From contig CDROCS010005166.1 of assembly GCA_977020255.1 (NCBI GenBank), positions 1 through 64,000 of the forward strand: a DNA stretch of 64,000 bases, in the 5' to 3' direction. The notes below the pieces were generated by a model that was not told where the DNA came from, did no database searches, and was given only the letters and a program-made list of their open reading frames with translations. Both the position numbers and the translations under genes were made by a program. This DNA is from Obrimoposthia wandeli. Its lineage: Eukaryota. Below are positions 1-64,000 of this stretch, piece by piece (the stretch's first letter is position 1; each line of letters begins with the position of its first letter).

Positions 1-129
1 CCACATGTATTGCTCTGGAAAACAAATAAATCGATGATTATAAACATAGATGTCGGTTCAAAAATATGATTTTATATGGGATCACTTTCATCAATCCCTA
101 AATTCAATATAAAAATCAATTTGTTGGAA

Positions 130-900
130 TGGAGAAAATATGGTTAGATTCAAGTTGGTTACACAGGAAATTCAAAATTGGCAAAAGAGCTAAAGAAAAC
201 TCGTATGTGGTTGACAAATCAATTAGCATACAGCTTAAACAAACCGATAAGACGCCAATTCCCGACGAAATCATACAAGACGAGGAAACCAAATGATTTA
301 TGGAAGTGGATTTGATGGAGATGATTCTATATGCAAGTATTAACGATGGATACAAATATATTTTAACTTATGTTGATGTTTACAGTAGATTCGCTAGATA
401 TATTCCTCCTAAAGTCTAAATTCGGTATAGATGTTTTAGAAGCCATAAAGCAATTGATAAAACAAATATAAGTAACAAATTTTCAAACTGACACTGGAAA
501 GGAATTTGATAATAAACATGTTAGTGCTTTATTGAAAAAAGGAAATAAAACATTATTTTGTGTTTTCTCAATATAAAGCTGCACTAGTTGAGATTTAATT
601 GGACGTTGAGAGAATGTTTGAAAAAGTATTTCACTAAAGAAAGGAATAAGGTTTAGATCACAATTTACCTAAAATTATACATACATATAATTACAGTGTG
701 CACTTATAATTGAAGGTTAAGTAATCGGTAGACATTTCCAATGAATATGCTATGGAAATATGGCAACATAATCAGCATTAAGTTGTAAAGAAACCTAAAT
801 ACAAGATTGGAGATTATGTGCGGATTCCCAAATTAGTAGTACTCCCTTTATAAAGAAATTGTTGAAAAGTTTTATTAGGAATAAAGTTTTACAAGTTTTA
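130..900 (+). pseudogene. Maverick/Polinton retroviral-like integrase (rve plus chromo-like tail), frameshifted
   Basis: WLTNQLAYSLNKPIRRQFP..NDL(W)EVDLMEM..NDGYKYILTYVDVYSRF and KYKIGDYVRIPK across frames. Confidence 0.8.
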
Positions 901-1014
901 CCGTCAAAACCTGAAGTATAAAGAATTCAAGAAATTTTAGAGACAAAAGAGTCTAGTAAAGCATAAACAATATATAGTTAAGTGTCACGGAGTTGGATAT
1001 TATCTACTTAAATA

Positions 1015-2450
1015 TAATGAGTTTAATGTATATTGTTTTAACAAGTAATGGGTCTCCATTAACTCAACCTGATAATACAGCAAATCAATTTAGTATTGAG
1101 TATTAGAGTACAATAAATTTATCCGGGGATTGGGAAGCTACTCCGACGGAATTTTCATTTAATTATTCTTCTTTATCCATTAAAGGGGAATCAATAATAG
1201 ATTATGTTGAGGAGAAAACAACAAAAATCTGAAGTAAAAGTTGGTTTGAAGATGAAACGTGGATAATTTTACGTCAAGTATATAACTCCAAATAATAGTA
1301 AATTTCTTATTTACCTTAGCTATGAAAAGTAAATACGTATAACTCGCCTTAAAGGACAATCTTTAAAATTAGAAATTGATAATAAAAGTTTAGCATTAAG
1401 TTACGGCATGAAAGAATCTGACATTGACAGTATGTTTTATGATTTGGAATTACCTGATCTAATATATGAATTACAGACTTTAAAGATAAAGTTGCATCGT
1501 TATAATCAAGAGGCTGTGCATGAGCAGTATTCTTTCGGATTGCTTATTTTCCAATGTTGAAAGTCTATGTCAATATTTCATGAAAAATATTGATAATATA
1601 TTTGAAAATTTTTATGTTAAAAAGGAGATAATTGAGTTTAAATTGAAACCACATATAAATATGTATAAAAATTTAGCTACAATTATTGGATTCAATGAAA
1701 ACAGTTTTAAAAATATTAATAAAAGTTTTTCAAAGCTAAGTAATGCATATAATCAAATTTAAATGTACACAAGTATTACTGAACCGATATTTATAGTTGG
1801 AATAAAAATATTTGGGTTCAACAGGAAAATCACAAGTATGGAGATATTATACATATTCCAATTGATAATCAAATGTATATATAAATGGATCGAATTCTCA
1901 AAATCTTGATTTGAATGAGTTTACTTCTTGAGAAATTGAAAGTTACAAAGGAAGTAGGTGCTAAACTAGACGACGATACGGAAATCAAAGCGGCCAATTT
2001 CATGTTTCATTCTTTATTTAAGTGATTCTCAGTTTCAATAATGTAAAGTTCGAAGGAAATAATACTAGTTATACGCATAAAGCAATAATTGAAACATTAC
2101 TGAATTACGGTAATAATACTAAATTGATTAATCTTGATGTTATTGGATTTTATGATGAAGAAGAGAGCAGAAAAGCTTGGATTTCAAAGTCTACAGTATT
2201 GTCACTATTTGGAAGTCTCATTTTATTTCTTTAAGTAGCCAAAGTATCTGGAATAAATGTTCTTATTAGAATGTAAAGAAACCCAGTAGTTTTCAGTATT
2301 GTTTGCGCTGAAACAATTACTCCATGCGATTGAGATTACAGAAAAAAATTGCTGGTTAGTAGAGTAAAAGTTGAACCGTCAGTACTTATCGGACACCGAA
2401 TGGGTCTAGAGAAGCAAAATGCAGGTTATCCCATAAGAAAAACTAGTATT
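1015..2450 (+). pseudogene. Maverick/Polinton minor capsid-like and major capsid (F54H12.2-like) remnants
   Basis: YIVLTSNGS..PDNTANQFSIEL (penton-like N-terminus); NNTSYTHKAIIETLLNYG and RVKVEPSVLIGHRMGLEKQNAGYPIR (major capsid-like). Confidence 0.7.
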
Positions 2451-2784
2451 GTTTATAATGCTGTCAATCTGTCGTCAATGCTATTCTTGCTGCACGATCT
2501 TCCTTCGTCTACTGCTGCTATTACTGTCGCAACCGCAAACAATCCAGCAGAACCAGGTCGTAACCCTTCTTTTGGAACATTTAGTAGTGCATCTACTCGC
2601 AAGAGAAGTGTTATGCCCACTTCAGGTAGCTCAGTATCAGATGAAATTAGTGCGGGGGCTAGTCGAAATGTTTTCCCTGCTAACTCTGCCGCGAAGAAGG
2701 TGCACCCTAATACATCAATTAGGTCGGGCTTAAGGGGTTCAATAGAAACTCTCTCTTGATGTTTCAAGTAAAGGAATATTAGTT

Positions 2785-3600
2785 TTGGATGTGCCAGATT
2801 ATTTTATTGATACTCTGCGCACAGCCATTACTACATTTATTACCTTTAAGGTAAAATGTGGGGCGAAGGTGGAATTCACGAAGGATAGGGAGACAAAACA
2901 ATGGAATGTTTCGAATAAGGGAATTGCATTTAGTAATGAGTTTATTGTCGATGTGATTGCAGCTCTTAACCAAAAAATTCAGAATTACTCTCATAATGGA
3001 AGTAATTGACAAGTATCCCGTTCCTATGAGATATCATTAATTGTCACGAAAACAATGCCTTGATTAACGTACAGAATACCTCCAACGTTTTCTGCTTTTT
3101 ACAGTATTTTAGTTGTACTTTTTAGGGATTTATTTAAAAGTAACCCTACGACTTTTTTCAGAGCTCTTCTATGATGAGGCAGATATACCGCGATTTGAGA
3201 GAGAGCTGTTTTCTTACGTGTGATAACGTAGATGTACAAGCTACACTGTTACCAGCAATGATTTCGTATGGGTTATTAGACACATCAAAATTCCCTATAA
3301 ACCATCCTTTATTTACTTTAGCCAATACTGTGATAGGAAAGATTAAGGATGCGAGAAAGGGTGTCTAGATATAAGCAATATACGCCCTAAATCATATAAC
3401 TTAGAAACTATAGACTGAAAGTACCAGATGAGGGCAAAGGGAATTAGCCTGAAGTAGAATTCACTACGCCATGCGAATTATTTAGCTACATATGAGAGTG
3501 ATGTTATTGCAACAACAACAACACATTAGTTCAATTAATAAAATCGTAAATATGAGTAAGATTGCATTGATAAGAGAAAAACCTGTCATATGCCTACGGA
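2785..3600 (+). pseudogene. Polinton-associated DNA polymerase B-like fragments
   Basis: KIQNYSHNGSN and DTSKFPINHPLF...VIGKIKD resemble the DTSNYPxxHPL..K..GKxKDE block; heavily deleted. Confidence 0.55.
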
Positions 3601-4212
3601 CATCACTGATATCCAGATGTTTTTATACTTGAAGGATTGTTTTTGTATGTTTGAATTTAAGTGTCAAATTTATTGCTCCTAAATTTTACTCTTTGGTTTA
3701 ATAAATATTTGTATCTAATTTGTTTGTCTTTTTTGTAAAATTTCTAAAGTATAAAAATTTATTTCTGAAAAATTCTATTTAATTTTTTTTTTAATTTTGG
3801 AAATTTTAAAATAAGTGCGAAAAATTGAAAATTAAAATAAAAGCATGGTTACGACACGTGTCACGGTTGCTAGGTCTTCTGGCTCACATACAGGGTGAGC
3901 CAGAAGACCCACTTCCCCATACTTCTATCAAATAAATGTGACTTAATATTTTTTATTATTTTAATTAATTATGTTAAAGTTTTGCAAACGAAAATGGCCA
4001 AATCAATCATATACGAACTACTTAAAAATAATTAATTACATTTTAACTTTCTTAAAGGTTATTCAATGGTTCCATAAGTTTGAAATTATGTTATCCACTT
4101 CCATTTATCGTATTCTTATTTAATTTTTGTTATTTATTAAAATGGTACGTCCTTTTAATGTAATTATAAATATTCTTAATGATAATCGATCACAGAAAAT
4201 CCAGAGACGTAC

Positions 4213-6659
4213 CTGGTTGGAGACGGTACTTGTTCATGGCATCGAGAAGGATGTTGATAAAGAGAACCTGATTGGGCGGGCAGCAAAGAGTGATAGTCGA
4301 GAAGAAGTGTACAGCGACATCCACGAGCCTGATCCGGTCGTGAATGGATGAGAAACCAGTGTTAGAGCTAGAACACGGGCTGAATGTGACGACCTGATGG
4401 AGTAAATTGGGCCAGAAGGCGGCTAGGATGGGTTGACCTAGGGCGACCTTGACAGCGACACAGCCGGCCCGACAGAGTCCAGTGAGTAGACGCAGATGTT
4501 CAATGGACATAATAGTCGGGCCATGCAGAAGCGACGAGGCCAAGAGACGGCGGCTACCGCGCGGAGACAAACTGGCCCACTTGATAATGGCTGGCGAGCG
4601 AGGGGAGCAAGATAGAGCAAGGTCGCAGGCAGAGTTACTGATACTGCATAGTGAGCAGAGTAAACACAACATGGCCTTGTGCAAAGTCTTATTGGTGGTG
4701 GCGGCGACAACAGGGATGATGTGCAGCAGCGGTGGCAGAAGCTCAGTCTCGATGCTGGCTAGCAGGGCGCCTGGAAGTTTGTTTCGGTCATCATCCTCGC
4801 TCCACAAAACAAGTGAGAGCAGGTACAGGATCCCAGCGTGACCAGCTTGTAGTCGGGGCTGAATCCAGGTGAGGAGACGGGTCAGGAGTTGGTTTTTCTG
4901 CTTTTGGTCCTCTTGTAGCAGAAGACTATGGAGCACGTTGGCCGCCACATAACCCAGAGGACGGCGGCTGTCTGTTCGAGCCAGGACGCGACCCAGCAGT
5001 GAAGATGGCTCCCCAAGACTCAGCAGGACTGCAACAGCACACTGACGACCGGCACGCGGGCCCACCCACTCCAGAAGAAGCGCCGGCAACTGAGAAGACG
5101 ATTCCAGCAAAGGTGCTAGAGGGCGCAGCAAGTAGAGACAACGATGGGCAGCAAGCGAGTGCGTCTGCGTGATATGCCGGAATCGCGAATCAGTCCAGTG
5201 ACTGACAGCAATGAGCTCCAGACGCTGTAGAGCAAGACGACCACTCGTCGGTGGATACAACTTCAATCGCACAACATTGGCGAGTGGGGCTGCCTTCAGT
5301 TCCAGGCTTATGCAGTTGTCTGTAGTACTAGTGCCACTGCTGTATTTATAGTTGCGGTGATAAACGACCAGATCGGCACCACGCTGCAAGGTTACGTGGA
5401 TACTAGTCGGTGAGAAATCACGTCTGTAACGCCAATGGAACACGAGGCGCTGGACGAGCATGAGACAGGGCAGTGTCAGAACCAGCTCAAGGTGTGGCTC
5501 ATTCGGGTAGAACTCATATGTCCATTGAACAGAGTTGGCGCCACTCGTGGTAGTTTTAGGTCTCGGGATGAGAGCATTGTCAACAGCGACAGTGGATTGA
5601 GTAGTTACACTAGATCCGTGTGCTGAGTGCGAGACAGCGCTGAGCAGAGTGGCGTCACTGGATTCATTAGCGGCAACAGCATGTAGACGACAGTAGGGTG
5701 CGATGTTGATCCTGGTGACAGGTTGTGTAGCAGCCAGACACGCCTCGTATTGAGGCTGTTGATGCTGGTTCTGGTGATGAATGGCGGCCGCAAGGCGCCC
5801 CGAGATTGCCAAATCCGGGGTGGATGAGAGCCGCATCGATTGCTGGTGAAGCATCCCGTCTGCCAAACATGCCGCTAATCGGGTGCGGTCCACCTTGTTC
5901 CCGTGTTTCTGTAGAAGCCATACCAGCAGCAGGAACAGCGGCTCACCAAGGCCCGGACCCGACCAAAGACAGTACCGCACCTGCACAATGAGACATGCAT
6001 GTTCACAGAGCAATGTCAGTAACCAGGTACTCACAGTGTCTAGAAGCAGCTCGGGTTGACAGTGACCAGGTACGCACAATACGGCCAGTTGCCAGACCCA
6101 GTCTCCGAGGGTACCAGTGTGAGGCAGCCGGTGCATCGAGGCCGCAACGAGGCTAGTCTGGTGTACGAGGCGCGTGGCCACGGCCTCCACATCGCTGAAT
6201 ACGGCCTCACACAACCGGCTCTCACATGCAGCCACGCAGTGCAGAAGCTGGCACATCGAGTCAGCACTGAGAACCCCATTGCTCGTAAAAACACTTCCGG
6301 AGTTAACTGCCAGCAGCAAGTCCCTAGCCAGAACTGCCAGCATGTCCATACAGCGCCGCTGCTGACTACTGCTCCACTGACAGCTAGACTCCACCTCCCA
6401 CAGCGGTAACCAATCCTCCTCTGTCAGAAGACTTGTGAAGCACTTGCGTTGCTCGTGATTACTTTTGCTGCTACTGCTACTGATTGTGCCACGACTATCT
6501 ACATCAAGGATTGCAGACATTGCACCAAAGAAGCTTTCTAGATATTTTCGTACTCTACATATGTCTTGTAGCATCCAATCGCGGAGTCCGTCGTTGATTG
6601 ACGTCAAGTAGATGTTCAGCACTTGGTCGAACGAGGATATTGTCTCTAAGCTCCTGTGC
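4213..6659 (-). CDS. BIRC6: Large GC-rich BIRC6-like exon (2,447 nt, phase 2-1)
   Basis: tgtag|G acceptor and CAG|gtacgt donor inside the 827-aa ORF; HLELVLTLPCLMLVQ block. Confidence 0.88.
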
Positions 6660-9600
6660 CTACAGATTAACATATCTCGGTAGAAGAAAGAAAATATAAC
6701 AAATAATGTAGTGCTGTGAAATGCTTAGAAAATTTCAAACAAAACGTGTAAAACATATGAAATACAATCCCTAATATGAAATACAAAAAAAGTCCACTAG
6801 AATGTGATTCTTTGAAAGAAAATTTTAAAATATAAAAACAGTTAAACTCTGGTGTGTATAAAATGAAAGTTATCCGACATTGATAAATAAAAAAGTACGT
6901 AAAATATTGGTGTATCATTCTGTTTGTAAGCTTAAAATTCTGATGATTTCGAAAATAGACCGTAGGTTTAAAAAGTTTGGTAAACTATGAATTAATAAAA
7001 ACTAGATTAATACTATGACTTTAAAATAGTTAAAATCTCACCATTTGGAAATGAATAAATATATCAATTGATAGAAGTCTTCCGGGCAGATTTCGAGGAA
7101 TTTCTTTACAATGCCCTGAATAACAGACAGTAGACTTTCGCAGAGAATGTCGATTTTTTCTGTGACCTCAAGTATGTTGACAAATACGTCATTGCACGTT
7201 AATTCTAGTTCGTTGTCAGTTGATTTGTTCTCCACCAGAAAGAGAGCCAAGCGACAATAGTAGATGATAGCACCAGTCTTCTGGGTTTTTTTCTTCATGA
7301 GAATGCTGCATATCGATAAAAGATTGTCCATGATTGCTTGGTTATTAGCAATAGCTATCTTTCTGCAGGTAAAGGCCACGATAAATCAGAAAACACTAAT
7401 GTATACACATACTTGTCCTTGATCATGTCGATGACATACAGTACGAAGATGGAGGCCTCTTGGATGTTCACGTCGTTAGGAATTGTCAACAACAGCTCAT
7501 TTAGCGTAGTTAGCAAGTATGACAGGAAGACTGACTCTTTCTTCTAGATATCAGAATAGATTATTTAAATGGATATATAGTTTTTATTTTGAGGGTCCAA
7601 AGCAAATGAATAAACCATTTAAATACGATGAAAGATTTATTCTAATTAGTGTCTGCGAATCTGTATTATTAACTTTTCTTCATTATTAAGATTCTTGAAA
7701 TTTTACTTTTATTTATTTATGCTTTTATTTTGTTTAATCGCAACAATCTTACAAATGTTATATATTTGGAATTACAGCATGATTAACAAATCTAAATCTA
7801 ACCTACTCATCGTATCAGTATTTTTGGTATTAAATATCGTTGAAATTTATGTATATGATCTGCAGGTATAATAAGAATGTTTCAAGTGTATTGCAGAAGT
7901 ATAGTCCCTGGCAACAGTGTTCTACCCACCTTGCTTCTGGTGGTAGCTGACATCTTGTGGTGGTTAACGAGACCTTCGCCATTTGGAAACGGCTGTAACA
8001 TCTCACAAAAGGGTTTCGGGGACATAAAAAGCTGAACCAGGAGCCGATGCTGCCATCCCGCCATGAGACGGTTGTAGCCGATCTCCTGGTCTAGGAAAAT
8101 TGAGTTCTCCAAGCGAAGATCGTAGTAGGGTACACTATTGTAACCAACTGACAAATAAGAATCCACAGACGTTATGTTGAAACACGTCTCGCTGTTGCTG
8201 CTGTTTTTGTGACCACAAGCTTCAATAGGCCACATTATTAGCTTGGACTTCGTCAACTCTTTCTTGGATCCAGGCACCACCTGCATCTTGTTAGAGATCT
8301 TGCTCGGTGTGAATGTCGGCATGAAGTTCGCAGATTGTCCAAGTCTGTAGGTAGGAGTGGGCTGTAAAAGTGGTTGATAGTGAACAGAACTCACAGGTCC
8401 AGTTCTTCTAAGTAGTCCACATATTCACCAGAGCCGGAATCCTCGTTCATTTTAGAGCCATCTGCATACAGTGTATAATGTTAAATTTACGATTTTCAGT
8501 ATAACGCAGGAAACCATTTTTTCATAAATAGAGATGTACAACTGTTATAAATGTTAATGGATATTTTATTATATGTTCAGCTAGGTATGTAATTTAAATA
8601 TTGAGTACTTCATCACCTCTTCTTGAAGTGAGTTAAACAACATCAACAAATTAAATACCTCATTTAAAAACACCAGAAAAGAAATCATATTAAATGATTA
8701 GTATTTTTCAGCTCACAGTAACTGAAATATCGGTTAGCCGTCTGTAATGTGAAAACAAGGAATACCCGCACATATAGCCATTGCAAACAGCTTTCACAAG
8801 GATCATTCGGTCAGAAAAACTGGCTCAAAATTTTGCTTGTTATTTGACCAAACTAAATGTTCTGTGAAGTGTTATACTGTGACTATAAGTAAAGTCTATG
8901 AGACTATAAACCATGGCAAGAAAACTCAGCAATAAGGAATGTACACAGTTTGTTATTTTATACGTTAGACGAGTTCAGAAGATATTTAATGAAAAACCGT
9001 TGATAAAATCAATTATCTGTAACAGAAACTGAGCAACGGCACAAAACATAATAAGATAAGATAATAAAACTATATTCATAGTAAACATATGCAGGTACTA
9101 ATATCCCCTATAGCAATACCCCGAAAGGTGTCTTCTACTTCATGTAGGACCGATGAATATCCAGGGGAGATTGTTTGTAAGACACTGCTTTGTGGTTTCC
9201 TAGGTTTTGACTGTAATTTTTTTTCTGAGTATTTCCAGCGTATTTGAAAAGTAAATAAAATATTTTCTGGTATTTCAATTTCTTCCAAAAACGTCAGAAA
9301 TTTTAATTGGGTAAATTATTTTTATAATCCATACATGCACTTTTCAATTCTCTCCAACTTGTTGGCAGTCAGAGCGACTACTCGATCAGATATTGAATCC
9401 AAAGTTTCTGAAACTCCACGTAGTCTAAAGCAATTTCACTGGACACAAGTATGTTCTATGACTTTACTTGAGATTCGTATTTTCTTCTTTCTTTCTTCAG
9501 CGGAATATTTTCAAGCCTGGAAAATTTTGTTGTCGGTATAACATAGAGTTCTACCATTTTGTAACTATTATCTTTCCACGTAGTCTCGACTAGGTTCTGA

Positions 9601-11778
9601 TATTTGTCCATTGCTTTGCTGTAATTATTATTTTGATTCATATTACTGTCAAAAGGAACTTTAATTTCCACATAGTGGATGTTCTACCTTTTATCGTAAT
9701 ATCTGGTCTTGTTTGCTGAATATTCATTACTGTAGTAGTTTTCTCCATGGGAATAGTATCTCCGCAATTTAGGGTAAGTTTAAGTACGACATCTACTTCT
9801 CGAACTACCATATCATGCCTCTGTACTTTCCAGTGATGCATTTTATAGCATCATACTAAAAGCATGGGATACAGTCTCGGGTGATGGTTTGTTGTTTCTT
9901 TTACACCCATATCGACAACAGTTAACTTCACGCATAATATATAAGGCTTTAACATCCAAGCGTCCTATTTTGTGTATAAAGTACCATATTTATGAGTGAG
10001 TTTACCATTTAGGATAAACCTGCTAATGTCCGTATCAGATGTAACATTTCCTTAAATCCCCGATCCTTTATGTGATTCAGCAAAATTGCTGAATAACGTG
10101 CATTTGGATTGGCCATTACATGATATGTGATTTTTTTAGATATGTGCGACTGTAAGGCTATATAATATCCAAAGAGAATCTAAATGTGTAGTACAATATG
10201 GTTCTATTAATATCTGTAATTACATATTTATAAAATTAAACAGTAAATTACTCACCGGATAACTTGTTGATGTCAGCAATCTGGATGTCATAGAGCATGT
10301 ACTGGGCGTCCTGGCTGCTTGCACTGCCTGCTTCACCACCACCACCTCCATTGCTGCCGCTACCGCTGCCATGACCCTCCGAGACAGCCTCACCCGCGTA
10401 TTGGTCCTCATCACCAGCAGTCGGAGTCACATCATCATCATCTTCCTCCTCGTCTTCCTCCATCTCCTCCTCTTCTTCATCCTCCATGGGCTCCACCTCC
10501 TCTTCCTCCTCCTCCACCTCCTCTTCCTCCTCCTCCTCCTCCTCCTCCTCTACCACAGGTGTATCGACGTCCGTGACATGGGACACATCTAGAAGTACCT
10601 TACTATCCCAGTTTTCATCGAGGACCTCCTCATCCTCACCCAACACAGAGGCAACATCGGATCCCACGATATTTACAAAGACAAGGCGCAGTGCGTGCCT
10701 AGCAAACACGGCAGCCCCACCGTCGGTGGCATTCGTGTAGGCTCGGCGTGCCAGCTGCCTTAGTGCAAGGCTACTGTCACCACTGCCGAGCAAGTTAGCC
10801 CAGTCCACAGTACCCAGCAGGTGAACCAGCTTGCTCAATGACATACAGCACAACATGAAGCTGTCCTGCGACACCCGGAAGTCCATCTTGTCCAGTACCG
10901 TCAGCAGCAACCCAATACAACGCAGAATCTGCGGCTCCGTGGTTGTGCTCACCGACACTAAGTCTGTCATATAAACTGTTCGTTAACAAAATAATAGAAT
11001 GATGCTTATTAATTACTGCAAACCATTAACACTGAAAAAACATTATACCGTTATTTGACGCATCTTTACAGTCTCTAAGTCCACTCCTTTCTTTTTTATT
11101 GCCAGACACTCGTTTCTTCAGCTTAGACACATTATTCGTTATCTAAATATGAATGTAAGAAACAGAATTTAATAGGAATCAATACAAACGTTGGACAGCA
11201 GTTTTTCGTATTGAATATTATACTGATTGAGCAACAGCGTCTTTAACCACATTTCCTGAACATTTTTCTCAATATTTTCTAAAAATTGAAGGCAGTAAAG
11301 AAACATGACAGGTTAATAAAACATTACCGATAAATTTTTGTTTTAAACTGTGTAAATTGGCGATTTGTTCTTTTAGAAATGTCATTCGGGTTTTGTGATT
11401 TTCTTCTGTGGTCTGAGTTTTTGGCATATGTATATGTAGATTCTTGTCCCAGAACATGTGGGTCCAAGCGTTTTCTCCAAATTGTAACTGGAACCGGGAT
11501 ATAGTACTATAAATTGTATCATGAATAACGTACAAATTTATAAACATTACAATACATTTGTCATATACCGAAGAGTTTTAATTAGGAACCTGATTCGTTT
11601 TAAGAATCAATTACAATGCTAACTTTACAACATTTAAATAGTTTCAACTTATTTATCAACTTTATGAATAAAATAATAGCTAAAATTTCCAGTTTAAAAT
11701 ACAATTTGCAGTCAACTTGTAAACTTTTGTATATCTCAGATATTGCAATCGTTTCTTTTTGTGATAAATAAAAAGTAC

Positions 11779-11838
<60 letters not shown>

Positions 11839-14800
11839 TTATTATAGATTTTGATTTTAGAAGGACGAATGGGATTTTGATCCGTCAATCCTGATGATGT
11901 TGGGAACTACTTGATACTTAAGTCTATTTATTGCAGTGAAAATAGAAAATTCTGTATGTTGTAGTGAAGGGAAGCACTTGAAGTACAGATTTTATCAAAT
12001 TTTAGTTCTCTTCAGTAATTAAACCAAAAACTATCTAATGGAAGATGTTAAAAAATTGCTGTAATTGCGAATTGTAATTAAGTCAATTTATATACTTGCG
12101 ACGTAAATCTAACTGATTTTGCTGTGTTTGAAAAGGATTTCAAAATAAAAAATCCTAGTGTGTAAAATCTCACATTGTCTTGTGGTATAGGCCGACCTCC
12201 CTGGAGGGTACAATCAAGGAGGAGTAGTGTATAGCTGAGCAGCTGTGAGTCCATCAGGAATTCAGTGCTACTGTGGTCCCCGAGCTCGTCGTTATCACTG
12301 ATATTGACGCGCATACTATCCAGTACACTGACGGTCACATGTAGCATATTGTCGAAGAGCGGCGACTGGTAGCCGGCCTTGGCCAGTTGCTGAAACACGA
12401 TGCACAGCAGCGAGTAGACCGACTCTATGGCTACAGGCGCCATCTCCGAGTCACAGCCAGAGAAGGTTCGCAGCAAGAACGGATGCAGCCAATCACAGAA
12501 CCAAAGGCCGAGAGCAGCTTTGCTGTCGCTGGTTGTGCTGATCAGTCGGGGGATCCAGAAAATCAGCAGAGTCTGTCAAAAAAAGTTAATAAATGCTATC
12601 TCTTCTTCTAAGAGCCATGGTCAATTGTAGTTAAATATATCCACGATTCAAATTTGCATGTTATACATAACTTAGGTACATAGGAACACTTTATATATAC
12701 AAACTTAACTTTATCCGAAAAATAAGTAGGCACATATACATTGAATTTCTAAATTTGTAATAAAGCCATTTCAAATAGTAAAAATTGTACAGAAGCTACT
12801 GATACTAGTCACAAATAGTAGATGAAATAACATAAGAAAAATGTCATTATCGAAATGAGAGAAATTTTATAAGAGGGAAATTACTAAATTATAAAGGATT
12901 TAGAATTGCAATATTATTAATTAAAATTTTGTTGATTAAAGAATCGTACATATGCAAAAACTGATTTATTTTTTGTTTACAGTTTTTAATTAAATAAATT
13001 AATAAAATATAGTAAACTAATATATTATAAAGCTGCGACATACTTTATTTTAATTAACGTTATTGACTTGTGAAAATATCTTTACACGCATTATATATAC
13101 CTTTACTCTATCACAGATAAATATCATATATATACATTGTTAAGTCTAGATAATTCTTGCTTTAAATTTAATATGAAATATTTTTAGCTATACTGTGATA
13201 ATTGAAAAATAATTTGATAACACATTTTCTGCAAAATTTGTTGTTTCTTATTGTGTATATGTAGTTTAGGTTAAAACGAAGTAATTTAATTTTCCCTTGA
13301 AAATTCAATGGAAAGTGGTATTAAAATACGGTTATAACGATTTTGGTTATATCGAATATTATTAAAATATCGAATTTTCATTCTGTAATTATCAGACTTT
13401 TAAAATTTAACATCAAATAAAATTATCACATTTTTATAATTTAAAAGTTATAGAACATCAATTTCATAATCAGTATGAATCGAGTGAATAATTTAAAGTG
13501 TACTAATATTACGCTCTAACAGAAGGTCAAAATTATTAATGTTTCGATCGTGCTGGGCCTATTGCAAAAAATTGAAGATAGCTGAAGAGTTTGGTATACC
13601 AACCACAACATTGTTCATTGTTATTAAAAATTAAGAAAGCATCATAGCAAAGTTCAAATATGGCAACACTTTTGCATCAATCAAGTATGACATATATGTT
13701 TTTTCTAAATTTTTTCTTAAAAGCACAAGTTTAATTATTTAAGTTTATTACATAAATATACACATATTACCCTATTTTTATAATTTACTGAACTCATTTT
13801 AAAATTAGAGCGATAATTAAAAAACTTTAGATTCAATGTAAATTTAAAGATAATACATTACAAGACAAAAAATGTCTTTATAAATGTATTAAACAAAATC
13901 ATCAGTTTCTTCTAATTCGACAATTCCTCTGCCAATTTTAAAATTAAATTTAACAAAAATAAAATTACAGAAATGCTATCCATATTGAATATTGATTTCC
14001 TCAATAACTAATTATGGAGCCATTAAACCTTAAAGTAAATCTTTTCGTATAACTGGAACAGTTGTGGATTCAAATATGCAAACAGAGTAATTTTTGAAGT
14101 TATACTTAATGATTAGTCAATCTAAAGTGTATCGTATATATGCTAAAAGATCAATTTTAATTAGTAAAATTAATAAAATTCTAGTACGAAGACATGTTTG
14201 ATTTAATAATGTCTCTTATTTTTCGAAAAATGTACAAATTTATTTCATAAAATCAATGTTTATTTTACTTATTTTATTAGCTATATAATTTAATGTTACC
14301 ATGACCCCGTTTGAGTTAATTTGTCCTTCATTACCAGACACCTGTCATGACAACTACTCAATGTGTATGCTTCTTTCTAACATTCAAATTTATAACTCTC
14401 AAATCTAAAATATATATGCCACGACCAAATCAATTTGTAGTATAAAATATTTAAGGATATATAAGCTTACTCAAGTAGAATGTTTTCGTTAATTTTAAAT
14501 AACTTTAATCGCATAGTTTTGTAATTATGTTAATATTATTTACTAAATTTTATGTTTTGTAAGAAGTTTTAGAAATATTTTAACTAATTTATTTGTAAGT
14601 AGATTATTTTGTTATTTGAGAAATATTTAGATGATAAATGGAGATAAATGTTATTATCAATCCGATACATATCTCTTCTTTTTTTTGGAAAATAAAAGCG
14701 TGATCAACAATATATTAATTTTCAAACTTTCAAATACTTTTATTTATAAGTAGAATGTTTTGTCTTAGAAATACTTGTAAATGCATAAATAGGTCATAAA

Positions 14801-17800
14801 ATTATTTTTTTTAAAATAAAATTTGTTTTATTTTATTAATAACTTAATCAATCATTCTGAGTAGCCCGATGTAGACATGAGCACATCTAAGAAACCCAGT
14901 TATCTTTAGGACCATATTAAAAAAAATATCGAGAAAGGAAGGAATATTATACATGCATGCATGTTTTCACTTTGTCGATGTAAATTTTCATACCGATTCA
15001 TTTTCTTCGACTGTAGTTATATTAATTAGGATAAATTGCGCTTCTTAATAAAGAATTATCTTGGAAAAATCCCTATGATCTAAAGAATGTTATTAGTAAA
15101 TCTAAAGATGAAAATGAGGGTGATGATTATGATGAATGGGTCTTCTTAAATCCTAAATATTATAACCTTAATTAAAATGAAAGCAAAGGGTATAACATTA
15201 TAACTAATTAATAATAGACATACCGATTGCCTGAATTGTTATGAGACCGAGGACATTATTAGCATCAATCCGATACATATCTCTACTTTAAATCATGAAC
15301 TCTATATTAAAGACAATTCTAAAGTAGCTTTAAAATATTTAGATGATAAATGGAGATAAAAGTTTGGTTTATAGCCATTTCAGTCTTTTTGTTTTATATT
15401 ATTTTAATATTTTGTAATTAGTATATTTAATCAGAAAACATTTTATATTGGACTCCTGATTTGTTGTAAATATTCAATACTTAAATATACACATAGTTTT
15501 TATGACGTAAAATAAATATTGCATTTTTCTAGTCTTTTCCATTATATAGAAATAATTTGATTTGATTTAACCAATGATATATTAATTTTGATTTCATATA
15601 AAATAATAATTTTTAATTCATGTGTCATGGCATATTTAAATACTCTTGACATGTTATGTGCTCTGAGATTGAATGTTCGAGAAGATATTTTTCCATTATA
15701 CACAAATCGATACTTCTCAATTTTATATTCTCTTGAACTGTATGAAGCAAGGATTTTACAATAATTCAATTTTCACAACAGTAAGATTTTGTTTAAAATT
15801 GATTTAATATTCAATTTAGCTATTGTAGATATCAAAGTCTACCATCAAAATAAAAATCTAAATTGTACATATTTTTTTAGTCTTTTAAATGCTTTTTGTT
15901 TGACTAAATAATTTTAATGTAGTAATTCAGGGCTTCTGCAATAAACAGATCCGAAAAGAATATTTGAAAATCACATACACAAATCATTTTATACTAACTT
16001 TTCATAAAGAACCAGCACAACAAAATAATGAAATATCAGACAAAACGATGTAGAACTGTCTACTACCTCCAATACCTTCAAAAAATATCACTATGTAGAA
16101 GCAACCAAAAATCACTATCTACTATAGTAGATAAACACACTATTTCCATAGAAGCACGGATATTTTGTGAGATAAACAAATCATTTTCATGGAAACTACT
16201 CATATAGTGCTCCAGAACAGAGCATAGCGCAGTATTGAGCAGTAACAGGAGCATTGACCCAATAAGGCCACTATATACTAATTATCTGTATGTGTCAACA
16301 AAGAGAGTTTTATACGCTTTTGAGGAAGGTTATGTCTAAATTATTTCGGGTTCATAGTAAACTATAATGAAAGGATCGATGAAAGCAGTTGATGTAGAAC
16401 GAAAGGATGGCAGGAATCAATGATTAATTGACTACAATTATTGTTCAATTTGTAAAAAATAACTCAAATCCGGTGTAGGAATTGTGAAGATGGGATACAT
16501 ATGAAATGTTTAACTTAATTGCAACAAACTAAATTAATAATATGTTCATAAACTATTTGTAGAACTATGCATATACTATTTAGAATTGAACATTTTTTAT
16601 ATATGTACATACCTAACATTATATGTTCGTTTATATTTATTTTAGTTAGAATACCATGTTTTTAGATATTTTTAGATATTTTTATAATGAGTGTGAAAAT
16701 ATTTTTTTATAATTTGTAAATAATACACATTGTTAAAATTTATTGATTATTTTCAATTTTGAAACTTTATGAAAGTTTTTATGTGAACATCAATGTCAAT
16801 TTGTAAACAGTACATAATCGCTGAAATTGTATAAAATTCTAATTTTGAAGAATTTTTATTAAAATCCGTCTACTACAAGCTCATAAATATAATCCAAAGA
16901 ATAAGATAGAAAAAGCTGAATGTAAACCTGTTGAATCCTTCATATTATCCAATAACTACAAATATATTATCCCCTTAAGAATAATACTTGGTATAATATT
17001 TATATTACATATACAATAATTATGGGGAAAACTGTACATTGTATTGAAGACAATATTAAATAACGTATCTAAGATAAAAGATGTCCTAATTTTTTTATTA
17101 TTATTTAAATGATCTTTACAAATCAGCAATGTTGATTATTTAACGGTATTATATTTTAAACATGAATGTTTTGATGCATTTTCTGAATTATTCAATATTA
17201 TTACAAGTAGAATATGTTTCCCCTTCAGTTTATTATTCAATTGTGTTCTAGCTTTAACGATTATTAATAATAGTCAATGTTAAAATTATATCAATCTAAA
17301 TTACATAATAACACAACAACTCAAATCAGAAACATACAAAATAATGAAATGTTTAACTTAAGTTATACATGAATGTATTATTTATAAATAAAAGTAGTAA
17401 ATCATACATTTAATTGTGTTTTAATATACCAGTTGACTTGACCCAGCCAAGATATTTCCGGTCGATTCAACCATATTCAACTTTTCATAGCTACCTTGTT
17501 ATAATTTATAATTATGTTTGTTAATTTACAATAAAAACAGTATTATTACACTCAAGAACCATCTTATTTAAACATAACAGATTGTGTTTACCTTGGTATC
17601 GGCGCTGCCAAACTCGATGAGATTGTTCATGATTGCACAGAGGTGCGGCAGATTGGCCTCAAATTGGTACAGGTCACAGCAGCAGGGGGTGTCAAGGATG
17701 AGGGACTGAAAGAGAAGATCCTGCACTATTTTAAGCTTGTCTTGGCTGCACGAGTGGAGCAAGTTCTGGAGGCTGGTAGATGGGTCGGTGAGGATGGAGT

Positions 17801-20800
17801 CATCGAGACTGCTAGTAGATTGTTGGCGGGCCATACTGATCTGGTTGTCGATAACCGAGACTTGCTGTTGCAGATGACAGCAGGTAAAATATAGCGAGTG
17901 GATCTGAGTCATGACGGATGTGAGGCCCGATGAATTCGGACTGTAGCTGCTGCCACTGTTGGAAGAGGAGTGAGTGATAGATGGACTCGTGATAAAGGGC
18001 ACCAGATTGGTGGCTATCAGCTGGCGCACAAGGTCACGAAGGGTGCTACAGGCCAGCGAGTAGTGCGCCATGAAGGTGTGGTAGCGCGGAACCAGCAGCG
18101 AGTGCACCACTGACGAGTCAAGGTTAACTGAACGACCGTATAGGAATCCCAACTCGATACGACCACGTGAAGCTGATATGCTCGGTCTGAAGAACAGGAT
18201 ATTGCAGGTATTAACTTATTTATCTGAGAACAATTTATGATTAACTTCTAAAAGGAAATACAATTCATAGATATTATACTACTTAACAATAACATAAATG
18301 TTAATGACTGAAATGATATAAGATATATTTAAAATAGAGCCAATTTTCTAATAATTTTTAATTACTATGTAAATGCTCTTTACAAATCAGCAATGTTGAT
18401 TATTTAACGGTATTATTTTTTAAATAAGAATGTTTTGATGCGTCTTCTGAATTATTCAATAGTATTACAATTTCTTACTGCTAATAGCAAGTTTTGTATA
18501 ACTTGTATGCAAATATAACACAATTTTCTTTAATAAATTTAGATTTTTGAATTATCATTATGTTTTTTTATTATCAAATTTATTCAAGACTTGAAAACGA
18601 CATATTTTTGAATCAAGAAAAGTTTTTTAACTCTTTTGAAAGATTTATCGGCAGCCAATATTTAAATGTTCTTCAGCCATATTTTTTATATATATTTGTA
18701 AATAATCTTCATGGATTTATTCATAATTATTTGCAATATATTTTAACAAAACTGGGGAAGATCGTACAATAATTAGTTGTGGAATTCTAGCCTAGAAGTG
18801 ACAATAGCATTTACAAACGTAGTGGAAAAAAGTACTATCAAAAAAATTACATATCCATAGATTTTTACAATATCATTTTTCATCTCACAGCAAACCATGA
18901 AATAATTTTTTTACTTTCAAATATAAAAATTAATAATACAATTGATTTTACAATTGACAATAAATAACATTTTCAAAGAATTATGTGAGAAAATAAATTA
19001 AAACTATTTAAATAAAGTACTACCGAAATGTGATACATACAAAGGTCTTTTCAGACTTGATTTTCAAAACGCATGTGTATCTAAGAAATCAAAAACCGTC
19101 TATAAATAAAGTTACCAGAATAACAGTTATACAAAAAAAGGAGAAAAGAATCAGCAATTATGTAGTAAAACTAGATTGTTTGCACATAGTCTAAAATAAA
19201 TATTACTAAAATATATATAAACTTCTATTATTAATTAAAAATTTATCATTTTTTGAGAACTTAATAATTTTATGAAAATTTTACGCCTGAATAACCAAAC
19301 AACTCAAGACACCTAGACTATGATTTTTGGAAGGACATAACTTCAAACAACTTTTAAGAAACCCTACCAGCTCAAACAATACTTAACGAATATCGACAAA
19401 TTCAAAAATAATATATATATATATATATATATTTCTAGAACATTTTCTAAAATCTGAAACTATATATCATATTTGCTTCATTAGAAGCCCATTCTAAAAT
19501 TCTATCATCAGCAGAAGCTCATTCTATCACCAGCAGAAGCCCAGAAGCTCACTTTAATATAATCCCATTTTCAGTTGTATAAATAAATTAAAAATTCACT
19601 CTATTAATAATCAACTGTCTATAGATGTTGAATTTATTGTTTTTGGATATATGAAGGTTTAGATTGTATACAATATGTATTTATCTAAAATATTGATTGA
19701 ACCACTGAATAAAAATACACCTATCTGATGATTAAATGGCATATAATAAAGTTAAAATTCAAAGTATTTCTGTTCATAGAAAATTAGAAGCTCTAGATTT
19801 AAAAAAAAGTCATATGGGCAACTTCTATTAAATTCAGGGTTGATCAAAAACAGATATGAGAATGAAAAAAATGAGTGAAATGGCCAAGAAATGGTCAAAG
19901 AATCATAACACGAATCCTTTCTTTGCAAACGATGATTGACTCCAAATGTTTATCCGTCTTAAACATTTATCAGTTTGTCGTCACACAATTTTCCTAAACA
20001 CTTGTTGACTGTCCATACAGAATCTTCACATTTTTAACTACTCTTGAATTTACATTTCCAAAACAATTAATTATAATTATAAATAAATCATGTATCGTGC
20101 CAATTTCGAATATCAACCATTTACATGTTACCGCTACCTAACTAATGCATGTTTTCCAATACGTTATTTAAAAACTAATACAAATTAAAACTAATTATGG
20201 TGTACTTACCATCTTCCTATGTCTAGAATAGATAGTCTCGTGATTACTTACGATTATCTAGATAATATACCTGTTATTTAACAGGTCACAAAAAAAGATG
20301 CAATGTTGGTTAAACTGACACCAAAGCTGATGTGACTAAGCTCAGCTCATACGTAATAATCCCACACAAACGTCCAATTAAGGATCTCGAATCAAAGGCG
20401 TGAATTGTTTTTGCTTATACCGACAAGAGTATGATAGACGACGATTTGACTCGCAACAATTTGAATAGGATAGCCGGAAAATTCAATTTCATTACTCGCC
20501 TAATGATTTTAGACTCATGAGTAGATTTCTTGGTAAAGGAAAACTCACAAGCAATCCAACAGACCAGCTTGAGAATTCAATTAAACATTGTGGAATAACA
20601 GTGGCGGCTGATGGATCTCAAGATGTTGACATCAAGTGCAGTAAGCCAGAACATCCATTTCATGATCTTAGGCCGTTGCTACAATCTCAACAAAACAAGG
20701 ATACTGCAGTTCATGAATATGAAAAGGAAGGCCGAGACAATCATAACATTATTGATGGAAGTGAAATTAAATTATGTGATTCGTATGAATCGAACTAGAT

Positions 20801-23800
20801 AAATAACTACAAGAACTGAACTAATTCATTAGTTATTTATTGTTGTGAACATTTTATTACACGTTATATTACATGTGGGTTGAAAGGTTTCTTTTTCCCT
20901 TTGGTTCTGCTTACCAAAAATGGCCAACTAGGCATTCGTATTAAATCGTGCGACTTCAATGAAGAAAGCCACACAGTTTTAAATAAACAAGCAAGTCAAA
21001 AATATAAACAAACTAACAAAACTATAGCAAAGTAGTTATATGAGATCATTTTTAAATCGATTTCCTCCTAAATTTAAAATTTGATTATGTTTTGTGAACA
21101 TTATGGAAAATATACCGTTTTGAAATTGAGCTTTTGAAGCTTGAATAGAGGTAGATTTATTTTTCAAATTTGATGTAATGATGTTTCAATATAATGATGA
21201 TGAAGTTTGTTCATTAGTCATTTTAGCTTTGATAAAACACATGTAGATACTATCTGGCAGAAAATAAGTACCTGGCCACGACGGAGTAGTGGATGTAGCG
21301 GCAGATCAGGGGCGGGTAGATGTTATGGAGAAAAAGCGGCTTGTTGGCTATGCCAGAGTAGTTGACGATGGTGATCAGTTCCGAGTCAGAGAAACCAGTG
21401 CGGGACACCCGGACCGTAACTTGCTGCAGACGAACCGAGGGCGGCATCTGAATGTCAGAGATGAGGCATTCCTGACCCAGGTCGATGACAACGAAGCGCC
21501 TGGCATTTGCGTGAATGCGTGAAACCAGCATGTAGAGACTTGGTGGCGGCATGCGGTTGGGTGTGACAGCGGGGAGCGCAGTGGCAACGTCGGAACTGAG
21601 CGCAAACCGCAGCTGCGGCGAGAGGGCAGAGATGGTGAGGGCCATGTCACTCGGTGGAGGGGGACTAGAGCCGTCTAGGGGGGTAGCAGTGGCAGGTGTG
21701 GTTTTGGGCGTCCTTGGGTGATTGAAGTCCACTTCATCCATGCTGGGATCCAAGCTGGAGTTCGAGAAGAATGGGTAGCTCGGTTCCTGTGCATGATGAC
21801 GACATCCATTGAGTATTTGAATAAAATTTATTTTAATTACTAGATCAATATTTTTTATATTATAGTATTGTACATAACCACATACATTTACTTGCCTGGT
21901 TGGGAAGAAGATAATCGATGAGGGTACCCTCAGAGGCAGCAACCAGCTTGTTAGCCATGAGCCGATCAGAGTGGAGAAGGCCAGTCCGCAGGGGGAATGT
22001 GTGGGAATCGGAAGCGCGGCCGGCAGCAGTGGATATGGAGAGACAGTTGGGTGGAATTAGAGCCGAGGAATGCTTGTTCACCTTGATATTAGGGGGTCCT
22101 ACAGCCACATTTGTGACACTGTTGGGACTAGAAGTCCCCTGGAACTTCAGCCACGACTTGAGCCATGTCGGCTTGGCCTGGTATTGCCAGCCAGGTACCA
22201 AAACTAGCGGGGCACTACTACCGACCACTTCCAGCGGCTGACTGCTTTGATGAGAAGACTGGCCAATGGATACTGGTGGATGGCGGGTCATGACAGGGCG
22301 TGCTCTCGTCTCTGATCGACGCTCATCTGACTGTACCCGCTGAAGCTCGCTAGTCACCTCTTTCATAATCTGGGAAATTTGTAAACAGTACTAAGCTTTT
22401 CCGACCTTGGAGGATATCTAACAACTAATATATAAATAATGATCAAAGTTCATTTTATTTATAATTAGCCACAAATTTTCTGAAGCTATCAGTCTATCTA
22501 ATACTAGCTAAATCAAAATAATTAAAAAAAGAATGTACAAAAATGATGGCTTACCATCTTTTGATAACCTTTTCTGATATCTTCAATCGAGAAATTGGAG
22601 ATCTCTTCTGACTTTGATGGTGCTTTCTTGTGACCATCTGAGCTACCTTTTTGAAGTTGGTAGTTCATAGAATTCTTGAAATGATACATCATGCTATCAT
22701 TGTTGCTAGAGTGAATTTTGTGAGTTACATCACAGATGTTCTTGAAAAGACTGTTTGCGTCAGCCTGAAGACAACCTTCCGGGACTGTGTCGAACAAATC
22801 ATTGGACAGAGGATTGTGTGAGTATCCCAAGCTGAAATTTTATGAACCTTCAATTTGGTGAAGCAAAATATTTGTGAAATAAAAAATATAATTAGCACAT
22901 GACTTATAAAGTTTAATATTTACTTCATATTAAATTATATTATCTGTCATGTATATCTAATGTATGGTACAACAAAATACAACATAATATTTACTTCATA
23001 TTAAATTATATTATCTGTCATGTATATCTAATGTATGGTACAACAAAATACAAGATAAATTCATTAATAATTGAGGATATATCCTAAGTAAATTGAAGTC
23101 AATCCCCATACAAGTACAAGCTGAAGATCCTTTAGTATCTTTCTCAGAATTTTAAAGGTAATTGAATGCTTTTTAAAAGGATTATTTTTAGTAGTTCTGC
23201 AATCTCTAGAAAATATGCAACTTCTACACAAGATACACCACCCTTTCTTGTTTCATCGAATCAAGTCAGTCATTACAGCCACATTAAAAACATTATATGC
23301 GATCTTCAACGTCTTGAATTACCTGATCAGGTTGTTTATAAAAGATGATCAATAACTGATAAAAACAGTTGTGGGTTTTAAAAAAACAAAAATGAAATAA
23401 TGCATTAAAATTTCTTGAATTTTTTCAATTATTTTGTATTTATTCACTTTTTATTTTTGTTACCAATTAAATTTTACTGAATTGTAGAAGTTGAGAGAAA
23501 TAAATTAACAATTAAATTTATCCTGTTAGTTTCTCCCAGTGTTAGTTAAATTAGGACAGCTGACAATTTATTTTAAATACATCAAAAAAGTTTGAATATT
23601 CGACGTAATTTAAATGAGATATAAAATTGATGAAAAAATGAAATAAATGTTTGAGAGCAAACGATATAAATGAAACTATTTGTTTATGTAAATAAAAAAC
23701 TCAAAAATGAAAATAATAAAAATAATAAAGTTGTGGTGCATCTGTGTTGGTTCCCAACTTCCAGAAAAACCATTAGGTCAGTGCAAAAAAATACATTTGT

Positions 23801-26800
23801 AAGTTAATGTATACATCACAAATATACACTTAATCATTCACTGTGACTTAAGAATTTGGAATTAGAAGCGTATCGAATTTTGTTTTGCTTTATTTATTTT
23901 TAACTAATTCGGTAATTTAATTCCTAAGTATAGGCAAAATGGAAGACCCACTTGTGACAGAATTCATAAACCGAAAGCGACATATACTCAAAATAATTGA
24001 CTAAAAGATATTTTTATATTCAGTATATTAATCAAAAAGATTTTAAAAAAATGTTAAAACATAAAGAAGTAAAAACTAAACTTGATTAAACCAGTCATAT
24101 TTCGTCTTATATCCTCAATTTTTGCCGTACATATTTCCCAAAGCTATTAATACGGTCGCAATATCTATAAACTCAGTCAAAGAAAAATAAATAACTCACA
24201 TTTTCCTAAGACAGATGGAAACTGCGTCATTACAGAAGGTGACGTATCTGTCAGAAATGGCTCGGAGTAATTGCAACTTGAGCTGAAAGCTAGCAGTTGC
24301 TTTGTCAGCCACCTCGCTGTCATAGATGGGTTCATCATCATCTTCATTGAGAAGGCTGTCAAATGTCATGGATGGATCACAGATGCCACTGTTTTGAAAC
24401 TGACAAGAAAGCAGATGTTGGTTCAACCAATTTAGAAGGATCAGGTAGTTCTGAACAGCTACTGCGTTTTGAGATTCCAGAAGCTGGCTCAGATTCGATT
24501 GCAGGTGCTTCATGATAGTCTTAGACACTTGGAACTTCTTTAGTTGTTCGTTGCTTTTTGTTAAGAACTTCTTAGAGGAACTGAAGTATCTTTTTTCCAA
24601 CCTGAAAAATGTCGGTCGATAAATATTTTCAAATAATTTTTTTCAACCATGCTTTGCGCTATTAACAGAATAAACTATAAAAAGAACAATATATACATAG
24701 TTTAAATAACTCATCTCTGTAAACAATTAGTTTTCTCAAACGGCGTTATTTATAAAAGAAAAACTACATTTATATTTATGAATTAAATATTTCTAAAAAT
24801 AAATTTTCTAATCTAATTAAAATATTTTCAATGTCTTTGACTACCAAATCTTGAATTCTATCAAAAATATTTAATGTTCAGTTTTCATATTGATACTAAA
24901 TTTTTCAAAGAATTTAATCAATATTTCAAATTATTGAATCAAATGTTTATTTGCCAACTAACCAAAGTATTAATTGTCTAAATGATATTTTTGACATTTT
25001 TGGTGAAAATAGTACAAAAATAGTATAGCGGATCATAAACTGGAATCAGATTTCAAATTAATTTTATAAAGTATAGAAACATCATTTGATAAACATATTT
25101 TTACTCAGTCAATAATAGAATGAGGGCCTCAAAAATAAAAATGTATTTGATGGTACAATAACCATAATGTATTTGTATAACTTTACTGAGACTATTTTTC
25201 TTAATTGAAAAATTGAGAATGACACTTTCTGAATATGTTGTATTTTGCAAATTGAAAATCTCATATATCAAATTAGTTTAAATTTATAGCAATATTTTGT
25301 AATAATAAAATTATTTAGGATAATTTGAAATGAGTAGAATATACGTGGTATAGAAAAAAGTTCTCAGATTAAAAAAAACAAAAATTGGAACCTTTATTTT
25401 ATATGTAAATAACTAGATGAATATAAGTTTCCCCATAACGTCTTTGATTTTCAATAGAAATTCTTCCATATGACAAATAAATCAAAACTATTTTAAAATG
25501 TTGATACAGTATGCTTTGTAGTAAATTAGATAATGGACTGTGGTGAATTTGGTTTTTATCCTTGTTTAACTCTCAAAACCTGGATTATCGGCATTAATAT
25601 TTCTAACCATGAAATCCACCTCCCGTATCCAAGCTTTTGTTCGAAACACACTTAAAATAAAACACGTGTAATGACTTCCGAGCAGCTTTTCTAGCTTCAG
25701 TTCTGGATATTTCCTTTCGTGTCAGTTTCCTTTTTGAAGGTAAATAGAAACTAATCAAGTTTCGTCTAGTGTAATAATGCTATATAAAATCATTTTCCAA
25801 AATTAACAATGAATGTCAAGTTTGAAACGATTGTTTGACATTTTGTCACTCAAAACAACGGCCGGTAAATAAAAAATATATCATTTTTTAAAGTATTAAA
25901 TATATAATTTATGAACTTTATTTTTAAATAATAAAATGTTTGTATAACTGGTTAAATTTTGCAATTTGTTGCATAAATTACAAGAATTGTTACAAAAAAA
26001 TTAAAATAAAATTAATTGAATACATACAATTGATTTAGTTGTCAAATGTTTTTTGAAAAAATCTTTAAAATTTCAAAAAATATTTGATTTTTTAAAACTA
26101 TTAATAATTTTTAATTTACGGCTATACTGGCTGACCAGAGATTGGATCCATATCTAGTTTACTAGACTTGCCAACATGTTTTGCATTTTTTTAAAATAAA
26201 TATTAAGCTCTCTTTGGTTCATTCTTCTTTCAACTGAATAATTCTCGTGATAAGTCTTTTTTTAAATGTGTCTTACTTTCTCTGCATATAAACATTGTTC
26301 GCCAAATTTGAATTAAAAAATTCATGAATATATTGATCCTTTTTTTGATGAAAATTTTTATATACCAATTGTAATTCTTTCATGATTTGTTTCAATTTTT
26401 AACAATAAAAAATGTAATTACATCTAAAAAAATTGACAGATTAAACATTCCATTTTAAAAATGACATTTAAAATATAAATTGATTCAGAAAACAAAACAT
26501 CTAGGTATATGTAATTATTTAAATATAAATTTGGTTTTCATATGTATTTTCTTTCTATGTGAGTCCGTTAATCCGTATTACGTAGTAAAAATAGAATTAA
26601 TTGTCAAAAAAATTAAAACCACACTCACTTTATAAAACTTGTTAAAATCTTCGTAACAAATTTACTGATTTCTCGATTTCCTTTTAGTAAATGATCGACA
26701 ATAAGGCTCTCACAGTAGTCAAGAAATGTCAGCAGCAATTTCTGGATCTTTTCACTGAAAATTATTTAAAAAATATGTTCAAAAAATTAGAGATGTGTTT

Positions 26801-29800
26801 CGAATAAATTTGATAAAAAATATTGATCTCCAAGTTTTAAGAACTATTTTCACATATAGTCAAAGCCCAATAATCCAAACTAGTAAAAATTAATCAGTTT
26901 CAGATTACAGGGTTTTTCTGAAAATTAACATAGATGCAAATATGCACTAATATTTATATAATTATTTTCGACAAAATCATTCAATGTAGATTATCTCATG
27001 TTTTTTATACACAATTTTTCGATATTATCTTTCATTTCGGTAAAATGGTTTCTTAAATCTGGATGAATACTTACTGAAACTTTTTTAAAATTTAAATAAT
27101 CGACAATAACTTCAATTACATTGTACACATTTTTTGAAGGAACTCCAGCTTCAACAAAATTGTCATTGCCAACGTCATCATCACAAGTTTCTCTAATTTT
27201 ATCGAAAGAAATAAGTTGAATAATTTCCTTGTCGGTTTTGTTGTCACCAGTTTTTGCCTCAACAGTTTCTAGAATCTAGATCATTTATATATTTTATGGA
27301 TGAATACAAACAATTGAAAATCGAATCAAATTCTTCTTCGATAATGATTTTTTCTGATTCTATAATACCAGTTTTCCACAAACAATTTTTGATCGTCTCT
27401 GGTTTTACTCTTCTCCAAGAAATGTCAATCAAGAAAAATGTTTCTTTTACATCCACATGATACTCTTCATCTGTCTAAATGAGCCATATATTCTTGAATT
27501 AATAGCTTACGATAAAATAACTTAACATTCTTTATTTCAATTAAAGGGGTCGATTTTCTTTTATAACATCTTGGTTCTAATCACCTAGAATAAGGGGTTT
27601 TGGTCTTAATCGTTCAACTTGTGTTTGCACATATACTTACAGTAATTCGTTTTTTGGAAATTTTGACTCTTTCTATACTTATCAGATATTGAGTGAAACA
27701 GGAATGCTGGATAGAATAAACCCGTCTCATCCATGTTTAATATTGTGTCAAAATCAAAACCATTTAACACGTATAACATTTTCTTTCTTCCAGATTAAAC
27801 ATCTTCAATGGAAGTAGAATTTGATTCACCATAAATAATTATTTTCTTGAGGTTATGCCATGATTGTGTTGTTATATTCGGAGAATATTGTCAATTAAAG
27901 GGGTCGATTTTCTTTTATAACATCTTGGTTCTAATCACCTAGAATAAGGGGTTTTGGTCTTAATCGTTCAACTTGTGTTTGCACATATACTTACAGTAAT
28001 TCGTTTTTTGGAAATTTTGACTCTTTCTATTCTTATCAGATATTGAGTGAAACAGGAATGCTGGATAGAATAAACCCGTCTCATCCATGTTTAATATTGT
28101 GTCAAAATCAAAACCATTTAACACGTATAACATTTTCTTTCTTCCAGATTAAACATCTTCAATGGAAGTAGAATTTGATTCACCATAAATAATTATTTTC
28201 TTGAGGTTATGCCATGATTGTGTTGTTATATTCGGAGAATATTGTCAATTAAAGGGGTCTATTTTCTTTTATAACATCTTGGTTCTAATCACCTAGAATA
28301 AGGGGTTTTGGTCTTAATCGTTCAACTTGTGTTTGCACATATACTTACAGTAATTCGTTTTTTGGAAATTTTGACTCTTTCTATTCTTATCAGATATTGA
28401 GTGCGACAGGAATGCTGGATAGAATAAACCCGTCTCATCCATGTTTAATATTGTGTCAGAATCAAAACCATTTAACACGTATAACATTTTCTTTCTTCCA
28501 GATTAAACATCTTCAATGGAAGTAGAATTTGATTCACCATAAATAATTATTTTCTTGAGGTTATGGAAGACACTTAAAGCGATGTAGTCAGCCATTTGAA
28601 TAGGCAAAATCACTAATACATAATTCGTTGGCAAAATGTTTTGCCTTTTCAACGATAATATCTTCTTTTATAAAGCCATTGTCAGCATTCATTAATCCAA
28701 TCCAAGCTGTGAGAGCAACTTCCAAACTTTCGGATTACTTACTCTTATAATCTATTTTCCTTCGTAATTCATCCATTTTTCAGAAATAACCAAATTAATT
28801 CCATTTTCTGTTAAAAATAATGATTTGATATCTCCATTCGTCACTTTTATGTTTTTCAAGTTAGTTTACATATGTTTGACTTGAGGTTGAAGGGCACTTC
28901 TGTTCTTTTTTAGATTATTTTCTTTACTGGTTCTTCAAATGAATAATAATTAAATTTATAATACAAAATTCAAAAGTAATTAAACAAAATTAACTTAACA
29001 AAAATATTTTTTAAATTTATAAACCGAAATTTTTATTTTTACAATGCAAAAAAAAATTGTCTTTCGGATTACGTATCACGTGGTTTGGATTAATGAAACA
29101 TATTTGGTCATAAACATGTATTGAAATTAAAAAAGCAGTTTTAAAAATTACTCAATGCGTCACAAATGTTTTGTTTAAGTTATAATTTACATGTTTCCAA
29201 TACAAATTTAATTTCTGACATAAATTGTTTAATTCCATTAATATTTTCTGAAGCAATTTTAATTTTGGCTCATTTGCTAAAACCTATCGCCTAAAATAAA
29301 TGCAGCAAGTATTGAAGTAGATAGAATGTAGATTATCTGTTATTTCTTTTATAAGAAATTTTCAAAATCAGGAACAAATTAATTAATAAACGTACAAAAT
29401 ATATTTGATTGATGCGCTGAGTGCGCTTTGTTTTTATTTTGACAAGTTAAATAATAGTTGGCCTTAATTTTTTTACAACAGACTGCCTGACTATGAAATC
29501 CTTTTATCAGATTACAATTTAAGAAACTCTAATCTAGATAAACGGCTACCATTTCTGTACACACCTGTGGGGTTTAAGATCATTGAGGTAAATAACCACG
29601 ATCCAATTGATAATCTCCAGAGCCAAATTGGGATTGGACAAAGTGAACATGGACTTCTGAACCTCACCGATGACAACTTTGAAGAGCCTGTTGTGAAACT
29701 TAACTGTTCGGAGAACTGCTAACCGCTGAGACCTTTCATTGAGCTGGGAAGTCTTGGTGAATTTCTTCAATGAGAGGGTAATCTGGAAAGTTCATAGATT

Positions 29801-32800
29801 TTTTAAAAAAAATTATGTACAAAGTTAAACTTCTTTTAATAATACAAAACATTTAAAAAAACACCATTTTCGGGATTTTATATTTTATGGCGAATAATAC
29901 AATTTTAAATTTATTTTTAATTCCATTTACAAATAAACAAATAAATCAATAAAAATACAAAACATAAATTAAAAAAAAAATGTTCATGTAAAATTTTAAA
30001 ATTGTAGCAAATTATGGTATATATAAGAATTGGTTACTAAAGAACCAGCGATATTTTACTGTATACTTGAGCGGTTAATTTTTCTCTGTATTATATTTAG
30101 TGTGGTCACCAATATTTTTTGGATGTATAACTTTTAAAAAACCTAAATTTTAAGTAAACAAAACAAAAAATCAGTTCCTACGCTTATAAATCTTTGATCA
30201 AGTGGGTTATAATACTTTAGTTTATTAACACATTAATGACGATTGCTATTGTTACAATTTAAATATACAGGGGTGGCTAAATGTTTATGGAAAAATGTAA
30301 TTTCGGGCAATGTGGTTGCAAATCACGTGCTGTTAAAATTAGATCAACACAAATATACGTAAAACACTACTTAAAGGCAAGATTTATTTTACTGGTCTAA
30401 TTTTGTAAACAAATATAAGTTATAAAATTACGTTATGGAAGTCAAGACTAAGACGTTGTTTTATTTCCTTCACCAAGGAAATACATATATTTTTGCACAA
30501 CTTAAAGGAGAATAAAAAACATACTGCGCATGAAGTTTACAATCAGCAACAGTAAAATAGTACAAAATGTTAATATTTGGTGGGATAACCTTTATTTTTT
30601 ATCACAACAGCGATCCGTCGAGGAATTGATTCTACCAGGCGTTGGCACTCTACTGGAGTCACCTCTAAGTGATATCATTCTGCGAATGATATCATTCTTT
30701 AGATGTTGGAAGTTTATGATATTGCCTTTATTTACTTACTTTCTGCTTCATCGAATTCCAGAGATTTTCTATGGGGTTGAAGTCTGGACTGTTCTCAAGA
30801 AACCAATTCGTGTTGTGTTTTTTAAGTTTGTAATGGTGCACTGTCCTGTTGGAAGATTGTATTGGAGATAATTACAAGCATTATAGGCAGCTTCTCACTC
30901 AATATCGTCTTGTAAAGCGTAGAATTCATTTTTTAAAAATTCTTGTCGAGAAAGGGAAGTGTCACTCGAAAATTGTAAGAAAAACAGCCCATACCATGGT
31001 TCGTGGTGAGTACTTGGTTGTTTTGTCAGTATATTCTTAATTGTAAGTAGAAGAGCCTGATGCGCGTCTAACTACCCGCTTAGTATCATATAACTGTAGA
31101 AAGGTCGATCCATCACTAAAGATCACTCGTTTCAGTTGTCAACAGTCCAATTCTTATACTGATAGCACCACTGCAATCTCTTTTGTCAAGTCGCACGCGT
31201 TATTAATGGCTTTTTGAAAACAGGTCTTGCATCCATGTTAAATTCTTTTGACAAATGGTGCCGTATGGTGCACGTTGACAGTTCAGCAACACTTTGCCCT
31301 AATGTAGCCTTCAATTCGGCAGACGTACTGAACGAATGCGTCAACACAGGCCATCGCAGGATAACATTGTTGCTTTTTGTGATCTTTCTTGGTAATTGCT
31401 ATTGAACCACTCTTATTTTATTACGTTACTACCCGGCTGACAGCCTGGTCGGAAAAACCACATAATATCACTATTTCACGTTGTTACTTGCTTGTATATA
31501 CTAACAAAGTGATTATTTTAATCTTTGTGGCTTCTGGGTTGACTTTTTCATGTCTATAATATATAAGAATATTTGTAATATGATTTACCACAAAGATACC
31601 TACGCTTACATACAGTAAATATATTTCTCATACCTAATTGCAATTTGATTTGTTAAAAATTACAGTAGACATGATACAAGTAGGCGCACACATATACGGG
31701 CTGTGAAGCTGCGCATTACTAACAATATGGGAGTTAATATCACATATGCGTGATGTCTCTATACCATTTTAAGGTGACAGTATTTAAGCATACTGCATCT
31801 GAATGAGTCACAGCGACGAAAATGCCATCAATTGCATTTTACCATAAATTTATTACAACCCATGTATATTAATCAAGCACAAATGCTACAGCTATCTCTG
31901 TTTTCTCCTGGAGCAGATTTCCTATGATTGCTACTGAAAATTTTTGGTATTATTGTGATTAAACATAAGCTAGCAATAAAATTAAATGTATCTGGTTTGA
32001 ATTTCTAAACCAATCATATAGCTTCTAATTTTAGTAAATACGAAATTTTAAATACATATTAAATTGTTTTACATTTATTTAATTGTGTTACGTGATTAAT
32101 GAGTAAAAGTGTTAAAATATTTATTTTATTTTGATTATAACATACAATCTTCTACAACTTTAGATTTTATTTTGAAAATGTTACTGATGTTATGATTTGG
32201 TGTATTAAGACTCCACAAGTGAAATTAATCATTAATACAACAGATATTCTGATATTTAAAAATATCTTAAATGTCCAATGTTGATTGAAGATTCGAAAAT
32301 CCAACTAACCGATTTTATGGGTACTTTGGCAACATCCCATTTAGTGAGCATTTCGTCTTCGCTATGAACAGAAATTACTGGATTCTGCATGTAGTGGGAA
32401 AATGTGGCAATAACATAATAACACAACGATTAATAAGGTCACTCACAATATTTCCATTCTTCCTGATGGGCGTGAGTCGGATGTGGATAGCGTAGTTTCG
32501 CGATCTGAACTTGATGAGTTCTGCTCCGGTCATAGAGAGAATTATACAGTTGGAATCCACCACGCTGTGGTTATTGAGCAGATAGGGGCCGGCAATTACC
32601 TCGCCATTCAGCTTCCGGAGTACCTCCGTGTTCGGCTCGAAGGGGTTCGCGTCATCTGCGATACAGTATTGATAAAAATTGATTAAGGAAATGGGTTGAC
32701 AAAAAAGTAAGTATTTTACGTTAAACGAAATAACAACTAATTTTTATCAACGTCAAGTTAAATTTTATCTGATTAAGATGTTAAATGAATTTTCGTGAGT

Positions 32801-35513
32801 TATCAAGTTAATTTTATAATATTTTGTACGATAGCCAAATATAACTCTCCATCTCTCACAACGAATATAGTTTTAAATTTATTTTACATACATACTTTCG
32901 ATTTTTTTTAATATATTTTAATTTCGAATTCTGAAGATAATTTTAAATTAATAATTTCGTTGATCCTTATAACTTTTTTCACATATTAACAAAAAAGTTA
33001 TATTCAACTTACAAAAAATGAAAATGTTATCATAAATTTTCATATATATATATATACAGGGAGTTCGTAAAGTAGTTATATGGTTAAAAAAATTTAATAA
33101 GAAGTAACGAATGAGACAAATCATTTATTTGTCTGCAAGCAGACAAACATTAAAAAAGTATAAACATTATTACCAATAATAGTATACTAAATGTTTAAGA
33201 CTAAAACTTTTGATTTATTTTGTCACATACCAGCTTATATCTTGCAAAAGCGACGAATTTTAAATAATGAAATAACAATTTATTTACATTTTTAAATATC
33301 AAAATCTACGTAATTTATTGTAGCTTCATTTAGATGACACAAACTCTTAATAATGATTCTTAAATAGGAAAGTCGCTTTTCATTATTTTAAAAGTATTTA
33401 TATTTTTGCAATTTCTTTTGCAAAAACGCAATTTATTAATTTTGCTCTGTAAACTTCAAATATTTTGTCGAAATATTTTTCATGAATTGTTGTTGTGAGA
33501 TTTTATTTCTAGGATCATGTGATTTGAGTCTCGCTTATATATTAATAAATCTTTTAAATCATTTTCATTTCTCATAAATTATGCTTTCCTGAATAATTAA
33601 AATTTCAAAATAATTCAATAGTTTTTCATAAGATAATTTGCTGTACTATGTCTTCTTTTATTGAAATACTAGCATATTATCTTTATTTATAATATTTCAG
33701 AGTAGACAGTGTTATAAAGAACAGAGTGGACTTCTACCATAGAACAAATTATCTTTTTAGTTGAGATGATTTGAAATTTTAGTTTGACTTCCGCAGAAAA
33801 TTACAGCCTTATTACCCAAATTAAATAGAGAGAAATCATTATTAATATTTTAGAATTTCTGTCTGGAATCATTTATATAATATACTTTCACTTAATATTC
33901 TATATTATTTATAATAACATAAATACTACGAATCATTGGTTTAAATCATATGTAATTACTAAGGAATGAAACATAATAAACTTGAGTGAGGGCAAAGTCG
34001 TAAATCGGAAATAAGTGAACTGTATGTATCAATTTAAATGGTCATTTCTCACCGTAGTATGAAGCAAACTCATCATCGATGAATGGAGCTTCCAGGTCAT
34101 TTATTACTAGATTTGATTCGACCGCCGATAATTTGGGACTACCCGAGACGTCTTTGAGATTACTGAGATTGCTAGACTTTTGTTGACGTAGCAGTGTTAC
34201 GTAGATGAGGAAGTCCTTCAACTGAAAATATAAACACACTTTAGACAATATCAGATTAAATTTATTCAGTCCTCGAACAAACTTCGGCAATCGAATTTAG
34301 ATTTCATTTACAATTGTATAGTAGCACCTAGATTATATTATGTACCAAATCAAAATAACATCGCTCGTGTAATCAATTTATTGATATGGATTTCAAACAC
34401 AGTTTAGGTAAACGCAATCACACTCAAATCGTATATTCTATAAATTCACAATCAATTTACTTTCAGTTTATTTTCCATATTTTTGATAATCAAGGCAGTT
34501 TTGTAATTGAAATTTTCAGTCACTGACCATTAACATGATCATATCCTTGAAATTATTGGAACACGGATATTCATATCGGGGTCTGACAAAACCCTTTGTA
34601 AGCACGGTTTTACTAAAACACATTCTCTGTCAACAAAAATATTGAAATTTTAAATTTATTTGCATAATATCTTAGGAAAAAATAAATATATTCCAAAATG
34701 TATTTCTATACTAAAAAATTTACTTATTTTTAAAAAACATAATTATCTTTTTTAATAGGAAAATAGTAGATCAATACAATCATAATATGATCTTTCAATG
34801 ATTAAATCAATTTAAAATATTTATTTTTTATTAAAAAATCATTATATTATTAAAAACCTTTTCTTTAGATGAAATAATTTCAAATGATTTAACGAAAAGT
34901 CAGGTAATATAAATAATATGCATTTTCAAAATTAATGTTATGAATTGATGGGGATAAATTTATAAGTCTAAAGGGTTCAATAAATCAAATATAATACATG
35001 TTGATATATTCGATTTATGTGACCCCACACCGATATGCGTATGTTAATAATCTGATGTTGCTAAGTAAAACGTACCTGAGGATCCTGCAGTCGAAACTTG
35101 AGATCTACATGTGATAGACAAAGTTGCTTAACGGTGCAAAATTCGATGACATGCTCTATGGGACACGAGTTTGAGGCCCGGAATGTGAGAGTACGATAGT
35201 TGAAACCGCCGCTGCCGGTACCACTACCGGTGCTGCCGGTGGGACTGACGCAGCTTCCTCCACCCGGGAGGCTGCCACCAGTTGGTCCAGCGGTGGCTGC
35301 AGATGACCCGTGTGTCTTGGCATAGCGGCTGCTCGAGTTGTTGCTGGCACTGTGGCAGCTCCCATTACCACTGGGGTCAAGCTCATTGTTGGCAGCCATC
35401 TCGCGAAGGTCGGTTCCACTTGACTCCACCCAGTTGCAGCCATGTATCAGTTTAATGCGACTCAGCACTGGCTCACAACGAATCAGCTCCGCTACAAGCG
35501 GTAGGCTCGTCTC
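4213..35513 (-). CDS. BIRC6: BIRC6/Bruce/Apollon-like giant E2/E3 ubiquitin ligase, partial multi-exon gene (central region, about 2,815 codons in 22 exons)
   Basis: The spliced translation has BIRC6-like blocks in the expected order: LCLSHVDLKF, IYVTLLR, VIAGPYLL..SMTGAELIKFRSRNYAIHIR, NERSQRLAVL, GLLHSDRL..AASEGTLID, SRIHANARRFVVIDLGQECLISDI..LHNIYPPLICRYIHYSVVAR, RIELGFLYG, YSLACSTL, YDLRLE and HLELVLTLPCLMLVQ. Exon phases chain consistently. Confidence 0.9.
7042..7543 (-). CDS. BIRC6: Two BIRC6-like exons (7413-7543, 7042-7362) with a 50-nt intron
   Basis: tctag|AAG, AA|gtatgt, ctgcag|A and TG|gtgaga; phases consistent. Confidence 0.8.
7930..8461 (-). CDS. BIRC6: Two BIRC6-like exons (8395-8461, 7930-8344) with a 50-nt intron
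   Basis: tgcag|AT, CT|gtgagt, tacag|A and AAG|gtgggt; YDLRLENSIFLDQE. Confidence 0.8.
9120..9224 (-). CDS. BIRC6: Tentative BIRC6-like exon (phase 1-1)
   Basis: ctcag|AA and G|gtattg, open frame; weak pyrimidine tract; skipping it would also keep the frame. Confidence 0.45.
9400..10015 (-). mobile_element. 3' fragment of an R2/NeSL-type non-LTR retrotransposon (CCHC knuckle plus restriction-like endonuclease)
   Basis: CCRYGC..ETVSH..RHDMVV, RPDITI..EIKVPFD..KYQNL across frameshifts and stops. Confidence 0.7.
10256..10975 (-). CDS. BIRC6: BIRC6-like exon (phase 1-1) with long Glu/Asp tract
   Basis: aacag|TT and G|gtgagt; 240 open codons. Confidence 0.85.
11049..11487 (-). CDS. BIRC6: Three small BIRC6-like exons (11328-11487, 11190-11278, 11049-11142) separated by 49- and 47-nt introns
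   Basis: GT-AG boundaries and phases 0-1, 1-0 and 0-1 link the flanking exons without stops. Confidence 0.75.
11790..11834. repeat. (TA)n microsatellite
   Basis: about 22 uninterrupted TA units. Confidence 0.95.
12174..12572 (-). CDS. BIRC6: BIRC6-like exon (phase 0-0)
   Basis: tttgacag|ACT and AAT|gtgaga; 133 open codons. Confidence 0.85.
13500..13700 (+). mobile_element. pogo/Tigger CENP-B-type HTH remnant
   Basis: KVKIIN..LKIAEEFGIPTTTL. Confidence 0.5.
15800..16520 (+). mobile_element. piggyBac-like transposase C-terminal remnant
   Basis: terminal Cys-rich motif C.K.TQIRCRNCEDGIHMKC near 16450-16510; the rest is very degraded. Confidence 0.4.
17592..18186 (-). CDS. BIRC6: BIRC6-like exon (phase 2-0)
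   Basis: cttcag|A and AAG|gtaaac; RGRIELGFLYG, YSLACSTLRDLV. Confidence 0.9.
20390..20800 (+). mobile_element. pogo (POGK-like) DDE transposase fragment
   Basis: IAGKFNFITRLMILDS and SIKHCGITVAADGSQDVDIKC. Confidence 0.65.
21272..21786 (-). CDS. BIRC6: BIRC6-like exon (phase 0-2)
   Basis: cacag|GAA and AG|gtactt; ARRFVVIDLGQECLISDI..PPLICRYIHYSVVAR is the strongest BIRC6 signature. Confidence 0.9.
21896..22369 (-). CDS. BIRC6: BIRC6-like exon (phase 0-0), ends at a GC donor
   Basis: ttcccag|ATT and CAG|gcaagt; GLLHSDRLMANKLVAASEGTLID. Confidence 0.8.
22555..22831 (-). CDS. BIRC6: BIRC6-like exon (phase 2-0)
   Basis: tttcag|C and ATG|gtaagc. Confidence 0.85.
22915..23052. repeat. Two-copy tandem duplication, period about 71 bp
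   Basis: tacttcatattaaattatattatctgtcatgtatatctaatgtatggtacaacaaaatacaa occurs at 22921 and 22992. Confidence 0.9.
24200..24601 (-). CDS. BIRC6: BIRC6-like exon (phase 2-2)
   Basis: ttttcag|G and AT|gtgagt; 134 open codons. Confidence 0.85.
26629..26754 (-). CDS. BIRC6: BIRC6-like exon (phase 2-2), not in ORF track
   Basis: ttttcag|T and AA|gtgagt; EKIQKLLLTFLDYCESLIVDHLLKGNREISKFVTKIL. Confidence 0.8.
27060..28950 (-). mobile_element. Tigger/TIGD-like pogo transposase pseudogene
   Basis: DETG motif, ISWRRVKPETIKNCLWKTGI C-terminus, CENP-B HTH-like N-terminus near 28600-28900. Confidence 0.75.
27537..28564. repeat. Near-identical tandem triplication, period 354 bp (about 2.9 copies)
   Basis: ttaaagggg anchors at 27541, 27895 and 28249; ttgaggttatg at 27847, 28201 and 28555. 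Confidence 0.95.
29565..29782 (-). CDS. BIRC6: BIRC6-like exon (phase 0-2)
   Basis: ttccag|ATT and AG|gtgtgt; ITLSLKKF..NERSQRLAVLRTVKFHNRL..ALEIINW. Confidence 0.85.
30268..31450 (-). mobile_element. Tc1-family transposase pseudogene
   Basis: SPDFNPIENLW and CQRLVESIPRRIAVVIKNKGYPTKY; TA-CAGGGG terminus-like start at 30266-30273. Confidence 0.85.
32310..32384 (-). CDS. BIRC6: BIRC6-like small exon (phase 0-0)
   Basis: atgcag|AAT after a 62-nt intron, TCG|gttagt donor; open 25 codons. Confidence 0.6.
32447..32655 (-). CDS. BIRC6: BIRC6-like exon (phase 1-0)
   Basis: tcgcag|AT and ATT|gtgagt; VIAGPYLL...FRSRNYAIHIRL. Confidence 0.85.
34053..34221 (-). CDS. BIRC6: BIRC6-like exon (phase 0-1)
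   Basis: ttttcag|TTG and G|gtgaga; LKDFLIYVTLLRQQK. Confidence 0.85.
35076..35513 (-). CDS. BIRC6: BIRC6-like exon (phase 0-0)
   Basis: ctgcag|GAG acceptor and CAG|gtacgt donor; encodes LCLSHVDLKFRLQ. Confidence 0.85.
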
Positions 35514-36769
35514 CTGCAGACAGCCAATACACATATCACACAATTAACTTCCACAACACAACATAACCTCTTATTCTATGACAAATATTGACAAAAAATT
35601 ATGCTATAAAAAACTTTTAAGCTTTTATATAATATCTTCATTTATGACTCCATTCAAGAAATCCAAACATCGTATTCATTATATTATTGAAAAAATTAAA
35701 TATGCAGTGCTTATATTTAAATTAAGTTAGATTTTTGTAATATAAAATTTGTAATATCCGACATAACAATACTTTAGAATTCTACTTAATTGAAATTTTA
35801 AAGCATATCATTATTTAATTTTCTCAAACAATCTACTCAGTAGTTATCATATAAATACATAAAAGGCTTCCGATTCAGATAACTTAATTTTTGTCTTATA
35901 AATTTAATCCTGTGATACATTAACAATTACTGGTGTGTATATTCTTTTAAATGCAAAGATTTAGTTTATTCATTCATATATACTAATTACATCATTCAAT
36001 ACAAGTCTTATAAGTCTCAACATTAATTAATTTTATTGTAATTTTTCTTGATTTTTTAGTACACCTACATAATTACATCTCCTCAACCCCACCAATCAGT
36101 ACAAATTCCATTTTATTATTTAATATTACTATAAGTTTATATAATTTCGAGAAATGTACTTTAACTTGTGCATGTAACACATTTATCTATAAAGTATTTA
36201 ATTAAAATTACACTTTAATCTGAACTGTACATTGGGTTTAATTTTTTAATAAATATTAAAATAATAGTAATTTAAATTATTTTAAAAATCTATATTACTA
36301 TTACTAAAATCTATATATTTTTTGTTTATCTTCGGAAATATATACGATTTATCTATTAACATCAATACTTATTTTAACAAAATTATATACCAATATGATT
36401 TATCTACTTATTTATAATTTTATTAACCCGTTCGCAGCTATGTAATTTTAAAAGAACATTTGTTTTATACAATTGTTAAATTTAAAGGTTTTTCAAAATT
36501 TTATTGTATGACAATTTATTTATTATGTGAATTTGATTTAATGTAATTTTTATAAAAGTTATATTATTATGTTGCTGTTTGAAAATGTTGAAATCCTCCA
36601 ATGTCTGATGAGTATGTTTTTTACATCATAGCTCTCTATAATAATAATTTAATCAGTTTTATGTAATCAGTTGTAATCAGGACTCGAGTTTTCACTGGAC
36701 AAAAAGATTAGTCTAAATAAAACCACATGATAATATAAATAAACTAGATATACATATACAATATCTTTA

Positions 36770-39700
36770 TAAATAAACTCATTTAAAACATATAATGCTC
36801 AGAAACACTTGTCCCATACTAGCCAATTCTAATAAAACTATTTGCATTTGATATAACAGAAACCTTAAGGAGATATTCCGTTTCAAAGTGCACTTTACCA
36901 TTTATTTTTCCTAAAATAAGATATATTTTCTAAATTTTCATTATATAGATTTCTAAATATCTCTATAAATAAACTTATTTAAACTATAAAATGCTCAGAA
37001 ACACTTGTCCCATACTAGCTAATTCTAATAAAACTATTTGCATTTGATATAACAGAAACCTTAAGGAGATATTCCGTTTCAAAGTGCACTTTACCATTTA
37101 TTTTTCCTAAAATAAGATATATTTTCTAAATTTTCATTATATAGATTTCTAAATATCTCTATAAATAAACTTATTTAAACTATAAAATGCTCAGAAACAC
37201 TTGTCCCATACTAGCCAATTCTAATAAAACTATTTGCATTTTGATATAACAAAAACCTTAAGGAGATATTCCTGTTTCAAAGTGCACTTTACCATTTATT
37301 TTCCTAAAATAAGATATATTTTCTAAATTTTCATTATATAGATTTCTAAATATCTTTATAAATAAACACAATTAAAACATATAATGCTCAGAAATCATCC
37401 TGTCGATTAGATGATTCCAATAAAACTATTCAGGTTCTGCACTTGAAAAGTATTTCACAAAAGTACGGAAATATTCTTTCTAACGGCGGTTCTATCATTA
37501 ATTTGACCAAAGATTTAATATATTTTCAGATTTTTTCATCATATAGATCTCATACTAGCTCAAATCTAATAAAACTATTTGCAATTTGATATAACAAGAA
37601 TTAAGGAGATATTCGTTTCAAAGTGCACTTTACCATTTATTTTCCTAAAATAAGATATTTTGCGAATTTGGTCCCTCACAATTTTTCATTATATAGATAA
37701 ACTTCTAAATATCTTCCGTGATAACTAAACTTATTTAAACTATAAAATGCAATCAAGAAATATTGAACACTTGTCCCATACTAGCCAATTCAATAAAACT
37801 ATTTGCATTTGATATAACAGAAACCTTAAGGAGATATTCCGTTTCAAAGTGCCACTTTAAGGGGCCATTTATCATTTATATAAAATTAAAAACTAAAATT
37901 AAAATATTTTGAAAACATATAGACATCATAGAAAAAAATAATTCTGTTGCAAAACACTTTATTTTCTTTTTCAAATTATTCAAAAGAAAAATGAATTCAA
38001 TTGCTTTTTAAATTATCGTCGTATTTAGAAAAATCTACCAGCTCTTATTTTTTATTTTATTAATTTTTAAAAATTGCTTTGATAAAATGCACATAATTAT
38101 TCACTTGTCCCATACTAGCCAATTCTAATAAAACTATTTGCATTTTACAATATAAATAACAGAAACCTTAAGGTTAGTTTTGAATTATTCCGTTTCAAAG
38201 TGCACTTTACCATTTATTTTCCTAAAATAAGATATATTTTACTAAATTTTTCATTATATAAGATTTCAAATATCTCTGGTCATAACTAAACGAAGAAAAG
38301 GAAGCTAAAGAAAATATTTAAAAAAATTCTATAAAAAAAAACTCAGTGGAAACACTTGTCATACTGATCCAGCCAATTCTAATAAAACAACATTTGCATT
38401 TGATATAACAGAAACCTACTACAGGAGGATATTCCGTTTCAAAGTTTGCTCCCTGGACTTTACCATTTATGTTTCCTAAAAACGTAAGTGATATATTTTC
38501 TAAATTTTCATTATAAGATTTCCAGCTAAATGGGAAGAATCTCTATAACTAAACTTATTTAAATTATAAAATGCTCAGAAACACTATACTAGCCAAATCT
38601 AATAAAACTATTTGCATTTGATATAACAGAAACCTTAAGGAGATATTCCGTTTCAAAGTGCACTTTACCATTTATTTTTCCTAAAATAAGATATATTTTC
38701 TAAATTTTCATTATATAGATTTCTAAATATCTCTATAACTAAACTTATTTAAACTATAAAATGCTCAGCATTTCTTGCTCATATATTGTATTCTTTTACT
38801 ATTTTAATGACTAAACATAATGAGTATATAACAGATCATGAAAACTCATCTGCACATTTATTAGCACACATATTAACAGGTTAAACCATCAGATATTTTT
38901 CAAAAAAGTTTTGAAAATACCATTTAAAAATAAGGTATAGAAATATTTTGCTTCGAATAGTTCATAAAATTTTTAAGCTCAAGAGGTCTTGGCCAATTAC
39001 AAACTATTTGGATATAAAGAAATAATGGAGAATTCGTTTCATTTACCATTTATGTTTATTTATTTTTTCAAAATTTGATATTACTGCAAAACATTTTACT
39101 AGATTTTTATGTTTAAACATATTTTCAAAAAATATATTTGAAATTTTAAACTATAAAATGCTCAGAAATCAAGATTCTATTATTGCCGAATTTCAAAAGT
39201 CTAATTTATTTAATAATATTCAGATAACAATTTTCATTGTATCAGATTTCTAAATGTCATCTCCGTATAACTAAACTTATGTTAAACTGTAAAATGCTCA
39301 GAAACACTTGTCCCATACTAGATTCTAATAAAACTATTTGCATTTGATATAACAGAAACCTTGTAAGGAGATATTCCGTTTCAAAGTGCACTTTACCATT
39401 TACGTGCCTTTGCGGCTCATTCACTAAATTTATAAGATATATTTTCTAAATTTTTTCATTATATAGATTTCTAAATATCTCTATAACTAAACTTATTTAA
39501 ACTATAAAATGCTCAGAAACACTTGTCCCATACTAGCCAAAAATGCGTTAAAAAACTATTTGCATTTGATATAACAGAAACCTTAAGGAGATATTCCGTT
39601 TCAAAGTGCACTTTACCATTTATGTTTCCTAAAATAAGATATATTTTCTAAATTTCACTCAAAAAGTTATATAGATTTCTAAATATATAACTAAACTTAT

Positions 39701-40200
39701 TACAATAAACGCAACATTGAAGAGTAAAATGCTCAGAAACACTTGTCCCATACTAGCCAATTAAATACTAATAAAACTATTTGCATTTGATATAACAGAA
39801 ACCTTAAGGAGATATTCCGTTTCAAAGTGCACTTTACCATTAGTATTTTTCCTAAAATATGAGATATATTTTCTAAATTTTCATTATATAGATTTCTAAA
39901 TAGACGAGCAAACAATCTATAATACTCAAGAGATTTAGACTATAATTTTATTGAAATACATTTTGAAACATCAACCTTAAATATGACGAAATTTTCAATC
40001 AAAATCTATAACTAATTATTTTAAAAACCTAGAATCAACATTTCCAAATGTTACAACTATTTTGTGCTGTTACAAATTGTAGAAATTTTCATTATATGAT
40101 CTTTTTCTCTACTTATTTAAACATTTAGCCAATTCTAATAAAACTATTTGCATTTGATATAACAGAAACCTTAAGGATATTTGATATATTCTAAATCGAT
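36770..40200. repeat. Tandem satellite, unit about 196 bp, about 14-16 intact to corrupted copies
   Basis: atgctcagaaacacttgtcccatactagc recurs at 36795, 36991 and 37187, then irregularly to about 39900. Confidence 0.92.
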
Positions 40201-40609
40201 TTCTAAATCATCTTTTAAATACAGAAAATACAATTAAAAACTTCGCAGAAAAGAAATGCTAGAAAGAAGCACATTTAAGATGAATTCCAATAATATGTAA
40301 ATGGATTTGTATTGGTTTTTCTGTTATATTTTGTTTTAAAAATGAATATTCTATTTGTTTTATCATTAATTTGACCAAAGATTTAATATATTTTTTGTGT
40401 GGGCAGATATTTCATCATATAGATCTGATACAATATAAAAAATTCAACCCAAGTCTCTCTCTGTTAGTTTTATTTTGAATTTTATCCAAAAGTCAATAGA
40501 GGAGACGTTTTAAAGAATAATATAAATTCACAAATATTTTTGCGAATTCTGGTTTAGCCCTCACAATTGAGGATTTCATTTTAGATACAATTTCATATAT
40601 ATTTTTCGG

Positions 40610-41997
40610 CGATCGTTCCGTGATAAGAAGAAGAGACCTGTGGCAGTACAACAATAACAACGCAATTCAAGACAATATTGATCATTATTTTAGTGACAGC
40701 ACAAAAAGTTCACCATCGTGCAACCTGGAATCCGAAGACAACAACAATGGGTACTTCACGAGAAGCAAATCAACGGACGACAGAGGACAACCTCATAGTA
40801 ATCGAATCGATATTGAACAAGACCACATGGCAAGGCCACAAGACCCGGCATTGGGTAAAATACTCCAGCTATTGCATGGCATGGACATGTACTGACGTTT
40901 ACCGGATAATACTCCTGCTCCTACAGTATTACCTGAACACTTTGAGGCAGGACCCATCAAGCTACAAATGTTACAAGAGGATGCTCGCAGATAAAGACAA
41001 ACGTTCTCTGCACGAGGCAGAAGGCCTGTATAAGCTCAGCGAGCATATAGCACCTCCAGTGACGGACGGTTTCCAAGTCGTGGTTACAACACGCACCGAG
41101 GCCGTGGACGCCCAGCGGTTGTTAAAGGAGCTGGCCTCCCATAGCGACGAGGCCTATTTGCGATGGTAACGGAACTATTTGTTTATCACAATAATGTCGG
41201 CGAACGTTTAGAACAACGTACCACGACCACAATTGAGCGTGATCACAATCGAAGAGTTCATTCGCAGCCCCCAGAGTGCACATCCGTATGTAACTCAAGT
41301 CTCGCCAGTCAGCAATGCAGAAACAGATGGTTCGCAATCAACACAACCTGCGTACTTCAATGATTCTAGTGGTTGGAAAGCTTTCCACAGGAACAAAAGA
41401 AATGTACACAAGAAACCGGATCAACCGTCGCTGCTTGAAGCCTATAGGCGTAACCTACTATTGGGAAACTTCACAGTGCCGGAAGATGACGGAGACAGCG
41501 TCGATCTCGGCGCCTGGTTACATGCTTTAGCCACGCTTGGTTTTGCAAACTACGTAGCCCAAGTCTTGGAATGGCCATATGCGATTAATTATCTACACAC
41601 TGATCTCCGGTGTAGTTGTTTCCTCTTCCTACAGAATCAGGCTCATACATGGCAATGGGACGAGTTACAGGACAACAAGGTATGGGCTACAGACGCCACC
41701 CAGTTTTCAGTGGCAGTAGTGCAGTTGCGACCTACGTGACACATACACATGACGCTCAAGATTCCTGAAAGAAATATTTACATACAAGAAGCCAACCAAA
41801 GCCTCATTTGGACCTCAAAGACCAAGAGGATTCCGAGTGCCATGAGTGAGTGGTGGATCGTGATAGCGCTGCAGATCTTGGTAACTATCAAATGGATAAA
41901 AATACAATACATTATGTCAGAGCGGAATCCTGCAGACAAGCCAGAACCGGAAGAGGATTCGACTCAGGCCTTTCAGGCGATGATATATGATATTTAA
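40610..41997 (+). mobile_element. Degraded reverse-transcribing element: one reading frame (stops at 41167, 41209 and 41737) ending in a hepadnavirus/HEART-like RNase H
   Basis: ORFs 40678, 41233 and 41749 share one frame; motifs WATDAT, RNIYIQE and YIMSERNPADKP; LATLGFA thumb-like block. Confidence 0.65.
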
Positions 41998-42009
41998 AAC
42001 TAGCAGAGA

Positions 42010-42594
42010 GATTCTGGCATCTCTATGTATTTTGCCATATGTTATATAATAAACTCCCACCAATCACATCACGCCTGGAATTGTTGTTGGTAGGCTGAGA
42101 GTGATATGACGGTAAGGAGCGACGGTTGATCCGGTTTTTTGGCCACATCTCTTTTGTTACTGAGGAAAGCTTTACAACCACTCGAATCATTGAAGTATGC
42201 AGGTTTTGGTTGATTGGGAACCATCTGTTTCTGCATTACTGACTGGCGAGACTTGAGTTACATACGGTTGTGCACTCTGGGGGCTGTGAATGAACTCTTC
42301 GATTGTGATCACGCTCAATTGTGGTCGTGGTACGTTGTTGTAAACGTCCACCGACATTATTGTGATAAACAAATAGTCCCGCTACCATCGCAAATAGGCC
42401 GCAAACGTCAAGCGTCCACTGCCTCGGTGCGTGTTGTAACCACGACTTGGAAACCGTCCCCTGTCACGGGAGGTGCTAGCACGTCGGGCTTTGTACTTGC
42501 TGATCTCATCGGCTGATAAATCGTTGATGCGTACCAATTTGGAGACTTTGGCCTCTGCAGCCGTCCACCCCACTCTCGAATATAGAAAATTCAA
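42010..42594 (-). mobile_element. Inverted, diverged partial copy of the same RT element
   Basis: Reverse complement of about 42118-42484 aligns to about 41051-41432; continues with YRHITL (RT motif A-like). Confidence 0.85.
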
Positions 42595-45500
42595 TTGGAG
42601 TGTTTATTCGTATTTCAGAAAAACATACTTATTTTAAACAAGATCCCGAAATGATTCCTGATTTTAATTTTCCTACGAACTTGTGAACTTCGGATTTGAA
42701 ACGATATATACAATGATCTGCAAAAGAAATCAAACAAGATCCTTTACATCGTAATGGTTTATTTTCTATTACATTCGATATCGCTGCGGAAAAAGTACCA
42801 AAATTACCTTAATTTATTAAAAAATATACTTTGTAAACGTTGGTAGACAAAAATTTAACCGAACTTCCGAAACCAAAGAAACATTTTGGTTTTTTAAAAT
42901 AAATATAAAGTGTCTAATTTCTTATGATTTCTACTATTTCTTTCTCTCATTCTTTTTCCTCACTCATTAGTAGAATAAACAATCTAATATAACTTATGTA
43001 TATTTTAAGGGATCATCATGTACCAAATCATATAAAAGTACAACTTAAATGTAACTTAATAAAACTTAAAAGGAAAATATTTGACTTAGGTAACGAATTC
43101 TTAGATAAGAATAATAATAATAATAAGCAAATTTAGTTGATTTAATATATGTAACTTATCTGAAAATAATTTTTTTAAATTATAAATTTAAAACGGAATC
43201 AAATCATAATTTTTGAAAGTGCAAATAGAAATACGACCTTAAAATTGTTCAGTTAACATTTGTAAAAATTAATGTGATTGTAATGGCTTATTCGACGAGT
43301 TACAAGGACAAGTTAAGTCGATTACAAGCGAAAAACCAATTTATCAGTGGCGACTGATAGTTCAGCACGATTCACTATCAACTGAAGGCTACCATATTTC
43401 TTCAGTACCTACTTACAATTTAACGGGTGCCTTAGATTCTCAGGTACCGACAAAAATATTTACGAAGTATAAAATTTTCTTTACGACTAACCTTTATGCA
43501 TTTGAGCAGGTTTCACACACTAAAATATATCAATAATGTAAATCAATTCAATTACGATTATAGAACTGATAAACTATCATTGTGCTGAAAGCAATAAAAT
43601 TGTAAATGCAAATCATCTGAATGACACAAACAAAGGTCAGGGTGTAAGGGTTGATAGCAAGATATGTAATGTAGATAAATCGTATAGAAAACATGGACGT
43701 TGAGTTGGAATTATGTAGTCACCGTTATCAATTCGTTGCATCTGAAAAGTTTTCTTATATTGCAGTGTAGTCCTCAGCTTTTCCAGACAGAGTATGAGAC
43801 TTCACTCGATTTTGTTGATCTATGCGTATTCAATTCGATTTTCGTACCTCAATTCAAAAAACGTCTAATAGCTTTATAAGGAAATATTGAAAGACTTTTA
43901 TAAATAAAATATAGTGACGTTCGAAAATATATATATTTTTTAATATAGAGTTTAATTTTAAGTTCTAATAACAACTAAAGTACATGTCAAAATAATTTTC
44001 AAGAAAACATCATGTTATATCAATTATCAGACATTGTCAATAAATATAATCTTAAATTGAATCAAAAAATAATCTTTCAATAATTTTAGAAATGGCTTTT
44101 GATGGCGTTTACATGTTATGAACAATATATGAACAATATATATGTATGAAAAGTAAACTATTTAGTTCAAAAGGATTTTTATAGATTAGATTACAGATTT
44201 AATATTATTTGAAAATATATTCAAAGTTTAATATTAAATTAATAATGTTTGCTAATATATAATATATATTATTTATAATAAAACGTTGTTTTAACTGCTT
44301 ATTTGTATCTCAATATTTGTTTAAAAAAATAATTAAATTATACAAATAATTTTGATTAACAATAGTTACATTTTTATACTAAATATTTTAAATATATGTC
44401 AACTTTCATAAATTTAAATAAAATAATATTCATATGATAACTGATATTTTTGTATTAATTTTAATATGACCCATTTCACATCAAAAAAGTTGTCAGTGAA
44501 AACTCGACTCCTGAGTGGATATAAATTCTGAATTTAAATATTCAATTTAATTTTAAGATCACAATTTTCAAGTGGATATATTTATGAGTGTATATATTTA
44601 TGGTAATAGAAAAGATTAGTCTAAACTTTTACCCGGATAATTTTGAAAACATTATTAAAGGTTTATGAACTTTTTAAAAATATTAAAAAGATAAGCTAGT
44701 TTTATCAAATCCACAAATAATGATAAGTCATTAATTGTGAAAAGTTATTTTTATTAATAAAAAAATGATTGAGTCAGGCTTTAGCCCTAGTGACAAAGTC
44801 ACGTTAATTTACCCTAATTTTAAGGAATCAAGATATATTAATGAATATGCCTTAAAATTAAAACAATTTAAAATTCAAAATTTTAAAAATGATCTTATTT
44901 TCTTACCTGATAAAATTATTCGTTATAAAACGAATTTTAAGAAATGATAAAAACCTGATGTTGGAATGAAATATACAAATTATGTATTTACAACTATTTC
45001 AGGAATAGATGGAAATGTTGTTGCTAGTATAGTTTCAGCAGGAATTGTAGGTGTTACTTTGCCTGCAAATTAGTACTGCTTTGACTCCTTTGGCTAGTAA
45101 ATATCTGCAACAACTTTTAGTCCTTAGTTTGTTTAAGAAGAAGGAAAAAAGAATTAATTCACACACTTGAAGAGAGAAAAAATAAATTATTTTTATTTCA
45201 TCAACATAACTTGAAAGATAATGAATTGAATGACGAAGAAATAAAATTGTCTAAAGAAATTGTTGATGAGGTCAAAATTAAGATCAGAAAAAAAGTGAAA
45301 AAGGCGTGATAGTCTAAAATGTAATATGGATTTTTTTATTGTAGAAAATTCAGGGTTTAGAGCAAAAAAGCTAAGACAAAACATGTCTCATTTAAGAGAC
45401 AACAAAAATGTTAAGAGTTGAATTAGATTTTATTTAAATATTAATGATTTTATAAAAATTAAATAATAGATGAAGCATCAAAAATATTAGTATGGCATTC

Positions 45501-45993
45501 TAATGGGTAAATCATCTGATGTCAAGAAACACAAGTGCTTCAAGTAATTGTTCTTTATCCATATTATCAAAATTTTCTACAATTTTTATTCTTGCCAATT
45601 ATTGTAATTATTCAATATTTCTATAAGTATCAAGTTTTCCAACAATTGACATTTTTTCAAATTTGTCATTAAAAATATCGTTTTTCTTTTGACATTTTCG
45701 GCAATAAAGGGTTGTATTGAAAAATTGTGATTCAGCACTATAATAATATTTTTAATGTTTATTTTTTTTGCATTGAGGGCATTTGACTTTTATTTGACTT
45801 AATTTAATTTGTTTGCAATCTATTCACACTACTTAGAATCAAATGTTTTGTTTACTTCATTTATAATTTGTTGAATATCAACCTGAAAAGTATACTTAAA
45901 AATACTTTCATTTTAAGACGGATAACTCATAAAAGTTTCTGAATTAGAAATGGTATTCATATTAATATTATTATTCATTATTTATTTGTAGTA

Positions 45994-47051
45994 CCCTGTT
46001 TTCGCGCTACTAGCCGCGACTTTTTAGAGCAAAAAGGTTATTAAAAAAGGCTTATTAAAGGGGTGTGGCTTATATAGTATTATATCTTATTTTCTCGCAC
46101 TGCACTTCATGACAATAAAACTACTTTTTACAGAAAAATAAAAATTACTATGTAAATTTAAATTCATTTTTACAATTCGTTGATATCATTAACATAAAAA
46201 TGAGAAATAACTTAATATTATCTTCAAATTCTTTTGGTTTGTCATCTTCAAAACCTTCAATAAGTATTCCAGATAATTTTTCTCTGACATCGTTGTTATC
46301 GTCAGAAGAGTCATAATCTTTTCATGAATTTAAATACCCAATTGACTGAGCTCTTGAAATTATCAATATTCATCGTTCTGGTCAGTTTTCGAGCTTCTAT
46401 CAAAATTCGATAACCAGTAATTTGAATTGTCTTGGATCGTTGCTCAATTCCAAATTCCAATATAGGCCGCTTGCAGACTCTAAATCGATGTAGAGATCTT
46501 CTGCTAGTGCTTGTAGTTTGTAAAATGTTATCTTCATTTTTTCTCCAACGTCTTACCATGGATTCATCAACACGAAAATGTTTAGCAGCTTCTCTGTTTG
46601 AAGAATTTTTCGCGAATTCTATGGCTGCTATTTTATGGGAAAGAGAATATGTTTTTCTCGACTTTCAACTTGCCATTCTAGCGGTAGACAGTTTTCTAAA
46701 TTTAGTCAAAAAAATGATTATGAATATTTATATATAAATAATTCTTATCCAAAAACTATAAAAAACGTATTTTTCTCAAAAATTGTTCGTTATATAAAAA
46801 TTTGTTTTATAATATTTAACATCCAATATTTAAACTATCAAAAGGTTTATTAATTTAAATCTATAGACAAATTCATAATTAAAATAAATTAAATTAAAAA
46901 CTTAAACAAAAACATGAAAATAAATAATAATTTTACTTGATAATAAGCCGCGGCTTGTTGACATGGTGCGGCTTATTATATGGAATATAAAAGTTTTGGC
47001 AATGAAAACACTCTTAATTAACGTGGAGCGGCTAGTAGCGCAAAAACAGGG
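45994..47051 (-). mobile_element. Non-autonomous pogo (POGK-like, Brinker DBD plus CENP-B HTH) element with TIRs and TA target duplication
   Basis: TA|CCCTGTTTTCGCGCTACTAGCCGC ... GCGGCTAGTAGCGCAAAAACAGGG|TA; DESMVRRWRK..KSSVNWVFKFMKR. Confidence 0.9.
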
Positions 47052-47329
47052 TAATATTCTTATTTTTTAAAACTTTATTTTTCTTGTTCAATATCCAAAT
47101 TGGATAAGTTATTACATTTACATTTTCAAAATATTTTATGTCTCTTATGGAAATTAAAATCGTACATTTTAGTTTGTTGAATTGTTTCTATTTTATTGAA
47201 ATTATTTTTGTTGGTTGCTGTCAGTTTAAATTTCATAAGATTCATTTGTACCTTGATAATATAGATTATGTGAAGTGTTCAAAACTAATTTTACTTTTTT
47301 ATTTAAGTTTATCTGTTTCTAAATATTTA

Positions 47330-48750
47330 GTAAGAAAAGTTACCTGAGATCTTTCCATTATTTAATTTATAATGATAATCTTTTGGAGCTGGGCATATAA
47401 TGTCAACACCATGATCTGGTGCAACTACATATGTAAATTGTCCTAAATTAGCACCTAACATTTTTCTAAATTTTTCTAAATGGTTAACAATGGTCATGTT
47501 CACATTCTTTATTATCACATGATCTGTGTAACTCAGGAATCAGTATCTGTTATCATAACATTTTCTTGTAGTATTTCTAATCATTCATAAAGTCTCAATC
47601 TTGCATGAGTTGTTGTAAATAAAGCAATATAAATATTTGTTGCTCTAATAGGTTACTTCCAAGCTTCTTTTAGTCTATATTTTATCATCCAAACTTATTC
47701 ATTTAAAATTATAGGACTAATATATTTATATTTATTGTTATACATATATTCACATATTTGATCATAAAATGATCATGTCCCCATAAAGAATTTAGACAAA
47801 TTTTAGCAATAATAAGATAAGATAAGTTAAGAAGGAAGACAAGTTTTAGCTATAAATCTAAGACCTGCATTATATTTCATTTTATTGATATCTAAATTAT
47901 AAGCATTTTGCTTCTGCAAATATTATTTTTGTTTCACAATTATTGTCATTTTTATAAACAGGAGAACATAAGTTTTCTTTACATTTACAGTGTGAAGTTT
48001 CTAATTTATATTTCATAAATAAGGGTACATATTTATCAAATAGGCCTTTCTTAGCTTTATCAAAATGAGGAATATCGTATATGTCTAAAGGTCAATATCC
48101 TTTTATTAAGAGCTTTATTTGTTCAATTGTTGGCCATGTACCTGTTATTGTTCTTTCATTGTCATTATAATTACATAATTCATTTTTATAATTACAACAA
48201 GTATCACAAGTTTTATAGCATGATTACAGTTAGTTCTGTTTTTTATACATATAGGATATTTACTTTTTGTGTGATTTTTATATTGTTCAAAGGGGCAATA
48301 ATTATTCATTTTTAAATTAATACATTTACTAGATAATTTATGCATACATTCTTTAAATAGGCCAAATAATAATTTTGGGCAGAATCCATTTCATGTTTAT
48401 AACTTTAAACAGGATGAAAAAAAATTCTTGGAGACAATACTTTGCATTTTATCACACCAAAATAATTTTTGTATTTTGAATATATTCTTCAGGTTCAACA
48501 TTTAATAATATATTAGGATAGTCAATAGGATATTCATCATATTTATTTCCAGTTGGATATAATGATACAAAATCAACATATCTAAATGTTGGCTTAATTT
48601 TAATATGGTCAATTTCTATTCCTTTCTCATTATTTTGGATCCAATATAATTGCATTGGCTTAGATCTTCCTCCATAAAAGGCATCTTTTGATTTTAGTCT
48701 AATTAACGTTGAGTCAATTATAAAATCATTATTTGTCATTATTTATTTAT
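47330..48750 (-). pseudogene. Polinton/Maverick protein-primed DNA polymerase B remnant
   Basis: DAFYGGRS, YVDFVSLYPT.NKYDEYP, IYIALFTTTHARLRLYE..TDTDS, LGANLGQFT..PKDYHYKL. Confidence 0.88.
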
Positions 48751-51299
48751 AATATTGACATTTCGATAATTCAATATATTGAACATTTTGACATTCATCA
48801 ATGTAAAATTTTATAATATTATTCTTTTTTCTTTAATGTTTTTTATATAATTTGTCCATTGTTTTATAAAAAAAAATTAAAATCGGCAGAATTAAAATCA
48901 ACAAATTTGGATCAGTCTAACCAGAAAGTAACAATAAATTAATTGAAATACACATTTTGTAAATCCTCGTAAACAATTACTGAACGAAACAGTTATTAAC
49001 AGTTACTATTATGGACAGTCGGGCTCCTAACATAATTCAGGTAAGTCAACATATTAAAATTATTTTATTTTAGATTAATTGCATTGTAATACCACATCAT
49101 TTTTTTATAACTATTCACTGTACAAATAATATTGTTTTAATCTCGAACATTTAAACTAACCTGCTGCTTAGAATAAAATCACTGTCAAGTTACTATTCTT
49201 GTCCTTAAGAACTTTAAGAACTCAGGCAGATTTCCTTAAGAAGTGAAATAACTCTGGTGCCAACAAATTCAATTTTAAGATATGTCTGAATACATGCTAT
49301 TAATGGATGCTTTAGAAAAGGTACTTTTATATTAAATTAATAAATTGTTTGTATATAGAAATCGACAAATTTACTCACTGTTAAATTATAATTACATAAT
49401 TTTCATTTGCGAAAACTTTCCGCTCTGGATTTTTTCGCCCATTCATTTGATTATTATATGTTTATGAAATTTTCGTGTAGCTAATACATTTTTTTGTCCA
49501 CTTATTCATCTAAAGTTCATCTGTTTTCTGAGATTTGTATCCTTTTTTAGAGTATAAGTGAAAACATTGAAATATTTTGCCTAGATCTCCATTTTTATCC
49601 ATAACATATTTACAAAGAACAATAGAAAGGGGTGAAATGTTGACATGCATATTTATATAATTTCGATCCAGTACAATCTTCATAAATTTTCGTTATTTGC
49701 TATGTTGAAATGTTCATTGCACTTTATTATTAAAATAAAAAACGCCTTTTTTCTGAACACTGTATAAAATATACCTGCTGAAATTAGTAAACGAAAAAGC
49801 AAAGCAAAATAAATACATATGTCAATCTTCCATTGTTATTCTGAACGTCACTATACACACAAACAATTGTAAACACACGTTAATGACTGCCATTGAAAAA
49901 AAAAGAATGAGTTCACATTACCTACACTTTAGTATAAACATTAAATTTTTGTTATATTTTTATGGATATCTGCTTTATTCTATATTGACTTCTATTGATA
50001 TTTTTGAACGAAGCAAAGAATCAAACAAACAACTGCAACTTGATTGAGGCATTAAATGTATTTAGTATTTTAATTAAAAATAACCAGGTAAATATGTACT
50101 CTATTGGCGATCAAAATATAATCAGTTGCCTTTCGATTTTGAAGTGGATATGATGTGTGGAAGTGCTAGCTAGAAGTTGGAATGTCCAAATTCTTGGTCA
50201 TGTCGAATTTTTATTGAAATATTTTCAAATGCTCTTAATGCATTTTGTTGAAACGTTTCGAAAATACCAAGAACATCCGTTATAATAAGGAATATCAAAC
50301 ATAACTGTATTGAGTAAATAGATAAGAATCCGTTGTTGTACATATATGTCATTATAGAGAAAATCAAACATACCACATTGTCAGAATTCGCCAGCATAGA
50401 TATTACCTAAAGATCCGTATATCAGTAAACCACAATTTACCCAATTTATTGCGTCTTAGTTTTTTGAAATGGTTTTATCTATTTCATATTCCATACTTTA
50501 TGTTTTTAATACGTTTTTTGTTGGAAAACTCTATCGGATTTTTATTTATTATAACTCCAGGACACCCATAGCTCTTATCATCCTTATTTCGTACATTTAT
50601 TTTTACTATTACTTCATTGCTTTTGTCTTTCAATCTTAAATTTAATGAATCTCTGATCTCTGAAATGTGAGACTGGCACTGTCAAGCATTGAGCCTGACA
50701 TAAAAACACTGGTTTCGAAGATGCAAATTCAAAACTCTCATTAATTAAATACTTTTTTAAGTAATAATAATACAATTAAATATATCAATTTTTTCCATGT
50801 TAAATATTGTATTTTATTAATTAAAGTAATTGAAATAAATTCATTTAATTTTTGTACATGTACATAAAATAATTTCGGACCGCAAGCCCACAAGTAAAAT
50901 TGTGTGGGACCAATAATGGAAAATTTTAGAAAAGGTTGAGAACTACTGTCCTAAATTGTCTTTCAACTTGTCCGTTATTTCAATGAATATAATAATTTAA
51001 TTTTAAATTTATTTGCTAGCTCTTTCATTGAATTTTATTCTAATGATTTCCTTTGTTTCACAATGTATTTCTTTCGGAGCTCCACTTTTTAAAATCTAAA
51101 TGTTTACAATTTGTTTTGTTGTTTTTACAGTTTGATCAACTACATTCAGAACTATGTACTTTTTGCATTTATCAACTATAGCAAATGAGTATTGTTTTTC
51201 ATTATATGTTGTTTTCAATGGTCAACAAAAAGATACAAAAGATATAAATTCACTAAAAGTCTGTAATTTGAAGCTTCTTTAGTTGATTTTTTGTTCTTG

Positions 51300-51870
51300 T
51301 TGTTACTACGTTTCGTTTCTGACATTGTTTCGCAACATTTTATTATACTTTTGATTAATTTTGATTTTTATATAAAGTTAAAATCTATGGTAAATGTATT
51401 TATTTACTTTACTCCAACCTGCGCGAAATAAAATTTTGTGGACATTAATAACTCTATCACAGTTTCTTTTGATATGGGATTAATATGTGATTAATATGTG
51501 ATTAATATGTGATTAATATGTGATTCATCATTTTATATTCGTCTTCTACCACTATAATTTCTTTTAATTTTCTTATTTTTTCAGAATGTTTTTCCCATTC
51601 TAGGGAAATGTCTTTAATATCAAGTGAAAAAACTTTTTTTCAGGTTTCCCATATTTGATTTCTCACGTAGTTTTACATTGAACACAAGTTCTATATTTAT
51701 TTCTAGAAAGTGCATCAGCATTTGAGTTGTTGTCGCCTTTTCTGTACTCTAAAACTATATTAAGGTTACTTAGATGATTGCATCACATTTGAAATGAAGG
51801 TGTGACTCGCCTTAAAGTTCACTTATGAAAGGTATGACTATGTGGTCCGTTCGAAGGTTAAATCCATTGC
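51300..51870 (-). mobile_element. Gypsy pol fragment (RNase H end and integrase start)
   Basis: FNLRTDH..LEYRKGDNNSNADALSR. Confidence 0.7.
51476..51525. repeat. 11-bp tandem repeat (gattaatatgt) x4
   Basis: direct inspection. Confidence 0.9.
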
Positions 51871-52254
51871 AATATAGAAAATGTTAAAAAAATAATTAAA
51901 AATTACTATTTGATAACCCTTAATCATCTATTTGAGATAATACAGCATGAATTCTGTCAAAGTGTGTATCTGTTGAGAATGATTTTAGAATAATTGAGAG
52001 TTTTTATAAAAGAATTTTATGAAAATATTAAGTTTGGAAATATTAGAGTTCGTTAACAAACAATTAGAAAAAATATTAATTAAGAATTGATTAACTAATG
52101 CACTTTGGCATTTTGATTTTTTATAGATAAGGTTTTCTGTTTCAGTCCCCGACCGGCTTCACTGGTTTTGCCCTACCGGGCTCATCGGGGAGATGGCAGT
52201 TTATCTCTGGCTACGCGGTAGGCAAAATGAAAAATATATTATTTTTATCATTAT

Positions 52255-53115
52255 AATGAACCACTTTTTATGACGATGAATCCTCTTTGCCAGAATTCTT
52301 AAATATATACGATTAATTTGCTCAGGCATTTGAATAGACTGGTCCAGAGAAACATAGAGTTTTTCTAACATACGTAAAAAACACTACCCTAATTATTTAT
52401 AGAGGATTAAAAGATCCGCTAAAAGACACATGGGAACATTTAGTGCAACATTTTCAAAATATGGTTTTAGGAGAGCAGTCAAACCAGTATTACTAAAATC
52501 AACCAGAACAATATATAGGAGAACCCACAAAGATTTTCGCAGTTGATTTACGACAACTAGCACTAAATTATTTCCCGAAATAGAAGAAGCCCAAAGAGAA
52601 TGATTACTCGTACACTAATTCTTACATGGATTAAATAAAAAAATCATAGAACACCCAACACTACTGGAGGTAGATAAATTTCAAAAAGCTATAGACAAAG
52701 CTCAACTAGTAGAAGCAAGACTAAATATGTTACAGCAAACCGAGGTTTCGGCATTATCTTCTGAAAAAATACAGCGACCACAAATAACACCAAACTACAA
52801 CCAAACTCAAAGTTTTAACCCTAACACACAATATACTTTTCACGATTTCCAGCAATTCCGACCACCAACAAATAAATTTTACAGACACTAGACAAATAGA
52901 AATTCCTAAAACTCACAATTTACACAAAGATCTTTTAAGAAAGATAATAATACAATACCAAAAAATAATAATTTCATTAATCAAAATAGATGTTTTAATA
53001 ACATTACGAAATTTTGTAAAATATCTAATACGAAAAATCATAACACCGACGACTGTGGAAAATTAAACACAGTGATGAATCAATTTAATAACACAACAAT
53101 AAAACAACAACCATA
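52255..53115 (+). pseudogene. LTR-retrotransposon (Gypsy-like) gag remnant
   Basis: TWEHLVQHF..Q..GEPTKIFAVDLRQLA..FLHGL pattern, N/Q-rich linker and HNTDDC knuckle-like end; many stops. Confidence 0.6.
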
Positions 53116-53508
53116 AATTCAAAAAACAGTACAATTCAGTACTCAAAACCAATCATGTATAGTATACACACTTTTGAAAATACAGATAAAACTCTACATA
53201 CGGACGAAGTTTCAATGTTAAAATTAAGACTTAAAGTAATGGATAATCAATACATAGAAATACAGCAACAATATCATAATAATGAACACATTCAGATAGA
53301 ATAAACTCACAATCCAATTGTGGATTCATGTTTAGAGACAGTTGTCTAGCATTAAAAAAGGTATACATAAAATTACTAAAACAAATTAAACTACTCAAAC
53401 ACAAAATAAGAAATCAATAAACAAGAAGAAACGAAAAAGATCAAAAAGTCACAAATTAAAAATATTAAAAAATGCATACTATTTCAACATACAAAACATA
53501 CAAAACTT

Positions 53509-54725
53509 ATGGAAAATAATTCAAGTACTATTTACAATTTGTTTATTTATAAATATAATAAAACCAATTAATGCTTTAGAAGCATATGGATGCTCAATAT
53601 ATAAATTACAAAATAAATATTTCTTAATGGATTTGCAACATTGTGCACACTGACTTAAACAAAGTAAAAATTAAAAATACAAAATTAAATCAAATATACC
53701 AATAAACAGACTTTATAAATGCTGAATTTTTGAATGTAGAGTAGACGTAGATACTTTATAACATATTGTGGACAAAATAGTTACAAGTGAATTGTAAAAC
53801 GTGCATTAGGAAAAACGCCAGTAATAGTTGAAATAATAAATTGTAAAGATGCTTTCACTACAGGAGAATTGAGAATAAATAGAGAAATCAAAGTTCGAGT
53901 AACAAAAAATAAAATAATTCAACAAATTATAACAGTTGTAGGTACAGATTAAGTCTAACGGTGAATATACAACTGGAACATACATCGTAATGGGAGTTAA
54001 GAAAAGTGGTTTAGTAGTCATTAAAAACTTTGAAGTCGAAATAAGAACTTTCAAAGCAATATTCGACGCTTCTAAAAACAACATGGTACCAATTCCGAAG
54101 CTAATATAGGTCACTGTTTTTCAATACTTTACTACAAAGTAAAAATGGATCAATGCAAATTAATACAACTAAAATCAGAAATAATTAAAGGACAAAGATT
54201 TAGAGACGATCTAGATCTAGACCAACGAATTCCAAAAGACATACACAAAATATAGAGAACTAGAAAAATTCTGCTATTTTAATGTCAACTGAACATGGTC
54301 CAGGAATGATATTTATTAAAAAGAAAAAGGGATCCCGTTGTGGAAACCCTGTTTATACAACTAATTATAAAGGATTCTATTTAAGTAACGAAAGATTACA
54401 TAATGCTAAAACTATACCAACCAAATTTGACGTAAAAAATTATGATTATTTTAACAATAAATTAGATTATTTTTACCATAAAGAGTTAATGACAATAGAA
54501 GCAATACATCGAGAAACAATAATGAATTATTGTAGATTAAATCTAGAAATTTTAAGTAAAATTGGTAATTATTGCTACTAATCCTGAATTAATAACACCA
54601 TTATTACCCTTAGCAGATGATACTTTTGGAAGAGTAATGACTCATTACTAATGAGTGAAGTATTATATACTTATCAATTTCATAAAGTAATAGTTAACAT
54701 AAGAAATCACAAAAAATGCACTAAA
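53509..54725 (+). pseudogene. Chuvirus-type / gB-like class III viral fusion glycoprotein pseudogene (env-like)
   Basis: hydrophobic start, ALEAYGCS, (C)RVDVDT..TYCGQNS, CKDAFTTG, RCGNPVYTT, YFNNKLDY, YCRL, EVLYTYQ..KV.V.IR..KKC. Confidence 0.65.
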
Positions 54726-54789
54726 AGTAGGTAGAAGGATGGAGTCTAGATCACTTGATTCCCCCTGTGTGCACACACAATGTTAAAGG

Positions 54790-55190
54790 GTGTCACACCA
54801 TAAGGGTATATGTTGCCTCACCATAGGGGTATCACACCATACGGGTATATGTTGCCTCTCAATAAGGATGTCACACCATAAATGTGTCTTGCCACACCAT
54901 AAGGGTCTGGCTCAGAAAGGTTATAAAGGTTTTAAGGTATGTTTGTGACCCTCTATGGTCGTCTATAGATGAAAGGGTCGGGCTCAGTTTTGAATTGAAG
55001 ATTTGAAGGTATGGTCATGACCATCTATAGTCGGCCAACATGTCCAAGGGTTTGTAATCGTCCATAGATGAAAAGGTCGGGGTCAGTTTTGACTTGAAGA
55101 TTTGAAGGTATAATTGAGGTCAACTATGCTTGGCCATCACATCTAAAGGGTTGTGGTCGTCCATAAATCAAGGGGTCGGGCTAAAAACAA
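54790..55190. repeat. Tandem repeats: about 39-bp units (tcacaccataagggtatatgttgcc) then about 100-bp units (ggtcggg.tcagttttga.ttgaagatttgaaggta)
   Basis: ggtcggg anchors near 54976, 55075 and 55175. Confidence 0.8.
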
Positions 55191-56329
55191 AATCAAGTTT
55201 AAAATATCAAGGTTTTTAAAATAAATATTAAGGAAAAATGTTTAATAAACTCAAAAAACTTTACTAACATTATGATGAAAAAAAAATTTTTTTTCAATTT
55301 CAATTTGTGCAAAAATTAATTTTTTAGTTTTTGTTAAAGTAAAACCAATTTTAATTTAACGGATTTTTTAAAAATAAAATATTAAAGTATAGTTTATTTT
55401 AAATAAATATTAAGCAAAAAAAGAATTTTACATCAAAATTTCTTAAAAATTTTATATTGAAATGTAATTTCTTTAAAAATATTAAAAGAAACTAAGAAAA
55501 ATGTTTAATCAAAACTAATAAAAAAAATTGTGAATATTTAAATATACGCAAAGTTTTTATTGTTTTTATTGATGTAATTAAACAAATTTGATTTTAAAAC
55601 ATTAATATCAAAATGAATTTAATCGAATAAAAGAATAATATATATATAATTTATTGAAATTATAAAATTGCAATAATCAACCATGTTTAATAAATAATCA
55701 ACCTACTGTAAGTATTTTCATATTATCTATTGACGTATATCCGAAAGATCAATATAACTATTATCAAAACTGATTGAAACTTTAAAAATATCTTTAAAAT
55801 TTGGGCGTTTTATTATTTATAATTAATGTATTAAAACAATGCCAAGAATTTTATATTTCAAATGTATTGCTATTCATATTAATTTTAAATTATTATTAAA
55901 TAAATAAAACATCAAACAACATTTATTTTGAAATACGTTTTATTTTAAAATATTATATTGAAGTAAAACCTTTTTCAGAAATCATGTATATTTCAGGATT
56001 CTGCATCAGTTCAACCTTATGATTTAACATTAGCACTTGCGCAGCTCAACCCAGGAATGCTTAAATGTTAAGTGGTTCTAAACCATCTTTGATGAGAGTT
56101 TTTCTTCTGAATGTTTGAGGTCAACTGTTATTCAAATGTTATTCAAAGTTATTAAAAGTTTTGTTTATAAATTAGAATACCAAATCTTTAATTATATTAT
56201 TTTATATGTAAATAAATCAAATTATGTACATATTCGATTATCAACTTAGTATTTCTATTTATTATTCGACTTTCTAAAAAAATAATTAAAATGTCTTGTA
56301 AGAACACATAAAATAAATTATCGATTGTA

Positions 56330-57120
56330 TGAATTAATACAAGTGTAAATGTAAATAAAGCAAGTACAATAAACAATGAATGCAAGTACAAGTAAGAAAG
56401 AATACTATTGCAAGTACGAATGTCAAGTATGAATGAAAATTAGTAAAAATATTAATGAATTTAAGTGCTAGTTTGAATAAATGAGAGTTAGAATGAATGT
56501 AAATGAATACAAGTATGAATGCAAGTGAATGCAAATACAAGTAAAAGTCTTAGCAAGTGATTGTATTTGAAAAAAATATTATGAGCGTCAAGAGTATGAT
56601 TGAATGCGAGTGTAATTTAGACTATAAGTAAATTAAAATAGAGTTTTCGTACGAATAAAAGTTATATTAAATGACAGTTAGATTAATAACAAGTAAGCAA
56701 CTATAAGAAGCAGCGATACTGAATTTTGTTAAAAGTTAGAACGACTAAGTTACAGCGAGATTAATAGAAAACAACACTAAGTTTGACGGTATGAATGAAA
56801 ATGAGCAAAAATATTAATGTATTTGAATGATAATTTGAATAAATGATAGTTAGATTGAATGTAAATGAATGTACGTATGAATGAATGCAGCTACAAGTAC
56901 AAGTAAGAAAGAATACGTTTGCAAGTATGAATGTCAAATACAAGTACGAATGTCAAATACAAGTATGAATGAAAATTAGTAAAAATCTTAATGAATTTAA
57001 ATGCTAGTTTGAATAATGAGAGTTATAATGAATGTAAATGAATGCAAGTATGAATGCAAGTGAATACGAATACAAGTAAGAGTCTTTGCAAGTGAATGTA
57101 AACTATAAGTGAGTACTAGC
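56330..57120. repeat. Degenerate duplicated minisatellite-like block (gaatgcaagtacaagt / tgaaaattagtaaaaatattaatgaattt)
   Basis: segments at about 56430-56550, 56790-56880 and 56960-57090 are similar to each other. Confidence 0.8.
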
Positions 57121-58209
57121 TAATTATTAAATTAATACTATCAATCAACGAAGATGATGTAACAATCTGATGAAATTATAATAATTAAGATGTGAATTTT
57201 CATATTTTATTTTCACGTATTTTACCTTAAAGTACTTGTTCTAAAGTTATCAGTTCATACACACTCACGCAATTAAATAATTAAAATCGTTTGATAACAT
57301 TCCTTGATTTAAATATTTTTAAATAATTAGATAAATTAAATTTTTTTATTTTCAAATAATTTGATTATACAAATATATTCATAAATATAATTTGAAATTA
57401 TCATTATTCGTTTCTCTTTTTAACTATTTGAAAATATATTTATATATACAAATTTAGTTTAATGGTTTAAAATGATACTAAGTGGTAACAAGAGTAACTA
57501 AAAAGTTAGTAATATCGAATGTGTAAATGAACTAGAGTTATAGAGTTTGACTGAAATTGTAACTGAGGACGTTAATTAGTATAATAATAATCTTCACACA
57601 AAATATATATATTTAAATTACTTGATTTTTTTGCCATTGTCTTATTAATATAATATGAATATTCAATTTATTTCTTTAAAAATTCATTTTATATATTAAA
57701 CAATATTTCTTTACCACATTATTGTGGTTTTTTATCAAGTGATTTTATCTTTAAACTATAAAACTATTTTAACTATAAAGTTAGTAGCTGTACAGCGCCG
57801 ACTGCATATAATATTTATATTTCAAACAGAAGTTATTATTAAATTTATTCTTTTAAATATTAAAAGTTCTTTCGAGATATTTAATTTTGTTTACTAAACA
57901 TTCGAAAATTGCTTGTAAACATAATATATTTTTGAATATATTTAGTTTAATATGTTGTAAGTTATTATTGTAATATTCCATTACATAAAAAGTAATTGAT
58001 AGATTTATATCGTTTACAATAAACTGAAAAATATATACATAGTTGTAAGCAAATCAGTAATAATTGATTTAAACTATATTAACCTTGTTTAATTTCGAGT
58101 ATATTATATTCTTAGACTTAAATATGCAAATTTCAGTTATGAGTTGTTCAACTATGAATATTTTTAACTTATTTCATGATTTACAACTAAAAATTTCAAA
58201 TAGTTAATC

Positions 58210-59768
58210 ATAATTTCAACAGGAGAATGACTATATCAATTTAACGTTTTGCCATTTGGATTAACCGGTGCTCTAGAAACATTTCAAATATGTATGAGTC
58301 ATATTTCAATGAACGCAGAAAATGTGATGGTGAATATTGACAACATTCTTATTTTCTCGAAAACATTTGAAGAACATTTAAAAGATTTGGAAAACGTTTC
58401 TATAAGATTAAAAGTAGCAGGATTAAAATGTAATCCAAAAAAGTGTGAATTGATAAAAGACAAAGAAAATTATCTAGGCCACGTATTATCAGCAAAAAAA
58501 CACAACCAGATGAGAGTAATGTAGAAAAAATAAGAAATTTTACAATCCCAAATTCTGTAAAAATTTACAAAATATTTTTAGGACTTGCTGGATATTATCA
58601 TAGATTTATTAGAAAATTTGCACAAATAGCACCATTTCTAAATAAACTTGTTAAAAGAGATGAAAAATTTGAATGGGAAAAAGAACAACAAGAATCGTAC
58701 GAATTTTTAGAACAGCAATTAATTTAAAAACCTTTACTCCAATATCCTAATTTTAATAATTTATTTTTAGTAGTGACTGATGCCAGTGGTTATGCATTAG
58801 GATCAGTTTTAGAACAACACGATAATAATGAGAAAGATCATGTTATAGCATACGCAAGTAGAGGTCTCAACATGAAATAAACTACTCAACAATAGAAAAA
58901 GAGCGTTTAGCCATCTGTTTTATAATCGAACATTTCAAACATTATTTATTAGGTTGAAAAGTTTATGTTTATACTGATCAAAGACCCCTACAAAATCATA
59001 AAAATACGACATATAGATTAATGAGATGGGCATTGATATTACAAAAATATGATATTGAAATAAAATATAGAAAAGGCAAATCAAACGCTAACGCAGATTG
59101 TCTATCTGGAATAAGAGAAGAATAAAATATTATTTCTTCCAACAATACTAAATTAAATCTTTTTCACAACAATTAAAGCTAAATATGATGAAATAGTAAT
59201 TTCTGAATTTCAAAGTAAAGATGCTGAAATTCAACAAATAACTAAATATATTAGAATAAACCTAATACCAACAAATGAAAAACTAAAAAAAAACATTTAA
59301 AAATTAATGAATCACGATACAAATATAGTAATAAAAATATTATTTAAATGACAAAATTTTGTATTCACTGGAAATTCCTAAAACAATGCAGTGTCAATTC
59401 CTTTTTCAATAGCATAATGGAATCCTTGGAGGACATTTATCATCAAAATATACACATTCACGATTATACCTAAAATATTATTGGATCAACATGAAATAAG
59501 ATGTAAAAAAATTGTTGTAGAACATGTGAAGTATGTCTTTAACAGAAAAATACCAAAAAGATTCCTTTCAAACCAAAACTTTATACATCGAACCGTTGTA
59601 TTGGATATAATGGGGCCATTACCTGAAACACCCCATAGAATTTTCCGATTATTTTACAAGATGGCCAAAGGCTTTTCCTACAATAAATATTAAGGCTGAA
59701 ACCATCGTGAAGGTTTTTGTCGAAAAGATCATTTTTTAATTTTTACCCGAAAGTTATTAACGGACAAA
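58210..59768 (+). mobile_element. Gypsy pol pseudogene (RT, RNase H, integrase), truncated at 59768
   Basis: YQFNVLPFGL, NIDNILIFS (YxDD degenerate), [32 protein letters not shown]. Confidence 0.92.
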
Positions 59769-60240
59769 AGTAGTATATAGTGTCGGTTATAAACCAAATG
59801 ATTAAAGCCCCACCCCCGAAGGAGGCTTTTCTTTTGATTTAGTACCAACAATATAGTGCCTAAAATGTCTCTATATAGTCATTTTTAGACAGAATGTCGT
59901 TAAAATGTCTAAAAATGGTTTAAATTAGCTTAAATTGACTCATCAAGTCTCAAAATCCTGCATACAACACCAAGTCAGGTCTGGTGTTGTATACAGGATT
60001 TCGAGACTTGACAAATCACGCATACTTCGCCAACGGTAATAGGTCCCGCTCAGGGGGGTACCCTTTACTGCAAAACCATTTTTAGTGTTGTATGCATGAT
60101 TTCAAGACCATTTTAAAATATCGCACTATATATCTTACCGTTTAAAACAAAAGTAGATTAAGTAGATTTTAAGTGACCAAAGTCTCCTTTGCGGAGCCTC
60201 CTAAGAGAGGAAGACCGGGCAGCACCTTTGGCAAAGATTA
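59769..60240. mobile_element. Putative Polinton/Maverick-like terminus with multiple hairpins
   Basis: starts AGTAGT where the integrase stops; 30-bp stem at 59943-60011 and 12-bp stem near 59880-59917. Confidence 0.5.
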
Positions 60241-60346
60241 TATATTTATATTACTTTTGTTTATAGTAAACCTTGAAAAAGACAAATAATAAAATCAATT
60301 AATTATTTATTCATATGATAAATAACATTAAAATAAAATCAATTAA

Positions 60347-60880
60347 TTATTTATTCATATGATAAATAACATTAAACTTTCTTATGTCCTTCAGTAATTC
60401 TCCAAATAGGCTTCTGTCTCCCAAGTCTATCGACTTTGAATCCTTGAATTTGAATAAATAAAATCCAATATTTGCTTTTGGAAATTCTTCTTCAGAGTAA
60501 GTAAATATTCCTTTAAACAGATGTTCATCAGCTTTAATAAAAACACTAAAGTTTTCAATTTTGATATCTAATTTTTTTCTTCTAAACATAGAATTGATAT
60601 TATTAATATCATTTTAATGGATCCTTGAGATTACATAGTCAAACTTGGACTTTGTTAGCATAACAGGGTATTTTAGTCCGAAGGTAACAGGCATCTTGAG
60701 ATAATTCATTGTATAACTGAAATAATGTACAGATTCTTTGAATAGGTTTTCTGTTTCTCCATTAAAAATATCCTCTAATTCTGTATCATCAGAATCTATC
60801 TGTACAACTTTGCTTGTATTTAAAATTTCATTCTTCCTCTTCTTTGTGCTCTTCAAAATCGGTTTTTGAAAATTGAACAT
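60347..60880 (-). pseudogene. Intronless hypothetical ORF pair (88 and 80 aa), probably one broken virus-like gene
   Basis: adjacent same-strand ORFs with protein-like composition; no family recognised. Confidence 0.35.
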
Positions 60881-61004
60881 GATGAATGAGAGTAAACTGA
60901 AATGTTTCAGTAGTTATAGTTGACTACTTGAATCTGATTGGTTGATTCGCACTGGATAATATGAAACTATATATATTTGTGACACCATCAATTATTATCA
61001 CATA

Positions 61005-61134
61005 ATGAAAATAATCAATATAAATTATAAAGGTAAATTTAAGAGAAGTGTTAGTCACTTACCTTTTCGATCAAAGAAACCTATACAATATGTTGAAAAG
61101 TTAAAGGATTATACTATAGTTATATTTCCAACAG

Positions 61135-61199
<65 letters not shown>

Positions 61200-61235
61200 A
61201 TTTAGGCTCATGCAGAATTATGGGTTGCAAACAAT
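61005..61235 (+). CDS. TBP-fold-like ORF interrupted by a 71-nt (ATT)n GT-AG intron, truncated
   Basis: spliced VIFPTGSCRIMG matches the spacing of the TBP LIFSSGKxxxTG strand motif; N-terminal IININYKG. Confidence 0.5.
61137..61197. repeat. (ATT)n microsatellite
   Basis: about 20 units. Confidence 0.95.
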
Positions 61236-61269
61236 TAAATAATTAAATATTTATTGAAACCAAAATAAT

Positions 61270-62290
61270 ACTGAAAGATTTTTATTGTTTGAAAAAATAT
61301 TTAAGCAAAGAAGTTTGACTGATTTCTTGACTGATAGTCTTTAATTTAAATTCATCAGACGCTTTGTCACCTAACAAAAGATTCAGACGATCTTTTGCAA
61401 TTTTATACCCTGGTTGTGCTTCTTCTTTTTTGCTAAATAGTAGGCATTTCTTCCAAAACAATCCTGTTTTATCCACATTAAATATTTGATGATCACTGTA
61501 ATTACCATCTTCAATATTTTTTTAAATTCATCAGGATATTTTGTGGCCGCTTCTACATCAGCACTAGAACTTTCATTAACAATTCTAACATTATGAATTT
61601 TTGTACGTTCTTTAAAACAATTGAACCAACCGCCGCTCGCATTAAAATATTTTTCTTCATTTGTTTCTTCATTTGTAGTCGTAGAGGTCTCTTCATTTTC
61701 ATTTTGAGTGGTAGCTGCGCTAAAATGACTTCTTGCTTTTTCTTGAATAATAAGTTGACTGAATGGAATTTTTTTATCATTACAATCTTCAATCAAGATT
61801 AATAACAGTCGGTGCATATTCAACATGTTTTTGTCTCTATTTTTTGCAATTCTTTTCGACATGTACGATGCAGTAACAATTCTATGATCTTTATATTGTT
61901 GTTTCTTCTTTACAATGGCACGCACAGATGACTCATTTATTTTATAATCGAGTGCAATTTTAGCCAATGATGCACCATCTTCATGTCACTTTATAATATC
62001 TAGTTTATTTTCTAATGTTAGCCACTGTCGTTTGTTTGGACCAACATTGTCTGTGCTTCCTTTTGTTTGACTTGACATTTCAATACAATCTGTTTTAATA
62101 ATAGTATTCTGCACTTTTGACTCGGAAAAATATCAGATGAAAGAATAATTTCTAAAATGTGAGTTTTAAGAATATTATAGATAGATATTGAAATCAATTT
62201 TGATATTTTTAAAGGATTCAATATGGTTTTATTCTATATTTTATTTATTTACTAATATTTTACGAAATCCGCACTATAGTGAAACCTGTA
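61270..62290 (-). mobile_element. Tigger/TIGD1-like pogo transposase pseudogene, 3' truncated
   Basis: KIALDYKINESSVRAIV, FNASGGWFNCFKER, NVDKTGLFWKK; TIR-like end near 62270-62290. Confidence 0.88.
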
Positions 62291-62396
62291 CTGTTAGGGG
62301 TATTAGTGTATAATAATAATTTAATAAATACAAGTATCTGTATATGTATTTATAAATCTAAATATAATGAAGGTAAAGAATTTTTTCTGAAATGAT

Positions 62397-62774
62397 TTGT
62401 GTGCAATTATATGGGTTTATGTCTATCCTAAACAACCTGATTTTTTTAGTGTTATCATATATGTCAGTTACCCTCAAAATACAAGGGACCAATTTGTTAG
62501 AATCGTAGACCTAGGTGTATCTATCGAAATCAGAACTGATCTACACCATATCCATCCAAAAAATAGGGCTAAAAACATATTAAAATATTTCGGAGAGAAA
62601 ACACAGAAACTTCACATCTGCCGGGAAGACGCTAAAAATATTAAACGGATATTCGATAAGCGGAGAGATCTACTGGTAAAGGAATTCCGTCTGGATGATT
62701 TGTTGAGTGCTCCACAGGTTATTTCAGACTCCGTCTCCGATGACTGCATGACTTTAGCCAACTCTCAATTTTGA
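62397..62774 (+). CDS. Hypothetical 125-codon ORF, unknown family
   Basis: open frame with higher GC than its flanks; no recognisable motif. Confidence 0.3.
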   Translation: MCAIIWVYVYPKQPDFFSVIIYVSYPQNTRDQFVRIVDLGVSIEIRTDLHHIHPKNRAKNILKYFGEKTQKLHICREDAKNIKRIFDKRRDLLVKEFRLDDLLSAPQVISDSVSDDCMTLANSQF

Positions 62775-64000
62775 AGTTAATATTAATGTTACATTATTTA
62801 GAAATATTTATTGTTTTGCATATAATAGTATTTTCTGACGTCAGAAACTTTTATAACTCGGACGATTTTTGAGAATGTCAATTTTCTACCAATCTCTGTA
62901 TAGTCTCAGTCAGTTTCACACACAAACCGATACTTCCACTCTCCTGTCTCTCTTCCCATCTCGCTCAGTAACAGCTGTAACAATGAGTCTACCCTCTTTC
63001 ATAAAAGAGCTAGTGTGTCATGGTGCATCCCTGTGACTTAATTATCTCTACGTCACTAAGTCACAGTAGCCTCTTCCTCTATGTGTGTGTTCACCGTTCG
63101 GATATTTGTGAAGTGTGTTGAGGATCTTCTTTAGCGCTGCCATTGCTTGTGTGTTGCATTTGATACTAAGTGAGGTGCAGTCATATTTAACACTGTACTG
63201 AGTGACCTGAAGGCACAATTTCACTTAATACAAAAAAACTCATTTTGACAATTTTTTATGGACTTAAATTAAAAGAAATCTAATTTAGTCAAATTATTTC
63301 ATATTATTTATCCTTCGAATCATAATTTACCAATTACAAGACGAAAGTTTATGATCTAAACAAAGACAATATAGTCGAATTATTCAATGAAGTTATTATT
63401 GATTCTTCGAAATATGGTAACATTATTACTGTCATTACAGAAAAAAAGATTATTGTTTACTATTGTTGTTTTTCATTTAATTATTAAAACAATAAAATTT
63501 CTGATCATTATTTTTTTTAGTGCTGAAAATATAATTTTAGCTGATCATAATTGTTGCTGAATTTTTTGCTATTGAATTAGTTCGAAATGATTATCTATTA
63601 AAAAAATAAAACAATATTATTTCTAAGTTGATATTCGTTGGAAATGTGTGTTTGTTCATTATAACAATTTCATTTTTCTAATGACCAAAACTATTAATTT
63701 TCTTCCATTTGGGTACACTTTTGACTGACATACCCCTCTTGTTCACGTTTAAAATTTCCTTTCTTGTGTCCTTACTGATCTTACTGACACCATCAGAAAC
63801 AGATTGTTGACAGTTTTGACCAAAGTGTGTGTTCGGTATACAGTAATTATTCACCTGTAAGGGTATTCATTAAAACGTGTTTTTGAGAGAGACCGACACC
63901 GAATCACTTATAGATGCATTATTTAAAAGTCTCACCTGTAAGAGTACAGTCGAATATTCAAACAAGAACTTAAAATCCTGAAAAGATGTTTACTTACATT

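What the first reader, a model, noticed from the sequence alone, without database searches (positions are those of the whole stretch)
52255..54725. Gypsy-like gag followed directly by a chuvirus-type class III fusion glycoprotein, with no pol between
Seen: about 400 bp after a decayed gag, a frameshifted 1.2-kb region starting at ATG 53509 keeps a Cys-spaced series: AYGCS, CRVDVDT..YCG, CKDAF.TG, CG.PVY.T, Y.N.K.DY, C, EVLYTYQ..V.V..R...C. Knowledge: this pattern fits chuvirus-like glycoproteins, which are known to have been captured as env by BEL/Pao elements. Inference: an enveloped Gypsy-type element with a gB-like env. Either pol is internally deleted, or the order is an atypical gag-env-pol, because a same-strand Gypsy pol starts at 58210 beyond an insertion.
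Basis: partly seen in the sequence, partly recalled or inferred. Interest (0 to 1): 0.72.

Follow-up and report, generated by a model that had tools for sequence, protein, structure and literature searches.

The report
Enveloped retroelement with antisense LTR ribozyme
This is a broken copy of a very abundant retrovirus-like element whose one long gene puts a herpes/chuvirus-type fusion protein between gag and pol, a layout already published for flatworms, but its end repeats also carry a conserved hammerhead ribozyme motif on the opposite strand that likely cuts antisense transcripts.

Summary
The glycoprotein is real and pol is not missing. Window 51971-62877 is one decayed insertion (about 80% nt identity to young copies) of a high-copy Ty3/Gypsy family. 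Young copies read LTR, PBS, gag, signal peptide, env, TM, PR-RT-RH-IN, tail, a separate exonuclease ORF, LTR. Gag, env and pol share one frame. A sister copy's env matches PF24664 (E 6e-86), folds like chuviral G and herpes gB, and has dN/dS 0.04. The 58.2-kb pol is the same insertion, cut off by a 1.96-kb loss and a 3.49-kb repeat insertion. ATG 53509 is out of frame, and the 'gap' is coding linker. This order is published: planarian Burro (in frame) and GAG-ENV-POL gB-type errantiviruses. The less expected part is a type I hammerhead in the LTR, antisense in 27 of 27 pattern matches, with compensatory changes across at least five LTR variants; 4,017 exact cores occur genome-wide against 0 in the control. 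Five paper searches found no such case in an autonomous animal LTR element. The scan earlier noted a hammerhead in a solo LTR and the post-integrase module on other DNA of this genome. Cleavage and expression are untested.

The parts
51971..52229 (+). First ~260 nt of the 5' LTR (TG start); rest of LTR, PBS, leader and first gag codons (~2.45 kb) missing
   Evidence: 83% to LTRs that follow the exonuclease ORF in other copies; family LTR match
52145..52197 (-). Type I hammerhead ribozyme motif inside the LTR, antisense to the element; degenerate in this copy (two core positions off consensus, does not fold as a hammerhead)
   Evidence: model R1 65 bits, E 2e-15 (the window's copy was among the model's inputs)
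52266..53150 (+). Decayed gag (capsid region, part of the zinc-knuckle region; ~150 nt lost near 52943)
   Evidence: tblastn 52-66% aa, blastn 80%; Atlas Retrotrans_gag/Ty3 capsid 0.94 for the sister frame
53151..53509 (+).
   Evidence: (dN/dS 0.27 between subfamilies)
53510..53575 (+). Predicted internal signal peptide, ending in a signal-peptidase-like site (PINA)
   Evidence: hydropathy; same feature before env in 10 of 10 public polyprotein relatives inspected by eye
53576..54725 (+). N-terminal ~395 of ~540 residues of a gB/chuvirus-type class III fusion ectodomain, frameshifted and with stops
   Evidence: sister-frame model pLDDT 89, Foldseek
54726..58215 (.). Later insertion(s) of unrelated high-copy repeats (3,490 nt) in place of ~1,956 nt (env C-terminus, TM, protease, RT start)
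   Evidence: (env-end to pol-start distance 1,955-1,957 nt in C1678, C1404, C78)
58216..59771 (+). Decayed pol: RT (C-terminal part), RNase H, N-terminal part of integrase
   Evidence: RVT_1 E 2.5e-14; 81% nt to family; dN/dS pattern equal to the env piece
62484..62771 (+). C-terminal part of the element's accessory DEDD exonuclease ORF
   Evidence: 59-61% aa to the exonuclease ORF of copies with the same LTR variant, 39% to the main subfamily
62834..62877 (+). Conserved pre-LTR motif and first 11 nt of the 3' LTR (10 of 11 identical to 51971-51981); rest of 3' LTR not found up to contig base 82,000

Best explanation
The locus is a dead, repeatedly interrupted copy of a Ty3/Gypsy errantivirus family whose young copies carry gag, a gB-type env and pol in one reading frame, predicted to be made as a membrane-spanning polyprotein, and whose LTRs hold an antisense hammerhead motif that likely self-cleaves. 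Shown: gene order, shared frame, fold class, purifying selection on env, LTRs with PBS and 4-bp target duplications, ribozyme structure and covariation. Inferred: Gag stays in the cytosol; the internal signal peptide threads env into the ER and host signal peptidase frees its N-terminus; the TM returns PR-RT-RH-IN to the cytosol, tethered to the env tail until the element's aspartic protease releases it. Capsid, fusogen and enzymes thus meet on one membrane and bud as enveloped particles that spread between cells. Inferred with lower confidence (about 0.4): the hammerhead lies in U3 on the antisense strand, so it spares the genomic RNA and clips transcripts running backwards through an LTR, which would limit antisense or double-stranded RNA against the element.
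For: One frame: L043 is open from gag through protease for 1,549 codons in the stretch. Gag knuckle and env share a frame in 12 of 19 copies, env end and protease in 14 of 18; breaks elsewhere are scattered. Short-read contigs of 4 runs (one sample) show no indel above 31% of depth over gag-env-PR of an in-frame copy. Two metagenome contigs have 3,426- and 3,703-aa frames across env and pol (the second also gag), plus the exonuclease ORF. Env: PF24664 E 6e-86; model pLDDT 89; top hits chuviral G (E 2e-40, TM up to 0.74) and herpes gB (E 6e-13). dN/dS env 0.04 and TM/tail 0.01, like RT 0.03, versus linker 0.27 and spacer 0.30. Pol best matches Ty3 (E 2e-127). One insertion: env piece dN 0.100/dS 0.515, pol piece 0.104/0.529; both 81-82% to nearest scored copies; LTR and exonuclease pieces point to the same LTR variant. 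Hammerhead: (95% of cells paired, 9 of 18 pairs with changes on both sides, 0 of 500 shuffles as high on four of five measures).
Against: No examined copy is open end to end (longest frame 2,154 aa among 150 scored, against about 2,750 expected). Ten of the 20 copies were chosen for long frames; among the ten chosen by score only 3 of 9 keep gag-env and 5 of 8 keep env-PR in frame. An A-run in the linker carries a one-base indel in 5 of 20 copies and in the window and in 12-24% of contig depth. Topology rests on hydropathy alone, and a second hydrophobic stretch follows the TM. dN/dS comes from one pair of copies with dS near 1. The hammerhead scores 32.4 bits against Rfam's cut-off of 34, folding z-scores are weak (-2.0 to +0.25), and shared descent inflates covariation counts. 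No match to the family model in 20 stretches of five larger env-related elements (three with LTR pairs located).
Confidence: 0.85

Rival explanations
1. The 58.2-kb pol is an independent insertion of the same family, and the gag-env piece is a pol-less fragment.
For: The family is very abundant (2,489 and 3,426 first-look candidates), so neighbours occur by chance; 3.49 kb of other DNA separates the pieces; no target-site duplication can be read for this copy.
Against: Same strand and collinear order of five pieces (LTR, gag-env, pol, exonuclease, LTR start); equal dN and dS; both pieces rank the subfamilies alike; the 3' LTR start matches the 5' LTR start at 10 of 11 nt.
Confidence: 0.07
2. 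Gag, env and pol share a frame, but most Gag is made separately, by ribosomal frameshifting at the linker A-run or by splicing, so the full polyprotein is a minor product.
For: Retroelements usually need excess Gag (general knowledge). The linker A-run is a recurrent indel site. The Met pair before the signal peptide is present in most main-subfamily copies inspected.
Against: Those Mets are absent in the second subfamily and in the window; indels at the A-run go both ways, as for homopolymer slippage; no recurrent large joint in the contigs (run kind unknown).
Confidence: 0.3
3. The hammerhead is a Penelope- or retrozyme-derived passenger fixed in an ancestral LTR; it is kept as a hairpin or promoter element, or it serves short LTR-derived RNAs, and does not guard against antisense RNA.
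For: Type I hammerheads are common in animal Penelope elements and retrozymes (PMC7761336, passages). A different hammerhead type occurs in this genome (3 of 48 distinct sequences). The larger env-related family lacks the motif. Some motifs lie in close tandem (808 and 169 nt apart).
Against: The unpaired catalytic core is kept across variants whose flanks are mostly 45-67% identical, while stems I-III change in compensated pairs. Copies found without the pattern show further compensated stem III variants. A plain hairpin would not need the core.
Confidence: 0.4
4. A BEL/Pao (Anakin-like) element or a free chuvirus glycoprotein insertion next to an unrelated gag.
For: Best structural matches are chuviral glycoproteins; such capture is published for mosquito BEL/Pao elements (PMC7642597, search listing; PMC13524379, passages).
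Against: Pol has Gypsy-type domains and best matches Ty3; no BEL/Pao Pfam family is hit; the closest env relatives (40-46%) are retroelement polyproteins, stand-alone ~650-aa glycoproteins only 24-30%.
Confidence: 0.01

Closest known systems
GAG-ENV-POL HSV/gB-type errantiviruses of Platyhelminthes (Smed_errantivirus_1-6, Mlig_2, Pcro_1-2), Nematoda and Bryozoa; Chary and Hayashi 2026, PMC13524379
   Same: Gene order, gB-type env, Ty3/Gypsy pol, multicopy. By eye the env motifs and eight domain I-II cysteines match the C1a rows of their supplement. Their Smed_1-4 spans, less 6 kb of flank, are 8.5-8.9 kb against about 8.3 kb here.
   Different: The main text has no 'polyprotein', 'single ORF', 'fused', 'exonuclease', 'ribozyme', 'hammerhead' or 'antisense' and lists no LTR or PBS for the six Schmidtea elements. 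This family has 1.0-1.6-kb LTRs, a PBS, an exonuclease ORF and the hammerhead.
Burro/GYPSM1 giant Gypsy elements of planarians (PMC6431247, section 7)
   Same: Env in frame between gag and pol with hits to mononegaviral fusion proteins; gag with CCHC knuckles (three here).
   Different: About 14 kb rather than over 30 kb; no BIR, BCL2, MATH or dUTPase hit in the gag-to-protease frame. A larger env-related family in the same genome (LTRs about 21.6 kb apart, env 40-41% identical) shows no match to the hammerhead model.
Plant LTR retrozymes (PMC4918200, PMC7761336; passages)
   Same: Hammerhead embedded in both LTRs; PBS and 4-bp target duplications of Ty3/Gypsy type.
   Different: Retrozymes are non-coding, about 1 kb, use type III hammerheads, and the cleaved RNA carries the PBS. 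Here the element is autonomous and enveloped, the ribozyme is type I and lies on the strand opposite the PBS and ORF.
Rotifer Vesta/Juno LTR elements with DEDDy exonuclease ORF3 (PMC5408684; passages)
   Same: An accessory 3'-5' exonuclease ORF after pol.
   Different: There it replaces env and is RNase D-like; here it coexists with env and is closest to ISG20/ISG20L2 (E 1.5e-8).
Nematode endogenous retroviruses of Sacco et al. 2022
   Same: Env-before-pol order (as cited in PMC13524379); a continuous gag-env-pro-pol frame is recalled from memory.
   Different: Paper not held; not compared.

Membership tests
Ty3/Gypsy LTR retrotransposon (Metaviridae) | Paired LTRs with TG...CA ends and short target-site duplication | tested here: met
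   LTR pairs in 15 of 20 copies, 91.5-99.7% identical; 4-bp duplications in 9 of 9 copies where both ends were located, of 19 examined
Ty3/Gypsy LTR retrotransposon (Metaviridae) | tRNA primer-binding site after the 5' LTR | tested here: met
   TGG motif 1-2 nt after the LTR; 1,353 genome matches against 34 in the control; cognate tRNA not identified
Ty3/Gypsy LTR retrotransposon (Metaviridae) | Polypurine tract before the 3' LTR | tested here: inconclusive
   A conserved pre-LTR motif exists but only its last few bases are purine-rich
Ty3/Gypsy LTR retrotransposon (Metaviridae) | Capsid/CCHC gag and PR-RT-RH-IN order, Ty3-like RT | tested here: met
   (gag has no Pfam hit; Atlas lead 0.94 and CCHC spacing only)
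Ty3/Gypsy LTR retrotransposon (Metaviridae) | Placement in an RT tree with reference clades | not tested
   No reference set in hand; best-hit evidence only
GAG-ENV-POL HSV/gB-type errantivirus | Env between gag and pol | tested here: met
GAG-ENV-POL HSV/gB-type errantivirus | gB-like class III ectodomain flanked by signal peptide and TM | tested here: met
   tested on a natural open frame of a sister copy
GAG-ENV-POL HSV/gB-type errantivirus | Cysteine-bridge configuration as in flatworm C1a | tested here: inconclusive
   Eight cysteines and neighbouring motifs agree by eye with supplement rows; no alignment run, bridges not read from the model
GAG-ENV-POL HSV/gB-type errantivirus | Fusion activity and particle formation | not testable with these tools
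   Only selection on env bears on it
BEL/Pao element with chuviral env (Anakin-like) | BEL/Pao gag-pol domains | tested here: not met
   No BEL/Pao Pfam hit; Ty3 best match
Burro/GYPSM1 | Giant polyprotein with anti-apoptotic cargo between gag and env | tested here: not met
   About 150-residue linker only, no cargo hit
Type I hammerhead ribozyme | Conserved core, three stems closed at II and III, NUH site, covariation | tested here: met
   RF00163 E 9e-5 but 32.4 bits, under the cut-off of 34; hammerhead is the minimum-energy fold in 4 of 5 young variants
Type I hammerhead ribozyme | Self-cleavage | not testable with these tools
   Needs an in vitro assay or RNA ends
LTR retrozyme | Non-autonomous, non-coding, ribozyme on the PBS strand | tested here: not met
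   Autonomous coding element; ribozyme antisense in 27 of 27 pattern matches

The most novel reading that the evidence does not exclude
An autonomous, enveloped animal LTR retroelement has built a catalytically active hammerhead into the antisense strand of its U3 as a fuse that cuts antisense transcripts before they can trigger small-RNA silencing. Together with a captured ISG20-like exonuclease and a one-frame gag-env-pol polyprotein, this would be an RNA-level counter-defence not described for retrovirus-like elements.
Probability: 0.35. Interest if true: 0.8.

Novelty: new variant of a known kind. Interest (0 to 1): 0.52.

Why it matters
As flagged, the finding is one more member of a published class. 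Two things add value. First, env amino acids are conserved as strictly as reverse transcriptase in a family with over a thousand recent copies, which argues that membrane fusion is part of its life cycle; the single frame gives testable predictions about topology and processing. Second, hammerheads in LTRs were described for non-coding plant retrozymes, and in animals for Penelope-type elements. A selected, antisense hammerhead in the LTR of an autonomous enveloped element would give a natural ribozyme a role in the conflict between transposons and small-RNA silencing, and it can be tested with a 55-nt RNA.

Tried and rejected
ATG 53509 as env start and a non-coding gag-env gap: rejected. A shared frame break at env residue ~340 in the top hits as a programmed frameshift: rejected as ascertainment, since the query's out-of-frame end ranked such copies first. 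A by-eye idea that the post-integrase tail is a second gB fragment: no alignment (E 3.6); the tail found no homologues (lengths 222-709 aa only) and only an FN3 lead under 0.9; not folded. Expression: no RNA holder listed; the four runs are contigs of unknown kind from one sample, so says nothing on splicing, strand or RNA ends. Rfam on window 50-62 kb missed the degenerate hammerhead. Hammerhead outside this genome: four viral contigs match the core pattern but encode no relative; none in four metagenome loci, which show no LTR pair. No env relatives in prokaryotic or viral contigs. Sacco et al. 2022 not held. Three sequences of another hammerhead type were dropped from the 48 before alignment A2. 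The possible pairing of a 5' GCC with loop II is 93% paired but has only two double changes: weak.

Full report
Observation. ATG 53509 overlaps the Leu and Trp codons at the front of a hydrophobic stretch and lies in another frame, so it is not a start. The one open 105-aa piece hits PF24664 (Monjiviricetes_fusion) only at E 0.017, but used as a query in the own genome it gave 12,134 first-look candidates, of which 150 were scored, at 76-80% identity with open frames up to 2,154 aa.

Family structure. I fetched up- and downstream stretches of 20 of those 150 copies, ten taken in order of score and ten for long frames. The order is 5' LTR, PBS, leader, gag with three CCHC knuckles, a 150-residue linker, a signal-peptide-like segment, env, TM, protease, RT, RNase H, integrase, a tail with a second signal-like and TM-like segment, stop, a separate ORF, 3' LTR; about 14 kb. 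LTR pairs were found in 15 of 20 copies (one at 91.5%, the others 97-99.7%), and 4-bp target duplications in 9 of 9 copies where both ends were located. The PBS motif occurs 1,353 times against 34 in the reversed control. Pol matches Ty3 best (E 2e-127). Gag has no Pfam hit but resembles Retrotrans_gag/Ty3 capsid clusters (0.94). The separate ORF is an RNase_T-family exonuclease closest to ISG20. The host is probably a planarian; this is inferred from the relatives and was not determined.

One frame. Gag knuckle and env lie in one open frame in 12 of 19 copies, env end and protease in 14 of 18; for the ten copies chosen by score alone the counts are 3 of 9 and 5 of 8. Breaks are mostly single-base indels at scattered places (155 indels, 115 of one base). 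An A-run in the linker is hit in 5 of 20 copies. Short-read contigs of four runs (one sample, kind not on record) laid on an in-frame copy show no indel above 31% of depth, and 12-24% at that A-run. A second subfamily keeps both junctions in frame. Public proteins P0004, P0005, P0014 and P0016 carry env, protease, RT and integrase in one chain. Two metagenome contigs have frames of 3,426 and 3,703 aa across env and pol (the second also gag), followed by the same exonuclease ORF. No own-genome copy examined is open end to end; the length of about 2,750 codons is inferred from overlapping frames of different copies.

Env. The natural frame of a sister copy matches PF24664 at E 6e-86. A search of 1.84 billion representatives gave 1,136 hits; the best (40-46%) are retroelement polyproteins, and stand-alone ~650-aa glycoproteins follow at 24-30%. 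The AlphaFold model (108 sequences, pLDDT 89, pTM 0.72) matches chuviral and related glycoproteins (Tacheng tick virus 4, E 2e-40; TM up to 0.74) and herpesvirus gB (E 6e-13, TM about 0.43). No RxK/RR furin motif was found. Between one copy of each of two subfamilies dN/dS is 0.04 for the ectodomain and 0.01 for TM and tail, like RT (0.03) and integrase (0.05), whereas linker and spacer, which must also stay open, give 0.27 and 0.30. Env is therefore conserved as a protein, not only as an open frame.

The window copy. It aligns to the family at about 80% nt over 52266-54725 and 58216-59771. In three intact copies the two ends lie 1,955-1,957 nt apart; here 3,490 nt of unrelated high-copy repeats lie between them. 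The env piece has dN 0.100 and dS 0.515, the pol piece 0.104 and 0.529; gag-env holds 14 frame-breaking indels and pol 13. Upstream, 51971-52229 is the start of a 5' LTR. Downstream, 62484-62771 is 59-61% identical to the exonuclease of copies with the same LTR variant, followed by the pre-LTR motif and 11 nt that match the 5' LTR start at 10 places. Five collinear pieces of like age make one insertion the best reading.

The hammerhead. About 90-180 nt inside the LTR the antisense strand reads as a type I hammerhead: stem I, CUGAUGA, stem II, GAAA, stem III, GUC. In the 40 env-selected stretches all 27 pattern matches are antisense. An exact pattern gives 4,017 matches in the genome and 0 for the reversed control; many come in same-strand pairs about 13 kb apart. 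A minority belongs to another hammerhead type (3 of 48 distinct sequences, dropped before alignment). Elements with four further LTR variants carry env and gag or pol on the opposite strand. On 45 distinct sequences 95% of cells pair, 9 of 18 pairs change on both sides, and slid controls pair at 30-51%; relatedness inflates these counts, and many rows were found by a pattern that fixes the core. Against that, three variants were found without the pattern, flanks are mostly 45-67% identical while the block is 62-86%, and 7 of 9 loci picked through the exonuclease-side sequence (six places) have the motif in antisense, with further compensated stem III forms. Results against: 32.4 bits, under Rfam's 34; weak folding z-scores; no model match in five larger env-related elements of this genome or in four metagenome loci. 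The window's own copy is degenerate.

Mechanism. Shown are order, frame, fold, selection and RNA structure. Inferred, by analogy with signal-peptidase-processed viral polyproteins (own knowledge): Gag cytosolic, env lumenal after an internal signal peptide, pol cytosolic behind the TM and released by the protease, all on one membrane. How excess Gag is obtained is open; frameshifting at the A-run or splicing remain possible. For the ribozyme I favour cleavage of antisense transcripts that cross U3, at about 0.4; a retrozyme-like or passenger role is the rival.

Literature. PMC13524379 (abstract, sections 5 part 1, 6 part 1 and 14, passages, flatworm rows of supplements 1 and 2) reports GAG-ENV-POL gB-type errantiviruses in flatworms, nematodes and bryozoans; its sequence files outside the supplements were not seen. 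PMC6431247 (section 7) reports env in frame between gag and pol in Burro. PMC5408684 (passages) reports exonuclease ORFs in rotifer LTR elements. PMC4918200, PMC7761336 and bioRxiv 10.64898/2026.07.22.740005 (passages) place LTR hammerheads in non-autonomous plant retrozymes and animal ones in Penelope-type elements. Searches listed no report of a hammerhead in the LTR of an autonomous animal LTR element; most listed papers were seen as listings only, and subscription journals and RepBase are not covered. Sacco et al. 2022 was not held and is recalled.

Verdict. The flagged feature is real and belongs to a published class. The antisense LTR hammerhead, with the exonuclease ORF, makes the family a new variant worth a cheap test. 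Interest 0.52.

Noticed in passing
L066:3806-5020 (family copies; absent from the window): The long frame continues past integrase into a signal-like segment, ~310 residues and a TM-like segment; dN/dS 0.44, 51-72% identity between subfamilies, FN3 lead of 0.86 only. P0004, P0005 and P0014 also have hydrophobic segments after integrase.
   Followed up: partly
L062:5011-6183; window 62484-62771: The accessory ISG20-like exonuclease ORF varies far more between subfamilies (36-95%) than env or pol, as if the cassette is exchanged; also present in two metagenome relatives.
   Followed up: partly
L043, env residues after the TM (frame residues 1197-1235): A second hydrophobic stretch after the TM is almost invariant, even in P0001 at 45% overall identity; dN/dS 0.01. 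Role unexplained (re-entrant helix, lipidation or Gag binding).
   Followed up: no
L050:8064-8131: A second, older LTR-like piece with its own decayed hammerhead variant lies directly before this copy's 5' LTR.
   Followed up: partly
G000 C76, C2006, C6901 (L205-L224), L071-L100: A larger env-related family (LTRs ~21.6 kb apart, frames up to 5,301 aa, env 40-41% identical) coexists in this genome.
   Followed up: partly
L202:97-11205: Metagenome relative with a weak ubiquitin-like hit (E 0.005) between gag and env in its 3,703-aa frame; several public relatives have two or three protease-like repeats.
   Followed up: no
window 61285-61985 (-) and 46314-46664 (-): Decayed Tc5/pogo-type transposase DNA-binding regions (HTH_Tnp_Tc5, BrkDBD); the first sits inside the element's span.
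   Followed up: partly
window 47330-48742 (-) and 60350-60913 (-): Fragments that look by eye like a family B DNA polymerase and an unknown ORF; no Pfam hit.
   Followed up: partly
window 36760-40215; 27537-28544; 41064-42459: A degenerate ~196-nt tandem array, three 354-nt repeats, and a 1.4-kb element with long inverted ends.
   Followed up: no
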